Shown here: piece by piece, positions 1 to 32,000 of the stretch | How positions within the stretch are numbered: position 1 is the stretch's first letter | How the letters are laid out: each line of letters begins with the position of its first letter | Source: a virus | Length of the DNA: 32,000 bases | IMG/VR virus record: IMGVR_UViG_3300014059_000004 | Reading direction: 5' to 3' (one strand) | Notes under the pieces: generated by a model | What the model saw: only the letters and a program-made list of their open reading frames with translations | Databases searched by the model: none | What the model was told of the DNA's origin: nothing | Translations under genes and position numbers: made by a program

Positions 1-2
1 CT

Positions 3-335
3 ATGACTCTTAAAGATCTAAGACGTCTTATAAGAGAAACGTGGGGTGCGGCTGCATCTGGTGCTGACCCGAAAGATGCTGAGGGTTTTTATCCTTACGA
101 GATCGAGCGTGGTGCTGACATACACTCGTTCTGGTACAGATCGCCCGCACGAAGCATGGGTTCTGATGGCGACCCAGGACGCCCGGCAGACGCTGCTGAG
201 TACATCGGCATGAAACCTCCAGCACCAGAAGCCACTGGTGAAGAAGGTGGCGAGGCTGAGACTCCTGAAGGCGGCGAATCGCCGCCAGCTGAAACAACAA
301 CGAGCGAACCGGCTGATGACGAAAATTTGGCTTGA
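3..335 (+). CDS. hypothetical protein with N-terminal MTLKDLRRLIRE leader and acidic Pro/Glu/Thr-rich tail
   Basis: ATG at 3, 110-aa ORF ending TGA 333-335; same strand and spacing as neighbours; leader motif shared with ORFs at 3387, 19584, 20107. Confidence 0.5.
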   Translation: MTLKDLRRLIRETWGAAASGADPKDAEGFYPYEIERGADIHSFWYRSPARSMGSDGDPGRPADAAEYIGMKPPAPEATGEEGGEAETPEGGESPPAETTTSEPADDENLA

Positions 336-660
336 CGATCAGATCAACGATCCACACACTCCTGACCGTTGGGTACCCATGGGCTACGTGGGTGCTGCAA
401 CTGCCCGTGAGGCATGCCGCCTCCTCTCGCGCGGGGATGTTACCCACGTGGATTTTGATCACGATCTTGGTGATCGAACGTTGGGTTCTGGTTACACGGT
501 CGCCCGCTTCATCGAAAAGGGTGCTGCTTTGGGAACAGTGAAGCCCCTGACTTGGACGATCCATTCTGCAAACCCTGTCGGCCGCAGCAACATCGCAGCT
601 GCCATGGCTTCTGCAGAGAGGTTTTGGAGCAGATTAACACGTGGGCCTCAAGAAAAATAA
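316..660 (+). CDS. cyclic-phosphate-processing receiver-like (cREC / REC-fold) domain protein
   Basis: ATG 316 inside ORF 238..660, 20-nt overlap with upstream gene; motifs KIWLDD, DFDHDLG, GSGYTVARFIE, IHSANPVGR match my recollection of the phage cREC receiver family. Confidence 0.55.
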   Translation: MTKIWLDDQINDPHTPDRWVPMGYVGAATAREACRLLSRGDVTHVDFDHDLGDRTLGSGYTVARFIEKGAALGTVKPLTWTIHSANPVGRSNIAAAMASAERFWSRLTRGPQEK

Positions 661-1060
661 GAAAAAAGCGACCAAGGATAACCATGGACGACGCCAGAAA
701 GGTTCTTCTAGGGCCATCCTAGCGCTTCAAATTGCCGAATCTGACGCAACATTTTCTTTGGTGGCTGCAGCAGATGGATCCACGTGCTACGTGGGCAAGT
801 GCATTCATTGTGGAACAAAGCTCCGTGTTGAGACAGACGGTTCGACTGCAGCGACGATCGAGCACATCGTCCCGCTGTGCGGCGGTGGCGACGCCGTTGA
901 CTTGCTCAACGTTGCTCTAGCATGTTCAGGTTGCAACTCAGAGAAAGGCATCCGACACGATAGTAAGTCTGGCCGCGGAGGTCGATCAGATGATGTGATA
1001 AAAGCCTTGCTAGACAAGAGAAGATCTAGGTACGTCTGCAAAGAAAGAGAAACCACATGA
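641..1060 (+). CDS. HNH endonuclease
   Basis: GTG 641 with GGAG 12 nt upstream; CIHCG zinc pair then IEHIVPLCGGGDAVDLLNVALACSGCNSEKG (H-N-N/H core). Confidence 0.7.
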   Translation: MGLKKNKKKATKDNHGRRQKGSSRAILALQIAESDATFSLVAAADGSTCYVGKCIHCGTKLRVETDGSTAATIEHIVPLCGGGDAVDLLNVALACSGCNSEKGIRHDSKSGRGGRSDDVIKALLDKRRSRYVCKERETT

Positions 1061-1212
1061 ATGATAACATTAAGGCTGCTTGGGATCGCATGGTGACCGT
1101 TGGAAATCTTGTCGTCCGCGTTGCGGGGAACAAGAAGGTTCTTGGGCTATTTCGCCTGGCAGGAACGTTGTTGGCTGTATCCAAGGCAGTTGACGCAATC
1201 AGCAAAGACTGA
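1057..1212 (+). CDS. small hypothetical protein (51 aa)
   Basis: Hand-translated MNDNIKAAWDRMVTVGNLVVRVAGNKKVLGLFRLAGTLLAVSKAVDAISKD; ATGA start/stop overlap with the HNH gene; below the ORF-track size cutoff. Confidence 0.3.
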   Translation: MNDNIKAAWDRMVTVGNLVVRVAGNKKVLGLFRLAGTLLAVSKAVDAISKD

Positions 1213-1236
1213 CGTTCATACTTATCTTTCGGCACC

Positions 1237-1590
1237 ATGTCGAAGGATAGCAACACCGGTTACGAAGTTGACGAGGGTGATCTCGAGAGCGGGATCCCAA
1301 CGCCGACGATCTCAAGCACCTCGATTGCGTGGTCAGACGCTGCGCAAGAGCAGAGCAGGAAGTTGCTGAAGTTGGCTGTGCGGCTCCGTGGATCATCCGA
1401 TCTCGGGGCCGCGAGTCGTTCTGAGGAAGCTTACAAGGGTGCTAAAGAGCTCGTTGACATCGCTTGCATCTTGAGCTGCTGCCCAAGCCTAGAACCTGAG
1501 CTCGGAACTCTCATTCGAACCAACTGCATACAACGAATAATCAACCTTGCTGAAATTTGGCGTGACGCGTTCGTTTCATGCGATATTTAA
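1237..1590 (+). CDS. hypothetical protein
   Basis: 117-aa ORF, ATG 1237, stop TAA 4 nt before the next start. Confidence 0.5.
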   Translation: MSKDSNTGYEVDEGDLESGIPTPTISSTSIAWSDAAQEQSRKLLKLAVRLRGSSDLGAASRSEEAYKGAKELVDIACILSCCPSLEPELGTLIRTNCIQRIINLAEIWRDAFVSCDI

Positions 1591-1594
1591 GGTG

Positions 1595-2605
1595 ATGCCT
1601 CCAGCAAAAAAGCCAGCTGCTTCAAAAGCAAAGAGTTCTCCCAAAGTTTCAAACGTTGCAGATCAGATTGTCGCATTTGTTGAGAAGCACATCAACTTCG
1701 ATGACGTGGCTTGGTTTGTGAAGCGCTACAACGAACTTAGAAAAATTAGTAGCAGATTCAAAGCACTTAGATTTGCAATGGAATTGCAAAAGAATCACGT
1801 GCCGTCGCAGATCATCAACTTGGTGCTGCCAAATGTTGGGTGGGGTGTTTTTGACGATGACGTAAAGATGCCCACGCTTGATTCGATCAAATTTCGCGCA
1901 AAGAAGCTGCCGAGCAAAGACTTGGGATTTTTGTCGGGTGATGCACCATTCGAGCGCTTCCAGAAGAACCTCAGTGATATTCGTTCTAAATTTGAAAAGT
2001 TCAGCAAGAAATTGGACAAATTGCCTGATGGCCCTTTTGACAAGATAGCATTTGCTGATGAAAGACCCGGTCTAGACGGCATAGAACCCGACAACAAGAC
2101 TGAACGTCTTGTCATGCGCCAGTTGATAAATCATTTCAGCAACGCAAAAGGAATAACGCCAGGAACAGCAGCGATGCTTCAAGGAATGCTGAAGAACGGT
2201 GAGTACAAAGACTTCCTATCAGAACCAAAGAACAAGGTTGTTTTTCGTGGCATGAAAGTTCCAAAGGCTTGGATTGCAAAAGCAATCGGAGAGAAAGCCA
2301 TGTACTCAATCCCTATGCACAAGAGAGCTACGTTTGAAAAGAAGTTCACTTTCACGCCTAAAAGACCCGTTGCTTCCTGGACATCTTCAATTGCTACGGC
2401 AAGAAAATTCAGCCAAGGAATGCATGATTACAGCGTCGTTCTGCATGCTGCTGTTGACGAAAATCCAAACAAGCTCATTGATTGCAAGCGTGGTCTCTAC
2501 GGTTCATCGATAGCAACCGGTTACGAGGATGAAAATGAAGTGATCGGAATCGGTCAGATAAAGGTTTTCAAGCTTGAAATTGTCTTAGTCCCTCTTTCAG
2601 ATTAA
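1595..2605 (+). CDS. hypothetical protein, candidate R-S-ExE ADP-ribosyltransferase (paralog 1)
   Basis: ATG 1595 preceded by AAGGTG; C-terminal ~190 aa align with the next gene; VFRGM ... VASWTSS ... EDENEVIGIG ordered like the R / STS / ExE triad of C3/Alt-type ARTs. Confidence 0.6.
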   Translation: MPPAKKPAASKAKSSPKVSNVADQIVAFVEKHINFDDVAWFVKRYNELRKISSRFKALRFAMELQKNHVPSQIINLVLPNVGWGVFDDDVKMPTLDSIKFRAKKLPSKDLGFLSGDAPFERFQKNLSDIRSKFEKFSKKLDKLPDGPFDKIAFADERPGLDGIEPDNKTERLVMRQLINHFSNAKGITPGTAAMLQGMLKNGEYKDFLSEPKNKVVFRGMKVPKAWIAKAIGEKAMYSIPMHKRATFEKKFTFTPKRPVASWTSSIATARKFSQGMHDYSVVLHAAVDENPNKLIDCKRGLYGSSIATGYEDENEVIGIGQIKVFKLEIVLVPLSD

Positions 2606-2618
2606 CGTTGAAGAAGTT

Positions 2619-3344
2619 ATGCCTATGCCCTCTACAAATAGCAAATCTAACAGTGGACCCCTAGACAGCATTGCTTTTTCTGATCAGCGGCCCAAGTATG
2701 ACAAGCGTAAGGGCATTGAACCGAACAATTCGCTAGAGGATAAGCTATTTAGCATGATCAAGGGTCATTTTGCCGGGGGTGCTTATGAACCGATCACTAC
2801 AAGTGTTGCAGCAATGTTTCAAAAATTCTTGGAAAATGGTCAGTACGATGACATCTTTCATGAACCCTCAGAAGAAACAGCCCACCGTGGCATGTGCGTC
2901 CCAGAGGCTTGGTTGACAAAAGCCATTGGAAAGATCGATGATGATGAAGGTGTTGTTAAGAAGAAGTTCACGTTCGCTCCACGGAAGAGCGTATCATCGT
3001 GGTCAATAGATGAACTTGTTGCTGAAGAATTTTCTGAGTACGATGTTGAGAATAATTCGCTTGCTGAAAAAAACTACAACATCATCATGAAAGCAAGAGT
3101 CTCTGACAATAAGAACAAATTCATCGATTGTAATAGGGGCTTGTATGATCTAGAAGACCCAGATACTCTAGAAGATTTCATGAAATATAACATCGAAAGT
3201 GAAACAATAGCGCTCGGGCCGATCAAAGTATACGAACTTCAGTACAAGCTAGCCCACGATCCTACGCACGGTGCAACAGTTCCAAAAAGCACGAAGAAAA
3301 AATCTTCAAAGAAGAAAACATCGCCTCTAAAGTCGAAGAAGTGA
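2619..3344 (+). CDS. hypothetical protein, candidate R-S-ExE ADP-ribosyltransferase (paralog 2)
   Basis: ATG 2619; shares IAF(A/S)D.RP, GIEP.N, NG.Y.D, KKKFTF.P with 1595..2605; AHRGM ... VSSWS ... IESETIALG; Lys/Ser-rich tail. Confidence 0.6.
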   Translation: MPMPSTNSKSNSGPLDSIAFSDQRPKYDKRKGIEPNNSLEDKLFSMIKGHFAGGAYEPITTSVAAMFQKFLENGQYDDIFHEPSEETAHRGMCVPEAWLTKAIGKIDDDEGVVKKKFTFAPRKSVSSWSIDELVAEEFSEYDVENNSLAEKNYNIIMKARVSDNKNKFIDCNRGLYDLEDPDTLEDFMKYNIESETIALGPIKVYELQYKLAHDPTHGATVPKSTKKKSSKKKTSPLKSKK

Positions 3345-3355
3345 TGAAGTTGCTC

Positions 3356-3383
3356 ATGAGTTCGTCAATGAACTCATATTTAT
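3356..3383 (+). terminator. possible intrinsic terminator hairpin
   Basis: 8-bp stem ATGAGTTC/GAACTCAT (3356-3363 / 3370-3377), 6-nt loop, followed by ATTTAT; the T tract is weak. Confidence 0.3.
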
Positions 3384-3386
3384 GAA

Positions 3387-3791
3387 GTGATCATCAACCC
3401 ACCGCCCAAGAAGCTCACAATCAGAGAGTGGTTGGTGGGCTGCGTTCTGGCAAACCCTTCGATCACTGATGGCAGCGACGATGAGATTTCTGCTGCACGA
3501 CGAGCGCTATCGATAGCTGACGCTGCCATCGCGTTGCTCGAGGCATCACCATCGGGAAGCTTCGATGCTTCAGAAACGATCAAGTCGCCGCCACGAGTGA
3601 TCACTGCTGAGTATCCGGCGTTTGTCAACGATCAATTTCCAGAAGAAGAAGCACCTACGGCACCTGAGCACCCAGCGGGACGAGCGAGCATGAGACGGAA
3701 TTCCGCACCGGTGATAGTTGTCGATGATGCTATCGATTCAGTGAAAAGTTCGCGCTACTACATCACAGATATCAAGCCTGAAAAATTGTAG
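3387..3791 (+). CDS. hypothetical protein with N-terminal KKLTIRE leader
   Basis: 134-aa ORF, GTG start 3387, stop TAG 3789-3791; Ala/Ser/Pro/Glu-rich. Confidence 0.45.
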   Translation: MIINPPPKKLTIREWLVGCVLANPSITDGSDDEISAARRALSIADAAIALLEASPSGSFDASETIKSPPRVITAEYPAFVNDQFPEEEAPTAPEHPAGRASMRRNSAPVIVVDDAIDSVKSSRYYITDIKPEKL

Positions 3792-3862
3792 CAAAAAGTG
3801 AAGAGGCGGTGTACAGCCGCTGCCCAGAAGGTTATACTTACAACGTACCGCAACGGCGGTGC

Positions 3863-3936
3863 AGAGTACGATGTGGCGGGTAGCCCGGGAATCCCTGATA
3901 AGGAATCTGCGCAGAGTTCGAGTCTCTGGTACTCTA
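3863..3936 (+). pseudogene. degenerate tRNA-like cloverleaf (Ile GAT-type loop CTGATAA)
   Basis: 7-bp acceptor AGAGTAC/GTACTCT, T arm CAGAG-TTCGAGT-CTCTG, anticodon arm AATCC-CTGATAA-GGAAT with an A:A mismatch, but no convincing D stem; its 3' end plus trailer recurs at 6255-6278. Confidence 0.35.
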
Positions 3937-3970
3937 CGAAAGAAAAAAGAGTGTACATCTCGAGACGGGA

Positions 3971-3979
3971 TGGTATACT
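3971..3979 (+). promoter_or_regulatory. extended -10-like box TGGTATACT
   Basis: Member of the recurrent YGGTATAMT motif; lies in a 450-nt noncoding stretch. Confidence 0.35.
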
Positions 3980-4037
3980 TAAGCAAGAGTAAGTCATGTT
4001 CATCACGATAGCAAACAAGCAGAACGCTCAAAAGCAA

Positions 4038-4046
4038 TGGTATAAT
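4038..4046 (+). promoter_or_regulatory. extended -10 box TGGTATAAT (perfect TGn + TATAAT)
   Basis: Best match to a bacterial extended -10 in the window; no ORF immediately downstream, a structured region follows. Confidence 0.45.
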
Positions 4047-4049
4047 GCC

Positions 4050-4223
4050 GTTGCTGATAAAAATCGTTTCTGACGGGTGCTCACTGCCCCGTCCGCTTCC
4101 GGGGTAGAGAATGGTGATGAGAAGAAGCCAAATCTAGACCGACAGAAGTGCTGACGAAGTAGTGAGCTCCCCAAGCGGTATTAGTCCCGTAGGGCTCGGG
4201 GCCTGACTGTAAGTAAATTTACA
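4050..4223 (+). ncRNA. structured untranslated leader or small RNA upstream of the HNH gene
   Basis: Nested helices seen by eye: GACGGG/CCCGTC (about 4071-4098) and GAGC(T)CCC/GGGCTC (about 4164-4199); no ORF; shares the strings CCGGGG(T)AGA and GAT(G)AGAAGAAG..AAATC with 18698-18894. Confidence 0.3.
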
Positions 4224-4244
4224 GTGAACATAATATGTATTTGC

Positions 4245-4646
4245 ATGAAAGAAAATCGTTCATGCAAGGTGTGTCAGACTGAATTTGAAATTAGTAAGAA
4301 ACAACAAATTAAACGTGAAGTATGTAGCGCACGCTGTGCGCGAAAACTCCAATGGAAAGGAACTCATAACCCTCATTCAATTCTAGATTGTTCATCACGA
4401 ACAGTAACAAAAATTCTGAAGCGCATTGGGATGATGAAATGTTCAATGTGTGGATGGGATCAAGGTACGTGTGATGTACATCACATCAATGGCAAAAAAA
4501 TTGAAAATGCAAATTGTCATTCAAATCTAGCACTTGTGTGTCCAAATTGTCATCGATTGGCACATGAGAAGAAAATTTCCCCTAATGAACTAATTACATT
4601 TGAACAATTTGTTGGTGATAAATGGAAAGAAGGTTATTACGGGTAA
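4245..4646 (+). CDS. HNH homing endonuclease
   Basis: ATG 4245 inside ORF 4224..4646; N-terminal CKVC...CSARC zinc ribbon, CDVHHINGKK...NLALVCPNCHRLAH HNH core; AT-rich relative to flanks; embedded in a tRNA island. Confidence 0.75.
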   Translation: MKENRSCKVCQTEFEISKKQQIKREVCSARCARKLQWKGTHNPHSILDCSSRTVTKILKRIGMMKCSMCGWDQGTCDVHHINGKKIENANCHSNLALVCPNCHRLAHEKKISPNELITFEQFVGDKWKEGYYG

Positions 4647-4654
4647 TATGTTTC

Positions 4655-4744
4655 GGAGTAGTTGAGCAATGGCGTGCTCGTCGGTCTGTAAATCCGATCC
4701 CTTTGCGGTGAACACTGTGGGTTCGAATCCCACCTACTCCACCA
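4655..4744 (+). tRNA. tRNA-Tyr: tRNA-Tyr (GTA), long variable arm, CCA encoded
   Basis: Acceptor GGAGTAG/CTACTCC, D arm GAGC-AATGGCGT-GCTC, anticodon arm TCGGT-CTGTAAA-TCCGA, 19-nt variable arm, T arm GTGGG-TTCGAAT-CCCAC, A-CCA. Confidence 0.85.
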
Positions 4745-4794
4745 AGGAAAAGTTCAACTCTTCCTGTAGTTCATTGAAAATCTACGTTTAACAT

Positions 4795-4868
4795 CCTCGT
4801 GTAGCTTAATGCAAAGCGCTGGCAGATTCTGCCTGAAGATGTTGGGTCAAAACCAACTGCGGGGGCCA
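4795..4868 (+). tRNA. atypical tRNA-like gene, anticodon loop AGATTCT (G33; formal anticodon ATT)
   Basis: Acceptor CCTCGTG/TGCGGGG (3 G:U), D arm GCTT-AATGCA-AAGC, arm CTGGC-AGATTCT-GCCTG (T:T mismatch), T arm GTTGG-GTCAAAA-CCAAC (no TTC), G-CCA; correct overall length (71+3). Confidence 0.4.
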
Positions 4869-4884
4869 TTCCGGAGTCGTTCAA

Positions 4885-4893
4885 CGGTATATG
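4885..4893 (+). promoter_or_regulatory. -10-like box CGGTATATG, 8 nt upstream of ATG 4902
   Basis: YGGTATAMT family member; no Shine-Dalgarno between the box and the ATG. Confidence 0.35.
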
Positions 4894-4901
4894 ATAAGTT
4901 C

Positions 4902-5546
4902 ATGAACTCCATAAAACATGATTGTCCTTTTTGTGAAAAACAATTCTCCAAATATGGAATTAAATCACACATATGGAGAGTTCACGGATCAGGAATTAAT
5001 CATAAACCAACACAAGGAAAACAATCTTGGTGTAAAGGTCTGACCAAAACGTCTGATGTTAGAGTTCGACAATTTGGTCAGACATATAGCAGAAATATTC
5101 TTGAAGGAAAGACACAAATTTGGAGCACTGGAAAAACAAAATTTACAGATGATCGTCTAAAACGAATTTCAGAAAAGAATACTCAAACAGTCAATCAAAA
5201 ATTGAATGAAGGAACGTGGCACAATTCCTTTGCAAAGTCTAGAAAACAATTCTATAAAAATGAAATGTTTGATGGCATGTGGGAAGTTAAATTTGCCATA
5301 TGGCTTGATTCACAATCGATTCCCTGGATTAGAAATAAGAAATGCTTTTCATACTTTTTTGATCATGAAAGGAAATATATTCCTGATTTTTATCTTCCTA
5401 ACATTCAATGTTACGTTGAAATCAAGGGTTGGAAGACGAAAAAAGATGAGGCAAAATGGAGAGATTTTCCAGAAAATCTACTCATCTTGTCAGGAAGTGA
5501 TTTGATGTTGCTTGGTCTAGACATCAAAGCTAAAGAATGGAAATAA
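4902..5546 (+). CDS. putative PD-(D/E)xK-type homing endonuclease with N-terminal C2H2 finger
   Basis: ATG 4902 inside ORF 4809..5546 (the upstream part of that ORF is the tRNA-like gene); CPFC...HIWRVH finger; C-terminal GMWEVKFAIWLD...YIPDFYL...YVEIKGW resembles TnsA/Vsr-like PD-ExK cores; paralog on the - strand at 21473..22156; AT-rich. Confidence 0.6.
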   Translation: MNSIKHDCPFCEKQFSKYGIKSHIWRVHGSGINHKPTQGKQSWCKGLTKTSDVRVRQFGQTYSRNILEGKTQIWSTGKTKFTDDRLKRISEKNTQTVNQKLNEGTWHNSFAKSRKQFYKNEMFDGMWEVKFAIWLDSQSIPWIRNKKCFSYFFDHERKYIPDFYLPNIQCYVEIKGWKTKKDEAKWRDFPENLLILSGSDLMLLGLDIKAKEWK

Positions 5547-5549
5547 CAT

Positions 5550-5669
5550 TGTCCGGTAGCCAAGTGGTAAGGCAGGTGGCTGTGGAAGATGACATATCAA
5601 GTGTCTTGGTTCAAATCAAAATCTTCAAAAATAACCACCCTATCCTAGGTTCGAATCCTAGCTGGACAG
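5550..5669 (+). tRNA. tRNA gene with a 48-nt insertion in the anticodon loop (loop begins CTGTGGA = His GTG; Gln-like U1:A72 body)
   Basis: Acceptor TGTCCGG/CTGGACA, D arm GCC-AAGTGGTAA-GGC, perfect anticodon stem GGTGG (5575-5579) / CCACC (5635-5639) enclosing 55 nt, variable CTATC, T arm CTAGG-TTCGAAT-CCTAG; insert folds as GAAGAT/ATCTTC plus two inner hairpins. Confidence 0.5.
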
Positions 5670-5675
5670 CTTCAT

Positions 5676-5753
5676 CGATCTGTAACTCAGCGGAATCAGA
5701 GTAGCTCCCTCTTAAGGAGAACGTCGTGGGTTCGAATCCCACCAGATCGACCA
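5676..5753 (+). tRNA. tRNA-Lys: tRNA-Lys (CTT), CCA encoded
   Basis: Acceptor CGATCTG/CAGATCG, D arm ACTC-AGCGGAATCA-GAGT, arm GCTCC-CTCTTAA-GGAGA, T arm GTGGG-TTCGAAT-CCCAC, A-CCA. Confidence 0.85.
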
Positions 5754-5758
5754 AATTT

Positions 5759-5850
5759 CGGGTGGTAGCCAAGCGGTTAAGGCAGCGGGTTTATATTCCG
5801 TTTAGCGTCTGATAAGCGCAAGACCGGGGGTTCGAATCCCTCTCACCCGA
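5759..5850 (+). tRNA. tRNA-Ile (GAT)-like gene with a 19-nt hairpin inserted between position 26 and the anticodon stem
   Basis: Acceptor CGGGTGG/TCACCCG, D arm GCC-AAGCGGTTAA-GGC, extra hairpin GCGGG-TTTATAT-TCCGT (5785-5801), then AGCGT-CTGATAA-GCGCA (5804-5820) at canonical distance (variable AGACC) from T arm GGGGG-TTCGAAT-CCCTC. Confidence 0.5.
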
Positions 5851-5852
5851 CT

Positions 5853-5913
5853 AGTGATCAGTAACTACTATATGTTCACGGTCTTTGAAACCGTGAGAAT
5901 GTGAAAAATCACT
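5853..5913 (+). ncRNA. conserved 61-nt inter-tRNA spacer element, copy 1
   Basis: Outer stem AGTGAT/ATCACT, 5' arm CAGTAACTAC, central hairpin TCACGGT-CTTTGAA-ACCGTGA, 3' arm GTGAAAA; same architecture with compensatory outer-stem change at 25275-25334. Confidence 0.4.
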
Positions 5914-5919
5914 GTGCAC

Positions 5920-5991
5920 GGGTCCGTAGCTAAGCGGTAAAGCTGGCGCCTTTTAAGCGCAAGAGCGTGAGTTCGACTCTCACCGGACCCA
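5920..5991 (+). tRNA. tRNA-Lys: tRNA-Lys (TTT)
   Basis: Acceptor GGGTCCG/CGGACCC, arm GGCGC-CTTTTAA-GCGCA, variable AGAGC, T arm GTGAG-TTCGACT-CTCAC, discriminator A. Confidence 0.85.
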
Positions 5992-5993
5992 CT

Positions 5994-6067
5994 AGCGGGA
6001 TAGAGCAGTTAGGTAGCTTGCTTGGCTCATAACCAAGAGGTCGTGTGTTCAAATCACACTCCCGCGT
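5994..6067 (+). tRNA. tRNA-Met: tRNA-Met or Ile2 (CAT), 1:72 mismatch
   Basis: Acceptor AGCGGGA/TCCCGCG (A1:G72 unpaired), D arm GAGC-AGTTAGGTA-GCTT, arm CTTGG-CTCATAA-CCAAG, T arm GTGTG-TTCAAAT-CACAC. Confidence 0.7.
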
Positions 6068-6073
6068 CTATAT

Positions 6074-6146
6074 TGGCCTGTCGTCTAGCGGCAATGACAC
6101 CATCTTGCAAGATGGATTATCGTGGGTTCGAGTCCCACCAGGTCAA
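6074..6146 (+). tRNA. tRNA-Cys: tRNA-Cys (GCA)-like with a 6-nt anticodon loop
   Basis: Acceptor TGGCCTG/CAGGTCA, T arm GTGGG-TTCGAGT-CCCAC, anticodon arm CCATC-TTGCAA-GATGG: perfect 5-bp stem but only 6 loop nt. Confidence 0.55.
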
Positions 6147-6172
6147 CTGCTTCCACATGGAAGCGATACAAT

Positions 6173-6243
6173 GGGAAGTTCGTATAATGGGATTACGGGT
6201 GCCTTGCACGCACTTTATACGCGTTCAAATCGCGTACTTTCCA
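6173..6243 (+). tRNA. tRNA-Ala: tRNA-Ala (TGC)
   Basis: Acceptor GGGAAGT/ACTTTCC with the G3:U70 Ala identity pair, arm GGTGC-CTTGCAC-GCACT, T arm ACGCG-TTCAAAT-CGCGT. Confidence 0.85.
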
Positions 6244-6254
6244 CTCCTAGGAAA

Positions 6255-6278
6255 AGTCGCTGGTACTCTACGAAAAAA
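6255..6278 (+). pseudogene. orphan tRNA 3'-end fragment (copy of 3921-3948)
   Basis: AGTCGCTGGTACTCTACGAAAAAA versus AGTCTCTGGTACTCTACGAAAGAAAAAA at the 3' end and trailer of the tRNA-like element at 3863-3936; no 5' half present. Confidence 0.5.
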
Positions 6279-6323
6279 CGTCAGCACGCCTGTCGCCAGT
6301 CGGCAGGCAAACGGGTAGCCAAT

Positions 6324-6396
6324 ACTCGCATGCGCATCTGGGTATGCGGCACAGCTGTCTACTGTGTGAGGCTCGGTTCGATTCCGGCTGCGAGTG
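6324..6396 (+). tRNA. tRNA-Asp: tRNA-Asp (GTC), T at position 37
   Basis: Acceptor ACTCGCA/TGCGAGT, D arm CGCA-TCTGGGTA-TGCG, arm CACAG-CTGTCTA-CTGTG, T arm CTCGG-TTCGATT-CCGGC, discriminator G. Confidence 0.8.
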
Positions 6397-6422
6397 CAAA
6401 TGTTCTGAACGCAGAACATCAT

Positions 6423-6494
6423 ACGTCGGTCGTCCAACGGCAAGGACTCTGGTTTCCAACTCCAGGTATCTCAGTTCGAATCTGAGTCGACGTG
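6423..6494 (+). tRNA. tRNA-Trp: tRNA-Trp (CCA)
   Basis: Acceptor ACGTCGG/TCGACGT, D arm GTCC-AACGGCAA-GGAC, arm CTGGT-TTCCAAC-TCCAG (31:39 T:T), T arm CTCAG-TTCGAAT-CTGAG. Confidence 0.85.
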
Positions 6495-6501
6495 CTAGAT
6501 C

Positions 6502-6587
6502 GTTGATGTTACAGGAAAGTTCTTGGATATCACAGAAGTCTGCTCGCGGCTGCAACCAGAGCAACGGTTCGATTCCGTTCATCAACG
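6502..6587 (+). tRNA. atypical 86-nt tRNA-like gene, anticodon unresolved
   Basis: Acceptor GTTGATG/CATCAAC (complementarity extends to 12 bp, 6497-6508 with 6580-6591) and T arm AACGG-TTCGATT-CCGTT are canonical; I could not fold the 52-nt middle into D plus anticodon arms. Confidence 0.35.
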
Positions 6588-6596
6588 ATCTTACAT

Positions 6597-6667
6597 TGGG
6601 GATTAGCTCAACGGCAGAGCGGTGGCCTTTGACTCCACTGATCATGGTTCGATTCCGTGATCCCCAT
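6597..6667 (+). tRNA. tRNA-Gln: tRNA-Gln (TTG)
   Basis: U1:A72 acceptor TGGGGAT/ATCCCCA, D arm GCTC-AACGGCA-GAGC, arm GTGGC-CTTTGAC-TCCAC (31:39 C:T), T arm CATGG-TTCGATT-CCGTG. Confidence 0.8.
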
Positions 6668-6718
6668 CACTCGGTTAAACGTAGATTTTCATCTGAATTG
6701 ATACTTAGTTGTAGCATC

Positions 6719-6982
6719 ATGACGTTCGATTCAAAGGTCAAGCTGGGTTTGGGCATCTTCGCTGCGGCGTTGTTTGCACTGTGCATCGGCGGGATGGTTT
6801 ACTCATTCTTCAAGCCGGTCACTGATCCAAATGCACCTGAACCGCCACAGCCATTCTCTGCTCCAGCATGCTCCGCAGAATGTAAGTTAAGTTCGATAAT
6901 AACGAGGGGTCATCTAACGGCTATGATGGCAGTTTCTGACACTGCACGTGAAGGTTCGAGTCCTTCCCTCTCGTCCAAATAG
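6719..6982 (+). CDS. small membrane protein (one TM); ORF runs through the downstream tRNA
   Basis: ATG 6719 in the frame of ORF 6344..6982: MTFDSKVKLGLGIFAAALFALCIGGMVYSFF...; no in-frame stop before tRNA-Gln (6903), stop at 6980-6982. Confidence 0.3.
   Translation: MTFDSKVKLGLGIFAAALFALCIGGMVYSFFKPVTDPNAPEPPQPFSAPACSAECKLSSIITRGHLTAMMAVSDTAREGSSPSLSSK
6903..6977 (+). tRNA. tRNA-Gln: tRNA-Gln (CTG), CCA encoded
   Basis: Acceptor CGAGGGG/CCTCTCG, arm GCAGT-TTCTGAC-ACTGC, T arm GAAGG-TTCGAGT-CCTTC, T-CCA. Confidence 0.8.
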
Positions 6983-7023
6983 CACCAGCTTGTACAAAGT
7001 TGGTTGCATGCAGTAAAAGATAC

Positions 7024-7611
7024 ATGATGAACAAATCAATCATTGCGATCGTTCTTGCATCTCTTGCGCTCAATTGCAACCGTGAAGTTCCAGATGTCAG
7101 CGCAGCTTCAGCATCGCCCCATGTTGTTCCATCTGCTTCCGTTGAGCATGCTTCTACGCCCGCGGTCACAGTTGAACCTGCCAGCGTTTCCAATCGTCCG
7201 ATTCAGTGTCACACCTCAGAGGGAAAGCGACGTCTTCCAGATCCTGAGCTGACACCGGGAAAGCTGTGCACTGCCCAGGATCTTGACTTTGACGGGTATC
7301 GTTACCCAAGCAAGATTCCTTACTGCCGTCGTCGAGTCACTGAGAAGATGAAGATGACTGTTGCTTCTTCGTACGGAATTCCAAAGGAAGATTGGAACAA
7401 GTACGAATTTGATCACTACATCCCGCTTTCGGCTGGCGGTGCAAACGACGTGACAAACATCTGGCCTCAGCCGCTGGATGACGCAAAAGATAAGGACGTT
7501 GTTGAAGTTCAAGTGTACCGCGGGTTGAAGTCTGGTGAGATGACTCAGCCAATTGCATTGGCAAAGATCAGGTCGTGGAAACCCACTGGTTGCAAGTTAA
7601 GGACTCAATGA
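7024..7611 (+). CDS. secreted or lipoprotein HNH-motif nuclease-like protein
   Basis: ATG 7024 inside ORF 7000..7611; signal-like MMNKSIIAIVLASLALNC; C-terminal YEFDHYIPLSAGGANDVTNIWPQP (D-H ... N ... N HNH-type core). Confidence 0.55.
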   Translation: MMNKSIIAIVLASLALNCNREVPDVSAASASPHVVPSASVEHASTPAVTVEPASVSNRPIQCHTSEGKRRLPDPELTPGKLCTAQDLDFDGYRYPSKIPYCRRRVTEKMKMTVASSYGIPKEDWNKYEFDHYIPLSAGGANDVTNIWPQPLDDAKDKDVVEVQVYRGLKSGEMTQPIALAKIRSWKPTGCKLRTQ

Positions 7612-7964
7612 TGACAATGTTGCCGCCGGGAACGTACAAGGTTCTCGAAGATGCTCTTCTTCTCATCTGGCCCAAGGAATACGGCGAGCGGTACGCTGCT
7701 GCATACCGCGAGGGAAAAGTTTGCGAAGATCTTCCAGCCGGATATCGTGTAAAGACGGGCCAAGAAATCGTCCTTGAGCATGGGTCTTACGATCCTCTGA
7801 TCACTGAGATTGGTGAATTGAAGTCGACTATCAACGCTGTTAACGTAACAGTGAGGGTTGGTAGCAAGGTTTTCACTGGTGTCACGTTGACGTACGATAG
7901 AAACCTGCCTTCCATCGTAGAATCTAGAACGGCACTTCGGCAGGTGAAAAAGCGTAACAAGTAG
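7608..7964 (+). CDS. hypothetical protein
   Basis: ATG 7608 in ATGA overlap with the upstream stop (7609-7611), inside ORF 7575..7964. Confidence 0.5.
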   Translation: MMTMLPPGTYKVLEDALLLIWPKEYGERYAAAYREGKVCEDLPAGYRVKTGQEIVLEHGSYDPLITEIGELKSTINAVNVTVRVGSKVFTGVTLTYDRNLPSIVESRTALRQVKKRNK

Positions 7965-8040
7965 GGTGTACTCATGCACCCAATGTATTACATTTAGATA
8001 GTATCTTGCTGTAAACGCGGAAATAGGAGACAACACTAAA

Positions 8041-8421
8041 TTGGCCAAGAACAAGAAGCAGTCTTACGTCGAGAACTCTAGCGACCATGGTACGTACGTT
8101 GCTAGCACCCCGCGGGTGCAGGTGAATTCGCACGATCCGGATATCCTGAACATGGACGATATTTCTTACGTGTCTGACGACGAGCTCTTCAGCAAGCTCT
8201 CGAGCTACGAGGCAACGCGAGGCAAGATGATCGCGAAGGGGCAGGATCCTTACCTGTGGGAGATCGAGATCGCCTACCTTCGCCGAGAGGTTCAGATTCG
8301 TCGGGCACGACGGGAGTCGCACGATCGGTACATGGCTGAACAGGCACGTGAGTCCACCGTGGACGAGTCCAGCCTTCCTTACCCGGACTTCGACAACCTC
8401 AAGTACGTGGTCTTCAACTGA
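8041..8421 (+). CDS. hypothetical acidic protein upstream of the sigma gene
   Basis: TTG 8041 with AGGAG 13 nt upstream; TGATG coupling to the sigma gene. Confidence 0.5.
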
Positions 8422-9203
8422 TGAGCAAGGAAAACAACACGGTTGCAGACTACCTTGAGAGTCTGCATGCATACCCACAGCTGAAGCACCCAGAAGTCGT
8501 CGAGCTCTTCAAGAGCTACGAGGCGGGTGGAACTCCGGCAACGAAGGCTCGCAAGAAGTTGATCGAGTGCAATCTTCGCCTCGTTGTCAGCATCGCGAAG
8601 CAGTACAAGGGTCACAATCTTCCCATTGAAGACCTCATCCAAGAGGGTAACATCGGCCTCATGAAGGCGGTGGAGAAGTTCAAGTGGGAGAAGGGATTTC
8701 GATTCTCTACGTACGCAACGTGGTGGATCAAGCAGGCTATCGGTCAGCACGTTCTGAAGCGAAAGCGCATGATTCGTCTCCCGGCTCATGCGGCTACAGT
8801 GCAGCGTAAGCTGCTTCAAGCTGCGGAAGACTACCGTGAGTCTATGGGTTGTGAACCGACGCAGGAAGAGCTTCAGGAGCTCATCGGGGCGTCTGAAACT
8901 GTCGTGAAGGCGACAATGCACAGCGGTCGTGCGATCGTATCTCTCCAACAACCAGTGTCTTCTTCTGGTGAGGGTGACACGCTCGAGGATAAGATCCTTG
9001 ACAATCGTCCAGAAGCTGATCCGTTCGACAACGTTGCTCAGAAAGAACTGCTGCAGATCGCAAAGGACGTCATCGAGCACCTTACTCCGAAGGAAGCTGC
9101 TATCTTGAGGCTACGCTTTGGGCTTGTGGATGATGACGTCAACAAGTATCACATCACCGACGAAGAGATCGAGCAAGTGATGCACGGTCATGGATTGAAG
9201 TGA
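8421..9203 (+). CDS. sigma-70 family RNA polymerase sigma factor lacking the region 4.2 recognition helix
   Basis: Region 2 [61 protein letters not shown], region 3, region 4.1 [15 protein letters not shown], then stop after [17 protein letters not shown]; other frames downstream encode only a small TM peptide. Confidence 0.85.
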
Positions 9204-9204
9204 C

Positions 9205-9348
9205 GTGAAGGAAGCAATCACCAGCATCTTCATGACGTTCGGAATTTCCTGGTTTGTGGGACTATTCACCGGAATCGTGTTGATGCTGCTTCCCTTTGTC
9301 ATCCCATCCAAGGAAAAAGAAGGTGAGGAGAAAGACGACGATGTTTGA
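9205..9348 (+). CDS. small membrane peptide (47 aa)
   Basis: Hand-translated from GTG 9205 (ATG alternative 9232): VKEAITSIFMTFGISWFVGLFTGIVLMLLPFVIPSKEKEGEEKDDDV; overlaps the next start by 8 nt. Confidence 0.3.
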   Translation: MKEAITSIFMTFGISWFVGLFTGIVLMLLPFVIPSKEKEGEEKDDDV

Positions 9349-9607
9349 AGTTGTTATCATTGCGTCTATCTTCATAGTCGCTGCATCTTTCGGTGCGATG
9401 ATGATCATGTTTGGTTACGCTAGCGTGCTCGTTGCTAAGGGCCACGCCGAGCGTTCAACTGAAGAACGAAAGTTCAAGGAACAGCTCATGGAAGATGTTG
9501 ACATCCAGATTGGTCCGAGAAGCGCAGAAGTGGATCCGCATGATCTCTTTAAGCGGCTCGGTGAACTACGCATGGAAAATTTTCGACCGAGGAGAAATGG
9601 CAAGTAA
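9341..9607 (+). CDS. small membrane protein
   Basis: ATG 9341 inside ORF 9296..9607: MFEVVIIASIFIVAASFGAMMIMFGYASVLVAKG..., one or two TM segments. Confidence 0.5.
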   Translation: MFEVVIIASIFIVAASFGAMMIMFGYASVLVAKGHAERSTEERKFKEQLMEDVDIQIGPRSAEVDPHDLFKRLGELRMENFRPRRNGK

Positions 9608-9824
9608 TCCAATCTACATCTACGATGTTGCTTCTCAGTTCATCACGCCGCTCGCAGTCGTTTGGGACGAGAAATTCGTAGCGCCAATCGTCAACGTGGT
9701 CCTTGCAGGCTGCACTGATCGAGCGTACGTCACTACAGTTCGACTTCATGGATCTGACACTGATCCTCTGAAAGCCCCGCCGAAGACGAAGGCTTTCAGT
9801 GCTAAGAGATTTCTTCGTCGTTAA
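9597..9824 (+). CDS. hypothetical protein (75 aa)
   Basis: ATG 9597 after AGGAG, overlapping the upstream stop, inside ORF 9411..9824. Confidence 0.45.
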   Translation: MASNPIYIYDVASQFITPLAVVWDEKFVAPIVNVVLAGCTDRAYVTTVRLHGSDTDPLKAPPKTKAFSAKRFLRR

Positions 9825-9841
9825 AAAGGAAAGAGGAACAC

Positions 9842-10900
9842 ATGTCGTTGAAGCGTGGGACAAAGGTCGAGCACGGGTATGCTACTGTTAGCGAGGACGA
9901 CGGTGTAAATTACCGTGAGATCGCTGAGACGATGACTGACATCGGATTCAAGATGAATCATTCGTCAGCACGCAATTACGTTCTCAGGGTCATGAGAAAG
10001 TTTGTTTCTGCTATGTCAGAGCAATGGGACATCGATCTCACAGAAGAGAGGATCGATCAGATTGCAAAATCTCCCGATTTTCAGCAGGGTGTTGCAGAGA
10101 TCCTTCAGACGATCGAAGCAGATCGTAGGGCACGAAATCGTAGCACGCACCGCTCGTTATTGCCCTATAGTTATAGGGCAAACATGAGCATCATCAAAGT
10201 AAAGAACTTGCCACGCTTGAAGCTGTCTGACCTGCTGCGACGCAGAAAGATGACGCTTAAATCATTTCTCGACGAATTCGGTATCACAACGTACGAAGGT
10301 CTCAAGAATCGTTGCGATCGTATGGGCGTTGCGCCTCCAGAACAACTCGAATTCGAGAAGATCTTTGGATCGTCAGCTCCTGCCATCACGATCAACAATC
10401 CAACGGAAGGAATCCTTGTTGTTGAGCCAGAAACAGCCCCAGACGTCGTCGTCATCACTGGTGCTGAGGTTGAAGAGCCAGAGTTGGCTTCCGAGCCATC
10501 ATCCGGGTCATTCGAATGGACCCAGAAAAAATCGAAGAAAAAGAAAGACGTAAGCTACGGTCAATTATTCATGAAAACAAATAGTGACATCGATGCCCCC
10601 GGTTCACGCAACCGAAGAGTGATCATCAACGTCGCCAAAGAAAAGAAGAGCAACAGATGCGCTCGCGAAGGTGAAGGCGTTCCGATCGAGATTGATCCTG
10701 TCGTAGAGGCAGTGAAAGAGTACGGTCGGAAGACGCATTCTTTGGGTGCGGCGCAAGGCGCTGCTGCGATCAGAGATCTGATCGGTAGAATAAAGGGATT
10801 GGGATCGTTGCCGGCTGAGCTTGAGAGCATAGTGAAAGCCGGCGAAGTTGCTGCAGACGAACTCTCTTCCTACTTCAAAAAGGCGTACGAACGGTTATAA
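9842..10900 (+). CDS. hypothetical protein with N-terminal sigma region 4 / LuxR-like helix-turn-helix
   Basis: ATG 9842 after AAGGAAAGAGGAA; VNYREIAETMTDIGFKMNHSSARNYVLRVMRKF looks like an HTH with recognition helix; acidic linker and Lys-rich stretch follow. Confidence 0.55.
   Translation: MSLKRGTKVEHGYATVSEDDGVNYREIAETMTDIGFKMNHSSARNYVLRVMRKFVSAMSEQWDIDLTEERIDQIAKSPDFQQGVAEILQTIEADRRARNRSTHRSLLPYSYRANMSIIKVKNLPRLKLSDLLRRRKMTLKSFLDEFGITTYEGLKNRCDRMGVAPPEQLEFEKIFGSSAPAITINNPTEGILVVEPETAPDVVVITGAEVEEPELASEPSSGSFEWTQKKSKKKKDVSYGQLFMKTNSDIDAPGSRNRRVIINVAKEKKSNRCAREGEGVPIEIDPVVEAVKEYGRKTHSLGAAQGAAAIRDLIGRIKGLGSLPAELESIVKAGEVAADELSSYFKKAYERL
10160..10181. repeat. perfect 10-bp inverted repeat TTGCCCTATA-GT-TATAGGGCAA inside a CDS
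   Basis: Read directly; located 3 nt before an in-frame ATG (10184) of ORF 9842..10900. Confidence 0.7.
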
Positions 10901-10901
10901 G
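10893..10901 (+). promoter_or_regulatory. -10-like box GGTTATAAG, 8 nt upstream of ATG 10910
   Basis: Variant of YGGTATAMT; no SD before the ATG; overlaps the end of the upstream gene. Confidence 0.3.
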
Positions 10902-10909
10902 TATGATTC

Positions 10910-11383
10910 ATGACCGCCAGCGAAAGCTGCATCATCCACGTTTCAAAGCTTGACGATTGGTTCGCTAAAAAGCTAGGTGCTGTGAAGCTCGAGCACGATA
11001 CGTGCGCTTACATAGTTGGTGTTCTATCAAAGTTTCGCGGTGCTGCTGATGATTTGAGCAAATGTTCTATCGTGATCGAGTACAGTGAAGCTCGAACTAC
11101 TGGTGACTTCTCATCGTTCCAGAAGATTGGTGATTGGGTCTTGTGGACTTCTATCACGAATCCAGGGCACATAGCACCGGTTTCTGACGTTGTTGAAACT
11201 ATCGGGATGTTGTCTTACAACTCGTGTTACCGCATCGTGAAGTACCAATGGCCCGTATACGAAGAACTCGCTGGCGACTTGCCGCGAATTGCTCGTGAGG
11301 CCCGAAGCGCTCTCTTGCGATTATTTACGAACAATTTCAAGCTCTTGCGCTGTGTATACTCGGCTGCTACAGGTATACATTAG
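10910..11383 (+). CDS. hypothetical protein
   Basis: 157-aa ORF, ATG 10910. Confidence 0.55.
   Translation: MTASESCIIHVSKLDDWFAKKLGAVKLEHDTCAYIVGVLSKFRGAADDLSKCSIVIEYSEARTTGDFSSFQKIGDWVLWTSITNPGHIAPVSDVVETIGMLSYNSCYRIVKYQWPVYEELAGDLPRIAREARSALLRLFTNNFKLLRCVYSAATGIH
11371..11379 (+). promoter_or_regulatory. -10-like box AGGTATACA, 10 nt upstream of GTG 11390
   Basis: YGGTATAMT family member overlapping the end of the upstream gene. Confidence 0.25.
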
Positions 11384-11389
11384 ACTCAG

Positions 11390-11779
11390 GTGGTAACAGT
11401 GGATAACAAAGACGCGAACAAGGAAGCAGCAAGGACGATCGTCAATTCAAACGGTGACGAACCCGAGAAGGATGCAGCTAGCATCGCTGCGTTGGAGTTG
11501 GACGAGGAAGATCTCGCAGAAGTCAAGAAGCACGTTCGATTGCTTCGGAAGTCTGAACCGAACGGTGTCCTCACGATGGACGAGCCTCAGCCTCTTGGAA
11601 AGAACGTCGTCGAACTTCGTCCAGAGCGCTGGAGCACGCTTCACAGCGTCAACGGTCTCACTGTGAAAGTTTCCACAAAGGGTCGAGTTTCTTTCATCAC
11701 TGATGGCACTGCAACGTTGGGGTTGGTAGAAGTCATGGAGCTTTCGTTGAAGCTCGCGTCTTTTTACGACAAGGAATGA
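11390..11779 (+). CDS. hypothetical protein
   Basis: 129-aa ORF from GTG 11390; alternative GTG 11399 lies 5 nt after GGTGG. Confidence 0.5.
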   Translation: MVTVDNKDANKEAARTIVNSNGDEPEKDAASIAALELDEEDLAEVKKHVRLLRKSEPNGVLTMDEPQPLGKNVVELRPERWSTLHSVNGLTVKVSTKGRVSFITDGTATLGLVEVMELSLKLASFYDKE

Positions 11780-12060
11780 TCATGAGCAAGAGTAAGAGCA
11801 ACGTGGTTCACATCGATGATTACTTCACGTCTTGGCAACAGGTCTTTCGGACGGATGACCCCGTCAACGGAACTTGCATGACTGTCCACGTGAACCGCAG
11901 GACTGGCTGCGTCGATGTCGTCATGTGCAATGATGAAGGTGAATCGATCACGACTCACATGACAGGTGTCATCGGCACGCGCTTCGTCGAAGCGCTGAAG
12001 TCCATGAAGTTAGAGATGTACTATGGCGAAGAAGAAGCGAAAAAGCAAGAAGCGTCGTAA
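11776..12060 (+). CDS. hypothetical protein
   Basis: ATG 11776 overlapping the upstream stop (ATGA), AAGGAA upstream. Confidence 0.5.
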   Translation: MIMSKSKSNVVHIDDYFTSWQQVFRTDDPVNGTCMTVHVNRRTGCVDVVMCNDEGESITTHMTGVIGTRFVEALKSMKLEMYYGEEEAKKQEAS

Positions 12061-12190
12061 GAAGCGCTCGCTCGTTGCCTTCGCCATGGGAATCACTCGC
12101 AAAGGCGGACCGATGAAGCATCGGTTGGAGCCCAAGGGCGGTGCAAAGAACGAGCACCGCGAGATACTATCGGAAGAGGACGAAAAATGA
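12023..12190 (+). CDS. small highly basic protein (55 aa)
   Basis: Hand-translated MAKKKRKSKKRRKKRSLVAFAMGITRKGGPMKHRLEPKGGAKNEHREILSEEDEK; fills the gap between 12060 and 12187 and ends in an ATGA overlap with the ligase start. Confidence 0.3.
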   Translation: MAKKKRKSKKRRKKRSLVAFAMGITRKGGPMKHRLEPKGGAKNEHREILSEEDEK

Positions 12191-13533
12191 ATTCTGTCAT
12201 CGATATTCTTGAAGAGCTCGAAGCCACGCCGGGACGTAACGATCGTGAGGACATATTGTTCTCGAATCGTCACAACGATCTCTTGAAGAAGGTGTTCATC
12301 GCTGCTCAGGATCCGTACGTCGTTTATCACGTGAATAAATTCAAGATGCCGCCAGCGTCTGCGACGCACCCAGATGATGTTATCGTATGTGATCTTTTCG
12401 ACGTTGTACTGCCTGAGCTATCATCTCGACGGATGACTGGTAACGCTGCGAAAGCCTGGGTCGAGGATGCATTCAGCCGGATGAGTGATCTTCAGCAAAA
12501 GTGGTGCCAGCGCATCATTCTGAAGAATCTTCGATGTGGAGTTCAAGAATCGACAGTCAACAAGATTTGGCCAGGTACGATCAACAGCTTCGCCGTCGCT
12601 CTTGCGGCGACATTGAAGAGCGAGTTCGTAAAAGGAAAGGGAATCAAGCTGCTTGAGCCTGTGAAATTTCCAATCCGTGTTGAGCCCAAGCTCGATGGAC
12701 TTCGTTGCGTTGCTGTGAAGCAGAACGGTATCATTACGTTCTTCACCCGGAACGGAAGCGTCTTGGAAACCATGCCGAAGATCAAAGCTGCGCTGGAGTC
12801 GGCATCATACGACAACGTCGTGCTTGACGGTGAGTGCATGGGTTCTGATTGGAACGAGAGCGCGTCTGTCCTCATGTCTTCGAAGTCAAAGAAAGACGAT
12901 GCGAACATCACGTACTTTGTGTTCGATTCGATGCCGCTGGTTGATTGGATCGGGCAGTCGTGCAATCTGAGCTATGAAGATCGCTCCGAGCTTGCACGCT
13001 CTATCGTCGAAAGTCTCCCGGTTGCTGCACCTGTGAAGCAGGTGCAGCACATCACAGCTTCGAATGAAGATGAGCTCAAAGATTACTTCGCGCGGTGCAT
13101 GGACGATGGTTACGAAGGGGTGATGCTGAAGTCTGTAACCACACCTTACGTGTTCAAGCGTTCTGCTAACATCTTGAAGCTGAAACCAGTTGTCACCTAC
13201 GAAGGTGTCATCGTCGGTCACTATGAAGGTCGCCGTGGATCGAAGCGAGAAGGTCAGTGGGGTGGTTTCGAAGTCGTTCTTCCGAATGGCGTTGTCACAC
13301 GCCTTGGCGGCGGTTTCACTGATGCATTCCGAGCCGAAGTTCAGCTTAACGATCCTGAAAGTTACTTGGGCAAGATCGTGGAGCTCGAAGCCCAGCCTGA
13401 TCCTCTTACGCCCGACGGGTTGACTGTGGATGGAAAGGCTCGATTTCCAGTGTTCTGCAGGTTTCGAAGTGCTAAGGATGTCGATCCAGCAGTTAGCGCT
13501 GCTGGTGCAAAGTACTTCGACTCGATGGAGTGA
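12187..13533 (+). CDS. lig: ATP-dependent DNA ligase
   Basis: Motif I EPKLDGLR, motif III VLDGEC, motif IV YFVFD, motif V EGVMLK ... LKLKP, followed by an OB-like C-terminal region. Confidence 0.85.
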   Translation: MNSVIDILEELEATPGRNDREDILFSNRHNDLLKKVFIAAQDPYVVYHVNKFKMPPASATHPDDVIVCDLFDVVLPELSSRRMTGNAAKAWVEDAFSRMSDLQQKWCQRIILKNLRCGVQESTVNKIWPGTINSFAVALAATLKSEFVKGKGIKLLEPVKFPIRVEPKLDGLRCVAVKQNGIITFFTRNGSVLETMPKIKAALESASYDNVVLDGECMGSDWNESASVLMSSKSKKDDANITYFVFDSMPLVDWIGQSCNLSYEDRSELARSIVESLPVAAPVKQVQHITASNEDELKDYFARCMDDGYEGVMLKSVTTPYVFKRSANILKLKPVVTYEGVIVGHYEGRRGSKREGQWGGFEVVLPNGVVTRLGGGFTDAFRAEVQLNDPESYLGKIVELEAQPDPLTPDGLTVDGKARFPVFCRFRSAKDVDPAVSAAGAKYFDSME

Positions 13534-13618
13534 TCAAGATGGACAATCCCAAGAAGAAAGATGTAGCTGTCACGGCTGCGGGATCTGTTTCTATCGTTGA
13601 CAGCAGAAAGTTACTCTG

Positions 13619-13786
13619 ATGTTTTCTACTTCGACGCTGAAGCACTGCGACCCGCAAGCTATGCGACGTCTGTGCCGATGGCTCAAGGTTCGAAATCTTG
13701 ACGCTATGAGCGATCGACAGATGATCAGGTTTCTGCGGTGGTTGTACACTCGTCGTGAGAAAAGGCAACGGGGATGGATATACTGA
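13619..13786 (+). CDS. small basic hypothetical protein (55 aa)
   Basis: Hand-translated MFSTSTLKHCDPQAMRRLCRWLKVRNLDAMSDRQMIRFLRWLYTRREKRQRGWIY; overlaps the next start by 13 nt. Confidence 0.25.
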   Translation: MFSTSTLKHCDPQAMRRLCRWLKVRNLDAMSDRQMIRFLRWLYTRREKRQRGWIY

Positions 13787-14187
13787 AGTTCTTGAAAAAA
13801 GAACCGATGAAGATGAAGATGTCTGACGTAAAGATCGGCACTGTCATCTTGACAAAAGGATTGCACTACTCTGTCACCAATTTCGAACGTTACGAGACTT
13901 ACGGCGTTTGGATGATCGTTGGTATTGTGTCCCGAGGGCAGATCCGACGTCATGGTAGATCACGTATACGGCACGGTAACTGGAAGGTTAAGTTTGTCAA
14001 GCTGTTTCCAAACCCAGCTAAATCATTTGTGATTTATGATCCAGAACCAAAAGTGCTCGCGCCGTACGCGCCAGTCCAACTTCTTGGCCTAGATGATCAA
14101 AATTTTGCGATTCAAGTCGAAGACAGCATGTTTGGTTGGGCTATCATCACAGAAAACAACATCAACGACGTTATCCGGTTGTGGTAA
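13774..14187 (+). CDS. hypothetical protein
   Basis: 137-aa ORF, ATG 13774. Confidence 0.5.
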   Translation: MDILKFLKKEPMKMKMSDVKIGTVILTKGLHYSVTNFERYETYGVWMIVGIVSRGQIRRHGRSRIRHGNWKVKFVKLFPNPAKSFVIYDPEPKVLAPYAPVQLLGLDDQNFAIQVEDSMFGWAIITENNINDVIRLW

Positions 14188-14243
14188 CTTTACACTGTCA
14201 TTGAAAACCCACGAGATGGTCACGAGTTTACTAGTTTATTGGA

Positions 14244-14252
14244 TGGTATGTT
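14244..14252 (+). promoter_or_regulatory. extended -10-like box TGGTATGTT
   Basis: Intergenic; followed by about 100 nt with the hairpin CACGTGA-GCCC-TCACGTG (14277-14294) and the 12-nt palindrome AGCTACGTAGCT. Confidence 0.35.
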
Positions 14253-14354
14253 ACCACCTTCTGACCTCCAAAGCGACACGTGAGCCCTCACGTGGGCCGC
14301 AATAACCTGCTACGATGCCCTCTGCGCCTCTCCGGTCCACGGTAGCTACGTAGC

Positions 14355-14744
14355 TTGGTAAATGTATCATCAATGATTTCTTTTGTGCAAACGGTAGAGC
14401 GCTCTGTATACAGTCGAACTATGGACGACTTGGTCGGCGGGGTGAAAGTTTACAAGCGCGTGAAGGGCGTACGGTGCATAAACATCTGCGATGTTCTCTT
14501 GCATTTGTACGGTTCAACGGCGTTCAGAGGATGGGATCCAACAGTGAACCGTTCTCACGAGGAAGAGAATGCTGCAGTCCTTGATTGGGCTGTACGTCAT
14601 CGTTGTTCCACGTATGCGGCGCCTCGAGAGAGCTTCAACCTTCATGAGGCTGCGAAGCTCGCGCTTCGTGAAGGAAATACGATCGTCATCTTCGAAGATT
14701 TGTCGTTAGAGAACCAAAAGAAAACTTGCAGTGCAAACAACTAG
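14355..14744 (+). CDS. hypothetical protein (start uncertain)
   Basis: ORF from TTG 14355; in-frame ATGs at 14373 and 14421. Confidence 0.45.
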   Translation: MVNVSSMISFVQTVERSVYSRTMDDLVGGVKVYKRVKGVRCINICDVLLHLYGSTAFRGWDPTVNRSHEEENAAVLDWAVRHRCSTYAAPRESFNLHEAAKLALREGNTIVIFEDLSLENQKKTCSANN

Positions 14745-14751
14745 CTACGGA

Positions 14752-14760
14752 TGGTAAAGT
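14752..14760 (+). promoter_or_regulatory. extended -10-like box TGGTAAAGT, 6 nt upstream of ATG 14767
   Basis: No SD between the box and the ATG. Confidence 0.35.
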
Positions 14761-14766
14761 AAAATC

Positions 14767-16131
14767 ATGAACCCGAAAATGTGGAAGACTTGCGAGTCAA
14801 ACTTCAACCTCGAGCGACACCTGATGGTTTTTCTTCAGGAGAGCGCTTTTTACACGGTGATCTCGCGGCACCTTCGCAAGGTTCCCTCCGAAGATCTGCC
14901 CACGGCTGCTGTCACCTTCGATGCGAAGGCAGATGAGCTGCGGTTGTATTACAATCCGAAGTTCTTCGACAGCCTGACGAACCTGCAGGTGAAGAACGTT
15001 CTCATCCATGAGTTCAACCACATCACTTTCGGTCACCTCGCCGCACGGCGTCGTGAGCCCGGGTCTACGTGGAACATCGCAACTGACCTTGCGATCAATT
15101 CGATGATCGTCACCAACGGTGCGAAGCGCCGAGAGTCTGACGCGTCGGACGGAGCACCCCTCCCGAAGGGATGTCTGATCCCGGGTGAGCGTCCTTTCAT
15201 CCCGCCGGAGCAGATCGCAAAGATGTCGCCAGAGCACCTGGCTTCCATCAACGAGATGGCGGACATGATCGAGAAGTTCCCCCATGGGCAGGCTTCCGAG
15301 TGGTACTTCAACAAGGTCGTCGAGCTCGCTCAGAAGCAGAAGGCGGCTGGAAAGCCGCAGTGCGCAGCGTGCCCGGGAGATGATCCTGGTGAGATCGAGG
15401 TCGTGTTTGGTTCCATGGACGATCATGACGGCTGGGATTCAATCCCTGACGAGATGCGTGAGTACATCGAGGGAAAGATCAGGGCTGTCATGGAGAAGGC
15501 CGTCGCTGCCGCAGACTCGAAGTCTGACGGCTGGGGTAACATCCCCGCAGAGATGCAGGCAGAGATTCGTCGAAGCATCTCGAAGGTCGTCAACTGGCGA
15601 ACTGTCCTGCGCCAGTTCATCGGCACGATGGTTCGCGGCGAGCGAGCGACGAGCATCAAGCGGATCAACCGTCGTTACCCTTACATCCACCCGGGTGTGA
15701 AGCGTGGGTACACTGCTCGACTGCTCATCGCGATCGACCAGTCTGGTTCCGTCGATGACGAGCAGCTCAGTTCGTTCTTCTCGGAGCTTCACTCTCTGAC
15801 TCGGCGGGTCACGGTCGACATCCTTCCTTTCGACTGCTACGCAGACATCAAGGATCTGTTCGAGTGGAAGAAGGGAACGAACCCGAACCTGAAGCGGGTT
15901 CATGGTGGCGGCACCGACTTCAACGCTCCGACTCGGATCGTCAATGACGTGAAGAATCGTGGACGTTGGGACGGCATGCTCATCATGACGGACGGCGAGT
16001 GCTGCGCACCGGAAGCTAGCCGAGTGAAGCGTGGCTGGGTTCTCAGCAAGAACCACAAGCTGATGTTCGACACCGACGAGATTCAGATCTTCGTCGATGA
16101 TTCGAAGCCCATCACTGGTGCATGGCGATGA
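14767..16131 (+). CDS. VWA-domain protein with N-terminal HExxH metallopeptidase-like domain (DUF2201-like)
   Basis: VLIHEFNHITFGHL zinc motif near the N-terminus; C-terminal LLIAIDQSGSVDDE (MIDAS-like DxSxS) ... GGGTDF ... LIMTDGE. Confidence 0.7.
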   Translation: MNPKMWKTCESNFNLERHLMVFLQESAFYTVISRHLRKVPSEDLPTAAVTFDAKADELRLYYNPKFFDSLTNLQVKNVLIHEFNHITFGHLAARRREPGSTWNIATDLAINSMIVTNGAKRRESDASDGAPLPKGCLIPGERPFIPPEQIAKMSPEHLASINEMADMIEKFPHGQASEWYFNKVVELAQKQKAAGKPQCAACPGDDPGEIEVVFGSMDDHDGWDSIPDEMREYIEGKIRAVMEKAVAAADSKSDGWGNIPAEMQAEIRRSISKVVNWRTVLRQFIGTMVRGERATSIKRINRRYPYIHPGVKRGYTARLLIAIDQSGSVDDEQLSSFFSELHSLTRRVTVDILPFDCYADIKDLFEWKKGTNPNLKRVHGGGTDFNAPTRIVNDVKNRGRWDGMLIMTDGECCAPEASRVKRGWVLSKNHKLMFDTDEIQIFVDDSKPITGAWR

Positions 16132-16487
16132 CTGCACCCAGGAAGCCGAAGCGCAACGATGTCTTCCCCGGAGCTGCCTTCACGGTTGCTCCGGGGAAGC
16201 AGTTGCACCTTGACGCCCACCTTCTCTTGTCGGGTGTATCGAAGATGGCACCGTCAGGGACGGCAATCACAGTTGTCTCAGGGCCAAAGAAGAGTAAGGA
16301 CGGCATCAACCTCGTGAGGGTTGATCTGAAGACAGGGGACGGTCGAACGTACGATTGCTTCTACTGCGACATCCTGGCCAACTGCGTGGTCGAGTTATGC
16401 ACGTACTTATTGTTACAACAATCGTTGTTGGTATCATCTGTTGGTTCTTTCCAAAATTTGGCAGGTACGCTGTCGTTGCCCCCATAG
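16122..16487 (+). CDS. hypothetical protein
   Basis: ATG 16122 overlapping the upstream stop; its 3' third overlaps the next TM gene, so the true end or the neighbour's start is uncertain. Confidence 0.45.
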   Translation: MAMTAPRKPKRNDVFPGAAFTVAPGKQLHLDAHLLLSGVSKMAPSGTAITVVSGPKKSKDGINLVRVDLKTGDGRTYDCFYCDILANCVVELCTYLLLQQSLLVSSVGSFQNLAGTLSLPP

Positions 16488-16651
16488 CAGGAGTTGCTTT
16501 TGGCAGCGGACTTTGGGTGATGGCCATCATCTTGCTACCGTCTCTCATGACGCTCAAAGGATTTGGAGCATGCATGATCATTGGAATGATGTGTGGTTTT
16601 GCAGCGTTGCACTTCAGCCGCTTCGGCGAAGGAGATGACATTAGGGATTAG
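16397..16651 (+). CDS. membrane protein (about 3 TM)
   Basis: ATG 16397 inside ORF 16355..16651: MHVLIVTTIVVGIICWFFPKFGRYAVVAPIAGVAFGSGLWVMAIILLPSLM... Confidence 0.5.
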   Translation: MHVLIVTTIVVGIICWFFPKFGRYAVVAPIAGVAFGSGLWVMAIILLPSLMTLKGFGACMIIGMMCGFAALHFSRFGEGDDIRD

Positions 16652-16653
16652 GA

Positions 16654-16839
16654 ATGAAAGACATGCCTAGCTTTAGAGACGTAGAAACCATGAACGAGCT
16701 GCGAGCTCATTACGCAGAGTGCTGCAACAACATGTACGTTGCTACGATATGTGGTAATGACCCCATGGGCATGCTGGTCTTCTTCAAGTTCTTCGCAGTC
16801 AGCTTGTCAATCCTCGTCGATGGCGTAGGAGCGTTCTAA
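16654..16839 (+). CDS. small hypothetical protein
   Basis: 61-aa ORF, purine-rich AGGGATTAGGA upstream; hydrophobic C-terminus. Confidence 0.45.
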   Translation: MKDMPSFRDVETMNELRAHYAECCNNMYVATICGNDPMGMLVFFKFFAVSLSILVDGVGAF

Positions 16840-17036
16840 TGATTCATTTTGTCAACGTTGTGTTTGCTATTCTTCTAACGCTCTTTCTGCTGTGGATGCT
16901 CATTTCTCCGTGGGCAATTACTGCTGTCACAATCGTGATGTTTGGTTGGGTTAGCACGCAGATAGTTCTGAGTGGCATTGATTCAGCAGAGGAACTTCTA
17001 AAGAAGTACAAGTTACTGATAGCTGCGGCTATTTAA
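16839..17036 (+). CDS. small membrane protein (2 TM)
   Basis: TAATG overlap with the upstream stop; MIHFVNVVFAILLTLFLLWMLISPWAITAVTIVMFGWV... Confidence 0.5.
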   Translation: MIHFVNVVFAILLTLFLLWMLISPWAITAVTIVMFGWVSTQIVLSGIDSAEELLKKYKLLIAAAI

Positions 17037-17043
17037 CGATAGC

Positions 17044-17301
17044 ATGCAGCTGTCTGTCGGCGACCTCGTCAAAGTTGTACCTCTCATCGGTACGCTTGAG
17101 CTCGTCAGATCATCAAACACGACGTCAAAGAACATCGACGACACGAAGACAGTGGGTCTCTTCAAGGAAACTGACGTCGGCGTCGTCGTTGCGGTTGCGT
17201 ACGCGGACTCAAGGCTAGCGCTCGTCCTCGTTCCGTCGGCAGTTGGATGGGCTTCTTGTGCCTTTTTGAAGCGAGTGTTAGGTAACCTACGCTTCATTTA
17301 G
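17044..17301 (+). CDS. hypothetical protein
   Basis: 85-aa ORF, ATG 17044. Confidence 0.45.
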   Translation: MQLSVGDLVKVVPLIGTLELVRSSNTTSKNIDDTKTVGLFKETDVGVVVAVAYADSRLALVLVPSAVGWASCAFLKRVLGNLRFI

Positions 17302-17342
17302 CAAAAATATTCTGTGGGCTGCTGGTGTTGTACCATGCAGTC

Positions 17343-17546
17343 ATGGAAAGCTGTCCAGCAACAGTTGGAGACCGCATCGTGGTGTGCGGTTACATAGAAT
17401 ACGATTGCAAAGTTTCAGCCACGACTTGGATTCCGGAAGAAGCACGCTGGAAGATAACTGTCGATTGGGGTGCGCTTGGCGAGTCGCACGTTTGGTCAAC
17501 TGATCGTGATAAGACGTGGTACCTCTTGAAGGTCGTCAATTTATGA
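17343..17546 (+). CDS. hypothetical protein
   Basis: First ATG (17343) in ORF 17325..17546 (GTG 17325 alternative). Confidence 0.45.
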   Translation: MESCPATVGDRIVVCGYIEYDCKVSATTWIPEEARWKITVDWGALGESHVWSTDRDKTWYLLKVVNL

Positions 17547-17776
17547 ACAAGTATGATTCATGGTCAACTGAATCGATCAAGGGATTCATCATCCTCATGA
17601 AAGAATCCATCGAACGCTGGAGCAACATCCCAGGTCCCGATGGTGGGAAAAATTCTACAGTGATAGCTTACGAGAAGAAGCTCAACCTAGCATGCGAAGC
17701 TCTTCTAAGGCGAGAATCTGCAGACGTTGAACCTCAGTGTGCCTACCCTGAGGAAACCTGGAAGTCTGGTAGCTAA
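17543..17776 (+). CDS. hypothetical protein
   Basis: ATG 17543 in ATGA overlap with the upstream stop, inside ORF 17516..17776. Confidence 0.5.
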   Translation: MNKYDSWSTESIKGFIILMKESIERWSNIPGPDGGKNSTVIAYEKKLNLACEALLRRESADVEPQCAYPEETWKSGS

Positions 17777-17784
17777 TTAAGATC

Positions 17785-18549
17785 ATGGAAGTTGAAAATC
17801 TACCCGTTCCAGAGCTACAGATCCCTGGTCAACAGTTCATCACTGACAACGTTAAGACTGACCGATTTACTAGGGATGCATCTGCAAGAGATCTGATCAT
17901 CGCTGGTAACGTACCTTCTCACATGAGGAGCTTCTGCCCAGTGACTACTGCGCTTCCTGACGGTCGATCGTTGACGTTGTACGTCTTGCCAGATTACTTG
18001 TGCATCGGCACTGATTCTGACTATGTCCGCGTTCCGATGCAGCCGCTCAACGCGCAAACAGTCGCAGATGCTCTCAATTGCATCCTTCCGACGACGAAGA
18101 TGGTTGATTTGATCTGGTCTGCTGCGGTGAACAAGTTGATGCCATTGCCTTGGGGCCCGCCTTACGATGCATCAATGATGAGCACGTCCAGAATTTCAGT
18201 TCATAACTCTAGGATTGCTGCTCAGCTTGCTAAGTCGAACTTGGACGCAACAGCATTGACAGCGGGTCACAAGAAAGATGTAGTGATCACAACGAAGCTT
18301 GTGAAGCAACCGAAGCAAGTTGCAATTTATGGGTGGACTCAGCTGAACGGAAAGCCTATCCAACCATTGTACCTTGGACATGAAATTTCTTACGCGGATT
18401 ATTCGCACGCAGTTAGACTTGTTTCAAAGTGTTGCGATATTGATGGCGTTGAAAGTGATTTGATAAAGGTGTTGTCTGATTCTGAACTATGTTCTTCAGT
18501 TTCGTCAGAAGGTCCTGTGCTTCAGCCACGCTACATTGAAGTTCCTTGA
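17785..18549 (+). CDS. conserved-looking hypothetical protein
   Basis: 254-aa ORF; a weak box TGGTAGCTA (17767-17775) lies 9 nt upstream of the ATG; I cannot name a family. Confidence 0.6.
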   Translation: MEVENLPVPELQIPGQQFITDNVKTDRFTRDASARDLIIAGNVPSHMRSFCPVTTALPDGRSLTLYVLPDYLCIGTDSDYVRVPMQPLNAQTVADALNCILPTTKMVDLIWSAAVNKLMPLPWGPPYDASMMSTSRISVHNSRIAAQLAKSNLDATALTAGHKKDVVITTKLVKQPKQVAIYGWTQLNGKPIQPLYLGHEISYADYSHAVRLVSKCCDIDGVESDLIKVLSDSELCSSVSSEGPVLQPRYIEVP

Positions 18550-18601
18550 TGAATTTATTTTTCCTAAGTGTGCATTAAAAGTGTACCTTGCTCTGAGACC
18601 A

Positions 18602-18610
18602 GGATATACT
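18602..18610 (+). promoter_or_regulatory. -10-like GGATATACT, 13 nt upstream of the first tRNA of island 2
   Basis: TATACT hexamer 18605-18610; lacks the TG of the extended -10. Confidence 0.25.
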
Positions 18611-18623
18611 ATTCATTATCAAC

Positions 18624-18697
18624 GGCCCCATCTTACTAGCGGCTTAGGTGGTCACCCTCTCAAGGTGAAGGCACGGGTTCAAATCCCGTTGGGGTCA
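18624..18697 (+). tRNA. tRNA-Glu: tRNA-Glu (CTC), weak D arm
   Basis: Acceptor GGCCCCA/TGGGGTC, perfect arm TCACC-CTCTCAA-GGTGA, T arm ACGGG-TTCAAAT-CCCGT; the 21-nt D region pairs poorly. Confidence 0.6.
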
Positions 18698-18894
18698 CAA
18701 AGATAATCACAAGAGAAACGAAAATGTCGAGCAAGCATCTAACATCACTAACTAGAGAAACGAGCGGCGGAAGCCTATCTCGCTCTATGTTCGTGAGCTT
18801 GCTTCCGTTTCTGCGCCCTACCAAGCCACGACCCTTAGGGGATGAATGTGGCAAGCCGGGGAGAAACGACCGGCAAAGGATAGAAGAAGAAAAT
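18698..18894 (+). ncRNA. structured non-tRNA spacer, possible small RNA
   Basis: 197 nt between two tRNAs with no T loop; three copies of GAGAAACGA (about 18714, 18756, 18861); long-range pairings AGCAAGC/GCTTGCT and AGAAACG..GGAAGC/GCTTCCGTTTCT; ORFs here look spurious. Confidence 0.35.
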
Positions 18895-18968
18895 CGGGCT
18901 GTCGCCTAGCGGCTATGGCGCCTGCTTTGGGTGCAGGATTTTCGGAGGTTCGAGTCCTCTCAGCCCGA
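18895..18968 (+). tRNA. tRNA-Pro: tRNA-Pro (TGG)
   Basis: Acceptor CGGGCTG/CAGCCCG, D arm GCC-TAGCGGCTAT-GGC, arm CCTGC-TTTGGGT-GCAGG, T arm GGAGG-TTCGAGT-CCTCT. Confidence 0.85.
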
Positions 18969-19014
18969 CTAACAGCAAGGAAACTTGCTCGTTGTTTGAC
19001 AATCTACGTTTCAC

Positions 19015-19108
19015 GAGTCTTTAGTGTAAAGGGCATACAAAGTGCTACAACTTCCACGTTGAGTGGGAAGGAGCATCTGACAGGGCGGTTCGATCCCGCT
19101 AGGACTCT
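19015..19108 (+). tRNA. tRNA gene with a 22-nt insertion 3' of the anticodon loop (loop CTACAAC, formal anticodon ACA)
   Basis: Acceptor GAGTCTT/AGGACTC, D arm GTGT-AAAGGGC-ATAC, stem AAGTG (19040-44) / CATCT (19074-78, one mismatch) enclosing 29 nt, variable GACAG, T arm GGCGG-TTCGATC-CCGCT; insert forms hairpin CTTCCAC-GTTGA-GTGG(G)AAG. Confidence 0.4.
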
Positions 19109-19114
19109 CTATAT

Positions 19115-19186
19115 CAGGAAGTACGTCAGCGGCAGACTCCCTCGTTCGGAACGAGGTGGCCGAGAGTTCGAGTCTCTCCTTCCTGA
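19115..19186 (+). tRNA. tRNA-Pro: tRNA-Pro (CGG)
   Basis: Acceptor CAGGAAG/CTTCCTG, arm CCTCG-TTCGGAA-CGAGG, T arm GAGAG-TTCGAGT-CTCTC. Confidence 0.8.
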
Positions 19187-19193
19187 CTGTTTG

Positions 19194-19313
19194 CATGCAG
19201 GTTAGTGTAACGGTAGCACAAGCCGGCACATCAGCCGGGAAGCAAGTGCAATTCTTGCGAATGATCAGCCTCACCAGGCGAGGAGGAGAGCGGTTCGATT
19301 CCGCGCTGCATGT
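19194..19313 (+). tRNA. 120-nt tRNA-like gene with about 47 extra nt (two hairpins) between the D arm and the anticodon-position arm
   Basis: Acceptor CATGCAG/CTGCATG, D arm GTGT-AACGGTA-GCAC, hairpins CCGGC-ACATCA-GCCGG and GCAAG-TGCAATT-CTTGC, then CCTC-ACCAGGC-GAGG at canonical distance from T arm AGCGG-TTCGATT-CCGCG. Confidence 0.35.
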
Positions 19314-19319
19314 AAATTT

Positions 19320-19391
19320 GCTGGAGATGCTCAATGGCAGGGCACCTGTTTCGTAATCAGGTAACTGTGGGTTCGAATCCCACCTTCAGCT
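19320..19391 (+). tRNA. tRNA-Thr: tRNA-Thr (CGT)
   Basis: Acceptor GCTGGAG/CTTCAGC, D arm GCTC-AATGGCA-GGGC, arm CCTGT-TTCGTAA-TCAGG, T arm GTGGG-TTCGAAT-CCCAC. Confidence 0.85.
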
Positions 19392-19395
19392 CAAT

Positions 19396-19502
19396 GGGTC
19401 TGATACCTCAGACTGGCAAAGGTCGGGTGGCGGGAGATGTGAAGTCTCAGTCCGCTGGCAATACCCAACTTATCGCGGGTTCGAATCCCGCCAGATCCAC
19501 CA
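19396..19502 (+). tRNA. tRNA-Ala: tRNA-Ala (GGC) with a 25-nt hairpin inserted 5' of the anticodon loop, CCA encoded
   Basis: Acceptor GGGTCTG/CAGATCC with G3:U70, perfect D arm ACCT-CAGACTGGCAA-AGGT, stem GGGTG (19425-29) / TACCC (19462-66), canonical loop CTGGCAA (19455-61) preceded by insert 19430-19454 (GCGG-GAGA-TGTGAAG-TCTC-AGT-CCG), T arm GCGGG-TTCGAAT-CCCGC, A-CCA. Confidence 0.55.
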
Positions 19503-19572
19503 GGAGATACGTTAGCGGCAAAACTCCGTGCTCTGGAAGCATGTGACGGGGGTTCGAGTCCCCCTCTCCTGA
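19501..19572 (+). tRNA. tRNA-Pro: tRNA-Pro (TGG) variant with C33
   Basis: Acceptor CAGGAGA/TCTCCTG, arm CGTGC-TCTGGAA-GCATG (loop position 33 is C), T arm GGGGG-TTCGAGT-CCCCC; starts inside the CCA of the preceding tRNA. Confidence 0.7.
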
Positions 19573-19583
19573 CTACTTACAAC

Positions 19584-20102
19584 ATGATTACAAACCTATC
19601 AAATCTTCGAAAGATGATTAGAGAATCTCTGGCAGAGAATAGTGCGTTTAATCTCAAAGTTGCAGATGTGTCTAACAACGACAAGCTGTATCATGCAACT
19701 TCTGAACTAAACGTTGATTCAATCATGAAGCAAGGTCTTGTTCCGAAGAACAATTGGGAAGAACAAACGCATGAACCTGCTGTATTTGTCATCAATGACA
19801 TGTACGGTGCACTTGACATGTATGAATGGATTGGTCACAAAAGACAAGCAGTTGTCTTTGAGATTGATGTGCAGAAATTGCTTTCATTGAACCCTAACAT
19901 TATTTTTTACAATGATGCTGATTCAGGTGATGGAGCATACTGGACTCCTTCAGTGATTCCACCTTCAGTTCTAACGCTAGTTGAGTTCGATGATTTATCC
20001 AGCCATGGTGTAGATGGTACGCACACTCGCCTGAAGAGCCTGGGGGTCCCGTTCGATTCGGGATGGCTGGACTGCATGTTTGAAGAAGAGACTGATACTT
20101 AG
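19584..20102 (+). CDS. H-type ART-fold protein (Tpt1/KptA- or DarT-like) with N-terminal NLRKMIRE leader
   Basis: KLYHATSELNVDSIMKQGLVP resembles the YH(G/x)T ... (S)I ... GL opening of Tpt1/KptA and DarT; the later AVVFEIDVQKL ... GAYWTPSVIPPSVL resembles the KptA C-terminus as I recall it. Confidence 0.45.
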   Translation: MITNLSNLRKMIRESLAENSAFNLKVADVSNNDKLYHATSELNVDSIMKQGLVPKNNWEEQTHEPAVFVINDMYGALDMYEWIGHKRQAVVFEIDVQKLLSLNPNIIFYNDADSGDGAYWTPSVIPPSVLTLVEFDDLSSHGVDGTHTRLKSLGVPFDSGWLDCMFEEETDT

Positions 20103-20106
20103 AAGC

Positions 20107-20607
20107 ATGGTAATGAAATTTTCCGCGCTTCGCAAGCTAGTTCGTCAGCTCGTAAGAGAAGGCGAAGGTTGGCCAACAGAATCGACTTCTGAACTTTACG
20201 GTGGAGGATCTGGCGTTGACGTTCGGAATCCACGAAATCCAAAGCCAAACACGCAAGGTGCAACTCGCCTTCCAAAGGGCCCAAACTCAAGAGATAATCT
20301 CGGTGAGGGTTACAAGCGTCCATCGCAAGCTGAACTGCAGCAATGGTCGCAAGGAAATTACGATGAGATCAATGAAGATGCATCGGCCATGACGCAAGAT
20401 CCTTGCGAGGGTTGCGGCGAGATGAAGCCTTCGAACGAGCTTGCTCAAGCAAAAGATGACGGTAGCGAGCGCGGTGGAAAGTATCTCTGCCAAGCATGCT
20501 CCGGTAACATGTTAAGAATCGCAGAGGTGCGCGAAAAAGTTAGCGGCCAGATTGCAACCCTGGTGTTACTCGGTGCGATACCGAGCCTCTGCTCTAGTTA
20601 CGAGTAA
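20107..20607 (+). CDS. hypothetical protein with N-terminal ALRKLVRQLVRE leader and C-terminal CxxC...CxxC
   Basis: ATG 20107 (or 20113) inside ORF 20080..20607; CEGCGEM ... CQACSGN zinc-ribbon-like pairs. Confidence 0.5.
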   Translation: MVMKFSALRKLVRQLVREGEGWPTESTSELYGGGSGVDVRNPRNPKPNTQGATRLPKGPNSRDNLGEGYKRPSQAELQQWSQGNYDEINEDASAMTQDPCEGCGEMKPSNELAQAKDDGSERGGKYLCQACSGNMLRIAEVREKVSGQIATLVLLGAIPSLCSSYE

Positions 20608-20615
20608 ACGTTCTC

Positions 20616-20629
20616 CGGGCTTCGGCTCG
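20616..20629 (+). terminator. UUCG-tetraloop hairpin after the stop codon
   Basis: CGGGC-TTCG-GCTCG, 9 nt after TAA 20605-20607; no T tract, so it may be a stabiliser or processing site rather than a terminator. Confidence 0.25.
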
Positions 20630-20692
20630 TGGTGTAAAGGCAGCGCGCTTTGCTGATGGCAGAGAGGTGAGGGTTCAAATCCCGAAGTTGAA
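20621..20692 (+). tRNA. possible tRNA-Ile (GAT), irregular D and T stems
   Basis: Acceptor TTCGGCT/AGTTGAA (2 G:U), arm CTTTG-CTGATGG-CAGAG, T arm GAGGG-TTCAAAT-CCCGA with tandem G:A pairs; 72 nt. Confidence 0.35.
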
Positions 20693-20701
20693 AGTAATGT
20701 T

Positions 20702-20774
20702 GCTAGCAGAGTAGGCGTGGGAATACGCATTCTTGGTACGAATGAGATGACGGGTCCGACTCCCGTTGCTAGCT
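20702..20774 (+). tRNA. tRNA-Thr: tRNA-Thr (GGT), T loop TCCGACT
   Basis: Perfect acceptor GCTAGCA/TGCTAGC, arm CATTC-TTGGTAC-GAATG, T arm ACGGG-TCCGACT-CCCGT. Confidence 0.8.
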
Positions 20775-20778
20775 CTAC

Positions 20779-20850
20779 GCGTGGGTAGCAGAGTGGTAAT
20801 GCGCAAGCTTGCCAAGGTTGAGATCATGAGTTCAATCCTCATCCCACGCT
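20779..20850 (+). tRNA. tRNA-Gly: tRNA-Gly (GCC)
   Basis: Perfect acceptor GCGTGGG/CCCACGC, arm CAAGC-TTGCCAA-GGTTG (30:40 G:G), T arm ATGAG-TTCAATC-CTCAT. Confidence 0.8.
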
Positions 20851-20869
20851 CTGGTTCAAAAGTAACTAA

Positions 20870-20941
20870 CTCGCTGTCGCTCTTGGAGAGCAGCTGGCCA
20901 CATACGCCGGAAAGAAGAGGGTTCGAATCCCGCTCAGCCGC
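20870..20941 (+). pseudogene. degenerate tRNA-like gene with CAT-type loop CACATAC (A33)
   Basis: D arm GCTC-TTGGA-GAGC, arm CTGGC-CACATAC-GCCGG, T arm GAGGG-TTCGAAT-CCCGC, but only about 4 acceptor base pairs can be drawn. Confidence 0.3.
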
Positions 20942-20960
20942 AAGTGAAATTGAGCTTTTT

Positions 20961-21034
20961 GCTGACGTCGCCTAATGGAATGGCACCTCACTTGTAATGA
21001 GACATAATTGTGGGTTCGACTCCCACCGCCAGCT
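20961..21034 (+). tRNA. tRNA-Thr: tRNA-Thr (TGT)
   Basis: Acceptor GCTGACG/CGCCAGC (one A:C mismatch), D arm GCC-TAATGGAAT-GGC, arm CCTCA-CTTGTAA-TGAGA, T arm GTGGG-TTCGACT-CCCAC. Confidence 0.75.
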
Positions 21035-21048
21035 CAAGCGTCAGATAT

Positions 21049-21136
21049 GGAAAGGTGGCCGAGTGGTCTAAGGCTGCAATTTTGAAAATTGCCGATCCTC
21101 GCAAGGGATCCGTGGGTTCGAATCCCACCCTTTCCT
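21049..21136 (+). tRNA. tRNA-Ser: tRNA-Ser (TGA), long variable arm
   Basis: Acceptor GGAAAGG/CCTTTCC, D arm GCC-GAGTGGTCTAA-GGC, arm GCAAT-TTTGAAA-ATTGC, variable arm CGATCCTCGCAAGGGATCC, T arm GTGGG-TTCGAAT-CCCAC. Confidence 0.9.
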
Positions 21137-21177
21137 CTAACAGTGTACTTAGTGCACCAGTAAGGTAAGATAAAAAC

Positions 21178-21351
21178 ATGGAAATCAAGAAGGTTCTCAA
21201 GTACGTTAGTTTGGCTGGTGCTGTTCTTGCTGCTGGTGCCGCTATCGGTGTTGCGGTGAAGTTGCTGAAGGAGAAGCTTCAAGAAGAAAAGCCGCAGAGC
21301 TTAATCTGCTACGCTAGCTATACTCGAATGGCTTCAGAGGGCGCACTGTGA
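21178..21351 (+). CDS. small membrane protein (57 aa); ORF runs into tRNA-His
   Basis: Hand-translated MEIKKVLKYVSLAGAVLAAGAAIGVAVKLLKEKLQEEKPQSL...; AAGGTAAG upstream; no in-frame stop before the tRNA at 21313. Confidence 0.35.
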   Translation: MEIKKVLKYVSLAGAVLAAGAAIGVAVKLLKEKLQEEKPQSLICYASYTRMASEGAL

Positions 21352-21386
21352 CTGCGCTTATGCGGGTTCGAATCCCGTTAGCTAGA
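21313..21386 (+). tRNA. tRNA-His: tRNA-His (GTG) with encoded G-1
   Basis: G-1 then acceptor CTAGCTA/TAGCTAG, arm GCGCA-CTGTGAC-TGCGC, T arm GCGGG-TTCGAAT-CCCGT, discriminator A. Confidence 0.85.
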
Positions 21387-21399
21387 CTCACGATAATTT

Positions 21400-21472
21400 G
21401 GCCTATCAGTTTCGCAGCTCGGAATATGCGACTTTCAATCGCAAGGAGTGGGGGCAGCACCCACATAGGCTA
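21400..21472 (+). tRNA. tRNA-Glu: tRNA-Glu (TTC) with non-canonical T loop
   Basis: Acceptor GGCCTAT/ATAGGCT, perfect arm TGCGA-CTTTCAA-TCGCA, T arm GTGGG-GGCAGCA-CCCAC (no TTC). Confidence 0.5.
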
Positions 21473-22156
21473 CTATGTTTTTACGGTGCGATTACCTATC
21501 ATTGAACACCGTCTAGAACAATATGAGTTTTTACAAGGATTTGGGCAAATTTTACACGTATTTGATTTACTAGTGGTGGGTCTTTCCTGATAAAGATCAG
21601 TGTAGGAATTTCCATACTTGTCTTTTACGTGTTTTATTATACCTTGAAGATCTTGTTTCCGAAAAACAAGCAAGTTAATGTGTGAACAATAAGCAAGTTT
21701 TGCTTGAAATTGTTTTGTATCATAACCCTTGATTTCAATGATGAATTCACCGATTTCAAAATCAGGTAGATAGGTGTGAATTTTACTTTCATAATAATAA
21801 GTGAAAGTTTTTTCACATCGCTTGATAGGAAGATTCATATCAATAGACCAAACTAGAAATGCTAGTTCCCAAGAACTACCACAATAAATTCCATTATACC
21901 AACCACACTTACTCCTACCAGAACCTTCACGATTACCTCCCAAATTTGTGTTCTTTGATGAACAAAAACGACTGCAATATTTTCGAATATATGAACCATT
22001 AACGCATGTGAACATTGTTTTACATGTAACCTCAATTCGAGGTGATCGAAGAATGTTTCTACGTTGCATTCGTCCGCTCAAGTTAGCTTCACAAACTTTG
22101 ATTGAATTACTAATCTTTTTCTTAGTTTCATCTGTTGAGATCGACGATGAGCGCAT
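21473..22156 (-). CDS. PD-(D/E)xK-type homing endonuclease, C-terminal frame (paralog of 4902..5546)
   Basis: SSWELAFLVWSID ... HTYLPDFEIGEFIIEIKGYDT matches GMWEVKFAIWLD ... YIPDFYL..YVEIKGWKT; STDETKKKISNSIK is NUMOD3-like; AT-rich; the zinc-ribbon N-terminus lies in another frame (22078..22230). Confidence 0.65.
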   Translation of the reverse strand: MRSSSISTDETKKKISNSIKVCEANLSGRMQRRNILRSPRIEVTCKTMFTCVNGSYIRKYCSRFCSSKNTNLGGNREGSGRSKCGWYNGIYCGSSWELAFLVWSIDMNLPIKRCEKTFTYYYESKIHTYLPDFEIGEFIIEIKGYDTKQFQAKLAYCSHINLLVFRKQDLQGIIKHVKDKYGNSYTDLYQERPTTSKSNTCKICPNPCKNSYCSRRCSMIGNRTVKT

Positions 22157-22230
22157 CGCTTTGAACAGAAACGTCCACTTCCATAAATGGTCGTATTTTT
22201 CTTGTTACATCTTTCGCACGTATACGACAT
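22078..22230 (-). pseudogene. frame-shifted N-terminal zinc-ribbon segment of the same endonuclease gene
   Basis: MSYTCERCNKKNTTIYGSGRFCSKRCAHRRS... from ATG 22230; a 1-nt frame change near 22150-22156 would join ...FCSKRCA to SSSISTDETKKK of the 21473..22156 frame. Confidence 0.5.
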
Positions 22231-22252
22231 GCATGTAAGTATTACATTAATC

Positions 22253-22302
22253 AGGATAGATTCAATCTTGCTACACGGGTTCGAGTCCCGTTGAGGTCGC
22301 CA
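22253..22302 (+). pseudogene. 5'-truncated tRNA-like remnant with loop AGATTCA
   Basis: AGGAT-AGATTCA-ATCTT, variable GCTAC, T arm ACGGG-TTCGAGT-CCCGT, TGAGGTC-G-CCA; no matching 5' acceptor strand, and that position is occupied by the start of the - strand endonuclease gene. Confidence 0.45.
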
Positions 22303-22303
22303 A

Positions 22304-22435
22304 ATGTGCATCAAAACAACCTGCGAAAAGTGCAACAAACCAACGTTTTCGGGCTGCGGAAAGCATGTAGAACTTGTGCTCCGTGATGTTCCGCCAGAGG
22401 AGCGTTGCAGGTGCAAAGAAGACAAGAAAGAATAG
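22304..22435 (+). CDS. small Cys-rich protein (43 aa)
   Basis: Hand-translated MCIKTTCEKCNKPTFSGCGKHVELVLRDVPPEERCRCKEDKKE; I recall a small conserved MC..TTC..C.K.T.SGCG.H... family; ATG is 1 nt after a CCA end. Confidence 0.5.
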   Translation: MCIKTTCEKCNKPTFSGCGKHVELVLRDVPPEERCRCKEDKKE

Positions 22436-22440
22436 ACCAC

Positions 22441-22522
22441 GTCGTCGTGGTGGAACTGGCATACACGCAAGCTTGAGGTGCTTGTGCCGAAAGGATTGAG
22501 GGTTCAACTCCCTCCGACGACA
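22441..22522 (+). tRNA. tRNA-Leu: tRNA-Leu (GAG), long variable arm
   Basis: Acceptor GTCGTCG/CGACGAC, D arm GTG-GAACTGGCATA-CAC, arm CAAGC-TTGAGGT-GCTTG, variable TGCCGAAAGGATT, T arm GAGGG-TTCAACT-CCCTC. Confidence 0.9.
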
Positions 22523-22526
22523 CAAT

Positions 22527-22600
22527 GTTACTGTGACGGAACTGGCATACGTTCTAGGCTCAGAACCTAGATTTTGTGGGTTCGACTCCCACCAGTAACA
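22527..22600 (+). tRNA. tRNA-Leu: tRNA-Leu (CAG) with only a 5-nt variable loop
   Basis: Acceptor GTTACTG/CAGTAAC, Leu-type D arm ACG-GAACTGGCATA-CGT, arm CTAGG-CTCAGAA-CCTAG, variable ATTTT, T arm GTGGG-TTCGACT-CCCAC. Confidence 0.8.
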
Positions 22601-22621
22601 CTAGCTTAATTTACGCTTTAT

Positions 22622-22706
22622 GCCCTTGTGCTTGGAACTGGGATACAGCTGCGTTTCAAAAACGCGGGCCCGAAAGGGATTGTGGGTTCGACTCCCACCA
22701 AGGGTA
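22622..22706 (+). tRNA. tRNA-Leu: tRNA-Leu (CAA), long variable arm
   Basis: Acceptor GCCCTTG/CAAGGGT, arm TGCGT-TTCAAAA-ACGCG, variable GGCCCGAAAGGGATT, T arm GTGGG-TTCGACT-CCCAC. Confidence 0.85.
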
Positions 22707-22718
22707 CTTTATTCATAC

Positions 22719-22792
22719 GTCCCTGTGATGGAACAGGATTACCATGCTAGTCTACGAAACTAGTCGTGCACGTTCGAATCGTGCCAGGGACG
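22719..22792 (+). tRNA. tRNA-Arg: tRNA-Arg (ACG)
   Basis: Acceptor GTCCCTG/CAGGGAC, arm CTAGT-CTACGAA-ACTAG, T arm GCACG-TTCGAAT-CGTGC. Confidence 0.9.
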
Positions 22793-22801
22793 CTCAACGT
22801 T

Positions 22802-22874
22802 GCTCTCGTAATTCAGCGGACAGAAATTCTCGCTTCGAACGAGAAAGTCGTGGGTTCGAATCCTACCGGGAGCG
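22802..22874 (+). tRNA. tRNA-Arg: tRNA-Arg (TCG)
   Basis: Acceptor GCTCTCG/CGGGAGC, arm TCTCG-CTTCGAA-CGAGA, T arm GTGGG-TTCGAAT-CCTAC. Confidence 0.9.
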
Positions 22875-22923
22875 CTGCGATTTAGATCATCTCGAAGTTC
22901 ATCGATGCGAATACCGTATTTGC

Positions 22924-23286
22924 ATGAAGTACTTCGTTGTGCTCTTTACAATTATGATCCTAGTTGGTTGTGGGTCAGACGCTAGCGATGATTCGCAGCT
23001 TGTGATTCATGAGCAAGTGAACCCCGAGCACCCAGTTTCAGGTTGGAGCTACGGAAGTAAAGATTACGATTCATGCTCATCACCTCGAATTCGAAGAGTC
23101 AGGCACGCAGAAGACGGAACGTCGATCAGCGTTCCAGAGCTTTGCAATCCTTACTGGCGCGATCGTGGTGATCCGATTGAGCGTCAGAATCCTGCGGAGG
23201 ATATCATCCGCATGCCCGAAGTAACAGTTCAGGGCAAATTAACTACACTTGGTCAAATGATGGAATGGCAGACATGTGAGTTTTAG
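22924..23286 (+). CDS. lipoprotein (lipobox LVGC); 3' end overlaps tRNA-Leu
   Basis: ATG 22924 in the frame of ORF 22744..23286 (the upstream part is tRNA sequence): MKYFVVLFTIMILVGCGSD...; the last 36 nt lie inside the tRNA at 23251. Confidence 0.55.
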   Translation: MKYFVVLFTIMILVGCGSDASDDSQLVIHEQVNPEHPVSGWSYGSKDYDSCSSPRIRRVRHAEDGTSISVPELCNPYWRDRGDPIERQNPAEDIIRMPEVTVQGKLTTLGQMMEWQTCEF

Positions 23287-23336
23287 ATGCTCATGGGATT
23301 TATCTCGTGCGGGTTCAAGTCCCGCTTTGACCACCA
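23251..23336 (+). tRNA. tRNA-Leu: tRNA-Leu (TAG), long variable arm, CCA encoded
   Basis: Acceptor GGTCAAA/TTTGACC, D arm ATG-GAATGGCAGA-CAT, arm TGAGT-TTTAGAT-GCTCA, variable TGGGATTTATCTCGT, T arm GCGGG-TTCAAGT-CCCGC, A-CCA. Confidence 0.85.
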
Positions 23337-23357
23337 ATTCAAATCCTAAATCATGGG

Positions 23358-23384
23358 GGTTCAAGTCCCTCCACGACCACTAAT
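23358..23384 (+). pseudogene. orphan tRNA 3' fragment (T arm plus acceptor 3' strand)
   Basis: GGGGG-TTCAAGT-CCCTC-CACGACC-A resembles the 3' end of the adjacent tRNA-Leu (GCGGG-TTCAAGT-CCCGC-TTTGACC-A); only about 20 nt lie upstream, so there is no room for a 5' half. Confidence 0.4.
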
Positions 23385-23457
23385 GCCGGGATAGCTCAGA
23401 GGCAAGAGCATTTGTTTCATACGCAAGTAATCGTGGGTTCGAATCCCACTCCCGGTA
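23385..23457 (+). tRNA. tRNA-Met: tRNA-Met or Ile2 (CAT)
   Basis: Acceptor GCCGGGA/TCCCGGT, D arm GCTC-AGAGGCAA-GAGC, arm TTTGT-TTCATAC-GCAAG, T arm GTGGG-TTCGAAT-CCCAC. Confidence 0.85.
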
Positions 23458-23872
23458 CCCAGCTCAACATATTGTGATCAAATTCCCAATGACAATTGGG
23501 ACAAAGCAAAAGAATATTATTTTCGGCGTTGATTACACTAATGGGTGTTTCTAGATCAAAACTAGAAAGTGGTTTGATGTGAGCATATTCAATGTGCTTA
23601 GAATAAGAGCAACGTTGACATGTTTGAGGTCGATGTTTATTTCGTTGATGCGTATGATGACGTACTTCATGAAATGTCAATGCGTTCCGAACACCATTCG
23701 ATTTATCAATGAAATATTGCAACGTACGACTATCAATAGTTGTACTACGGTTTCTGAACCGTTCTGAACATTCAATACAAAGACGCGATCGTCTTCCATT
23801 TTGATTGTAGTATGCTCTAGAACACTTAGTGCAATTTCGTTCTTTTGGTTTGTTCATAATAAACTTTATCAC
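23417..23872 (-). CDS. HNH homing endonuclease
   Basis: CTKCSRAYY...CIECS zinc ribbon, then HIEYAHIKPLS ... NAENNILLLCPNCHWEFDH; AT-rich; the last 41 nt overlap tRNA-Met on the opposite strand. Confidence 0.75.
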   Translation of the reverse strand: MIKFIMNKPKERNCTKCSRAYYNQNGRRSRLCIECSERFRNRSTTIDSRTLQYFIDKSNGVRNALTFHEVRHHTHQRNKHRPQTCQRCSYSKHIEYAHIKPLSSFDLETPISVINAENNILLLCPNCHWEFDHNMLSWVPGVGFEPTITCV

Positions 23873-23899
23873 ACATCAACGTGATGTTCAACCATTATA

Positions 23900-23943
23900 G
23901 CTGGCCTATCAGCCAGTAGGTGGTTCGACTCCACCCTCCAGCA
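23900..23943 (+). pseudogene. 5'-truncated tRNA remnant
   Basis: Hairpin CTGGC-CTATCA-GCCAG, then T arm GGTGG-TTCGACT-CCACC and CTCCAGC-A; no D arm or 5' acceptor; begins 28 nt from the HNH gene start. Confidence 0.4.
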
Positions 23944-24019
23944 CTCACGTTGACCCACGTTTAATCTTCAAAATTCAAACGGTTGTTACCTCACATTAAT
24001 TAATCCATTTTTTCTAGAG

Positions 24020-24028
24020 TGGTATACA
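24020..24028 (+). promoter_or_regulatory. extended -10-like box TGGTATACA, 10 nt upstream of ATG 24039
   Basis: No SD in the 10-nt gap (GTAACAGACC). Confidence 0.4.
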
Positions 24029-24038
24029 GTAACAGACC

Positions 24039-24623
24039 ATGAAATTTTCAAAGAAAATCATCGGGCTAGCAGTTTGCTGCGCAGTTGCGCTTCTCTCGAA
24101 CACTGCTTCGGGTTCATTCGCAAAGAATCGTGATCCGCTGCAACGCGACAAGCAGCTAACGCCTCTATCAGACGTCCAGCTCGTCAGAGCTCTTCGAGAT
24201 TCTCACGTTGAGAACTTTGGGTTCGAGCCTTCGCCGGCGAAGCTTGCTATGGCTTGGGCTCAAGTGGCTCTAGAGAATGGCCAGGGAAAGTTCGTGTGGA
24301 ATCACAACCTTGGGAACATTGGCTCGCCGCCAGGGACTTCGCACGAATTCTACGTTCACTCATCGTACACTTCTTACAGATCGTTCGAAGGTTACCTTGA
24401 AGGCGGTGTAGCTTACTGGCGGACGGTGAGGCGCTGCGGATCGGCATGGGCCAACTTTGAAGTTGGAAATGCGACAGCGTCGGCTCTTTACCTCAAGAAC
24501 TGCGGTTACTACGGTGCTGACACAGATCAGTACGTTCGTGGAATGAATGAACTGTACGCTTACGCTCTAGGAAACGTGATTCCAAGAGAAGCTCGAGAGG
24601 CTACAAATGAGGGAAAAGATTGA
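24039..24623 (+). CDS. secreted peptidoglycan hydrolase, glucosaminidase (FlgJ/LytD-like) domain
   Basis: Signal peptide MKFSKKIIGLAVCCAVALLSNTASG; AMAWAQVALENGQGKFVWNHNLGNIG resembles the A.LESGWG ... NN.FGI glucosaminidase motif. Confidence 0.5.
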   Translation: MKFSKKIIGLAVCCAVALLSNTASGSFAKNRDPLQRDKQLTPLSDVQLVRALRDSHVENFGFEPSPAKLAMAWAQVALENGQGKFVWNHNLGNIGSPPGTSHEFYVHSSYTSYRSFEGYLEGGVAYWRTVRRCGSAWANFEVGNATASALYLKNCGYYGADTDQYVRGMNELYAYALGNVIPREAREATNEGKD

Positions 24624-25077
24624 GCGGTTCACAGATGAATTTGCATTCTTGTCAAACTTCTACCCGAGCACAATCTCCCACGAGGGAAAGCTCTGGCCAA
24701 CAGTTGAGCATGCCTACGCAGCCGAAAAAACTCTTGACCCGGAGGAAAAAGAGAGAATTCGTAAAGCAGAAACTCCAGGCCGCGCGAAATCTATGGGGAG
24801 AGCTGCTAGTCTACGCCCTGACTGGGATTCGATAAAGGTTGACGTGATGCGGAAGTTGGTGAAGGAAAAGTTCCGAAATCCTATCCTAAGAGAGTTGTTG
24901 ATCGCCACGGGTGATGCAGAGCTCATAGAAGGAAACAACTGGAACGATACTTTCTTCGGAGTCTGCAGGGGTCGTGGCCAAAATTGGTTGGGTCGAATCC
25001 TTGAAGAAGTTAGAGAAGAGATTCTTGCTGAAATTGCAGCAGATGAAGAAGTGAACTCTTCACTTCGCGCAAGGTAA
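24607..25077 (+). CDS. NADAR (YbiA / DUF1768) domain protein
   Basis: FLSNFYPS ... WPTVEHAYAAEK ... TPGRAKSMGR ... RPDWD ... LLIATGDAELIEGNNWNDTFFGV ... GQNWLGRIL: the family pattern as I remember it. Confidence 0.75.
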   Translation: MREKIERFTDEFAFLSNFYPSTISHEGKLWPTVEHAYAAEKTLDPEEKERIRKAETPGRAKSMGRAASLRPDWDSIKVDVMRKLVKEKFRNPILRELLIATGDAELIEGNNWNDTFFGVCRGRGQNWLGRILEEVREEILAEIAADEEVNSSLRAR

Positions 25078-25123
25078 GATGTAATTGAGCTGCACAATAG
25101 TAACCGTAGTAACCGTAAAAGTA

Positions 25124-25184
25124 GTGTAGAATATGCACGGATGGCTTTTAACCATCAGGCGGGAGTTAACTTCCCTCAGGTGAA
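25124..25184 (+). pseudogene. tRNA-Lys (TTT)-like pseudogene without an acceptor stem
   Basis: D arm GTGT-AGAATAT-GCAC, perfect arm GATGG-CTTTTAA-CCATC, degenerate T arm GGGAG-TTAACTT-CCCTC; flanks do not pair; preceded by the tandem AGTAACCGT x2 (25099-25116). Confidence 0.35.
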
Positions 25185-25198
25185 ATTGTAGCAGTGAT

Positions 25199-25272
25199 GT
25201 TTTCGTAGCTCAGTTGGATAGAGCATCGCATTCCTAACGCGAGGGTCGCAGGTTCGAATCCTGCCGGAAACG
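25199..25272 (+). tRNA. tRNA-Arg: tRNA-Arg (CCT)
   Basis: Acceptor GTTTTCG/CGGAAAC, D arm GCTC-AGTTGGATA-GAGC, arm TCGCA-TTCCTAA-CGCGA, T arm GCAGG-TTCGAAT-CCTGC. Confidence 0.9.
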
Positions 25273-25274
25273 CT

Positions 25275-25334
25275 AGTGACAAGTAACTGCAGCTGTTAAA
25301 TAATTGAAGAATTTAACATAAGGTGAACGTCACT
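25275..25334 (+). ncRNA. conserved inter-tRNA spacer element, copy 2
   Basis: Outer stem AGTGAC/GTCACT, 5' arm AAGTAACTGC, central hairpin GTTAAAT-AATTGAAGA-ATTTAAC, 3' arm GGTGAAC; compare 5853-5913. Confidence 0.4.
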
Positions 25335-25342
25335 AACAACAC

Positions 25343-25416
25343 GCCTCCGTGGCTCGAATGGATTAGGCAACTGACTTCTAATCAGTTTTACGTAGGTTCG
25401 AATCCTGCCGGAGGTG
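25343..25416 (+). tRNA. tRNA-Arg: tRNA-Arg (TCT)
   Basis: Acceptor GCCTCCG/CGGAGGT, arm ACTGA-CTTCTAA-TCAGT, T arm GTAGG-TTCGAAT-CCTGC. Confidence 0.9.
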
Positions 25417-25424
25417 CTACTGCT

Positions 25425-25598
25425 ATGAAGAAATTGACGATCATCTGCACGTTGCTAGCTGCCATCTGCAGTTCGTGCTACGCTGAGTGGGATCTTCCTA
25501 AGACTCCGCGGCGCGATCCTTGCACGGGCAAAGTAGAGAGCAAGTACGTATATGTAATTCCAGAGTGCCGTTACCCGGCACCGCAACCCAAGTACTGA
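25425..25598 (+). CDS. small secreted Cys-containing protein (57 aa)
   Basis: ATG 25425 in the frame of ORF 25323..25598 (the upstream part is tRNA): MKKLTIICTLLAAICSSCYAEWDLPK...; ATG is 8 nt after the tRNA end, with no SD. Confidence 0.45.
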   Translation: MKKLTIICTLLAAICSSCYAEWDLPKTPRRDPCTGKVESKYVYVIPECRYPAPQPKY

Positions 25599-25608
25599 AA
25601 GGCTACGC

Positions 25609-25659
25609 ATGAGCAACGTGAAGCAAGTGATCGTGGTGCGAACAGACCTAAAAGATTAA
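25609..25659 (+). pseudogene. remnant 5' end of a pth2 gene (16 codons)
   Basis: MSNVKQVIVVRTDLKD-stop; VKQVIVVR(T/N)DL is identical in protein to residues 6-16 of the Pth2 gene at 26375, but every codon differs. Confidence 0.55.
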
Positions 25660-26440
25660 TATGCAAATAGGTTCGGAAATCATATATACATAATGACGCT
25701 TGATGATAAACGCTTTTATGGCTATAAACATTGGACACTTGAGAAAATTCCTCGTTGTTTTTATGTAGGTAAAGGATTGATTCGTCGACCATACGACGGT
25801 CGACGAAGTAAAAAGTGGCATGCAGTTGTTAAAGCTTTTGGATTGAGAGTCGAAATTTGCATCGGACCTGTAACTAATAAAGAAGCAATCGATTGGGAAA
25901 TACTAACAATCAAAACTACGGGAACCTATAGCAAAAATTACATTTACAGAGGGAATGATGTAAGTTGCAATTTTACCCAGGGTGGTGATGGTGCTTCTGG
26001 GCGACAACTTTCTAGTGACGCTCGTCTAAAAATTGGTGATGCTCAACGAGGAAAAGAAAAATCGAGTGAAACACGTTTGAAAATTAGTGAATCACTCAAA
26101 GGTAGAAAATTGTCACTAGAAGTTCGACAAAAAATGAGTCTTATTCGTAAAAATAAGCAATTGTCTAAGACACACAAAGAAAATTTGTGGATTAGAAGAT
26201 CTAGAACATTTTCTGAACAACATCGTAAAAAGCTTAGTGAAGCTGCTAAGAAAAGAAAAGTATCACAAGAAACTTGTGCGCGAAGGAGCCTTTCTCTTAA
26301 AGGAAAATTTCATCATTGTAGTTTGTGTGGGTTGATCGGTCATAATCGTTTGTCGTGTGATTTCAAAGTTGAATATGAAAAAATTTGAAGTTAAACAGGT
26401 AATAGTTGTAAGAAACGATCTTGGAATGAGAAAAGGCAAG
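25656..26440 (+). mobile_element. GIY-YIG homing-endonuclease cassette carrying a replacement 5' end for pth2
   Basis: AT-rich block bounded by the truncated pth2 remnant on the left and by the return to normal composition about 65 nt into the Pth2 ORF on the right; boundaries approximate. Confidence 0.45.
25693..26388 (+). CDS. GIY-YIG family homing endonuclease with NUMOD3 repeats and a C-terminal CCHC knuckle
   Basis: FYGYKH ... CFYVGKG ... R ... E ... N layout; five or six S.E.R.K(I/M)S..(K/R)G-type repeats (for example SSETRLKISESLKGRK); HHCSLCGLIGHNRLSC = CX2CX4HX4C. Confidence 0.7.
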   Translation: MTLDDKRFYGYKHWTLEKIPRCFYVGKGLIRRPYDGRRSKKWHAVVKAFGLRVEICIGPVTNKEAIDWEILTIKTTGTYSKNYIYRGNDVSCNFTQGGDGASGRQLSSDARLKIGDAQRGKEKSSETRLKISESLKGRKLSLEVRQKMSLIRKNKQLSKTHKENLWIRRSRTFSEQHRKKLSEAAKKRKVSQETCARRSLSLKGKFHHCSLCGLIGHNRLSCDFKVEYEKI

Positions 26441-26887
26441 ATAGCTGCGCAAGTTGCTCATGCATCGATGCAGTTCCTGCTCGATGCGAATCAGTCTGAT
26501 TCTTTCGGTGAGTTGCATGTGGTGCTGACGCCCGAAGAGATCGAATGGTTGAACGGATCATTCACCAAGATTGTCGTAGGTGTGGATTCAGAGAACGTTT
26601 TGAACGAGCTCGTCCTTCGAGCTAAGATGTCAGACATCACTGTCTTCCAGATCGTTGATTCTGGCAAGACTGAATTCAATGGAGTTCCAACGTTGACTTG
26701 CGCAGCATTTGGACCAAACGATGCTGCAGACATCGATAAGATCACTGGTCATCTAAAACTCATCTTACAACGGGCGCATAGCTTAGTGGCTAAAGCATTT
26801 GGTCTACACCCAAATTATCGGGGGTTCGAGTCCCTCTGCGCCTACAGTGGAAACATGCTCGAGAGGCTGAAGAGATCGGTTTGCTAA
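26375..26887 (+). CDS. pth2: peptidyl-tRNA hydrolase, Pth2 (archaeal/eukaryotic) type; ORF reads through tRNA-Val
   Basis: ATG 26375 inside ORF 26357..26887; VIVVRNDLGMRKGKIAAQVAHAS ... KIVVGV ... IVDSGKTEF ... PTLTCAAFGP ... ITGHLKLI; homology should end near 26765, but no stop occurs until 26885-26887. Confidence 0.75.
   Translation: MKKFEVKQVIVVRNDLGMRKGKIAAQVAHASMQFLLDANQSDSFGELHVVLTPEEIEWLNGSFTKIVVGVDSENVLNELVLRAKMSDITVFQIVDSGKTEFNGVPTLTCAAFGPNDAADIDKITGHLKLILQRAHSLVAKAFGLHPNYRGFESLCAYSGNMLERLKRSVC
26772..26844 (+). tRNA. tRNA-Val: tRNA-Val (TAC) with C33
   Basis: Acceptor GGGCGCA/TGCGCCT, D arm GCTT-AGTGGCTA-AAGC, arm TTTGG-TCTACAC-CCAAA, T arm GGGGG-TTCGAGT-CCCTC. Confidence 0.8.
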
Positions 26888-26938
26888 ACCGAAGGCCCCG
26901 AAAGGGGTCCATGGGTTCGAATCCCATTGTTTCCTCCA
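26849..26938 (+). tRNA. tRNA-Ser: tRNA-Ser (GCT), long variable arm, CCA encoded
   Basis: Acceptor GGAAACA/TGTTTCC, D arm CTC-GAGAGGCTGAA-GAG, arm TCGGT-TTGCTAA-ACCGA, variable AGGCCCCGAAAGGGGTCC, T arm ATGGG-TTCGAAT-CCCAT, T-CCA. Confidence 0.9.
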
Positions 26939-26939
26939 A

Positions 26940-27203
26940 ATGATTGTTCCTTGCCCGAATTGCAAACGTCAAGTAACGTTGAACAGCGAACCATCTCGAG
27001 GACCCATCATTGATGGTTCAGAGTGCTGGTTGTGCTTGAAGTGCCCGGCGACGGTGTGCGTCATGTGTTACCTTGACCACACTTCAGAGAAGCATAGGGA
27101 TTGGATGGAAGGCAAAGAGAAGAAAAAGAAGAAATTAGGAAGGTTTCGCACATTGGCAAGTCAGACAGCTTCGAACTCTGTCGAACATAGTATTATGTTC
27201 TGA
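26940..27203 (+). CDS. zinc-ribbon protein; ORF runs into tRNA-Ser(CGA)
   Basis: ATG 2 nt after the CCA of the preceding tRNA; CPNC ... CWLC ... C..C.MC Cys pairs, Lys-rich tail; no stop before the tRNA at 27138. Confidence 0.5.
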   Translation: MIVPCPNCKRQVTLNSEPSRGPIIDGSECWLCLKCPATVCVMCYLDHTSEKHRDWMEGKEKKKKKLGRFRTLASQTASNSVEHSIMF

Positions 27204-27226
27204 GCGTTCAACTCGCTCACCTTCCT
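27138..27226 (+). tRNA. tRNA-Ser: tRNA-Ser (CGA), long variable arm, weak D stem
   Basis: Acceptor GGAAGGT/ACCTTCC, arm ACAGC-TTCGAAC-TCTGT (31:39 C:T), 7-bp variable hairpin GAACATA-GTAT-TATGTTC, T arm GAGCG-TTCAACT-CGCTC. Confidence 0.6.
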
Positions 27227-27245
27227 CTAACGCCGTAATTACTAC

Positions 27246-27500
27246 ATGTGCTACACTTGCATGCTCAACAATCCGCTTGCGGTCTCTGATGATTCAACTT
27301 CACCGAGGCGCAAGCGTCAACGATTGCTAGAGATCAAGCAGATCTTCCTCACGATGGAAGGCGCCACACCATGTGCGTACGGGGCAGAAGCGCTAGCAGC
27401 TCTTAAGGATGAACAATACAGGCTTTCTAGAGAACTATTACACGGTAAGATGGCCGAGTGGACGAAGGCAGCTGCTTGGAAAGCAGTCGGGGTGGGTTAA
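27246..27500 (+). CDS. hypothetical protein; ORF runs into tRNA-Ser(GGA)
   Basis: 84-aa ORF, ATG 27246; codons from 27444 onward are tRNA sequence. Confidence 0.4.
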   Translation: MCYTCMLNNPLAVSDDSTSPRRKRQRLLEIKQIFLTMEGATPCAYGAEALAALKDEQYRLSRELLHGKMAEWTKAAAWKAVGVG

Positions 27501-27538
27501 ACCTGCCCCCAGAGGTTCGAATCCTCTTCTTACCGCCA
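27444..27538 (+). tRNA. tRNA-Ser: tRNA-Ser (GGA), long variable arm, CCA encoded
   Basis: Acceptor GGTAAGA/TCTTACC, D arm GCC-GAGTGGACGAA-GGC, arm GCTGC-TTGGAAA-GCAGT, 23-nt variable arm, T arm AGAGG-TTCGAAT-CCTCT, G-CCA. Confidence 0.9.
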
Positions 27539-27547
27539 GGAGATTAC

Positions 27548-27937
27548 ATGCCAACGAAAAAGATCAAAGACGTCGATCCGAAATACCTTGATAAGGTGTG
27601 CTACGATCCCGGACACAACGTACCAGGCATGCAGGTTTTTGAACCAGGAACGTACGAGCATACGTGTCCATCGTGTGGAAACAAGATTGTATTTACAGTG
27701 TCCAGACCATTTTGGTTAGGCACAATGCGGGTAAAGCCTATTGGTAGGGCAGCAGTTTTCCAAACTGTCGCGAAAGCATTGAGAGTTCGATTCTCTCTAT
27801 CCGCTCAGGTGAAACGTAGATTATGTCAGCAGAAAAAAAGAAGATCAGAGCGGCATTTCGTGATGCCGTTTTTGCTCGTGATGGCAGGAGATGCAAGAAG
27901 TGTTCAGCTACGGTCGCTGATTACTTGCGCTTCCTAG
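27548..27937 (+). CDS. small zinc-ribbon-like protein; ORF runs through tRNA-Gly (true end uncertain)
   Basis: ATG 27548 after AGGAG inside ORF 27458..27937; C..PGH ... CPSCG; from 27727 the frame reads tRNA sequence and then overlaps the next HNH gene. Confidence 0.4.
   Translation: MPTKKIKDVDPKYLDKVCYDPGHNVPGMQVFEPGTYEHTCPSCGNKIVFTVSRPFWLGTMRVKPIGRAAVFQTVAKALRVRFSLSAQVKRRLCQQKKRRSERHFVMPFLLVMAGDARSVQLRSLITCAS
27727..27805 (+). tRNA. tRNA-Gly: tRNA-Gly (TCC) with a 12-nt variable region
   Basis: Acceptor GCGGGTA/TATCCGC, D arm GCC-TATTGGTAG-GGC, arm GCAGT-TTTCCAA-ACTGT, variable CGCGAAAGCATT, T arm GAGAG-TTCGATT-CTCTC. Confidence 0.75.
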
Positions 27938-28143
27938 ATGCTCACCACATCACTGATAGAAACTTGATGCCCAACGGTGGTTACGTTGCGACGAATGGCA
28001 TCACGTTGTGTCCAAAGTGTCATGAAGCCGCAGAGCTATTTCACAGCACTGGTGTGGCTGCAGATGGCTTTTCTCCAGACGATCTGTACAAATTGATCGG
28101 ATCTAGCTATGATCTTGCCGTGAAGGACTCTAACAAGCTATAA
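27823..28143 (+). CDS. HNH endonuclease
   Basis: AGGTGA SD; CKKC ... LDAHHITDRNLMPNGGYVATNGITLCPKCH. Confidence 0.75.
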   Translation: MSAEKKKIRAAFRDAVFARDGRRCKKCSATVADYLRFLDAHHITDRNLMPNGGYVATNGITLCPKCHEAAELFHSTGVAADGFSPDDLYKLIGSSYDLAVKDSNKL

Positions 28144-28144
28144 C

Positions 28145-28474
28145 ATGTCAACCGAAGATACTATCGCTAAGCTAGTGAAGATTGCTGTGAAGCACGATAC
28201 GCTTCTTAACGCTCTAGCCAAAGGCATCGCAGATCTAGTTGAAGCAGTGTGGCCAACGATCGCAAAGTGCGAAGTTGATTCTTGCGTTGAAGCTCAAACT
28301 GTGAAGCTGCACGGCAAGAAGATCTGCGATCGACATTGCGCAGAGATGATCAACGATCTTAGCATCGATGATTCAGAATGGGAACCGTTGAGCAATGCTG
28401 AAAGCGTACGGCGCGTTTCTGATTACAGGAAGATAATCTTTGGTGAGGAAGAAAGCAAGGTACGTCACTTATGA
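28145..28474 (+). CDS. hypothetical protein
   Basis: 109-aa ORF starting 1 nt after the upstream stop. Confidence 0.5.
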   Translation: MSTEDTIAKLVKIAVKHDTLLNALAKGIADLVEAVWPTIAKCEVDSCVEAQTVKLHGKKICDRHCAEMINDLSIDDSEWEPLSNAESVRRVSDYRKIIFGEEESKVRHL

Positions 28475-28902
28475 AAAGAATCAGGATTGAGACAAAGGTT
28501 GAGCACACGATCTCCATCGCTCTCTTTGAGACTGCTGAGTCGCTCTACTACTACCTCACTGAAGATGAATCTCAACCAGCGGGACAAGCATCTCTTGGTA
28601 TGGCCTTCGTTGAAGTAAGGCCAGGTCAGTCAATTGAAGTAGAGTGGTCTGGTTGTGAGTTCACTTCTCTCCCGGTTCTCAACAAAAAAGACGTACGTCT
28701 AGATTATGTCAAGTTCGTAAAGTACACAATCGATAAGAATGGTGATCCTGAACCAGCAACCTTCGGCGAAGGTTGGACTACAGAAAATTTCTTGTCGTTC
28801 AGAGACCTTGAAGATGATTCTAAGAGGGTCACTAGACTAAACTCTCAGTCGGAGTGCATGATCGATTTTTCTACGTACACTTTCCCATCAGAAAATGAGT
28901 AA
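28471..28902 (+). CDS. hypothetical protein
   Basis: 143-aa ORF, ATGA overlap with the upstream gene. Confidence 0.5.
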   Translation: MKRIRIETKVEHTISIALFETAESLYYYLTEDESQPAGQASLGMAFVEVRPGQSIEVEWSGCEFTSLPVLNKKDVRLDYVKFVKYTIDKNGDPEPATFGEGWTTENFLSFRDLEDDSKRVTRLNSQSECMIDFSTYTFPSENE

Positions 28903-29236
28903 TCATTACGGAAAAACAGGAGATCTAGTGAAGATCTCTAGCAAATATTTTCAAACAGTTTCGAAAGCACGTCCGATGCTTAAAGCTGTCAGTGATCATC
29001 GGTGGTACCAATCATTTTCGCTAGATTCAAGATCATTGTACATGCTCATTTCTGAGCATCCGGTGGGTTCATCTGAAGCTATCACATTTTCTCACTTGAT
29101 TTACAATCCATCTGATTTTGAGAATGGCCCGCCAGCAGAGAAATCATTCTACGATAGCTTCTGTTGGTACTACGTCATGAATACTGTGACGTCTGAATTG
29201 TACGCCGTCAATGGTTTCATGATAGAAGCCGTATAA
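28895..29236 (+). CDS. hypothetical protein
   Basis: 113-aa ORF, 8-nt overlap with the upstream gene. Confidence 0.5.
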   Translation: MSNHYGKTGDLVKISSKYFQTVSKARPMLKAVSDHRWYQSFSLDSRSLYMLISEHPVGSSEAITFSHLIYNPSDFENGPPAEKSFYDSFCWYYVMNTVTSELYAVNGFMIEAV

Positions 29237-29257
29237 AGTGAAAACTTAGCTCACGCC

Positions 29258-29266
29258 ATGGTATGA
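29258..29266 (+). promoter_or_regulatory. extended -10-like box TGGTATGAT, 7 nt upstream of ATG 29274
   Basis: No SD in the gap (TTGTTC). Confidence 0.4.
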
Positions 29267-29273
29267 TTTGTTC

Positions 29274-30506
29274 ATGGCACGTCCTCTTGTCGTAGAATTT
29301 TTGAAGAACCACTCGCTCCAGGAGCTGGAGCGAATGCACGGTGTTTGTGCACGAGCAAGCGCGGATGGTTCAAAGTATGGTCTCAACTATGACATGCTTT
29401 TGTCAAAGCCTGGTGATCAGCTCGCGGGCGAGTGTCGCGGGATGGTTATCCGACCGCTTGTTCGAATTTCTGCCGGCAGCGAAGCACCAGTTGGTGACGT
29501 AGAGGTCGTTGCGTGGCCAATGAGCAGGTTTTACAATCACGGTGATCCTAACGCTGCGACCGTTGATTGGTCTGACCCAAACCTTGACGTCTTCGAGAAG
29601 CTTGATGGCACGATGATAGTCATGTATTGGGATGCTGTTGCGCAAGTTTGGCATGCCGGAACTCGAAGTGTTCCAGAAGCTGACCTGCCGATCTGCAAAG
29701 AACACGTAGAGATCGGGAACAAGACGTTTTCCCAGCTGTTTTGGGATGCTATGAGGAGCATGTTCGAAGCCAATCGCTTCCTCGAAGCATCGAACTTCGA
29801 GGAATGGGTGAACTCTTCCTTCAACAAGGAAGTTACGTACGTCTTCGAGCTCACGAGCCCATACAACCGCGTCGTTGTCAAGTACGAAGATACGAAGGCA
29901 ACGCTTCTCGCGGCACGTCACACGGCATCCGGTGAAGAGATGCGGGTTCATGTTAGTTCCATCGGATTGCCTATCATTCCTCGAGCAAAGACGTGGAAGA
30001 TAAGCTCAGCTTCTGCACTCGAAGCGTTCGTCAACGCTGCAGATCCTACGACGATGGAAGGTGCAGTCGTTCTCGACAGCAAGTTCAATCGCTTGAAGAT
30101 GAAGAACATGGCGTGGGTGCTGTCATCTCGCGCTAAGGACCTCGTGACTGTCTCTAGGCGATCAGCATTGCTGGCAATCATCAAGGGAACGATCGACGAT
30201 ATCATCCCTCTTGTGTCAGAGGATATCAGCAAGGAACTCATGAAGATGCAAGAGCAGCTTGTTACGTTGTGTGCCAACATGGACGCAAAGTTTCAACAGT
30301 TCTTCATCGAAGCTGACAGTAATCGTCGACGTTTTGCAGAGCTAGTCCTTACGCAGGACGACTGCATCCCTGCACCGTTCTTCTCGATGTGGGAAGGTCG
30401 CGTTCCTTCGACGCTTGGTTGGTTCCGAAGCGTAGCGGAAGCAGGTAAGTTGTCCTCGCAGATGCTCGATAATACACTTAACCACATGGGGAAAACCACC
30501 TCTTAA
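29274..30506 (+). CDS. ATP-dependent RNA-ligase-like nucleotidyltransferase (KxDG)
   Basis: ATG 29274 in ORF 29268..30506; motif I FEKLDGTM, YVFELTSP (motif IIIa-like), EGAVVLD (IV), LKMKN (V); no recognisable DNA-ligase OB domain; a separate DNA ligase is at 12187. Confidence 0.55.
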   Translation: MARPLVVEFLKNHSLQELERMHGVCARASADGSKYGLNYDMLLSKPGDQLAGECRGMVIRPLVRISAGSEAPVGDVEVVAWPMSRFYNHGDPNAATVDWSDPNLDVFEKLDGTMIVMYWDAVAQVWHAGTRSVPEADLPICKEHVEIGNKTFSQLFWDAMRSMFEANRFLEASNFEEWVNSSFNKEVTYVFELTSPYNRVVVKYEDTKATLLAARHTASGEEMRVHVSSIGLPIIPRAKTWKISSASALEAFVNAADPTTMEGAVVLDSKFNRLKMKNMAWVLSSRAKDLVTVSRRSALLAIIKGTIDDIIPLVSEDISKELMKMQEQLVTLCANMDAKFQQFFIEADSNRRRFAELVLTQDDCIPAPFFSMWEGRVPSTLGWFRSVAEAGKLSSQMLDNTLNHMGKTTS

Positions 30507-30576
30507 TTTCAAAGAATAAACCGTGAGGCTCGAGTGATCACCACATTGGTCTCACGGGTCACTTGAAGGCGGCCAG

Positions 30577-30597
30577 CTCCTATACCTATGATAGGAG
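30577..30597 (+). promoter_or_regulatory. hairpin sequestering the Shine-Dalgarno of the next gene
   Basis: CTCCTAT-ACCTATG-ATAGGAG; the 3' strand contains AGGAG, 8 nt upstream of ATG 30605. Confidence 0.35.
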
Positions 30598-30604
30598 CAA
30601 CAGC

Positions 30605-30790
30605 ATGATCGTTATTGATGTATTCGGTGATGATGACGACCAGAACGTACTTGACGAACGCGCTAAGAAGCTCAAAGATGAGCAGGATAAGATGGAACGC
30701 ATGAAGCGATTCTACGAAGAAGAGCTACGTCGCGCTCCTCAGCCGCAGCTTCAGATCATCGAAGGTTCTGGACTATCTTTAGATTCTTGA
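30605..30790 (+). CDS. small acidic/coiled-coil hypothetical protein
   Basis: ATG 30605 after AGGAG, inside ORF 30563..30790. Confidence 0.45.
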
Positions 30791-32000
30791 TGATCGCTGA
30801 TTGACCACTAGTTGCGATATCATAAAACACTAGAAACAGTTTCAAATATCGCATTGAATGTACGTTGATAGGATTGGCAGTCGTTGAAAAATTTGGACTG
30901 ACAGGTGCCCATGCACCTCTGAGTCTAAGCGCTGATCGATCAGGCCACGTGTTATTAGTCCAATTTCCCGTGTAAAAAGTTGCACTTTGCTGCGAGCTTA
31001 TGTGCATGTACATCACATCATCTGGTTTTGCTTCGACCCAGTACGTTGCATTAGGTGGCACCTTGTTGATATGACCCAATATACATCGAAAGAAAGATCC
31101 AGTAGCGCCAGTCGTGTATACATTGTCATACTCTTTGTACGTAGTGGCGGCTGACCACAATACAGAGCCGCCAGTAACTATCGAGTTACCGCCAGACCAC
31201 ATCGCAGTGTTGTTGCTTCTGTCGCCTTCAAACAGCATGAAATTGCCAGCATTATCTCTCTTGAGTCTATAACCTATGCCATAGACGCCGCCCGTTTGTG
31301 GATCTAGAACGCCAGACAAACTAGTCAAAATTGTAGCAATTGCTATTTGCCCGGCGCCAAAAGATGTTCTGTTGTCATTAAGCGTGTATCTAGTCCAAAT
31401 TTCTAGAGCGCCGCTGTTAAAGCTCCAAGACGAACTTGAGACTATGTCGGAAAAAAGATATTCCAATATGGGACCGGTGTTACCAGAAGTTCCTGTAGTA
31501 CCAACGTTCGAACTAGAAAAAAACAAGCCGTTTGAGTTCAAATCAAACGATATCATACCAGTAGATGTACCTCCAACAATTGCTGGTACTCCACAAACGG
31601 TTACAGCTGTTCTGGCGTTGCTTGCTTGCTTCAAATTTTGGGACGATAGCGAGCCAGTGTATGCATAATCTACTTCATAGAGAATCAACTCACCAGGTCC
31701 TGCAGGTCCGGTAGCGCCAGCGGCACCGTTGGTGCCATTCGTACCATTTGTGCCCGTAGCTCCTGTGGCTCCTGTGGCTCCTGTTCCACCAGTCGCTCCT
31801 GTGGCTCCCGTAGCGCCAGTCGGACCCGTAGCGCCAGTCGGACCTGTTGGACCAGTCGTTCCAGACCCACCACCAGACAAAACAAACCATCGATCACCAC
31901 CCCAATACGCTGACAAAGAATCGTACGCAGTTGATATTGTTTTATACGAACTGCTGTTGATGTACGAGCTAGTCAAATTGGGGTATACGTCAATCGGGTA
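30756..32000 (-). CDS. collagen-like (Gly-X-Y) tail fibre protein, 5' end outside the window
   Basis: - strand frame is open to the window edge (the track start at 31976 is a TTG); about 20 G-X-Y triplets (GPTGATG...), then a beta-rich C-terminal domain; converges on and overlaps the 30605..30790 gene by 35 nt. Confidence 0.75.
31692..31871 (-). repeat. 9-nt periodic DNA repeat encoding the Gly-X-Y tract
   Basis: Repeated GGTGCTACGGG/GGTCCGACTGG-type units on the coding strand (read as ...cccgtagcgccagtcggaccc... on +). Confidence 0.8.

Follow-up and report, generated by a model that had tools for sequence, protein, structure and literature searches.

A tRNA-Asn gene split by a 48-nt insert beside a homing-endonuclease-type gene, and a tRNA-Ile(UAU) gene with a GAU-bearing extra arm, in a phage tRNA island

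A split tRNA-Asn gene in tRNA island 1

The window analyzed here is a 32,000-nt stretch of viral DNA (IMG/VR record IMGVR_UViG_3300014059_000004), and its tRNA island 1 carries two unusual tRNA genes on the plus strand, gene A (5550-5669) and gene B (5759-5851). Gene A follows, at a distance of 3 nt, a plus-strand gene of the free-standing homing endonuclease type (4809-5546, 245 aa). Taking an Rfam RF00005 score above the curated threshold of 29 bits as tRNA membership, we found that both genes score as tRNAs, gene A with 49.2 bits over 5550-5669 and gene B with 52.9 bits. In agreement with the initial annotation, the acceptor, D, and T arms of gene A are intact, and its anticodon stem GGTGG/CCACC holds 55 nt instead of the normal 7. 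Exon 1 (5550-5583, plus strand) comprises the 5′ strand of the acceptor, the D arm, the 5′ strand of the anticodon stem, and loop bases C32, U33, G34, and U35, and exon 2 (5632-5669, plus strand) comprises U36, A37, A38, the 3′ strand of the anticodon stem, the variable loop, the T arm, the 3′ strand of the acceptor, and discriminator G73. Removal of the 48 nt between them (5584-5631) leaves the loop CTGTTAA with the Asn anticodon GUU. Gene A is the phage's tRNA-Asn(GUU), with its anticodon split at 35|36 by this insert.

The gene had first been read as a tRNA-His interrupted at 38/39, and ARAGORN in intron mode likewise reported tRNA-His(gtg) with a 48-nt intron, CTGTG+AA also being a legal loop. 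However, gene A spliced in silico was called tRNA-Asn(gtt) by ARAGORN, its best matches were tRNA-Asn in 12 of 12 cases, and its close homologues are all tRNA-Asn. In a near-identical strain, L093, the orthologous position holds an uninterrupted Asn gene with CTGTTAA (GUU anticodon). In the alignment of the two, a gap of exactly 48 nt separates CTGT from TAA. A tRNA-His would be homologous to other His tRNAs, carry a 7-nt loop with the anticodon GUG, and have an additional G-1 facing base 73. Gene A shows none of these features: T stands at −1 (5549) and G at 73, and the window has a separate uninterrupted tRNA-His gene at 21314-21387. Instead, gene A has the Asn anticodon, shares U1-A72 and G73 with other Asn tRNAs of its phage group, and fills the Asn slot, between Tyr and Lys(ctt), of the conserved order Ile-Tyr-Asn-Lys(ctt). 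A tRNA-His(GUG) with an intron at 38/39 is hardly credible in view of the spliced loop, the Asn matches, and the L093 allele.

The other 40 tRNAs of the window cover 19 amino acids, with Asn alone missing (ARAGORN, intron mode). No second Asn tRNA was found within the window or 9 kb upstream of island 1, the window being 32 kb of a probably ~300-kb genome (relatives, 309-369 kb) in which another tRNA-Asn may exist elsewhere. The 120 nt of gene A are 100% identical at 14 loci of independent assemblies and 96.7% identical at a fifteenth, so the gene is not an assembly artefact. Strain L089 shows a compensatory change from C-G to G-C at T-stem pair 49:65 of exon 2. Searches of 50,697 GenBank phages with the region (megablast and blastn) yielded nothing beyond partial matches to tRNAs; an exact-word scan of IMG/VR with the 5′ half of gene A gave zero matches, and in a metagenome scan the sigma factor identity of the closest match was no higher than 78%.

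The extra 48 nt fold on themselves, as had been proposed. In the MFE fold, an unpaired first base, G5584, precedes a 6-bp stem, P1 (5585-5590, GAAGAU, with 5621-5626, AUCUUC), which closes a three-way junction with hairpin a (5591-5605) and hairpin b (5606-5619, its loop holding a T-loop-like UUCAA), and the tail AAAAA (5627-5631) lies 3′ of P1. The insert alone folds at −9.4 kcal/mol (z = −2.1).

The insert was also correctly described as too short for a group I intron and as departing from the archaeal/eukaryal 37/38 rule, lying as it does at 35|36. True group I introns of 192-199 nt occupy the identical site of tRNA-Asn in five relatives (L036, L077, L199, L204, and L205), and the insert might accordingly be seen as a degenerate or miniature form of a known intron or ribozyme (group I, bulge-helix-bulge, hammerhead, twister, pistol, or similar). 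Yet those introns start with CAAAAAGGCAGC and end in G, whereas the insert shares no sequence similarity with them, has no internal guide sequence, ends in A, and is about one quarter of their length. A group I intron should have the RF00028 catalytic core, end in G, and carry an internal guide sequence that pairs with the 5′ exon. Searched with relaxed filters, 5530-5870 gave at E ≤ 1 only tRNA and weak plastid UTR noise, with no Rfam family at the insert, no match to RF00028, and none to small self-cleaving ribozymes (hammerhead, twister, pistol, hatchet, and HDV-like). The insert was rejected on these counts as a group I intron or remnant. A bulge-helix-bulge is defined by two 3-nt bulges bearing the splice sites with a 4-bp helix between them; in the pre-tRNA MFE fold, the anticodon stem is instead joined to P1 through an asymmetric internal loop of 5 × 8 nt, and the splice points, by inspection, are offset by one pair and lie outside 3-nt bulges 4 bp apart. 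Descent from a known class is therefore very improbable. A hammerhead was ruled out on sequence and geometry, and a mini-ORF was dismissed, as the Shine-Dalgarno-like GGAAG abuts the AUG directly.

Compared with group I introns in bacterial and phage tRNA loops, such as those of cyanobacterial tRNA-Leu(UAA) and Azoarcus tRNA-Ile (PMC3984707), the insert likewise interrupts the anticodon loop directly after a U and is linked to a homing endonuclease gene. In contrast to these introns (~190 nt or more), members of the insert family measure 18-67 nt and have no catalytic core, guide sequence, terminal G, or Rfam match, so they cannot self-splice by group I chemistry.

The insert family and the adjacent nuclease gene

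Inserts of 18-67 nt were found at the same CTGT|TAA site of tRNA-Asn in eight diverged phage lineages, and the family is known only from this site of phage tRNA-Asn genes. The common design consists of a G, a 6-bp stem, usually two hairpins, and a 5-nt tail; folded alone, each insert gives one unpaired G, P1, and then 5 (once 4) unpaired 3′ bases. The design recurs in L180, L181, L102, L285, L301, and L303, and in L207 as a hairpin only (18 nt, both inner hairpins missing). P1 together with a T-arm-like hairpin (UUCRANN loop) is present in five members, but L285 and L301 have different loops and L207 lacks the inner hairpins altogether. The T-loop is thus not a constant feature, and the insert was rejected as a full tRNA mimic.

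P1 is wholly compensated in L181 (GUUCUU/AAGGAC vs GAAGAU/AUCUUC), and swaps between A-U and G-C occur in P1 of other inserts. With P1 conserved in sequence in 6 of the 8 members, true covariation within the insert comes chiefly from L181, L207, and single swaps; it was read from single-sequence folds only, L181 having been misplaced in the MAFFT alignment of the inserts. Seven of seven insert-bearing genes were called tRNA-Asn by ARAGORN after in silico splicing, and in the alignment of their exons 97.9% of cells are paired, with double changes in 17 of 21 pairs, a level that 0 of 500 shuffles reached. This exon covariation may largely predate the insertions. Exact CUGU/UAA loop halves and flawless exons are kept in all eight lineages. 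Comparison of orthologues revealed both presence/absence, L093 being uninterrupted, and same-site inserts in diverged lineages, which share their geometry and show compensatory changes. As far as sequence can tell, the conservation favors a role of the insert at the RNA level.

Outside tRNA-Asn, the P1 motif gave only chance occurrences (regex, 3.9 Mb of loci), and an insert pattern scan of IMG/VR gave 1 true match among 37. ARAGORN intron calls in L039 and L073 (Ser, 282 nt) and L008 (Leu, 364 nt) were dropped, being without Rfam support.

The protein encoded at 4809-5546 combines NUMOD3-like repeats with a C2H2-like zinc finger at its N terminus and a T7-endonuclease-I-like PD-(D/E)XK nuclease at its C terminus. 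It matches PHROG endonuclease families 15137 (4e-14), 9019, and 945, and its homologues carry PF05367 Phage_endo_I, NUMOD3, and zf-C2H2. The motif E...PDF...E-x-K-G is invariant in 31 homologues (W-E, PDF, and E-x-K-G), and the family profile matches T7 endonuclease I structures (1M0D, E = 3.9e-6; 1FZR; 2PFJ; range 4e-6 to 8e-5). In catalytic motif, fold, and presence/absence, the protein is that of a predicted T7 endonuclease I-like homing endonuclease of the PD-(D/E)XK type. A single-protein scan of IMG/VR found no match to it, and an alignment-based scan was needed.

The inserts usually adjoin a free-standing gene of this type, and the same nuclease family is adjacent in 4 of the 5 relatives with group I introns. 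In L093, the nuclease ORF and the insert are both absent. Conversely, L091 has an internally deleted nuclease gene and retains the insert, and L102, L285, and L077 have no nuclease gene, yet the insert or intron remains. The earlier suggestion of an endonuclease connection comes close to the data for gene A, where the nuclease gene lies 3 nt upstream and disappears together with the insert in a near-identical strain. Relative to L093, the window has an identical sigma factor and 100% identical Lys(ctt) and gene B, whereas identity is 98.7% in Ile(gat), 62% in Tyr, and 80.6% in the Asn exons before returning to 100%. This mosaic profile fits a converted tract.

T4 SegB offers a precedent: it preferentially cuts the T2L tRNA-Asn gene, and a Met-Tyr-Asn-Arg tract is replaced (PMC2330249). 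As with SegB, the nuclease gene is free-standing within a phage tRNA array, and the tract that SegB homing replaces covers Tyr and Asn genes, just as the mosaic seen on comparing the window with L093 runs from Tyr to Asn. However, SegB is a GIY-YIG enzyme that cuts in the T arm, whereas the product of 4809-5546 is T7-endonuclease-I-like PD-(D/E)XK with putative cleavage, and the SegB system has no tRNA insert (PMC2330249). Collaborative or trans homing (T4 mobE/I-TevIII, PMC2790892; F-CphI and the cyanophage psbA intron, PMC6083498) similarly places the nuclease gene beside, not inside, the interrupted gene, and interruption and nuclease gene are inherited together, as at gene A. In those cases, the intron is self-splicing and the nuclease is proven to cut the insertion site, whereas the insert of gene A has no known exit at the RNA level and its nuclease site is putative.

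On the model of SegB and these intron/endonuclease precedents, the nuclease gene and the insert most likely travel together by homing at the DNA level. Competitor genomes that lack the nuclease would be cut by it within or close to their tRNA-Asn gene, and the Tyr-nuclease-Asn block would be copied during repair. A target inside the anticodon loop was considered but is not supported, as loop variants are equally common next to the nuclease and elsewhere: the anticodon loop is ordinary in 16 of 23 uninterrupted Asn genes that immediately follow a nuclease gene of this family, compared with 36 of 50 other Asn genes. The idea of the insert as a needed destroyer of the nuclease target is thus unsupported, and any immunity role of the insert would be conjectural.

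Possible fates of the insert in the transcript

At the RNA level, the insert would fold up compactly, as a stem or three-way junction, without disturbing the tRNA body. We give a nearly even chance to its excision by protein enzymes that measure from P1, cutting 1 nt 5′ and 5 nt 3′ of the stem. Such ruler-type excision would leave U35-3′OH and 5′P-U36, which would then be joined by an ATP-dependent RNA ligase, for example a phage Rnl1-like enzyme; candidate cutters are host tRNA-end-processing enzymes (RNase P or RNase Z) or an unknown phage nuclease. To our knowledge, no mechanism that removes an 18-67-nt tRNA intron is known in bacteria or phages.

The initial annotation had proposed a cut-and-rejoin gene set in the window, of which two members stand. 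A T4 Rnl1-like RNA ligase is encoded at 29268-30506 on the plus strand (PF09511 RNA_lig_T4_1, E = 2.1e-10, 41.3 bits vs the cut-off of 28.3) and is a possible sealing enzyme should the insert be cut out. A cyclic-phosphate processing receiver domain protein (cREC_REC; PF20274, E = 9.7e-19) is encoded at 238-660 on the plus strand and provides RNA-repair context only. The third, a Tpt1-like protein, was not found among the 40 window ORFs in Pfam searches, which showed a NADAR domain instead. The same Pfam searches of the 40 ORFs found no EndA/Sen-family splicing endonuclease; together with the missing ribozyme match, terminal G, and bulge-helix-bulge, this speaks against splicing of gene A.

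Protein-spliced tRNA introns of archaea and eukaryotes resemble the insert in being short and structured and in lying within the anticodon loop of a tRNA that is otherwise normal. The fixed spacing between the helix and the insert ends suggests a ruler-type protein enzyme as in those systems, and an RNA ligase is encoded near gene A, as in their endonuclease and ligase pathway. The insert differs in lying at 35|36 rather than 37|38, without a bulge-helix-bulge and with no EndA/Sen found among the 40 ORFs. We know of no such pathway in bacteria, and the host of gene A is bacterial.

Alternatively, gene A may be dead, with the insert as a never-removed passenger or scar of a selfish homing cassette and the host tRNA-Asn used in its place. 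Since phages can sometimes dispense with their tRNA genes, a dead tRNA-Asn gene could be carried along in a selfish cassette. We regard this as a serious possibility, though one that falls well short of an even chance. The lack of a ribozyme, group I, or bulge-helix-bulge signature agrees with it, as do the tight linkage between the insert and a mobile nuclease gene, the presence/absence polymorphism and mosaic tract that accompany this linkage, the bare hairpin that makes up the L207 insert, and the second, uninterrupted Asn gene found near the split one in L180, L301, L303, and L102. On the other hand, eight diverged lineages keep flawless exons, exact CUGU/UAA halves, shared geometry, and compensatory changes, the insert outlasts deletion or loss of the nuclease gene, and no other Asn tRNA lies in the window or 9 kb upstream of island 1.

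If the inserts are spliced, a class of tRNA introns and a protein cut-and-rejoin pathway until now thought to be archaeal and eukaryal only would exist in viruses of bacteria. This would be the first non-self-splicing tRNA splicing pathway in the bacterial and phage world, and phage RNA ligases would gain a role besides repair of anticodon-nuclease damage. If they are not, a homing cassette can spread at the cost of a tRNA gene, and short structured inserts can replace a self-splicing intron at the same site. Either way, split Asn genes receive wrong labels from tRNA finders (His, Ile, Lys, or Thr "with intron"), and a tRNA-Asn will be overlooked in phage annotation where the gene is split.

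The extra arm of tRNA-Ile(UAU)

Gene B is 100% identical at 12 loci and differs by one base at three. Two hairpins do lie between its D and T arms, as initially noted, but the proposed 26/27 insertion in a tRNA-Ile(GAU) is contradicted by ARAGORN, by Rfam, and by 33 relatives. Both programs take the first hairpin (5785-5801, loop UUUAUAU, anticodon TAT at 5792-5794) as the anticodon arm and the second (5805-5819, loop CTGATAA at 5809-5815 with the invariant GAT at 5811-5813) as the variable arm: ARAGORN calls tRNA-Ile(tat), and the Rfam score of 52.9 bits includes a 20-nt variable-region insertion. Judged from its sequence, gene B encodes a functional tRNA-Ile whose UAU anticodon reads AUA. 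Genes A and B had been treated as one phenomenon, and this does not hold, as the hairpin of gene B is the conserved variable arm of a widespread tRNA-Ile(UAU) family.

This family, of which we collected 48 distinct sequences, two of them from cultured phages, has the anticodon UAU in all 48 long-arm members. The cultured carriers are Lactobacillus phage LpeD (MF787246.1, about 138770-138861) and Acinetobacter phage vB_AbaS_qsb1 (PV107591.1, 38075-38162). An alignment of 33 sequences supports five helices with 96.8% of cells paired (99.2% in the extra-arm helix). With a search pattern that left the loop free, GAU stood at the center of the extra-arm loop in 37 of 37 distinct viral hits; in 185,579 species genomes, it did so in 8 of 8 tRNA hits, whereas ten non-tRNA hits had another central triplet in 9 and GAT in 1.

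It could still be argued that the second hairpin (CUGAUAA) is the true anticodon arm, of Ile GAU, and the first a 19-nt insertion at 26/27. The second loop of gene B does have the canonical form of an anticodon loop, the variable loop after it has the normal 5 nt, and gene B minus the first hairpin best matches the neighboring Lys(ttt) gene, both sharing GCGCAAGA. However, the second loop of most family members has A or C at 33 and U or G at 37; most of these loops (CAGAUUA, UAGAUGG) have no U33 and so cannot be anticodon loops. The first loop is YUUAUAY in every member, and its stem covaries freely in the manner of an anticodon stem. Along with the choice of the first hairpin by both Rfam and ARAGORN, this makes the alternative improbable.

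GAU is the anticodon of the major tRNA-Ile, and isoleucyl-tRNA synthetase (IleRS) normally reads G34 or lysidine34 with A35 and U36. The GAU arm of the tRNA-Ile(UAU) family could therefore be a surrogate identity element that would help the host IleRS accept a U34 tRNA, which we consider possible, at somewhat less than an even chance. In a normal tRNA, the variable arm points away from the anticodon-binding domain of the synthetase. This direction, the leucylation of a nematode V-arm tRNA, and the existence of 13 distinct ordinary-length phage tRNA-Ile(UAU) genes without the extra arm all count against the surrogate idea. In Mycoplasma mobile and other TilS-lacking bacteria, AUA is likewise read by an unmodified-type UAU instead of lysidine-CAU (PMC3575796); in M. 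mobile, a tRNA of normal length is charged by a synthetase that has co-evolved to take U34, whereas in gene B the tRNA itself has the added arm.

A long variable arm is normally limited to Leu, Ser, and Tyr tRNAs, and nematode nev-tRNA-Ile(UAU) combines one with a UAU anticodon as gene B does (PMC3333845, PMC4300185). The nev-tRNAs derive from tRNA-Leu, keep LeuRS determinants, and are leucylated (PMC3333845, PMC4300185), so gene B might also be charged with leucine or another non-cognate amino acid and recode AUA. The leucylated nev-tRNA-Ile(UAU) is the precedent (PMC3333845), and gene B has discriminator A73 and a 3-bp class-II-like D stem. Most family members nevertheless have the class I body with its ordinary 4-bp D arm, and their extra arm does not resemble a tRNA-Leu arm and is marked by the invariant Ile triplet GAU. 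Non-cognate charging is unlikely. The family is found in phages and tRNA arrays rather than in nematodes. Gene B has the extra stem-loop of a class II tRNA, and its isotype is not among Leu, Ser, Tyr, and Sec.

Taking genes A and B together, the best joint explanation, which we hold with slight preference over all others combined, is a homing-linked split tRNA-Asn and a tRNA-Ile(UAU) with a GAU arm. A more far-reaching account, in which the inserts are introns excised by proteins alone and resealed by an Rnl1-type ligase and the GAU arm is a decoy anticodon for IleRS, is plausible but appreciably less probable. Through the GAU loop, phages may make an AUA-reading tRNA acceptable to the IleRS of many hosts without lysidine, an idea that bears on tRNA identity rules and tRNA engineering. 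The mini-inserts and the GAU-arm tRNA-Ile(UAU) are apparently two recurring, previously undescribed families. The latter is widespread but unremarked in annotation, and it occurs in cultured Lactobacillus and Acinetobacter phages.

Two unusual tRNA genes in a huge-phage lineage

We examined two odd tRNA genes, gene A (window 5550-5669) and gene B (5759-5850), which the initial annotation had described as tRNAs bearing insertions. Both are real, scoring 49.2 and 52.9 bits, respectively, with the Rfam tRNA model (threshold, 29 bits). As had been described, GGTGG/CCACC encloses 55 nt in gene A and the remaining arms are all paired; gene B has two hairpins between the D arm and the T arm. Among 15 independently assembled loci, gene A was 100% identical in 14 and 96.7% identical in one, and gene B was found in 15 loci at 99–100% identity, a recurrence that excludes assembly error. 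However, both genes had been mis-parsed, and they represent two separate phenomena.

ARAGORN found 39 tRNA genes in the window (41 with intron search), arranged as several islands amid small + strand ORFs. Other ORFs encode a sigma factor, a DNA ligase, a T4 Rnl1-like RNA ligase, and five nucleases (four HNH and one GIY-YIG/NUMOD3). A PTH2-type peptidyl-tRNA hydrolase and a NADAR domain protein (26357-26887 and 24607-25077), together with a cREC_REC domain protein (238-660, + strand), are encoded among the tRNA islands and may serve counter-defense or RNA-repair functions. The RNA-ligase-like enzyme and cyclic-phosphate receiver-like domain noticed earlier were recovered, whereas the Tpt1-like ART fold was not found in Pfam scans of 40 window ORFs. 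No close relative was found among GenBank phages; the sigma-factor relatives are IMG/VR contigs, some of 309–369 kb, indicating that the window belongs to a huge-phage lineage.

A tRNA-Asn gene split between positions 35 and 36

In related phages, tRNA genes are ordered Ile(gat)-Tyr-Asn(gtt)(-Asn)-Lys(ctt)-...-Lys(ttt)-Met, and gene A occupies the Asn slot. Removing 48 nt (5584-5631) leaves the loop CTGTTAA, and the best 12 matches of the in-silico spliced gene among 267 tRNAs of relatives were all tRNA-Asn, with U1-A72 and G73 in common. In strain L093, whose sigma factor, Lys(ctt) and gene B are identical to those of the window, the orthologous place between the same flanks holds an uninterrupted tRNA-Asn of 73 nt, and the gap in the alignment corresponds precisely to the 48 nt that separate CTGT from TAA in gene A. 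Because no other placement gives back the loop of L093, the insert lies between U35 and U36. By sequence comparison, in which the L093 allele is decisive, gene A is a tRNA-Asn(GUU) gene split at this point. The remaining tRNAs in the window account for 19 amino acids, Asn alone being absent, and no tRNA genes were found in the 9 kb upstream of the first island. The initial annotation had read gene A as tRNA-His with an insert at 38/39, and ARAGORN in intron mode likewise labels it "His, intron at 36", since CTGTG+AA is also a legal loop; this reading is contradicted by the Asn slot, the 12 Asn matches, and the uninterrupted CTGTTAA allele.

Further split Asn genes were reached via homologues of an adjacent nuclease gene (L180, L181, L207, L301 and L303, with inserts of 51, 51, 18, 67 and 49 nt), a site-specific scan of loci (L102, 67 nt), and an IMG/VR pattern scan (L285, 47 nt). 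The insertion site was between CTGT and TAA in every case. Folded alone (z-scores, −1.0 to −3.6), the inserts share one unpaired G, a closing stem P1 (5585-5590 with 5621-5626 in gene A), two hairpins, and a tail of five unpaired bases, except that L207 lacks the hairpins and L181 has a four-base tail. Six members have GRRGAU/AUCUYC as P1, whereas L181 has GUUCUU/AAGGAC and L207 has GUCC/GGAC; tails vary in sequence but not in length. UCRA occurs in the second-hairpin loop of all seven three-way junctions, and this loop is T-loop-like (UUCRANN) in five inserts. Group I introns of 192–199 nt interrupt tRNA-Asn at the identical site in L036 (~6046-6310), L077 (6153-6422), L199 (2913-3185), L204 (2900-3167) and L205 (2879-3144), as called by Rfam RF00028 for L077 and by intron starts and ends; ARAGORN wrongly annotates them as intron-containing Asp, His or Thr genes.

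The adjacent nuclease gene (ORF 4809-5546, +) stops 3 nt short of gene A and matches PHROG endonuclease families. Its homologues contain Phage_endo_I, NUMOD3 and C2H2 zinc finger domains, the motif E...PDF...E-x-K-G is invariant across 31 family sequences, and the family profile matches T7 endonuclease I structures (E=3.9e-6). In many phage arrays a member of the family immediately precedes a tRNA gene, tRNA-Asn more often than any other, and the family adjoins the group I-split Asn gene in four of five cases; distant homologues in cultured Ackermannviridae overlap the tRNA-Met gene at its start. Neither the ORF nor the insert is present in L093, whose identity to the window is mosaic: 98.7% for Ile(gat), 62% for Tyr, 80.6% for the Asn exons, and 100% from Lys(ctt) through gene B. 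In strain L091 (6875-7124), the nuclease gene has lost residues 38–197 and the insert is kept; L102, L285 and L077 carry an insert or intron with the nuclease gene absent. This arrangement matches T4 SegB, a free-standing endonuclease within a tRNA cluster that prefers the T2L tRNA-Asn gene as its target and whose homing replaces the Met-Tyr-Asn-Arg tract (PMC2330249). Short, structured and linked to a gene of homing-endonuclease type, the gene A insert is of a new kind and occupies a site where group I introns are known. One test spoke against the simplest immunity story: in uninterrupted Asn genes adjoining the nuclease, ordinary loops were as frequent as in other Asn genes.

Several observations concern the surroundings of the nuclease. 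The mosaic is sharp between these near-identical strains (window 3800-5700 versus L093 2400-3300), the Tyr-nuclease-Asn block being 62–81% identical and its flanks 99–100%. GIY-YIG and HNH genes were gained or lost between the same tRNAs in other strains. Downstream of distant homologues of the nuclease in L194 (3227-3367) and LR756500.1 (L467, ~1450-1560), a tRNA-like gene (TGGCCGAGTAGCTTAGT...) carries a ~62-nt AT-rich insertion unlike the Asn insert family.

We then consider what becomes of the split RNA. All seven split genes spliced in silico were called tRNA-Asn by ARAGORN; in their alignment, 97.9% of cells were paired and 17 of 21 pairs showed changes on both sides, which no shuffle or slid register approached. 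A compensatory C-G to G-C change separates the T stems of strain L089 and the window. Intact, covarying exon sequences argue against decay, although some of the covariation may have arisen before the insertions did; that gene A is simply a dead gene is somewhat less likely than that its insert is spliced out. No known route for removing the insert from the RNA was found: no Rfam ribozyme or group I model matched it, it has neither a terminal G nor a bulge-helix-bulge, and no EndA-like ORF turned up among the 40 window ORFs scanned. Since the 1-nt and 5-nt offsets from P1 are constant and the tail sequence varies, the pattern suggests a protein measuring from the helix. Two ideas would fit the end chemistry. 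With G·A, P1 and a 4-nt tail, the insert would have ends shaped like those of a mature tRNA; or else an extended anticodon helix (U33-A37, G34·U36) with U35 as "discriminator" could offer RNase Z-type and RNase P-type sites. Such cuts would yield U35-3'OH and 5'P-U36, ends that would suit sealing by an Rnl1-type ligase. T4 Rnl1 seals such 3'OH/5'P ends in anticodon loops. Splicing of the insert out of the RNA has, in our judgment, close to an even chance.

A tRNA-Ile(UAU) family with a GAU arm

Gene B had been read as a 19-nt hairpin inserted at 26/27 before an Ile arm (CTGATAA). ARAGORN and Rfam instead place the UAU anticodon in the first hairpin (GCGGG UUUAUAU UCCGU) and treat the second hairpin as a long variable arm, a parse that the family alignment supports. 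Nuclease-linked loci on unrelated contigs (L210, L225) carry tRNA-Ile(UAU) genes of 93–94 nt whose second loop is centered on GAU, and an IMG/VR pattern scan returned many more long genes of this kind. With a second pattern leaving all seven loop bases free, GAU stood at the loop center in 37 of 37 distinct IMG/VR sequences. When 185,579 species, each represented by a single genome, were scanned with the free-loop pattern, 18 matches were obtained: the eight within long tRNA-Ile(UAU) genes all had GAU, six of them in dense arrays (16–31 tRNAs per 8 kb), whereas the central triplet of the ten non-tRNA matches was GAT in one and other in nine.

In a 33-sequence alignment, the five helices were 96.8% paired; the extra-arm stem, 99.2% paired, hardly varied in sequence, whereas the anticodon stem covaried freely, and the first loop was YUUAUAY in every member. 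Most extra-arm loops (CAGAUUA, UAGAUGG) lack U33 and so cannot be anticodon loops; the canonical-looking CUGAUAA of gene B is a minority form. Cultured carriers include Lactobacillus phage LpeD (copy unannotated) and Acinetobacter phage vB_AbaS_qsb1 (annotated as tRNA-Ile). Gene B is thus a member of a new, widespread variant of long-arm tRNA. Among published tRNAs, the closest counterpart is the V-arm tRNA-Ile(UAU) of nematodes, a leucylated descendant of tRNA-Leu (PMC3333845); in the phage family the body is mostly class I and the arm differs. IleRS recognizes G34 or lysidine34, A35 and U36, and the IleRS of M. mobile had to adapt to UAU tRNA (PMC3575796). Against this background, the invariant GAU suggests that the arm could be a surrogate identity element for IleRS, a proposal we hold tentatively, as somewhat short of an even chance. 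No published description of the gene A insert family or the gene B family was found in the literature, and both genes are worth experiments.

Other unusual tRNAs

A second split tRNA, tRNA-Ala(GGC)-like with G3:U70 and A73, lies at window 19396-19502, with a 25-nt hairpin (GCGGGAGATGTGAAGTCTCAGTCCG) just 5' of the loop CTGGCAA. Its T arm is identical to that of Ala(ggc) in L013/L008 and its D arm is odd; it was found by ARAGORN intron mode only, falls below the Rfam gathering score, and recurs unchanged in two further assemblies. An insert-free allele of it was not encountered. The tRNA at 6074-6147, which ARAGORN labels "???(gc)", has six nucleotides (TTGCAA) in its anticodon loop, flanked by CCATC and GATGG; strains L098 and L093 have an ordinary tRNA-Val(gac) in this slot. 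The tRNA-Leu(cag) at 22527-22601 is just 75 nt, without a long variable arm, and the tRNA-Gly(tcc) at 27727-27806 is 80 nt with an enlarged variable region.

In the islands of L005, L008-L014, L180, L181, L188 and L258, numerous tRNAs have anticodon loops of 6 or 8 nt ("anticodons" of 2 or 4 bases), and suppressor-type anticodons (tta, cta, tca) also occur; both are concentrated between Lys(ctt) and Lys(ttt). In the same interval, which is the gene B slot, a tRNA of L071 (7165-7321; Rfam score, 35 bits) has an insertion of 89 nt in its D loop and a short anticodon loop. Long variable arms on normally class I tRNAs (Asn, Lys, Met, Trp, Pro, Cys) are common in these arrays (L001 3819-3905, L005 4807-4892, L008 4577-4660, L014 1981-2064, L182 2830-2919, L184 4790-4882, L207 3234-3327 and L228 5059-5149, among others), and their loops are usually small and GAAA-type.

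Follow-up and report, generated by a model that had tools for sequence, protein, structure and literature searches.

The unusual anticodon loops in this viral tRNA array are real, but they are three different things and not one system: conserved departures from the rules at positions 33 and 37, one broken tRNA-Val gene, and two tRNA look-alikes. We lean towards a reading in which the first group carries selected, tolerated changes that would blunt host enzymes reading the loop, the allele at 6074 is dead, and the tRNA-shaped RNAs do not decode. Sequences, orthology, conservation and distribution are established here, and it is from these that we infer every function. The new and solid facts are the identity and origin of the gene at 6074, the isotype-specific conservation of U37 in tRNA-Asp across phages, and the non-decoding character of the elements at 4795 and 20870. 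Why phages carry tRNAs is an old question, and most claims of evasion have been built on sequence differences alone. Among the odd loops of phage arrays, selected variants, dead alleles and non-decoding mimics can occur side by side, and automatic anticodon labels (here Cys, Met and Asn) can mislead.

The array and its anticodon loops

The window, which is the whole 32,000 nt stretch analysed, is part of a jumbo-phage genome. ARAGORN finds 39 tRNA genes in it, in two clusters and all on the + strand, a phage tRNA array in the sense of at least 20 co-oriented tRNA genes amid phage genes, and the tRNA set is near-complete. The non-tRNA content comprises a truncated sigma-70 factor, DNA ligase, NADAR, Pth2, several homing endonucleases and a T4 Rnl1-like RNA ligase; the ORFs at 1547–3344 and 19584–20102 have no Pfam match. 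Nineteen kilobases are identical to a contig of SRR1145916, and runs from about 10 studies, on wastewater, river, freshwater and soil, contain close strains. Relatives found through the sigma factor are viral genomes of 309–369 kb with 56–58 tRNA matches and the tRNA order of the window. BLAST of the array against cultured phages returned single tRNA matches only, and the sigma factor and RNA ligase had no close cultured relative. A host search through the sigma factor gave cellular matches of only about 35–44%, plus one phage contig within a MAG, and a search for related loci with the ORF at 7000–7611 as query found none. Strains exchange entire tRNA genes or anticodon stems (Ala, Asp, Trp, Gln, Pro, Tyr) at 6173–6244, 6324–6668 and 18895–18969, and such swaps frequently adjoin homing endonuclease insertions.

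The preliminary description saw a systematic departure from the canonical anticodon loop. The letters that it gave are correct throughout: a 6 nt loop at 6074, C33 at 19501 and 26772, T37 at 6324, G33 at 4795 and A33 at 20870. Its labels fared less well, as 6074 is not tRNA-Cys and decoding by 4795 and 20870 is improbable, and for positions 33 and 37 the word ‘systematic’ is an overstatement. More than 90% of the loops are canonical there, with U33 and a purine at 37 in 35 of the 38 ARAGORN tRNAs that have a 7 nt loop; two have C33 and one has U37. The 31:39 mismatches that it reported in other tRNAs are present in 7 of these 38 genes, compared with 0 of 58 cellular genes (Fisher p=0.001), the latter being a small sample biased to high scores; in that sample C33 is absent and a pyrimidine at 37 occurs once. 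Within the clade the mismatches are concentrated in Trp and Gln; here and below, the genes counted for the clade lack phylogenetic independence. No information came from folding z-scores of single tRNAs. The Pro and Leu(NAG) tRNAs at 19115, 19501, 22527 and 23251 have A37 instead of G37, which leaves them without an m1G37 site; this change is found in 4 of 6 such genes in the window, 14 of 22 in the clade, 27 of 57 in other viruses and 0 of 6 cellular genes. The loops of t6A-type tRNAs (Lys, Ile, Met and most Asn) are canonical at 37.

One exception to the canonical loop is tRNA-Asp(GUC) at 6324–6397 (+ strand), with U37 at 6360, A38, G73 and an intact cloverleaf. U37 is kept in four strain alleles of this gene that differ in stems or bodies, and a pyrimidine occupies position 37 in 32 of 38 clade Asp genes. 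The 31 clade Asp genes with U37 have 27 different anticodon stems, and 30 of them have G73. By isotype, the 46 pyrimidine-37 genes of the clade comprise 32 Asp and 6 Asn, and U37 is also found in 6 of 42 clade Asn genes. The trait extends beyond the clade: a pattern scan of viral contigs placed U37 Asp in 48 of 80 loci among the matches listed, six being contigs of this clade, and the cultured Acinetobacter phage Aci05 carries it. Among 125 pattern matches in 121 cellular genomes, all of one deltaproteobacterial phylum (probably Myxococcota), 108 had an A37-C38 Asp loop; the U37-A38 loop occurred three times, each in an extra copy inside a tRNA array, and C33 tRNAs are present in two of these arrays. 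The arrays with the U37 Asp loop belong to large bacterial genomes, and in L441 and L443 C33 Val and Leu genes accompany it. Elsewhere, U37 or C37 Asp patterns matched once in 114 genomes and three times in 301 from the phylum of a Rhodobacterales MAG; these matches, judged without folding, look like chance, and the 301 genomes gave no convincing instance of the loop.

The U37-A38 Asp loop is thus common to other viruses and mobile arrays and absent from the housekeeping tRNA-Asp genes sampled, and on this distribution we take U37 to be a selected trait of mobile tRNAs. U37 is expected to weaken stacking on the codon. Both U37 in Asp and C33 in Val and Pro are conserved in particular isotypes and seen only in phages and mobile arrays, which indicates selection on the loop rather than decay. 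Being isotype-specific, recurrent in unrelated phages and present in a cultured phage, the Asp U37 loop is directly testable and could serve as bait for an anti-tRNA-Asp defence.

The two C33 genes are a second tRNA-Pro(UGG) at 19501–19573 (+ strand; C33 at 19533, A37), identical in two other assemblies, and tRNA-Val(UAC) at 26772–26845 (+ strand; C33 at 26804, 65 bits), identical in four assemblies. A canonical Pro(UGG) lies at 18895, and in this strain Val decoding within the window probably falls to Val(UAC) alone. Two of three related genomes carry a C33 Pro(UGG) in the same slot, and C33 Val(GAC) was found in twelve further viral loci. Overall, C33 occurs in 35 of 503 clade genes, 26 of 583 genes of other viruses and 0 of 58 in the cellular sample; noise in the Val pattern prevented a count in cellular genomes. 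Within the clade it is most frequent in Val (6/21) and Pro (4/13), and more frequent in four-codon boxes than in split boxes (20/140 vs 15/363, p=2.6e-4, for genes that are not independent). Unpaired stem positions are no more numerous in C33 genes than in U33 genes. Yeast tRNA-Leu(GAG) naturally has C33 and is functional, and C33 barely impairs it (PMC13492127). We believe that the C33 Val and Pro genes are probably working tRNAs. Selection on C33 is less clear than on U37; its patchy occurrence within isotypes could also reflect tolerated drift. All three genes (Asp 6324, Pro 19501, Val 26772) combine an intact cloverleaf with the cognate discriminator and conservation, and should decode. 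A literature search found no direct description of phage C33 tRNAs, phage U37 tRNA-Asp or anticodon-less tRNA decoys, many subscription papers lying outside that search.

The tRNA-Val(GAC) allele at 6074

The element at 6074–6147 (+ strand) had been described as a tRNA-Cys with a perfect stem and a 6 nt loop. The 5 bp stem is indeed perfect and the loop (6105–6110) does have six nucleotides, but the label fails. A tRNA-Cys needs GCA in a 7 nt loop and U73, and the element has a 6 nt loop and A73; the genuine tRNA-Cys(GCA) lies at 20521–20594 (+ strand), with a 7 nt loop, U73 and an A-C mismatch at 31:39. The orthologue of 6074 is tRNA-Val(GAC): in eight other assemblies the same gene has a 7 nt loop with C33 and anticodon GAC, and distant relatives carry Val in the equivalent Met-Val-Ala slot. 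Relative to the Val(GAC) allele, C33 has become U and A35 has been lost in the window. The 6 nt allele is a minority form present in 2 of 10 assemblies, the window and L034, from samples about 10 years apart; three other runs show the 7 nt Val allele. An assembly artefact is ruled out by its presence in L034, an independent soil assembly from 2024. L034 matches the window exactly from 4799 to 6447 and differs on both flanks, and because identity is limited to this 1.6 kb block we assign the 6 nt allele a single origin.

The change has left a perfect 16 bp palindrome at 6100–6115, in which the right arm is preceded by its own reverse complement. This is exactly the product predicted for copying of one arm, a template switch, and of the 90 products that one substitution and one deletion could give, just 2 are palindromes. 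Quasi-palindrome mutations by template switch (PMC3820800, PMC8604942) bear the same signature, a multi-nucleotide change that extends the identity of inverted-repeat arms; the present case differs in that it is read from two alleles only and that the anticodon was removed. An exact search for the palindrome in viral contigs gave 12 matches, 0 of them in a tRNA context. The 6 nt allele is probably the product of one template-switch mutation, in which the left arm would have been recopied from the right arm and the anticodon destroyed, making it a recent allele of Val(GAC). A 6 nt anticodon loop should not display a normal anticodon. For this reason we read the allele as dead, and it probably no longer decodes. 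GUY codons make up 202 of the 304 Val codons in window genes, and with Val(GAC) dead these would be covered by host tRNAs or by Val(UAC), which is probably what allows the broken allele to persist.

In every strain the body of this gene carries U1-A72 and the alanine identity pair G3-U70; the other Val genes examined lack G3-U70. Mischarging of the Val(GAC) body with Ala through G3-U70 is possible.

tRNA-shaped RNAs at 4795 and 20854

The letters given for the remaining two elements, G33 at 4795 and A33 at 20870, are right; their description as tRNA variants is not borne out, as the stems are conserved but the loops vary freely. The element at 4795–4868 (+ strand) is a tRNA-shaped RNA in a conserved Tyr-Asn slot, with paired stems, G73, an encoded CCA and a hypervariable 6–9 nt loop. 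Among its 22 homologues from 19 phages, positions are paired in the acceptor stem (154/154), the T stem (109/110) and the anticodon stem (105/110), and 19 have G73. Their loops, also of 6–9 nt, differ even between strains; all are different apart from strain copies, and none is a canonical seven-base loop with Y32-U33 and R37 that is shared between phages.

The ‘20870 element’ is the inner domain of a clamped RNA at 20854–20955 (+ strand), in which a closing stem and an AGTAAC/RGTGAA internal loop surround a tRNA-like domain, its acceptor being clamped within the longer stem. In relatives one such clamp was scored at the Gly-Thr slot, and the loop differs in all three genomes read. The window holds four AGTAAC/RGTGAA clamps compared with 0.18 expected from shuffles. 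Identification of the element as tRNA-Met is probably wrong given the clamped acceptor and the loop variation in relatives. A YrlA or Y RNA identity was likewise rejected: the clamps in the window have no Rfam Y/YrlA match, and no TROVE/Ro60 gene was found in five related viral genomes. The clamped RNAs lie at 5853–5913, 20854–20955, 25088–25193 and 25277–25333, the copy at 25088 holding a Lys(UUU)-like anticodon arm, and in relatives the same clamp encloses other tRNA-like domains.

A conserved 7 nt loop with U33, a constant anticodon and a free acceptor end, which mark a decoding tRNA, are not what 4795 and 20870 present, and the two are probably not decoders. They may be kept for their stems, elbow and (for 4795) 3' end rather than for decoding; a role as decoy or processing element is a guess. 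The T4 species 1 and 2 RNAs are tRNA-like non-decoding RNAs. Like these, the YrlA Y RNAs and the translation-inactive allo-tRNAs (PMC7609411), the elements described here keep elbow and stems and have apparently lost decoding; unlike them, they have a cloverleaf of the normal 7/5 form, and their variable arm is short.

Further tRNA-like or damaged genes were seen. In relatives the interval between Lys(CUU) and Lys(UUU) holds 1–4 tRNA-shaped genes per phage, with perfect stems, A73 or U73, often an encoded CCA, and scrambled 6–8 nt loops; the window has none at that slot. A 107 nt RNA at 19396–19502 has G3-U70, A73 and CCA, lacks an anticodon arm of normal form and gives a weak tmRNA match (35.5 bits, below the cut-off). 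At 5550–5670 a tRNA-Asn is interrupted by a 48 nt insert, and the endonuclease gene at 4908–5546 truncates a further Asn gene, whose 5' half lies at 4870–4890; in one other assembly both Asn genes are intact, the first with U37. The tRNA-like RNAs with rebuilt arms at 6499–6590, 19015–19109, 19195–19312 and 20621–20693 are identical or nearly so in other strains. A probable tRNA-Glu(UUC) at 21400–21475, identical in two other assemblies, has a non-standard T loop and was missed by ARAGORN and Rfam.

Nucleases, modification and the origin of the altered loops

The pressures proposed in the preliminary description, PrrC and colicins E5 and D, fit the loops poorly. The PrrC target tRNA-Lys(UUU), at 5920–5992 (+ strand), has a cellular loop, as do 22 of 29 clade genes, and is an internal control against loop-based evasion of PrrC; the Arg tRNAs, targets of colicin D, have retained U33 and A37. 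The site read by colicin E5 is Y33-G34-U35-N36, and the enzyme still cleaves a U33C substrate (PMC1635277), so U37 and C33 should not protect from it. Its determinants are intact in Asp, Tyr and His, tRNA-Asp with U37 is a predicted E5 substrate, and Val and Pro are not E5 targets. On these grounds the changes do not fall in the known recognition site of a named nuclease, the E5 site (33–36) being intact with C33 tolerated. AriB reads positions 36–41 of Lys, Thr and Asn tRNAs and cuts at 40/41, and escape from it has been proven through stem position 39, by U39A in T5 tRNA-Lys (PMC12409363). In common with our case, a phage tRNA is altered close to the anticodon, with protection of translation as the proposed effect; the determinants differ, lying in the stem at 39 and 41 with additional distal contacts, and not at 33 or 37, in other isotypes. 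A Schlafen nuclease cuts at 30/31, and phage tRNA changes can backfire (PMC13056530); escape from retron Eco7 hinged on promoter strength (PMC11555353). The 31:39 mismatches are closer to known cut sites than are positions 33 or 37.

Evasion of anticodon nucleases by loop mutations in phage tRNAs has already been proposed for the mycobacteriophages of cluster C1 (van den Berg et al. 2023, PMC10264068), which likewise have a large array with isotype-specific departures from the cellular loop consensus. For cluster C1 the host and the VapC/MazF targets are known; here the near-invariant positions 33 and 37 are hit, and the Ser anticodons reportedly avoided there (GGA, UGA, CGA) are all encoded. 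The Asp and Val loops of the window do differ from those of the sampled cellular tRNA-Asp and tRNA-Val, which may not be those of the host. A T4 Rnl1-like RNA ligase at 29268–30506 (+ strand; Pfam RNA_lig_T4_1 E=2e-10, PHROG 562 E=4.5e-35) is a candidate tRNA repair enzyme. As in the T4 Pnk and Rnl1 repair of PrrC-cut tRNA-Lys (cited in PMC10264068), a ligase of predicted activity lies beside the array and the Lys(UUU) loop is canonical. The ligase suggests tRNA repair as a parallel strategy rather than immunity. The ORF at 19584 has a marginal PHROG match to RNA 2'-phosphotransferase (E=1e-3) and could be part of tRNA repair.

How, then, did the odd loops of the working tRNAs arise? We consider evasion of host loop-reading enzymes the likeliest cause. 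Codon reading and charging determinants are retained in Asp U37 and Val/Pro C33, so that decoding is expected, and the changed base would make the tRNA a poorer target for host enzymes reading the loop as a whole, whether defence nucleases, toxins or the modifying enzymes whose marks they require. The changes would sit where the ribosome tolerates them, in keeping with the enrichment of C33 in four-codon boxes. More speculatively, the U37-A38 Asp loop may trace to a widespread host effector with its recognition site at positions 37–38 of tRNA-Asp (and Asn), with C33 in Val and Pro marking a second and the scrambled RNAs in fixed slots acting as decoys for tRNA-binding defence proteins. A role without defence is doubtful: the loops might have been freed from host modifying enzymes, or decoding tuned for fast infection. 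The host modifications concerned are m2A37, m1G37 and the queuosine-linked glutamylation of tRNA-Asp. The changes do fall at typical modification sites, and the parallel A37-for-G37 change in Pro and Leu(NAG), missed by the preliminary description, would suit this explanation; yet U37 carries a stacking cost without a clear translational gain, and the t6A-type loops have stayed canonical at 37.

Relaxed selection, by which tolerated loop substitutions in accessory phage tRNAs drift to fixation, is unlikely, and unlikely in particular as the cause of Asp U37. The persistence of the broken Val gene in two samples a decade apart, the patchiness of C33 with its near-neutrality in yeast (PMC13492127), and the free exchange of tRNA alleles among strains would be natural under drift, but the concentration of pyrimidine 37 on Asp, the survival of U37 through complete turnover of the stem, and the intact stems of the variant genes would not. 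That the 6 nt allele at 6074 represents a gain, with a Val tRNA turned into a non-decoding decoy and possibly alanylated through G3-U70, is highly improbable. Such a decoy would have company in the clade, which holds 22 distinct tRNA-shaped genes with a 6 nt loop, and the body of 6074 is intact, with G3-U70 and A73; however, G3-U70 is already in the 7 nt allele, 6074 has no encoded CCA, and the allele arose once and is carried by two assemblies in a single shared block. Least probable of all is that the whole array is a nuclease-proof replacement set. The near-complete tRNA complement, the precedent in cluster C1 and the 31:39 mismatches near the AriB and Schlafen cut sites speak for it, but besides the canonical majority of loops, the cellular Lys(UUU) loop, U33 in all Arg tRNAs and the intact E5 determinants, three of the six examples cited for it probably do not decode, and the phage encodes a repair ligase. 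What survives of that proposal is selection on the loop in Asp U37 and Val/Pro C33.

What the first reader, a model, noticed from the sequence alone, without database searches (positions are those of the whole stretch)
19015..19502. Insertion-bearing tRNA genes, island 2, including a textbook tRNA-Ala(GGC) split by a 25-nt hairpin
The gene at 19396-19502 has G3:U70, a perfect D arm, T arm and an encoded CCA. Its canonical loop CTGGCAA is closed by GGGTG/TACCC. However, 25 nt (19430-19454, two 4-bp helices separated by a 3-nt bulge, with a 7-nt loop) are wedged between the 5' stem strand and the loop. The gene at 19015-19108 carries 22 extra nt after the loop CTACAAC. The gene at 19194-19313 carries about 47 nt (two hairpins) after the D arm. 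Counting the two in island 1, five genes have inserts at four different positions. All inserts are self-folding, and all hosts retain intact acceptor, D and T arms. That argues against simple decay.
Basis: partly seen in the sequence, partly recalled or inferred. Interest (0 to 1): 0.8.

Follow-up and report, generated by a model that had tools for sequence, protein, structure and literature searches.

The report
Phage tRNA-like genes with hairpin inserts
Three genes in a huge phage's tRNA array keep the upper half of a tRNA, but structured hairpins have replaced or interrupted the anticodon arm; they are real and partly conserved, and whether the hairpins are cut out or kept is still open.

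Summary
At 19015-19108 (g1), 19194-19313 (g2) and 19396-19502 (g3) there are tRNA-shaped genes with 7-bp acceptor stems, D arms and T arms. They alternate with canonical tRNAs at 3-6 nt spacing, and standard tRNA finders miss them. Comparison with relatives changes the picture.

- **g1** belongs to an old family found in at least five phage lineages. Its stems covary and its D arm is invariant, but the middle cassette is exchangeable. One relative has no insert. Two relatives have a hairpin at 31/32 followed by a canonical Arg-like loop. The window's version has no conserved anticodon.
- **g2** has two conserved extra hairpins.
- **g3** is a tRNA-Ala(GGC) look-alike with a 23-25-nt hairpin at 31/32. 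It is found only in close relatives and has decayed in one of them.
- **In island 1**, the phage's only tRNA-Asn gene carries a 48-nt three-way-junction insert inside the anticodon. The insert covaries across lineages, and intron-less orthologs exist.

An RNA repair gene set lies nearby: Rnl1, cREC, a KptA C-lobe-like protein and NADAR.

My best reading is non-decoding tRNA-like RNAs with remodelled anticodon arms (0.45). The rivals are enzymatic splicing (0.25) and decay (0.2). No experiment has settled this.

The parts
19015..19108 (+). g1: a 94-nt tRNA-like gene. Acceptor 19015-21/19101-07, D arm 19024-38, lower anticodon stem 19040-44/19074-78, T arm 19084-19100.
   Evidence: Coordinates checked. 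ARAGORN intron mode calls it. Orthologs are in L090, L091, L230, L001 and L008/L009, and L010 has an insert-free member.
19045..19073 (+). g1 middle cassette 'X' (29 nt). It contains the hairpin TTCCAC-GTTGA-GTGGGA at 19052-19068.
   Evidence: T-to-C in L091 turns a G.U pair into G-C. L001 has CCTCC/GGAGG in its place. X differs at 8/29 positions from L230, against 2/65 in the rest of the gene. No anticodon is conserved.
19194..19313 (+). g2: a 120-nt tRNA-like gene. Acceptor 19194-19200/19306-12, D arm 19205-19, hairpin A 19223-38, hairpin B 19242-58, variable segment 19259-89, T arm 19290-19304.
   Evidence: Fold, pair counts, coordinates. Hairpin A changes CCGGC/GCCGG to CCAGC/GCTGG in L091. 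Hairpin B is invariant. The variable segment differs at 7/29 positions from L230.
19396..19502 (+). g3: a tRNA-Ala(GGC) look-alike with G3:U70 and A73, an 8-nt variable loop, and a CCA that overlaps the next tRNA.
   Evidence: Rfam matches only its ends, to the tmRNA model, at 35.5 bits (gathering score 47).
19430..19454 (+). g3 insert: a 25-nt hairpin between positions 31 and 32.
   Evidence: The apical loop is TGTGAAG in the window, TGAAT in L090, TGTAG in L091 and TGAAG in L230, so relatives have 23 nt. The stems are unchanged. The adjacent T33 is C in relatives, which adds a G-C pair to the helix.
19115..19187 (+). Canonical tRNA-Pro(CGG) between g1 and g2.
   Evidence: All 5 differences from relatives lie in its anticodon arm.
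19320..19392 (+). Canonical tRNA-Thr(CGU) between g2 and g3.
19501..19573 (+). Canonical tRNA-Pro(UGG) with C33. It overlaps the CCA of g3 by 2 nt.
19584..20102 (+). ORF for a small ADP-ribosyltransferase-fold protein resembling the C-terminal (NAD-binding) lobe of KptA/Tpt1. The reading frame runs on through tRNA-Phe (19999-20072).
   Evidence: Weak PHROG and NCBIfam hits. A family profile hits DarT1 and Tpt1 in the PDB. The AlphaFold model has pLDDT 86.6, and the top 18 Foldseek hits are KptA/Tpt1. A shorter homolog ends before the tRNA.
5550..5670 (+). Island-1 tRNA-Asn(GUU) gene with a 48-nt three-way-junction insert (5584-5631) between anticodon positions 35 and 36.
   Evidence: Alignment with intron-less Asn genes and with 57-nt-insert orthologs. 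Covariation in all three insert helices.
29268..30506 (+). T4 Rnl1-family RNA ligase.
   Evidence: Pfam RNA_lig_T4_1 at 2e-10. TIGR02308. PHROG 562.
238..660 (+). cREC (cyclic-phosphate processing receiver-like) domain protein.
   Evidence: Pfam PF20274 at 1e-18. Its predicted role in phage RNA repair is described in PMC9503650.
24607..25077 (+). NADAR domain protein.
   Evidence: Pfam at 5e-27. NCBIfam.

Best explanation
g1, g2 and g3 are real genes derived from tRNAs. Each keeps the part of a tRNA that the end-trimming enzymes recognise: acceptor stem, T arm and D arm. Each sits 3-6 nt from canonical tRNAs on the same strand.

My inference is that they are transcribed with the array and cut out by RNase P and RNase Z like their neighbours. 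What has been rebuilt is the anticodon arm.
- In g1 and g3, a hairpin turns it into an irregular rod of about 13 bp.
- In g2, two extra hairpins and a fast-changing segment fill the middle.

With these expansions in place the RNAs cannot read codons. I think the expanded form is the mature form. On this reading they are non-decoding tRNA-like RNAs whose upper half is held by selection, while the anticodon-arm cassette is free to change or be swapped. The upper half would be kept for processing of the array and for stability. It may also be kept for binding enzymes that act on tRNA anticodon arms.

The genes are not equivalent. g1 is an old family. g2 and g3 are young additions in this lineage, and g3 is dispensable.

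**Shown:** gene anatomy, conservation, covariation and cassette turnover.
**Inferred:** transcription, end processing, retention of the inserts and any function.
For: **Anatomy and placement.** Canonical and odd genes alternate at tight spacing.

**g1 family.**
- Members occur in the window lineage, L230, L001, L008/L009 and L010.
- The D arm GTGTAAnGGGCATACA and the segment GACAGGGCGG are invariant.
- The acceptor stem (GAGTCTT, GGACCCG, GGGCCCG) and the lower anticodon stem (AAGTG/CATCT, CGGTG/CACCC, GGACA/TGTCC) covary.
- No anticodon is conserved under any contiguous excision. Even 91-93% relatives differ: ACA against ATA, and AGG against ACT.
- The insert-free member L010 has a 6-nt loop, not a normal anticodon loop.

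**Divergence is concentrated in the middle.** Window against L230:

| Segment | Differences |
|---|---|
| Spacers | 0/63 |
| g1 body | 2/65 |
| g1 cassette | 8/29 |
| g2 constant parts | 3/91 |
| g2 variable segment | 7/29 |

**g2.** Hairpin A has a compensatory change and hairpin B is invariant. The putative anticodon stem is broken in L091 and L230.

**g3.** In relatives, U33 is C. This lengthens the insert helix at the cost of the most conserved anticodon-loop base.

**Standard models.** The tRNA model does not score g1 or g2 at all.
Against: **No function is demonstrated.** I could find no precedent for a decoy or punctuation role in phages.

**Some genes look like tRNAs waiting to be spliced.**
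- In L230 and L001, the g1 cassette ends in a canonical loop (TTACGAG, TTACGGG) next to the 3' stem strand. g3 has the same architecture.
- The island-1 tRNA-Asn gene is the phage's only Asn gene. It keeps exact anticodon halves (CTGT...TAA) around a covarying insert.
- C33 also occurs in two canonical tRNAs of this phage, so U33C in g3 relatives is not proof of lost decoding.

**Other limits.**
- The high local divergence could reflect recombination between alleles rather than selection. The upstream tRNA-Pro(UGG) also differs at 22/75 positions.
- g2 and g3 rest on four closely related sequences only.
Confidence: 0.45

Rival explanations
1. The inserts are short introns removed by proteins. 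An endonuclease, from host or phage and not identified, cuts on both sides of the hairpin. The phage's own repair enzymes then rejoin the anticodon loop to give working tRNAs. Those enzymes would be cREC to open a cyclic phosphate, the Rnl1-type ligase to seal, and the KptA-like protein to remove a 2'-phosphate. The products would be tRNA-Ala(GGC) from g3, an Arg(ACG)-like tRNA from type-A g1, and tRNA-Asn(GUU) from 5550-5670.
For: **g3.** Excising 25 nt restores a 5-bp stem and the loop CTGGCAA with the Ala identity pair G3:U70.

**g1 in L230 and L001.** The architecture is the same: a hairpin at 31/32 and then YUACGRG. It is kept between phages only about 59% identical in a flanking protein.

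**tRNA-Asn.**
- Asn is the only amino acid without an uninterrupted tRNA among 39 genes in the window.
- The exons covary and the anticodon halves are exact in two divergent lineages.
- The insert is a three-way junction with compensatory changes in each helix.
- Intron-less orthologs exist.

**Enzymes in the window.** Rnl1, cREC, a KptA C-lobe-like protein and NADAR are all present. PMC9503650 describes these families as parts of phage tRNA-repair systems.
Against: - No splicing endonuclease was found, and there is no bulge-helix-bulge motif. In g3 both bulges lie on the same strand.
- No motif is shared at the junctions of the different inserts.
- The window's own g1 and g2 give no conserved anticodon after any excision.
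- The spliced g3 would still have an 8-nt variable loop.
- g3 has been lost in L230.
- The repair genes are already explained by defence against host anticodon nucleases.
- The KptA-like protein lacks the N-terminal lobe that carries three of the four catalytic residues.
- My literature searches found no report of such introns in bacteriophages.
Confidence: 0.25
2. They are tRNA pseudogenes. Insertions and deletions have disabled former tRNA genes in an array that is in constant turnover. What looks like conservation is mostly shared recent ancestry.
For: **g3 and g2.**
- g3 and g2 are found only in relatives at 88-99% identity.
- In L230, g3 has a broken D stem. A deletion between two T arms has fused it to the end of tRNA-Pro.

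**Other debris in the window.**
- Orphan T arms at 20917, 22275, 23355 and 23919.
- A degenerate tRNA-Glu-like gene at 21400-21473.
- A tRNA with a 6-nt anticodon loop at 6074.

**Mobile elements.** Homing-endonuclease genes are dense here and move between relatives.

**g1.** The window's g1 has lost the canonical loop that L230 retains.
Against: - The g1 body is conserved with multiple compensatory changes across lineages about 57-59% identical in a flanking protein.
- Changes between close relatives avoid the acceptor, D and T regions and the inter-gene spacers. Uniform drift would not do that.
- Changes in insert stems are compensatory or strengthen pairing, and length changes fall in loops.
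Confidence: 0.2
3. The inserts are selected at the DNA level. They break the recognition sites of homing endonucleases that target conserved tRNA-gene sequence. This would protect the genome that carries them, as in collaborative homing of an endonuclease and an ORF-less intron. It explains origin and can be combined with any of the RNA-level fates above.
For: - At least six endonuclease-like ORFs lie in 32 kb: HNH at 641-1060, 4224-4646 and 27823-28143; endonuclease-like at 4809-5546 and 21473-22156(-); NUMOD3 at 25693-26388.
- Relatives differ by extra endonuclease ORFs inside the arrays (L091; L100).
- The endonuclease-like ORF 4809-5546 and its L102 homolog sit directly upstream of the insert-bearing Asn gene. 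L105 also has an ORF directly upstream of its insert-bearing Asn gene, but I did not test whether it is a homolog.
- The lineages with the insert have one Asn gene, and those without it have two.
- The inserts are unrelated in sequence and sit at different positions.
Against: - No endonuclease gene is adjacent to g1, g2 or g3 in the window.
- No target site is known.
- The idea does not explain covariation within the inserts unless the RNA also matters.
Confidence: 0.15
4. g3 is a miniature tmRNA-like molecule. It would be an alanine-accepting tRNA-like domain on a long irregular helix, acting on stalled ribosomes without a coding tag.
For: - Rfam's tmRNA model aligns both ends: GGGUCUGAU at the 5' end and CGCGGGUUCGAAUCCCGCCAGAUCCACCA at the 3' end.
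- g3 has G3:U70, A73 and A8-U9.
- The middle forms a helix of about 13 bp with bulges.
Against: - The score is 35.5 bits against a gathering score of 47.
- At 107 nt there is no room for a tag reading frame or pseudoknots.
- g3 has a proper 4-bp D stem, which tmRNA lacks.
- The A8-U9 pair is also present in the neighbouring canonical tRNA-Thr.
- An intact GGC anticodon loop points to a tRNA-Ala origin.
- No SmpB gene is in the window.
Confidence: 0.03

Closest known systems
Stable RNAs 'species 1' and 'species 2' (rnaC, rnaD) of the phage T4 tRNA gene cluster (from my own knowledge; not retrieved)
   Same: They are non-tRNA stable RNAs encoded among phage tRNA genes and co-processed with them. 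As I recall, they have tRNA-like features and no known function.
   Different: I could not test homology. The genes here keep a full acceptor, D and T set and are visibly derived from particular tRNAs: Ala(GGC) for g3, and an Arg(ACG)-like form for g1 in L230 and L001.
Archaeal and eukaryal pre-tRNAs with short protein-spliced introns, including non-canonical positions in Crenarchaeota (PMC4090602, PMC3241643; listed, cited from their abstracts only)
   Same: Short inserts of 20-60 nt lie in or beside the anticodon loop and extend the anticodon arm. Several different positions are used. A ligase is needed after excision.
   Different: The host here is bacterial: the window encodes a sigma-70 factor and relatives encode RF-1. 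There is no bulge-helix-bulge motif and no EndA-type endonuclease was found. Splicing has not been shown.
Group I introns in bacterial tRNA genes
   Same: They interrupt the anticodon loop of bacterial-type tRNA genes.
   Different: Those introns are more than 200 nt long and self-splicing with a conserved core. The inserts here are 22-57 nt and match no Rfam family.
Phage tRNA repair systems: T4 Rnl1 with Pnkp, and KptA/2H/cREC/NADAR sets in jumbo phages (PMC9503650, PMC7824862)
   Same: The window encodes Rnl1-family ligase, cREC, NADAR and a KptA C-lobe-like protein next to a large tRNA array.
   Different: Those systems are understood as repair of tRNAs cut by host nucleases. No link to insert-bearing tRNA genes has been described. 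The KptA-like protein here is only half of the enzyme.
Phage tRNAs that escape host anticodon nucleases by anticodon-loop changes (PMC10264068) and anticodon-arm-cutting nucleases such as P2 OLD (PMC12445682); both listed and cited from title and abstract only
   Same: Divergence between close relatives is concentrated in anticodon arms. All 5 differences in tRNA-Pro(CGG) fall there, and the g1 and g2 cassettes change fastest.
   Different: Those cases involve point changes in working tRNAs, not 20-50-nt structured insertions.
Collaborative homing of a free-standing endonuclease and an ORF-less intron in cyanophage psbA (from my own knowledge)
   Same: An endonuclease-like ORF lies directly beside an interrupted gene, and the interruption would destroy a conserved target sequence.
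   Different: The psbA element is a self-splicing group I intron. Here neither cutting nor splicing has been tested, and the pairing is seen for tRNA-Asn only.

Membership tests
Canonical tRNA (Rfam RF00005) | 7-bp acceptor stem, D arm and T arm with a T-loop of the TTCRANY type | tested here: met
   g1 and g3 meet it fully. g2 has a 7/7 acceptor, a 4-bp D stem after a 4-nt spacer, and a 4-bp T stem.
Canonical tRNA (Rfam RF00005) | 5-bp anticodon stem closing a 7-nt loop, and a model score at or above 29 bits | tested here: not met
   g1 and g2 get no tRNA hit at E <= 10. For g3 the table lists only a sub-threshold tmRNA match; a tRNA match, if any, was lower-scoring and hidden by the clan filter. 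Default ARAGORN calls none of the three.
Bulge-helix-bulge (archaeal-type) tRNA intron | Two 3-nt bulges on opposite strands separated by a 4-bp helix at the exon-intron junctions | tested here: not met
   By inspection of the folds. g3 has both bulges (AGT and GGCAAT) on the 3' strand, 5 bp apart. g1 has an asymmetric internal loop. The Asn insert is a closed three-way junction.
Bulge-helix-bulge (archaeal-type) tRNA intron | An EndA/Sen-type splicing endonuclease in the genome | tested here: inconclusive
   No such domain appears in the roughly 45 window ORFs scanned. Only 32 kb of a much larger genome is in view, and the host is unknown.
Group I intron in a tRNA gene | A conserved catalytic core of at least about 200 nt | tested here: not met
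   The inserts are 22-57 nt. There is no Rfam intron or ribozyme hit.
tmRNA | tRNA-Ala-like ends (G3:U70, ACCA) with a T arm | tested here: met
   The g3 ends align to RF00023.
tmRNA | Internal tag reading frame and pseudoknots, and a score at or above 47 bits | tested here: not met
   The gene is 107 nt in total and scores 35.5 bits. The 328 central model positions are replaced by 69 nt.
Dispersed hairpin repeat (MITE/REP-like) inserted in genes | Multiple related copies of the inserted sequence in the genome | tested here: not met
   No second copy of any insert occurs in the 32-kb window at up to 3 mismatches per 18-mer. The single extra hit, at about 31525 for the Asn insert, I judged to be chance and did not examine.
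g1 tRNA-like family (defined here) | D arm GTGTAAnGGGCATACA, segment GACAGGGCGG before the T loop, covarying acceptor and lower anticodon stems, and placement after tRNA-Pro(UGG) | tested here: met
   Window, L090, L091, L230, L001, L008/L009 and L010 all fit. The D-arm motif was in no tRNA among 120 bacterial-genome matches.
KptA/Tpt1 RNA 2'-phosphotransferase (for ORF 19584-20102) | C-terminal NAD-binding ADP-ribosyltransferase lobe | tested here: met
   The model has pLDDT 86.6. The top 18 Foldseek hits are KptA/Tpt1, with about 103 aligned residues and E down to 2e-7. The family profile hits Tpt1 and DarT1.
KptA/Tpt1 RNA 2'-phosphotransferase (for ORF 19584-20102) | N-terminal RNA-binding lobe carrying three of the four catalytic residues (per my knowledge of Tpt1), and a Pfam PF01885 score at or above gathering | tested here: not met
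   Matches cover only the C-lobe part of the profiles (positions 73-121 of 182). The ORF itself gets no PF01885 hit at E <= 0.01, and its homologs score 20-22 bits against a cut-off of 26. The conserved protein is about 125-137 aa.
T4 species 1/2 stable RNAs | Sequence or structure homology to rnaC/rnaD | not tested
   I made no comparison with the T4 sequences. The resemblance is by genomic setting only.

The most novel reading that the evidence does not exclude
A lineage of huge bacteriophages carries tRNA genes interrupted by short structured introns that are not group I and lie at unusual positions: 31/32 in Ala and Arg-like genes, and 35/36 inside the anticodon of the sole tRNA-Asn gene. 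An endonuclease would cut them out, and the phage's own heal-and-seal enzymes (cREC, Rnl1-type ligase, KptA-like protein) would rejoin the exons. That would be the first enzymatic tRNA splicing pathway in a bacterial system. It would also give a natural substrate for phage RNA ligase and bacterial-type KptA beyond damage repair.
Probability: 0.2. Interest if true: 0.9.

Novelty: new variant of a known kind. Interest (0 to 1): 0.6.

Why it matters
Phage tRNA arrays are usually read as lists of decoders. This one shows that a substantial fraction of an array can be tRNA-derived genes that standard tools miss and that cannot decode as encoded.

If the inserts stay in, these are a new class of phage tRNA-like RNAs built on a conserved processing scaffold with an exchangeable arm. 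They would be candidates for interplay with the many host nucleases now known to target tRNA anticodon arms.

If the inserts are removed, bacteria-infecting viruses would have protein-dependent tRNA splicing. That would give a long-sought physiological role to Rnl1/KptA-type enzymes outside repair.

Either way, there are concrete sequences to test. The tRNA-Asn case is the cleanest: it is the sole Asn gene, its insert covaries, and intron-less orthologs are available.

Tried and rejected
**Close relatives in public phage collections.**
- Megablast of 17000-23000 against GenBank phages found nothing.
- IMG/VR pattern scans for g1 and for the Asn insert returned only the L001 contig, chance matches or unrelated tRNAs.

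**Flanking ORF as a probe.** ORF 19584-20102 found nothing in IMG/VR.

**A cellular parent of g1.** Two bacterial-genome scans with its D-arm motif gave either no hit or 120 matches, none in a tRNA.

**A single anticodon for g1.** I tried every contiguous excision that leaves a 7-nt loop. No identity is shared by the window, L090, L091, L001 and L008 (reasoned).

**g2 as a tRNA.** I tried each of its three hairpins as the anticodon arm.
- Hairpin A has a 6-nt loop.
- Hairpin B has G33 and U37.
- The third stem is broken in relatives.

**Known ribozymes or introns in the inserts.**
- There are no Rfam matches at E <= 10.
- By inspection, the Asn three-way junction has almost no unpaired junction bases, so it is not a hammerhead.

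**The 245-aa ORF upstream of tRNA-Asn as a splicing endonuclease.** It gives only PHROG 'endonuclease' and resolvase-like hits, and nothing in Pfam, NCBIfam or the PDB. It is more likely a homing endonuclease.

**Nearest canonical tRNA to each odd gene.** Comparing D and T arms was uninformative.

**Literature.** Searches for short non-group-I introns or insert-bearing tRNAs in bacteriophages found nothing relevant.

**Formal pair counting on g2.** With three sequences it has no statistical power.
Full report
**Setting.** The window is part of a huge-phage genome.
- It carries 39 ARAGORN tRNA genes, all on the + strand, in several islands.
- It encodes a sigma-70-type factor, an ATP-dependent DNA ligase and a T4 Rnl1-family RNA ligase. 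Relatives encode RF-1. The host is therefore bacterial.
- It has no near match among GenBank phages.
- Near-identical contigs exist in two public runs (99.8-99.99% identity), with no change in the focal genes.

- Default ARAGORN and Rfam at gathering score skip three gaps between canonical tRNAs.
- Each gap holds a gene with a perfect 7-bp acceptor stem, a D arm and a T arm.
It also calls g1.
- My scan for T arm plus 7/7 acceptor plus D stem gave about 250 hits on the array strand of 611 kb of related loci, and one on the other strand. These are not chance.

Some corrections are needed.
- The 'encoded CCA' of g3 shares its last two bases with the next tRNA-Pro.
- g3 would keep an 8-nt variable loop after excision.
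- g2 has a 4-nt spacer before the D stem and a 4-bp T stem.
- The inserts' folding energies are not exceptional: z is -1.2 for the g3 insert, and -1.6 to -2.2 for the whole genes.
- g1 and g2 do not reach E <= 10 with the Rfam tRNA model. g3 is matched only at its ends, by the tmRNA model, below threshold.

**Relatives.** I collected three groups.
- About 100 syntenic loci, found through the ORF upstream of island 2.
- Four close lineages: L090 (93% protein identity in that ORF), L091 (91%), L230 (88% in the downstream ORF) and L100 for island 1.
- Distant lineages at about 50-63% identity: L001/L101, L008, L010, L102, L105, L107 and L108.

**g1.** It is not a lineage-specific accident.
- Homologs sit after tRNA-Pro(UGG) in L001, L008/L009 and L010.
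- Across them the D arm (GTGTAAnGGGCATACA) and the segment GACAGGGCGG are invariant.
- The acceptor and lower anticodon stems change by compensated pairs. There are four doubly compensated acceptor pairs between the window and L001.

The middle is a cassette.
- L010 has none, only a 6-nt loop.
- L230 and L001 share one type, 74% identical by my count. It has an 8-nt linker and a 5-bp hairpin with compensatory changes. It then has the canonical-looking loop TTACGAG or TTACGGG directly before the 3' stem strand.
- The window, L090 and L091 carry another type. Its 5' half resembles that of L008, and it has no canonical loop.
- No contiguous excision gives one identity for all members.
- The L001 phage also has an ordinary tRNA-Arg(ACG).

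**g2.** It is known only from the four close lineages.
- The acceptor, D arm, hairpin A (one compensatory pair), hairpin B (invariant) and T arm hold.
- The stem that would have to be the anticodon arm breaks in L091 and L230. Its surroundings are the fastest-changing part of the gene.
- The D arm resembles those of tRNA-Gln and tRNA-Gly in other loci, so a tRNA origin is likely. I could not assign an anticodon.

**g3.** It is also known only from close lineages.
- The two insert helices are unchanged. The apical loop changes in sequence and length, from 7 nt to 5 nt.
- T33 is C in all relatives, which adds a G-C pair to the insert helix.
- C33 also occurs in two canonical tRNAs of this phage, so this change is not decisive.
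- In L230, g3 has a broken D stem. A deletion between its T arm and that of the next tRNA-Pro has removed its 3' half. g3 is therefore dispensable there.

**Pattern of change.** Differences from the window in L230 are as follows.

| Segment | Differences |
|---|---|
| Spacers | 0/63 |
| g1 body | 2/65 |
| g1 cassette | 8/29 |
| g2 constant parts | 3/91 |
| g2 variable segment | 7/29 |
| tRNA-Pro(CGG) | 5/73, all in the anticodon arm |
| Upstream tRNA-Pro(UGG) | 22/75 |

Anticodon arms and cassettes are where this array changes, by selection, by allele exchange, or by both.

**Island 1 matters for the interpretation.** The gene at 5550-5670, which ARAGORN calls His, is tRNA-Asn.
- It has U1-A72 and G73.
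- Its orthologs in L101, L107 and L108 are uninterrupted tRNA-Asn(GUU) genes with the loop CTGTTAA.
- The window has CTGT, then 48 nt, then TAA.
- L102 and L105 carry a homologous 57-nt insert at the same place.
- RNAalifold finds a three-way junction with compensatory pairs in all three insert helices and in the exon stems. One insert loop keeps an invariant GUUCAAA.
- Asn is the only amino acid without an uninterrupted tRNA gene in the window.
- Lineages with the insert have one Asn gene. Those without it have two.
- In the window and L102, homologous endonuclease-like ORFs lie directly upstream. L105 also has an ORF there, which I did not compare.

This is the strongest hint that some inserts are removed. 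It is still only a hint.

**Protein context.**
- The ORF after island 2 (19584-20102) belongs to a family whose profile hits DarT1 and Tpt1/KptA.
- A confident model (pLDDT 86.6) matches the KptA/Tpt1 C-terminal lobe in its top 18 Foldseek hits.
- The N-terminal lobe is absent, and Pfam scores in homologs stay below threshold.
- The reading frame runs through tRNA-Phe. A shorter homolog stops before it.
- The window also encodes cREC, NADAR, peptidyl-tRNA hydrolase PTH2 and the Rnl1-type ligase.

PMC9503650 describes KptA, cREC, NADAR and T4-like ligases as components of phage RNA repair against host nucleases. This toolkit could seal a spliced anticodon loop, but repair alone already explains its presence.

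**What it is not.**
- The inserts match no Rfam family.
- They are too small for group I introns.
- They lack a bulge-helix-bulge motif.
- They are not copies of a dispersed repeat.
- g3 is not a tmRNA.
- Literature searches found no description of such genes in bacteriophages.

**Verdict.** These are real, tRNA-derived genes with expanded anticodon arms.
- For the island-2 set as it stands in this window, I favour mature non-decoding tRNA-like RNAs (0.45). Their tRNA upper half is kept for processing and stability, and their arm is an exchangeable cassette.
- Enzymatic splicing (0.25) is a serious rival for g3, for the type-A g1 of L230 and L001, and above all for tRNA-Asn.
- Decay (0.2) is plausible for g3 and cannot be excluded for g2.
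- A DNA-level role of the inserts as protection from homing endonucleases may explain their origin.
- RNA sequencing would settle which fate applies.

Noticed in passing
window 5550-5670 (insert 5584-5631): The phage's only tRNA-Asn(GUU) gene is split inside the anticodon (35/36) by a 48-nt three-way junction. The insert covaries with 57-nt homologs in L102 and L105. L101, L107 and L108 have intron-less orthologs. ARAGORN mislabels the gene as His.
   Followed up: yes
window 5759-5851: tRNA-Ile(UAU) with a variable arm of about 20 nt (93 nt in total). The Asn genes of L101 and L102 also have 15-17-nt variable arms, so arm expansions seem common in these phages.
   Followed up: partly
window 6074-6147: tRNA-like gene with a 6-nt anticodon loop, TTGCAA. 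ARAGORN reports anticodon 'gc'; Rfam tRNA scores it at 44 bits.
   Followed up: no
window 6502-6586: An 85-nt element with a perfect 7-bp acceptor stem and a T arm (AACGG-TTCGATT-CCGTT), but no recognisable D or anticodon arm. A similar T arm lies in an acceptor-less element at L001 7557-7610.
   Followed up: partly
window 21400-21473: Degenerate tRNA-Glu(UUC)-like gene. The acceptor and the anticodon arm (TGCGA-CTTTCAA-TCGCA) are intact, but the T loop is GCAGCA and the D arm is aberrant. Both tools miss it. Relatives have a normal tRNA-Glu(UUC) after tRNA-His.
   Followed up: partly
window 20917, 22275, 23355, 23919: Four orphan T arms, each with a 3' acceptor-like strand but no matching 5' strand. 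The one at 22275 is followed by GCCA. The T arm at 23355 has an identical copy at L001 7403.
   Followed up: partly
window 19584-20102: A stand-alone protein like the C-terminal lobe of KptA/Tpt1 (ADP-ribosyltransferase fold). Its reading frame continues through the tRNA-Phe gene at 19999-20072. About 55 relatives exist, many as C-terminal domains of 230-260-aa proteins.
   Followed up: yes
window 238-660, 24607-25077, 26357-26887, 29268-30506: cREC, NADAR, peptidyl-tRNA hydrolase PTH2 and an Rnl1-type ligase together form a tRNA repair and quality-control gene set spread through the tRNA islands.
   Followed up: partly
window 641-1060, 4224-4646, 4809-5546, 21473-22156(-), 25693-26388, 27823-28143; L091 1760-2482(-); L100 3045-3488: A high density of homing-endonuclease-like genes (HNH, NUMOD3/GIY-YIG, other endonuclease-like) lies inside the tRNA arrays. 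Close relatives differ in which ones are present.
   Followed up: partly
window 19501-19573 and 26772-26845: Two otherwise canonical tRNAs, Pro(UGG) and Val(UAC), have C instead of the near-universal U at position 33. L003's tRNA-Val(UAC) also has C33.
   Followed up: no
window 19115-19187: All five differences between this tRNA-Pro(CGG) and its copies in L090, L091 and L230 lie in the anticodon arm: two compensated stem pairs and position 32. The flanking spacers are identical.
   Followed up: partly
window 18699-18894: A gap of about 195 nt between tRNA-Glu(CUC) and tRNA-Pro(UGG) recurs at the same place in distant relatives (L001, L003, L005, L006, L095, L098). It could hold another structured RNA.
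   Followed up: no
L230 500-600: A deletion between the T arm of g3 and the T arm of the next tRNA-Pro(UGG) created a chimeric remnant. It shows T-arm-to-T-arm recombination reshaping the array.
   Followed up: yes
L095 8363-8780, L098 8232-8744: Relatives encode a release-factor-like protein (PCRF/RF-1 domains) at the end of the tRNA array. L006 and L101 have tRNAs with anticodon UUA (stop-reading). Recoding may occur in this phage group.
   Followed up: no

Follow-up and report, generated by a model that had tools for sequence, protein, structure and literature searches.

The window, a 32,000-nucleotide stretch of viral DNA (IMG/VR record IMGVR_UViG_3300014059_000004), contains a pth2 gene whose original start survives as a 16-codon stump, separated from the rest of the gene by a 793-bp cassette that carries an endonuclease gene and a second, foreign pth2 start. 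The explanation that we favour, and consider probable, is that a free-standing GIY-YIG homing endonuclease from a family specialised on pth2 entered this gene through a one-sided, illegitimate event and then spread by intronless homing.

The source is an uncultured jumbo (giant) phage in which pth2 is interrupted by a selfish endonuclease cassette. The locus sits in a tRNA array (39 tRNA genes in the window), with tRNA-Arg(tct) at 25343–25417 as its upstream neighbour in the tRNA scan; all features given here lie on the plus strand. The stump ORF (25609–25659) reads MSNVKQVIVVRTDLKD followed by a stop. Its bases 25609–25652 are the resident pth2 start, that is, codons 1–14 and two bases of codon 15, and bases 25653–25659 belong to the cassette, completing a Lys codon and adding an Asp codon and TAA (25657–25659). 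The cassette (25653–26445) opens with a 40-nt leader (25653–25692, read directly from the sequence), which contains a mini-ORF of ten codons that begins one base after the stump stop (ATG at 25661) and ends in TAATG on the endonuclease start (TAA at 25691–25693). The free-standing endonuclease gene (25693–26388, 231 amino acids; Pfam NUMOD3, alignment and AF2 model) is followed by the foreign pth2 5′ segment (26375–26445, codons 1–24, MKKFEVKQVIVVRNDLGMRKGKIA; alignment and GC3), which begins MKKFEVKQVIVVRNDLGMRKGK at an ATG at 26375 and shares its first 14 nt with the end of the endonuclease ORF. GC content is about 0.29–0.42 across 25650–26450, compared with about 0.45–0.55 in the flanks.

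Six close relatives that lack the insert (L011–L016; flanks 89–98% identical) each have a single uninterrupted pth2 (P0001, P0002) that begins MSNVKQVIVVRTDLNMRKGK, and this start is the stump sequence. Because the first 44 nt of the stump are identical, at 44 of 44 positions in the alignment, to the 5′ end of the intact pth2 of one of them (L013), the similarity is not due to chance. A preliminary description of the locus, made from the sequence alone, had pointed to this 16-codon ORF with a pth2-like start upstream of the endonuclease gene, had proposed to align the junctions with relatives in which pth2 is uninterrupted, and had regarded both copies in endonuclease-free relatives, or loss of the stump similarity on formal alignment, as evidence against its reading. 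The ORF is present, the relatives show the empty site with one pth2 each, and the alignment holds; the earlier interpretation is largely supported.

BLAST and alignment of the junctions define the cassette as the segment that is common to all insert-bearing contigs and absent from the insert-free relatives. The window matches the latter up to 25652 and again from about 26446. The left junction is sharp (25652/25653) and follows the second base of resident codon 15, AAC (Asn). The right junction lies between 26445 and 26458, and a variable-site matrix places the crossover zone (26446–26458) inside the conserved coding stretch for AAQVAHA. Junctions are identical in the 18 insert-bearing contigs. 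Between them the cassette replaces 21 resident bases, CATGCGCAAAGGTAAATTTGG (resident codons 15–22), a 21-mer that occurs nowhere in the window even when three mismatches are allowed and from which the recoded pth2 copy differs at 8 of 21 positions. The preliminary description had the insertion fall after a DLK codon of the resident gene; the insert does lie within the resident pth2 at this point, but it replaces sequence, its junction is inside the Asn codon, and the Lys-Asp-stop that ends the stump, Lys included, is a product of the left junction.

The chimeric pth2 ORF (26375–26887; Pfam, ORF list and tRNA calls) is intact as a predicted coding sequence. It matches PF01981 at 5.7e-30 over profile positions 1–115 of 115, a full-length PTH2 domain with the conserved motifs GK..AQ.AHA and D.G.TE, and the predicted protein shows 94% identity to P0001 and P0002, the uninterrupted versions, across 96% of its length. 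The domain ends at about 26767, abutting tRNA-Val(tac) (26772–26845, tRNA scan); there is no stop before this tRNA gene, and the frame continues to a TAA at 26885–26887 inside tRNA-Ser. In GC3 the foreign 5′ segment (0.25) is close to the endonuclease gene (0.22) and well below the remainder of pth2 (0.51); overall GC is 0.31 in the segment and 0.36 in the endonuclease gene, bearing out the earlier remark that the second start is AT-rich like the endonuclease.

That remark was accompanied by the claim that the shared VKQVIVVR(T/N)DL is encoded differently at every position. Compared with the stump of the window, 11 of 11 codons do differ (ten synonymously and one as T/N), but this is limited to that stump haplotype and fails as a general rule: compared with the L014 allele, 7 of 10 synonymous codons differ. 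Because 52 pairs of unrelated pth2 alleles differ on average at 71% of synonymous codons, and 3 of the 52 at every codon, complete recoding falls within ordinary saturated divergence, and we dropped selected recoding as an explanation. Searches for the donor of the segment returned nothing in an exact-peptide scan of viral contigs with Pth2, only four short unrelated fragments for a 40-amino-acid N-terminal query, and five contigs that match VRNDLGMRKGK as a degenerate DNA pattern, all unrelated to the window and lacking the endonuclease. In 50,697 phage records searched for cultured relatives at the DNA and protein levels, only tRNA matches and endonucleases or RNA ligases at no more than 38% identity were found.

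The endonuclease combines a divergent GIY-YIG nuclease domain with a separate DNA-binding module made of NUMOD3 repeats and a C-terminal CX2CX4HX5C knuckle. Pfam reports NUMOD3 (1.9e-8) and no other family for the 231-amino-acid protein; the GIY-YIG model PF01541 does not match it directly, and matches 5 of 33 aligned homologues, none of which is from the pth2-linked clade. Alignment with the distant homologues that carry PF01541 shows Y11, G26, E69 and N93 to be invariant and R32 to be at least 90% conserved. The AF2 model (pLDDT 90.7) has helical repeats over residues 108–202, and its seven top-ranked Foldseek matches in the PDB belong without exception to GIY-YIG nucleases; five are UvrC N-terminal domain structures, and the other two are chains of the PD-T4-3 endonuclease entry 9u75. 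The best of these (1yd5) has a probability of 0.97 and a TM score of 0.50 on the target, with E-values of the matches only 0.02–0.2. A PDB sequence profile search with the endonuclease alignment gave no GIY-YIG chain, only spurious matches to peptidoglycan-recognition proteins. As judged from conserved residues and predicted fold, the protein belongs to a divergent GIY-YIG subfamily.

All nine of its nearest relatives (P0122–P0129; 46–58% identity) are encoded directly upstream of a PTH2 gene, the start of which is overlapped by the endonuclease gene in eight of the nine, and the C-terminal Cys/His knuckle is common to the closest of them (P0122–P0127). These loci come from unrelated genomes of 43–66% GC, and at every locus the endonuclease gene is lower in GC than its flanks. 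The first 21–25 codons of the linked pth2 genes resemble the endonuclease in composition, unlike 25 endonuclease-free controls: the difference in GC3 between the 5′ segment and the remainder of pth2 (segment minus remainder) has a mean of −0.18 in the nine linked alleles and +0.04 in the controls (Mann–Whitney, p = 2e-4). At the junction codon, 20 of 28 endonuclease-free alleles encode Asn, compared with 2 of 9 linked alleles (p = 0.017–0.02). More distant relatives in viral contigs (L001–L010; 30–53% identity, nuclease domain only) never adjoin pth2. In the sequences compared, the association is confined to the full-length clade, a previously undescribed group of endonucleases that appears to be dedicated to pth2. 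The preliminary description had taken the mobile unit to comprise the endonuclease gene and a diverged 5′ piece of pth2, and this stands: 25653–26445, including the 24 foreign codons, is shared by 18 of 18 insert-bearing contigs, and the family-wide GC3 agrees. Its further points, that the insert destroys the target site, keeps Pth2 functional and leaves a dead stump, are reasonable as predictions.

It is possible, although on balance unlikely, that the stump is not dead and serves as a left homology arm for homing or as an upstream ORF that feeds ribosomes through the abutting reading frames, a role that would be compatible with our main explanation. The ORFs form a chain that runs from the stump TAA, across one base, through the mini-ORF to the endonuclease gene and, by the overlap, into pth2, and a Shine–Dalgarno sequence is missing from both the endonuclease start and the new pth2 start; variation in the stump is exclusively synonymous. 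The stump polymorphisms (25635, 25638 and 25647) are, however, the same variants as in the insert-free alleles, and therefore reflect recombination and young age rather than selection. A clear stump is also missing from seven of the nine family members, with possible relics upstream of the endonuclease in L029 and L042. Local RNA folds around the endonuclease and pth2 starts are unremarkable (z-scores of 0.7 and 0.1), a 10-bp hairpin that puts the pth2 AUG in its loop is not significant, and a scan for promoter and terminator consensus sequences did no better than shuffled sequence. The cassette leader may itself be a relic of an older stump; it has a weak similarity to the endonuclease leader of L029 (score of 11, shuffle p = 0.035). 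Direct comparison of the leader with pth2 is not significant (p = 0.94), and we rejected it as a decayed pth2 stump, the resemblance to the L029 leader being only marginal.

Population data argue that the cassette is mobile. It is present or absent at one fixed site among near-identical genomes, as expected of a mobile homing element. Across the 18 insert-bearing contigs, some of which may be one strain sampled repeatedly, it has 2 segregating sites in 793 (π = 0.0008), whereas the flanks have π of 0.007–0.037, and this 10–45-fold difference in diversity sets in precisely at the edges of the cassette. At least four flank haplotypes carry the cassette, some of them identical to insert-free haplotypes, and beyond 26458 three insert-bearing contigs (L017, L025 and L026) carry the haplotype of the insert-free relatives. 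A near-invariant cassette on diverse flank haplotypes points to recent spread through the phage population, probably by homing.

A passenger cassette would give some of the same patterns: an inactive or irrelevant endonuclease gene and a pth2 5′ end could have entered once, illegitimately, and spread by homologous recombination, hitch-hiking or a sweep without homing. The lack of obvious ribosome-binding sites at the endonuclease and new pth2 starts fits this account, and phage populations recombine heavily in any case, as the mosaic 3′ half of pth2 illustrates; a second, independent insertion/deletion polymorphism lies 2 kb upstream. Yet the endonuclease ORF is intact in 18 of 18 contigs, which show one amino-acid variant among them and retain every catalytic residue, the drop in diversity coincides with the borders of the cassette, and the family has held its position beside pth2 despite its divergence and its unrelated genomes, which is the behaviour of a site-specific element. 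We therefore give the passenger account only a slim chance. Some observations do count against homing as the main explanation, among them the missing direct match to GIY-YIG models and the possible resampling of strains. At 25647, which is six bases from the junction, both states of a synonymous polymorphism occur among the insert-bearing contigs, so that very short conversion tracts or recurrent mutation are required. In addition, several relatives have a strong Shine–Dalgarno sequence at the pth2 start, whereas the new start in the window, from which the chimeric gene would be expressed, has none that is recognisable.

If the insert were removed from the RNA or the protein, through a group I intron with an endonuclease ORF, an intein or translational bypassing, the stump would be exon 1. 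Joining AAA (25651–25653) to ATG AGA AAA GGC (26426) does give an in-frame ...VVRTDLK-MRKGK... like that of a normal Pth2, but an Rfam scan of 24500–27500 found tRNAs and chance matches only, and no group I or II intron model at E ≤ 1. Outside the endonuclease ORF the cassette has only 40 nt plus about 57 nt, so a ribozyme core cannot fit; an intein is excluded because the stump ends in a stop codon and the endonuclease ORF lies in a different frame with its own start. The downstream copy moreover has its own ATG and a complete N terminus, as in all nine relatives in which the endonuclease gene precedes pth2, and removal is very improbable. A tandem duplication that copied the pth2 start locally within this lineage, with the copies then diverging and an endonuclease gene landing between them later, would account for the same 11 codons occurring twice in direct orientation, but is scarcely tenable given that insert-free relatives at 97–98% identity have one copy only and that the second copy is 64% identical at the DNA level, whereas the flanks are 98% identical, has foreign GC3 and most closely matches the pth2 allele linked to the endonuclease in an unrelated genome (L027, 88% over 33 nt).

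Under one-sided acquisition followed by homing, the history of the locus may have run as follows. Members of the family would cut endonuclease-free pth2 in its conserved 5′ coding region, around codons 15–24 (DL-N-MRKGK..AQ); in the insert-free allele the predicted cut would lie within or adjoining CTAAAC/ATGCGCAAAGGTAAATTTGG. Repair from an endonuclease-bearing genome would then copy the endonuclease gene and the adjoining first 24 or so codons of pth2. The donor was putatively a more AT-rich phage in which the sequence upstream of the endonuclease gene had no homologue in the recipient, and because of this only the right break end could be resolved by homologous recombination, inside the AAQVAHA-coding stretch; the left end would have been joined illegitimately inside codon 15, which amounts to one-sided homing. 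The product is the arrangement seen in the window, in the order 16-codon stump, 40-nt leader, endonuclease gene, foreign pth2 5′ end and resident pth2 body. Such an allele would have homology on both sides (the stump and upstream sequence on the left, the pth2 body on the right) and could spread through the population by ordinary intronless homing. The sequences themselves show the empty site, the junctions, the foreign composition, an intact PTH2 domain, the near-invariant cassette in diverse flanks and the link of the family to pth2 and its 5′ segment; we infer the endonuclease activity, the cut position, the immunity of both partial copies and the one-sided repair pathway.

A broader idea, which we put forward tentatively and with more doubt than confidence, is that the family is a natural home-and-rescue drive. 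An endonuclease gene whose stop overlaps the start of a cleavage-immune replacement for the first 24 or so codons of its target would form the obligate mobile unit. This would permit insertion in conserved coding sequence without an intron or intein, and each transfer to another phage lineage would leave a stump that later decays, of which the possible relics in L029 and L042 would be examples.

The closest known systems are the free-standing GIY-YIG Seg endonucleases of T4-like phages, which move by 'intronless homing', and in particular SegB, which resides in the T4 tRNA gene cluster (PMC2330249, PMC2988022). The window element resembles them in joining a GIY-YIG nuclease to a separate DNA-binding region, in being neither intron nor intein, and in its place in a phage tRNA region, as well as in its presence or absence among close relatives, the co-conversion of flanks and an own allele that differs at the presumed target. 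It departs from them in that its target is pth2 rather than a tRNA gene or another T4 gene, its catalytic domain is too divergent for PF01541, and its cleavage is predicted; furthermore, Seg genes are normally intergenic, whereas the left border of this element falls within the coding sequence of the target, of which a stump remains. The proposed entry matches an experiment in T4, in which one-sided homing gave illegitimate junctions at microhomology (Parker, Belisle and Belfort 1999, reviewed in PMC2988022). There too, homology was present on one side of the break only and the other junction had little or none, a route proposed for the invasion of new genomes; that case was a laboratory construct with a group I intron, whereas ours concerns a natural, free-standing gene that then spread in a wild population. 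Endonuclease insertions also split phage genes, as with mobE in nrdA of Aeromonas phage Aeh1 and mobA in T4 gene 39/60 (PMC2988022). These share with the window a free-standing endonuclease gene inside a coding region that is single in relatives, and retention of the host function (predicted here), but both of their gene halves are needed and reassemble as subunits, whereas our upstream piece is redundant because the cassette brings a replacement.

The nearest parallel to the gene fusion is the hybrid atp6 gene with a GIY-YIG ORF in Allomyces macrogynus mitochondria (Paquin, Laforest and Lang 1994, PNAS 91:11807; discussed in PMC4019555); duplicated C termini adjoin endonuclease genes in fungal atp6, cox2 and rps3. 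As in Allomyces, a GIY-YIG gene arrived with a foreign piece of its target gene that was fused in frame and took over the function (predicted here). The fungal cases replace the 3′ end of a mitochondrial gene, whereas the window replaces the 5′ end of a phage gene, including the start codon, with the endonuclease stop overlapping the new start. In Allomyces, the displaced resident 3′ piece reportedly survives beside the hybrid gene. The window has all the marks of such a hybrid: an in-frame foreign segment, an adjoining endonuclease gene and a displaced resident segment left behind.

Annotation calls for caution here: a short ORF that precedes an endonuclease gene can be a gene stump, and genes beside such elements may have foreign 5′ ends. 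The locus captures, in nature, a phage gene before and after invasion by a homing endonuclease, with empty sites, filled sites and recombinant flanks from wild populations. It narrows the probable target to about 20–30 bp and suggests the Asn codon between DL and MRKGK as a position of resistance. The locus further illustrates a probable way for a free-standing endonuclease to pass between phages with nothing but the target gene in common, by an exchange that is homologous on one side and illegitimate on the other, the route proposed from the T4 constructs. Because the element carries a gene start of its own, the host gene stays whole, a logic that parallels engineered rescue-type gene drives. 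If the home-and-rescue idea is true, such elements would represent a third general solution, beside introns and inteins, to the invasion of essential coding DNA, and cleave-and-rescue gene drives would be their engineered equivalent.

The stump of the old pth2 start (25609–25659, plus strand) reads MSNVKQVIVVRTDLKD to a stop codon and is followed by a 231-codon endonuclease open reading frame (ORF; 25693–26388, plus strand), which overlaps by 14 nt the PTH2 gene that begins MKKFEVKQVIVVRNDLGMRKGK (ATG at 26375, plus strand). This layout was re-read in the sequence and agrees with the preliminary description, as does the codon comparison, in which all 11 codons shared by the stump and the second pth2 start differ. 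GC content is approximately 0.29–0.42 over 25650–26450, compared with approximately 0.45–0.55 on both flanks. The locus is flanked by tRNA-Arg(tct) and tRNA-Val(tac) in a dense array of tRNA genes, of which the 32-kb window has 39, and the window also codes for an Rnl1-like RNA ligase, an ATP-dependent ligase, NADAR and PTH2. Contigs with the same endonuclease protein reach approximately 314 kb, and no close relative was found among cultured phages; the source is an uncultured jumbo phage that has a large module for translation and RNA repair.

A search with the Pth2 protein returned two clusters of uninterrupted Pth2 (P0001 and P0002; 94% identity, 96% of the query length), the N terminus of which, MSNVKQVIVVRTDLNMRKGK, is the stump sequence continued. 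The DNA of the insert-free relatives (contigs L011–L016) is 89–98% identical to the window and has the same gene order (194-amino-acid ORF, NADAR, tRNAs, pth2, tRNAs, HNH-like ORF and Rnl1-like RNA ligase), without the endonuclease gene and with a single, uninterrupted pth2. The two outcomes named beforehand as contradicting an insertion, both copies in endonuclease-free relatives and loss of the stump similarity on alignment, are thus not what we find: these relatives carry one pth2, and the similarity stays. The window is identical to L013 from the ATG to ...GAC CTA AA (25652) and diverges thereafter, with homology returning at approximately 26446. In the exchange, 21 resident bases (CATGCGCAAAGGTAAATTTGG, codons 15–22) gave way to 793 bases (25653–26445), and the lost 21-mer does not occur in the window, with up to three mismatches allowed. 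Insertion had been placed after a DLK codon of the resident gene; the junction in fact falls inside codon 15, which in the resident gene is AAC (Asn), and Lys-Asp-stop is a product of the junction.

An assembly error is excluded, as independent samples yielded 18 contigs with this structure. Nor is the insert an intron (the region has no match to any intron model at E ≤ 1, and less than 100 nt of the cassette lies outside the ORF) or an intein, because the stump terminates at a stop codon and the endonuclease ORF is in another frame. Local duplication of the pth2 start is rejected by the DNA identity between the two starts, 64% compared with 98% between the flanks and their relatives; at the DNA level the second start is closest to a pth2 start linked to an endonuclease gene in an unrelated contig, L027 (88% over 33 nt). 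The complete divergence of the 11 codons is no sign of selected recoding: unrelated pth2 alleles differ at a mean of 71% of same-amino-acid codons, and 3 of 52 unrelated pairs differ at every one.

Pfam recognizes only NUMOD3 repeats in the 231-amino-acid protein, with no direct match to the GIY-YIG model, and a profile search of PDB sequences with the endonuclease alignment gave nothing relevant. In that alignment (32 homologues, including distant ones with a Pfam GIY-YIG domain), the Tyr of GIY, the Gly of YIG, the catalytic Glu and Asn are invariant and the Arg nearly so. The AlphaFold model built from it is confident (pLDDT 90.7), with an N-terminal domain of beta-beta-alpha-beta-alpha topology and helical repeats after it. 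The seven PDB entries that Foldseek ranks closest to the model, with modest E-values, are all GIY-YIG nuclease entries: five UvrC N-terminal domain structures (probability of at most 0.97) and two chains from the entry for the PD-T4-3 restriction endonuclease. Given this fold and the catalytic residues, we treat the protein as a predicted divergent GIY-YIG endonuclease.

Its nine closest relatives (P0122–P0129; 46–58% identity) come from unrelated genomes of 43–66% GC, one on a contig of approximately 340 kb. At all nine representative loci (L027, L028, L029, L030, L032, L035, L042 and L043, with L041 from the Pfam check), the endonuclease gene lies directly upstream of a PTH2 gene, the start of which it overlaps by 1–32 nt in eight (the gene caller's pth2 start in L035 is GTG, not ATG); sister contigs L031, L033 and L034 have the same gene order. 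A tRNA gene often precedes the endonuclease gene. Distant relatives that have only the nuclease domain in common are not beside pth2. The endonuclease gene is AT-richer than its surroundings at every locus, and in eight of nine the third-position GC content (GC3) of pth2 is lower in codons 1 to 21–25, up to the AQVAHA motif, than in the rest of the gene (mean difference −0.18). Endonuclease-free viral pth2 controls (n = 25) average +0.04 (s.d. 0.11), with none at −0.18 (Mann–Whitney P = 2 × 10−4). This contrast bears out the proposal that the travelling unit combines the endonuclease gene with the 5′ segment of pth2, and the right border of the unit in the family coincides with that in the window.

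The resident sequence lost on insertion is limited to codons 15–22, and both cassette borders fall inside codons 15–26. Asn at the left-junction residue, between DL and MRKGK, occurs in 20 of 28 endonuclease-free alleles compared with 2 of 9 linked ones (P = 0.017; P = 0.022 with L011, L013 and L014, of the phage group of the window, counted once). These data point to probable recognition or cleavage around CTN AAC ATG CGN AAR GG.

The new pth2 start at 26375 lacks a Shine–Dalgarno sequence; several relatives have a strong one. We speculate that the abutting and overlapping chain of stump, 10-codon mini-ORF (25661–25693), endonuclease gene and pth2 could hand on ribosomes. Local RNA folds at the locus are unremarkable. 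A 10-bp inverted repeat at 26358–26393 (GATTTCAAAG...TTTGAAGTT) puts the new pth2 AUG in a hairpin loop, the overall fold stability being no better than that of shuffled sequence. Farther downstream (26750–26887), no stop codon closes pth2 where the PTH2 domain ends (...HLKLILQ); the frame runs through tRNA-Val (26772–26845) to a TAA at 26885–26887, which lies in the tRNA-Ser(gct) anticodon loop, and the frame extends likewise in insert-free P0001 (174 amino acids) and P0002 (187 amino acids). Excision of the tRNAs from a shared transcript would leave the pth2 message without a stop codon, a curious outcome for a peptidyl-tRNA-recycling enzyme.

Two sites of the 793-bp cassette segregate among the 18 contigs that carry it (π = 0.0008); one gives the S80N endonuclease variant (P0237). 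Sequence next to the cassette is far more diverse, with π at 0.023 for the stump, 0.032 for the pth2 body, 0.037 farther downstream and 0.007–0.011 upstream, and the flanks represent several haplotypes. Upstream, L020 and L025 are of the insert-free L014/L016 type; downstream, from 26458 on, L017, L025 and L026 are of the insert-free L013 type; and L018 and L021–L023 have mosaic flanks. Crossovers fall within a few bases of the cassette borders. An invariant element, diverse recombinant flanks and border crossovers are the footprint expected of homing, and provide evidence that the cassette is probably mobile now or was recently. A recent sweep with recombination, instead of homing, would look similar.

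The pth2 body beside the cassette (26446–26771, and its homologues in L017–L026) is strongly mosaic, with blocks of 5–30 linked variants switching haplotype. None of the insert-free sequences sampled shares the haplotype that the window has there, which may reflect a long co-conversion tract or an unsampled lineage. Independently of the pth2 cassette, a 527-bp segment (23383–23909) is polymorphic for presence: it occurs in L014 and L017 and is replaced by 44 bp in L011, L015, L018, L020 and L044. It holds a tRNA-Met gene (23384–23461) overlapped by an HNH_2 endonuclease ORF (23417–23872, minus strand), and appears to be another endonuclease cassette, moving with a tRNA gene. Insert-free L011 also has a canonical GIY-YIG gene (3684–4637, minus strand; 317 amino acids, PF01541) several kilobases upstream of pth2. 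This part of the genome appears to be a hot spot of endonuclease genes.

At the sequence level, the locus is well documented. The element appears to work like the free-standing Seg endonucleases of the T4 type, of which SegB likewise lies in a tRNA cluster (PMC2330249, PMC2988022), and one-sided illegitimate homing matches the acquisition of the cassette. The architecture mirrors that of the mitochondrial atp6 hybrid gene of Allomyces, in which a GIY-YIG ORF came with a foreign gene end (discussed in PMC4019555); here the opposite gene end is replaced, and in a phage. Neither a pth2-directed endonuclease nor such an architecture in phages is described in the literature searched, and neither was found among the cultured phage genomes searched.

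A clear stump is absent from most family members, which makes an endonuclease gene preceding pth2 the usual arrangement. We propose that a break in a recipient pth2 would be repaired from such an allele: the right end would find homology in the donor pth2 body, and the left end, for which the donor has no homologous sequence upstream of its endonuclease gene, would be joined illegitimately, leaving a stump as the expected remnant. Once finished, the allele would have homology on both sides and could spread by ordinary homing, which fits an invariant cassette in diverse flanks. In T4 experiments, one-sided repair had exactly the same outcome, with junctions at microhomology, and was proposed as a route to new sites (reviewed in PMC2988022). 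An N-terminal protein query and a degenerate DNA pattern search did not find the cassette donor.

Older insertions may have left similar traces. In L029, which has the closest endonuclease relative, a stretch just before the endonuclease gene (449–485) matches codons 12–20 of insert-free-type pth2 at 20 of 25 nt (shuffle P = 0.01–0.03). In L042, approximately 70 nt upstream of the gene (2425–2500) align, with gaps, to pth2 codons 2–24 (P = 0.004). They now encode the C-terminal tail of the preceding ORF, called in sister contig L041 as a phosphoesterase of 253 amino acids (Pfam Metallophos domain, residues 4–188) and in L042 as an ORF of only 200 amino acids, with no Pfam match. The 40-nt leader of the window cassette (25653–25692) weakly resembles the L029 leader (P = 0.035) and has no significant resemblance to pth2. 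These resemblances are suggestive only; the L029 and L042 sequences may be decayed stumps of earlier insertions. If so, stumps would be a regular by-product of jumps between lineages.

Follow-up and report, generated by a model that had tools for sequence, protein, structure and literature searches.

UUA is a stop codon in the mitochondria of Labyrinthulea (NCBI table 23, Thraustochytrium). Where mitochondrial tRNAs punctuate transcripts, stop codons are completed by polyadenylation, and in Streptomyces UUA stands inside genes and is read as leucine when the bldA tRNA is present. The Streptomyces codon is rare and bldA-dependent (PMC10732093). UUA and UCA are stops in peDinoflagellate plastids and UUR is a stop in Marsupiomonadales mitochondria, and the plastid case has been called the first sense-to-stop change outside mitochondria (PMC12574857). 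The same paper links organellar UUA termination to a change of RF2 Ser204, the serine of T-S-F, for which its supplement shows T-C-F or T-A-F (PMC12574857). Phages with recoded stop codons use codes 4, 15 and 25 and include crAss-like, Lak, Jade and other phages (bioRxiv 2021.08.26.457843). In the literature covered by our search, which left most subscription papers outside, phage recoding runs only from stop to sense, and UUA as a stop is only organellar (a few mitochondria and one plastid lineage).

The portion of the phage genome that we analysed is a 32-kb window, by which we mean the whole stretch of DNA. It has a GC content of 48% and 39 tRNA genes, and it also encodes a DNA ligase, an RNA ligase, a sigma factor and a tail-fibre-like gene. 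The contigs that carry its syntenic relatives measure 277-369 kb, so the window is part of a jumbo-phage genome. The window DNA is not an assembly artefact, because wastewater, soil and freshwater studies assemble near-identical DNA and a strain with 90-95% protein identity carries the same TTAs.

Between 26772 and 27806 the tRNAs run Val, Ser, Ser, Ser, Gly. This is the order given in an earlier reading made from the sequence alone (below, the sequence-only reading), and Rfam agrees with it except for Ser(CGA). The genes and tRNAs of the array, followed by the other genes that run into a tRNA under code 11, are as follows.

26375-26767, plus strand: Pth2 peptidyl-tRNA hydrolase, 130 aa; TTA end at 26765-26767, 4 nt 5' of tRNA-Val; TAG, TGA or TAA there in relatives
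26772-26845, plus strand: tRNA-Val(TAC), found by ARAGORN and Rfam
26849-26938, plus strand: tRNA-Ser(GCT), CCA encoded, found by ARAGORN and Rfam; an ATG follows 1 nt 3'
26940-27137, plus strand: Cys-rich protein, 65 aa; TTA end at 27135-27137, 0 nt from the tRNA; TGA there in homologs L172 and L007
27138-27227, plus strand: tRNA-Ser(CGA), found by ARAGORN, under the Rfam threshold
27246-27440, plus strand: protein, 64 aa; TTA end at 27438-27440, 3 nt 5' of the tRNA; TAA, TGA or TAG at the exact codon in 6 relatives
27444-27538, plus strand: tRNA-Ser(GGA), found by ARAGORN and Rfam
27548-27718, plus strand: zinc-ribbon-like protein, 56 aa; TTA end at 27716-27718, 8 nt 5' of tRNA-Gly; TAA there in L018 and L015
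27727-27806, plus strand: tRNA-Gly(TCC), found by ARAGORN and Rfam
27823-28143, plus strand: HNH protein, 106 aa; TAA end; TTA at codon 107 in the close strain L003
6719-6889, plus strand: membrane protein, 56 aa; TTA end, 13 nt 5' of tRNA-Gln
19584-19997, plus strand: protein, 137 aa; TTA end, 1 nt 5' of tRNA-Phe
20113-20514, plus strand: protein, 133 aa; TTA end, 6 nt 5' of tRNA-Cys
21178-21303, plus strand: membrane protein, 41 aa; TTA end, 10 nt 5' of tRNA-His
22924-23241, plus strand: lipoprotein-like protein, 105 aa; TTA end, 9 nt 5' of tRNA-Leu(TAG)

Pfam PTH2 (PF01981) aligns with residues 6-130 of Pth2 over model positions 1-115 of 115, at 104.4 bits against a curated cut-off of 23. 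The match of the 27548 protein to Zn_Ribbon_TF is weak and under the cut-off. We also saw a tRNA-like element at 22216-22302, with a CCA end and a T-loop, that neither ARAGORN nor Rfam reported; 1 nt 3' of it stands the ATG at 22304.

The sequence-only reading had noticed seven ORFs (26375, 26940, 27246, 27548, 22924, 6719 and 21178) that lack TAA, TAG and TGA before the next tRNA. This holds under code 11, but the count is nine, with 19584 and 20113. The reading had also placed the ends of these frames inside the tRNA that follows, which is wrong for two of them: the 27548 frame runs on to 27937 within the HNH gene, and the Pth2 frame reads through tRNA-Val to a stop at 26887, in tRNA-Ser. 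In all nine overrunning genes (9/9), the first in-frame TTA lies 0-13 nt 5' of the tRNA (gaps of 13, 1, 6, 10, 9, 4, 0, 3 and 8), a placement with a rough chance of 5e-11 if one TTA is placed uniformly per gene. The ordinary stops of the genes at 22304 and 4224 are 5 and 8 nt from a tRNA, which is the same spacing. There is nothing unusual in the layout of the tRNA array, which is densely packed: a gene, its stop, a few bases and then a tRNA. The ORFs that overrun tRNAs result from reading the sequence with the wrong genetic code, code 11.

The 54 genes of the window end in TTA (24 genes, or 44%), TGA (14), TAA (11) or TAG (5). TTA is the sole unused sense codon, with 0 internal uses in 8,036 codons (599 of them Leu), although this count is partly circular, since genes were cut at their first TTA. 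A non-circular check is given by the 27 genes that are free of TTA up to a standard stop, including the longest genes and ones of 448, 454, 410 and 260 aa; two of the 27 are homing-endonuclease-like genes of 35-36% GC. Off-frame, TTA is common (166 of 16,072). In 17 of 19 cases in the window the first TTA lies within the final quarter of the ORF as code 11 defines it, whereas in the standard-code G003 and G004 the spread is even. UUA alone is affected: TTG is used 156 times and TCA 140 times inside window genes, and TAG and TGA do not stand for an amino acid inside the genes of the window, where long genes are intact under code 11. We rejected the idea that TTA marks a frameshift into T-TAA or T-TAG, as the base after TTA can be A, C, G or T. 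Several TTA ends away from tRNAs can be compared with relatives.

9842-10897, plus strand: three genes in one frame (9842-10159, 10178-10567 and 10571-10897); TTA is the sole closure of each, with no tRNA nearby
16122-16397, plus strand: gene with a TTATG overlap, in which the last A of TTA begins the next ATG; TGA in the L225 homolog
7024-7599, plus strand: protein, 191 aa; TTA end; TGA at that codon in the homolog of standard-code G003
17343-17543, plus strand: protein, 66 aa; TTA end; TGA at that codon in 6 relatives
28145-28471, plus strand: protein, 108 aa; TTA end; TGA at that codon in L178

Under code 11 the ORF at 9842 has 352 codons, and its homologs are three proteins with ordinary stops. 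There are three TTATG stop/start overlaps (the one in gene 16122-16397, 17541-17545 and 28469-28473), which are analogues of TAATG and TGATG.

A homing-endonuclease cassette lies at 25609-26432 with a pth2 stump upstream, and it is missing from a related strain (joint 25652 to 26432). The cassette is an AT-rich mobile gene with 0 TTA, and this means that the gene is adapted to the TTA-stop code.

Homologs place the end of translation at the same codon. Among the scored Pth2 homologs, 109 of 119 end exactly at residue 130, the last before TTA. In 9 of the 10 that are extended the next residue is Leu, and its codon is TTA where DNA is available. At the codon where 26940, 27246, 27548, 7024, 10571, 16122, 17343 and 28145 have TTA, relatives carry TGA, TAG or TAA, and the swap also occurs in reverse in the HNH gene (TAA in the window, TTA in L003). 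A marker gene ends at the same codon throughout, with TAA or TGA in standard relatives and TTA in L009 and L010. The tmRNA tag of the TTA-stop phage L004 ends in ALAA followed by TTA, and in standard relatives and in Myxococcota the tag closes with AA and then TGA or TAA. Judged from these comparisons of DNA and protein sequence, there can be very little doubt that TTA is kept out of the interior of genes, that it stands at their ends and that relatives exchange it for ordinary stops. We are also highly confident that UUA would act as the end of translation, a fourth termination codon beside UAA, UAG and UGA in a jumbo phage.

A nuclease-like gene of a standard-code relative (L005:3419-3838) ends in TTA-TGA and was possibly acquired from a TTA-stop phage.

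The TTA-stop code is found in the window and in L003, L004, L009, L010, L177, L227 and L499 (GC 37-52%). It is also found in G006, a complete phage of 435,218 bp and 65% GC in which 70 of 614 genes end in TTA. G006 is distant, with 37 of its 614 proteins matching the standard-code G003, G004 or L005, and the window family is a TTA-stop lineage separate from it, at a GC content where TTA is expected to be common. Syntenic relatives of the window use the standard code, so that the code is patchy. On a one-gene marker tree of 32 rows, which left out eleven loci without the marker and in which most inner branches are weak, the code label needs at least 2 changes, and 4 in the best tree.

We found no tRNA-Leu(UAA) among the 39 tRNAs of the 32-kb window, the 35 in L004 or the 44 in the complete G006, and none in L003. 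L009 has a damaged one (L009:3137-3225), with C33 and an acceptor-stem mismatch. It is flanked by tRNA-Cys and tRNA-Thr, and the corresponding place in the window (20621-20693) is taken by an odd tRNA that was called as Ile(GAT). Standard relatives often keep tRNA-Leu(UAA). In G003 (L332-L347), which uses the standard code, there are 25 TTA in 85,518 codons, still Leu, against 508 CTA, and we did not find tRNA-Leu(UAA) there. From its codon counts G003 looks like an intermediate, at a stage before codon capture. The route that we infer is that the lineage would have lost its working tRNA-Leu(UAA), that TTA would then have been purged from genes and that the freed codon would have been taken as a stop. 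In G006 (331929-332683, L322) there is an amber-suppressor-type tRNA (CUA) near a small gene that is Pth2-like by eye.

The sequence-only reading had explained the overruns under code 11, with RNase P cutting at tRNA 5' ends to give non-stop mRNAs, or else with protein tails encoded by tRNA sequence. The nine ORFs do overlap tRNAs under that code and the short leaders after tRNAs are conserved. However, this account leaves unexplained why a TTA precedes each of these tRNAs, why genes contain none internally and why relatives have ordinary stops at the same codon, and homologs do not have the tails. The 15 further genes that end in TTA far from any tRNA rule out tRNA processing as the cause of the missing stops. 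Each of the genes closes with TTA at a place where its homologs carry ordinary stops, and because the genes end at a TTA stop their mRNAs are not non-stop, so we find the code 11 account scarcely credible. A different possibility is that UUA goes unread, with the ribosome stalling for want of a tRNA and a rescue pathway releasing the finished protein (ArfB-type release once the mRNA is cleaved, or drop-off plus Pth). The outcome would be that of a stop, by a different chemistry. Neither a cognate tRNA nor a release factor was found in the TTA-stop phages, and Pth2 is encoded in the block. The earlier reading too had called for rescue, by tmRNA, ArfA or Pth2, but that need is not borne out, as Pth2 is present in standard-code relatives and canonical Pth2 is absent from the complete G006. 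In addition, stalling would have to end 44% of window genes, including those at translationally coupled TTATG junctions, and the tmRNA tag of L004 itself ends in TTA, so that rescue would depend on rescue. We think this improbable.

The codon could instead be read with the help of a phage-encoded factor. This could be a release factor, diverged and encoded in another part of the genome, or a host release factor could be retuned by a small adaptor or modifying enzyme of the phage. The patchy code, with its repeated changes on the marker tree, fits a transferable gene, and known recoded phages carry code-change modules (bioRxiv 2021.08.26.457843). The searches point the other way and make such a factor somewhat unlikely: a search of the complete G006 gave nothing for PF00472 at E values up to 1 and nothing for a release-factor profile, and the best candidate common to G006 and a TTA-stop locus is also in a standard-code phage. 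PF00472 had no match in G001, G002, G006 or G509-G511, and an indirect comparison of the contigs of TTA-extended Pth2 with the best 120 phage release factor hits gave none in common. An RF1-like gene beside NADAR/Pth2, present in 7 standard relatives, is missing from all 8 TTA-stop loci, though it is also missing from many standard ones. It is less likely still that an undescribed bacterial lineage itself uses UUA as a stop and that the phages follow the code of their host. In favor of this, the code is common to two distant phage lineages, from 37% to 65% GC, in which we recognised no phage factor. Against it, TTA is either absent or an internal Leu codon in about 790 kb from 11 T-A-F Myxococcota genomes, a small sample, and no gene there clearly ends in it; the cellular loci that we screened do not have the TTA-at-end pattern.

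The short RF1-like factor, with PPT/PPN and GGQ motifs, is split after about 37 codons in standard-code loci (L005:6520-7192; L166:1456-2120, minus strand; L167:1450-2110, minus strand). The split in L005 is at CTT-TGA, a prfB-type +1 frameshift site, which is unusual on an RF1-type gene. A small CxCC protein common to G006 and L004 was rejected as the code determinant, since a phage that has tRNA-Leu(UAA) and internal TTA encodes it too. Three unrelated jumbo phages (L004:7731-7961, G006 291554-291799 and L498) encode, within their tRNA arrays, a small protein with a CGCC motif for which we found no family.

Our best single guess at the mechanism, which we hold tentatively, is that host RF2 reads UUA after the loss of competition from tRNA-Leu(UAA). 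The reader would be a class-1 release factor of the host, most likely an RF2 in which Ala replaces the serine of T-S-F, a variant that many Myxococcota have, and the reading of UUA would start once the competing host tRNA-Leu(UAA), scarce or inactivated by the phage, is gone. We identified no phage gene that would remove the host tRNA-Leu(UAA). From the tmRNA tags and the neighbors of Pth2 we would guess, weakly, that the host is a member of the Myxococcota; the protein atlas gave no usable host signal for the window phage. T-A-F replaces T-S-F in 20 of 68 genomes (about 30%) in the family of the Polyangiaceae MAG G012 (L375, L377, L392), and T-A-F RF2 occurs in 3 of 33 Myxococcota sampled across the phylum. 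In the T-A-F bacteria that we examined TTA is an internal Leu codon, with tRNA-Leu(UAA) in 4 of 5, and therefore the T-A-F change alone is not sufficient for UUA termination and is at most permissive. An apparent tie between T-A-F RF2 and a missing tRNA-Leu(UAA) in the Polyangiaceae-family genomes (4/20 vs 35/48, p = 1e-4) was discarded as an artefact of the search pattern; a looser pattern found the tRNA in 4/5. T-S-F is present in 19 of 20 RF2 genes from viral contigs, and SPF was intact among the 150 matches listed, for which the pattern matched Ser. The lone viral T-C-F RF2 is a 112-aa fragment in a provirus (L520:1342-1680, minus strand; IMGVR_UViG_3300049983_000006) that keeps SPF, has no GGQ domain and lies beside a serine recombinase; this provirus uses TTA as Leu. 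Taking the routes together, it is probable that several jumbo-phage lineages made a sense codon a stop on bacterial ribosomes without a recognisable release factor, via a host RF2 variant plus removal of the host tRNA-Leu(UAA) or via a UUA-stop host.

The 5' side of these genes is a separate matter. The ATG of 26940 is 1 nt 3' of tRNA-Ser(GCT), and it is 2-3 nt after a tRNA in at least 8 relatives that include both codes. The sequence-only reading had described starts shortly after tRNAs without a Shine-Dalgarno sequence. The short leaders are real (1 nt for 26940, 7 for 25425, 9 for 27548 and 10 for 19584), but SD-like GGAGG/AGGAG sequences precede 25425 and 27548. An SD of at least 4 nt is present in just 7 of 34 other window genes, and so the lack of one is not special here. 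It is plausible from this arrangement that tRNA 3' processing releases a near-leaderless mRNA, which would be independent of the code change.

The phage resembles the organellar UUA-stop systems in that UUA stands only at 3' ends where homologs stop, the standard stops are kept and no intact cognate tRNA was found in the phage DNA covered. It differs in being a phage on bacterial ribosomes, with only UUA affected, with close relatives that keep the standard code and with no altered release factor found in phage DNA, G006 being the one complete genome. As in phages with codes 4, 15 and 25, the phages are large, the code is patchy among relatives and the proposed route is codon loss followed by reassignment. 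However, those phages turned stop into sense with suppressor tRNAs, and here sense became stop, with all three standard stops in use. UUA is, as with Streptomyces bldA, a rare, tRNA-limited Leu codon of high-GC bacteria, but in the window it is never inside genes and marks conserved ends. Like mitochondrial punctuation, the window has tRNAs interleaved with genes at 0-13 nt and possibly near-leaderless mRNAs. Unlike it, the stops are complete and encoded before the tRNA, with no truncated T or TA ends at tRNA boundaries; the gaps before tRNAs vary, and adding A gives no in-frame stop.

Under code 11, 24 of the 54 window genes are annotated with a wrong C-terminus or as a fusion, and false tails are already in database entries. 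Close relatives that differ in UUA, together with apparent intermediates (TTA purged in G003, the decayed tRNA-Leu(UAA) in L009), form a testable series for codon capture. The organellar proposal that a change of RF2 Ser204 reads UUA becomes testable in bacteria. If host tRNA-Leu(UAA) is indeed removed, this would also truncate the host proteins that contain UUA. Either route, if true, would be the first sense-to-stop code outside organelles.
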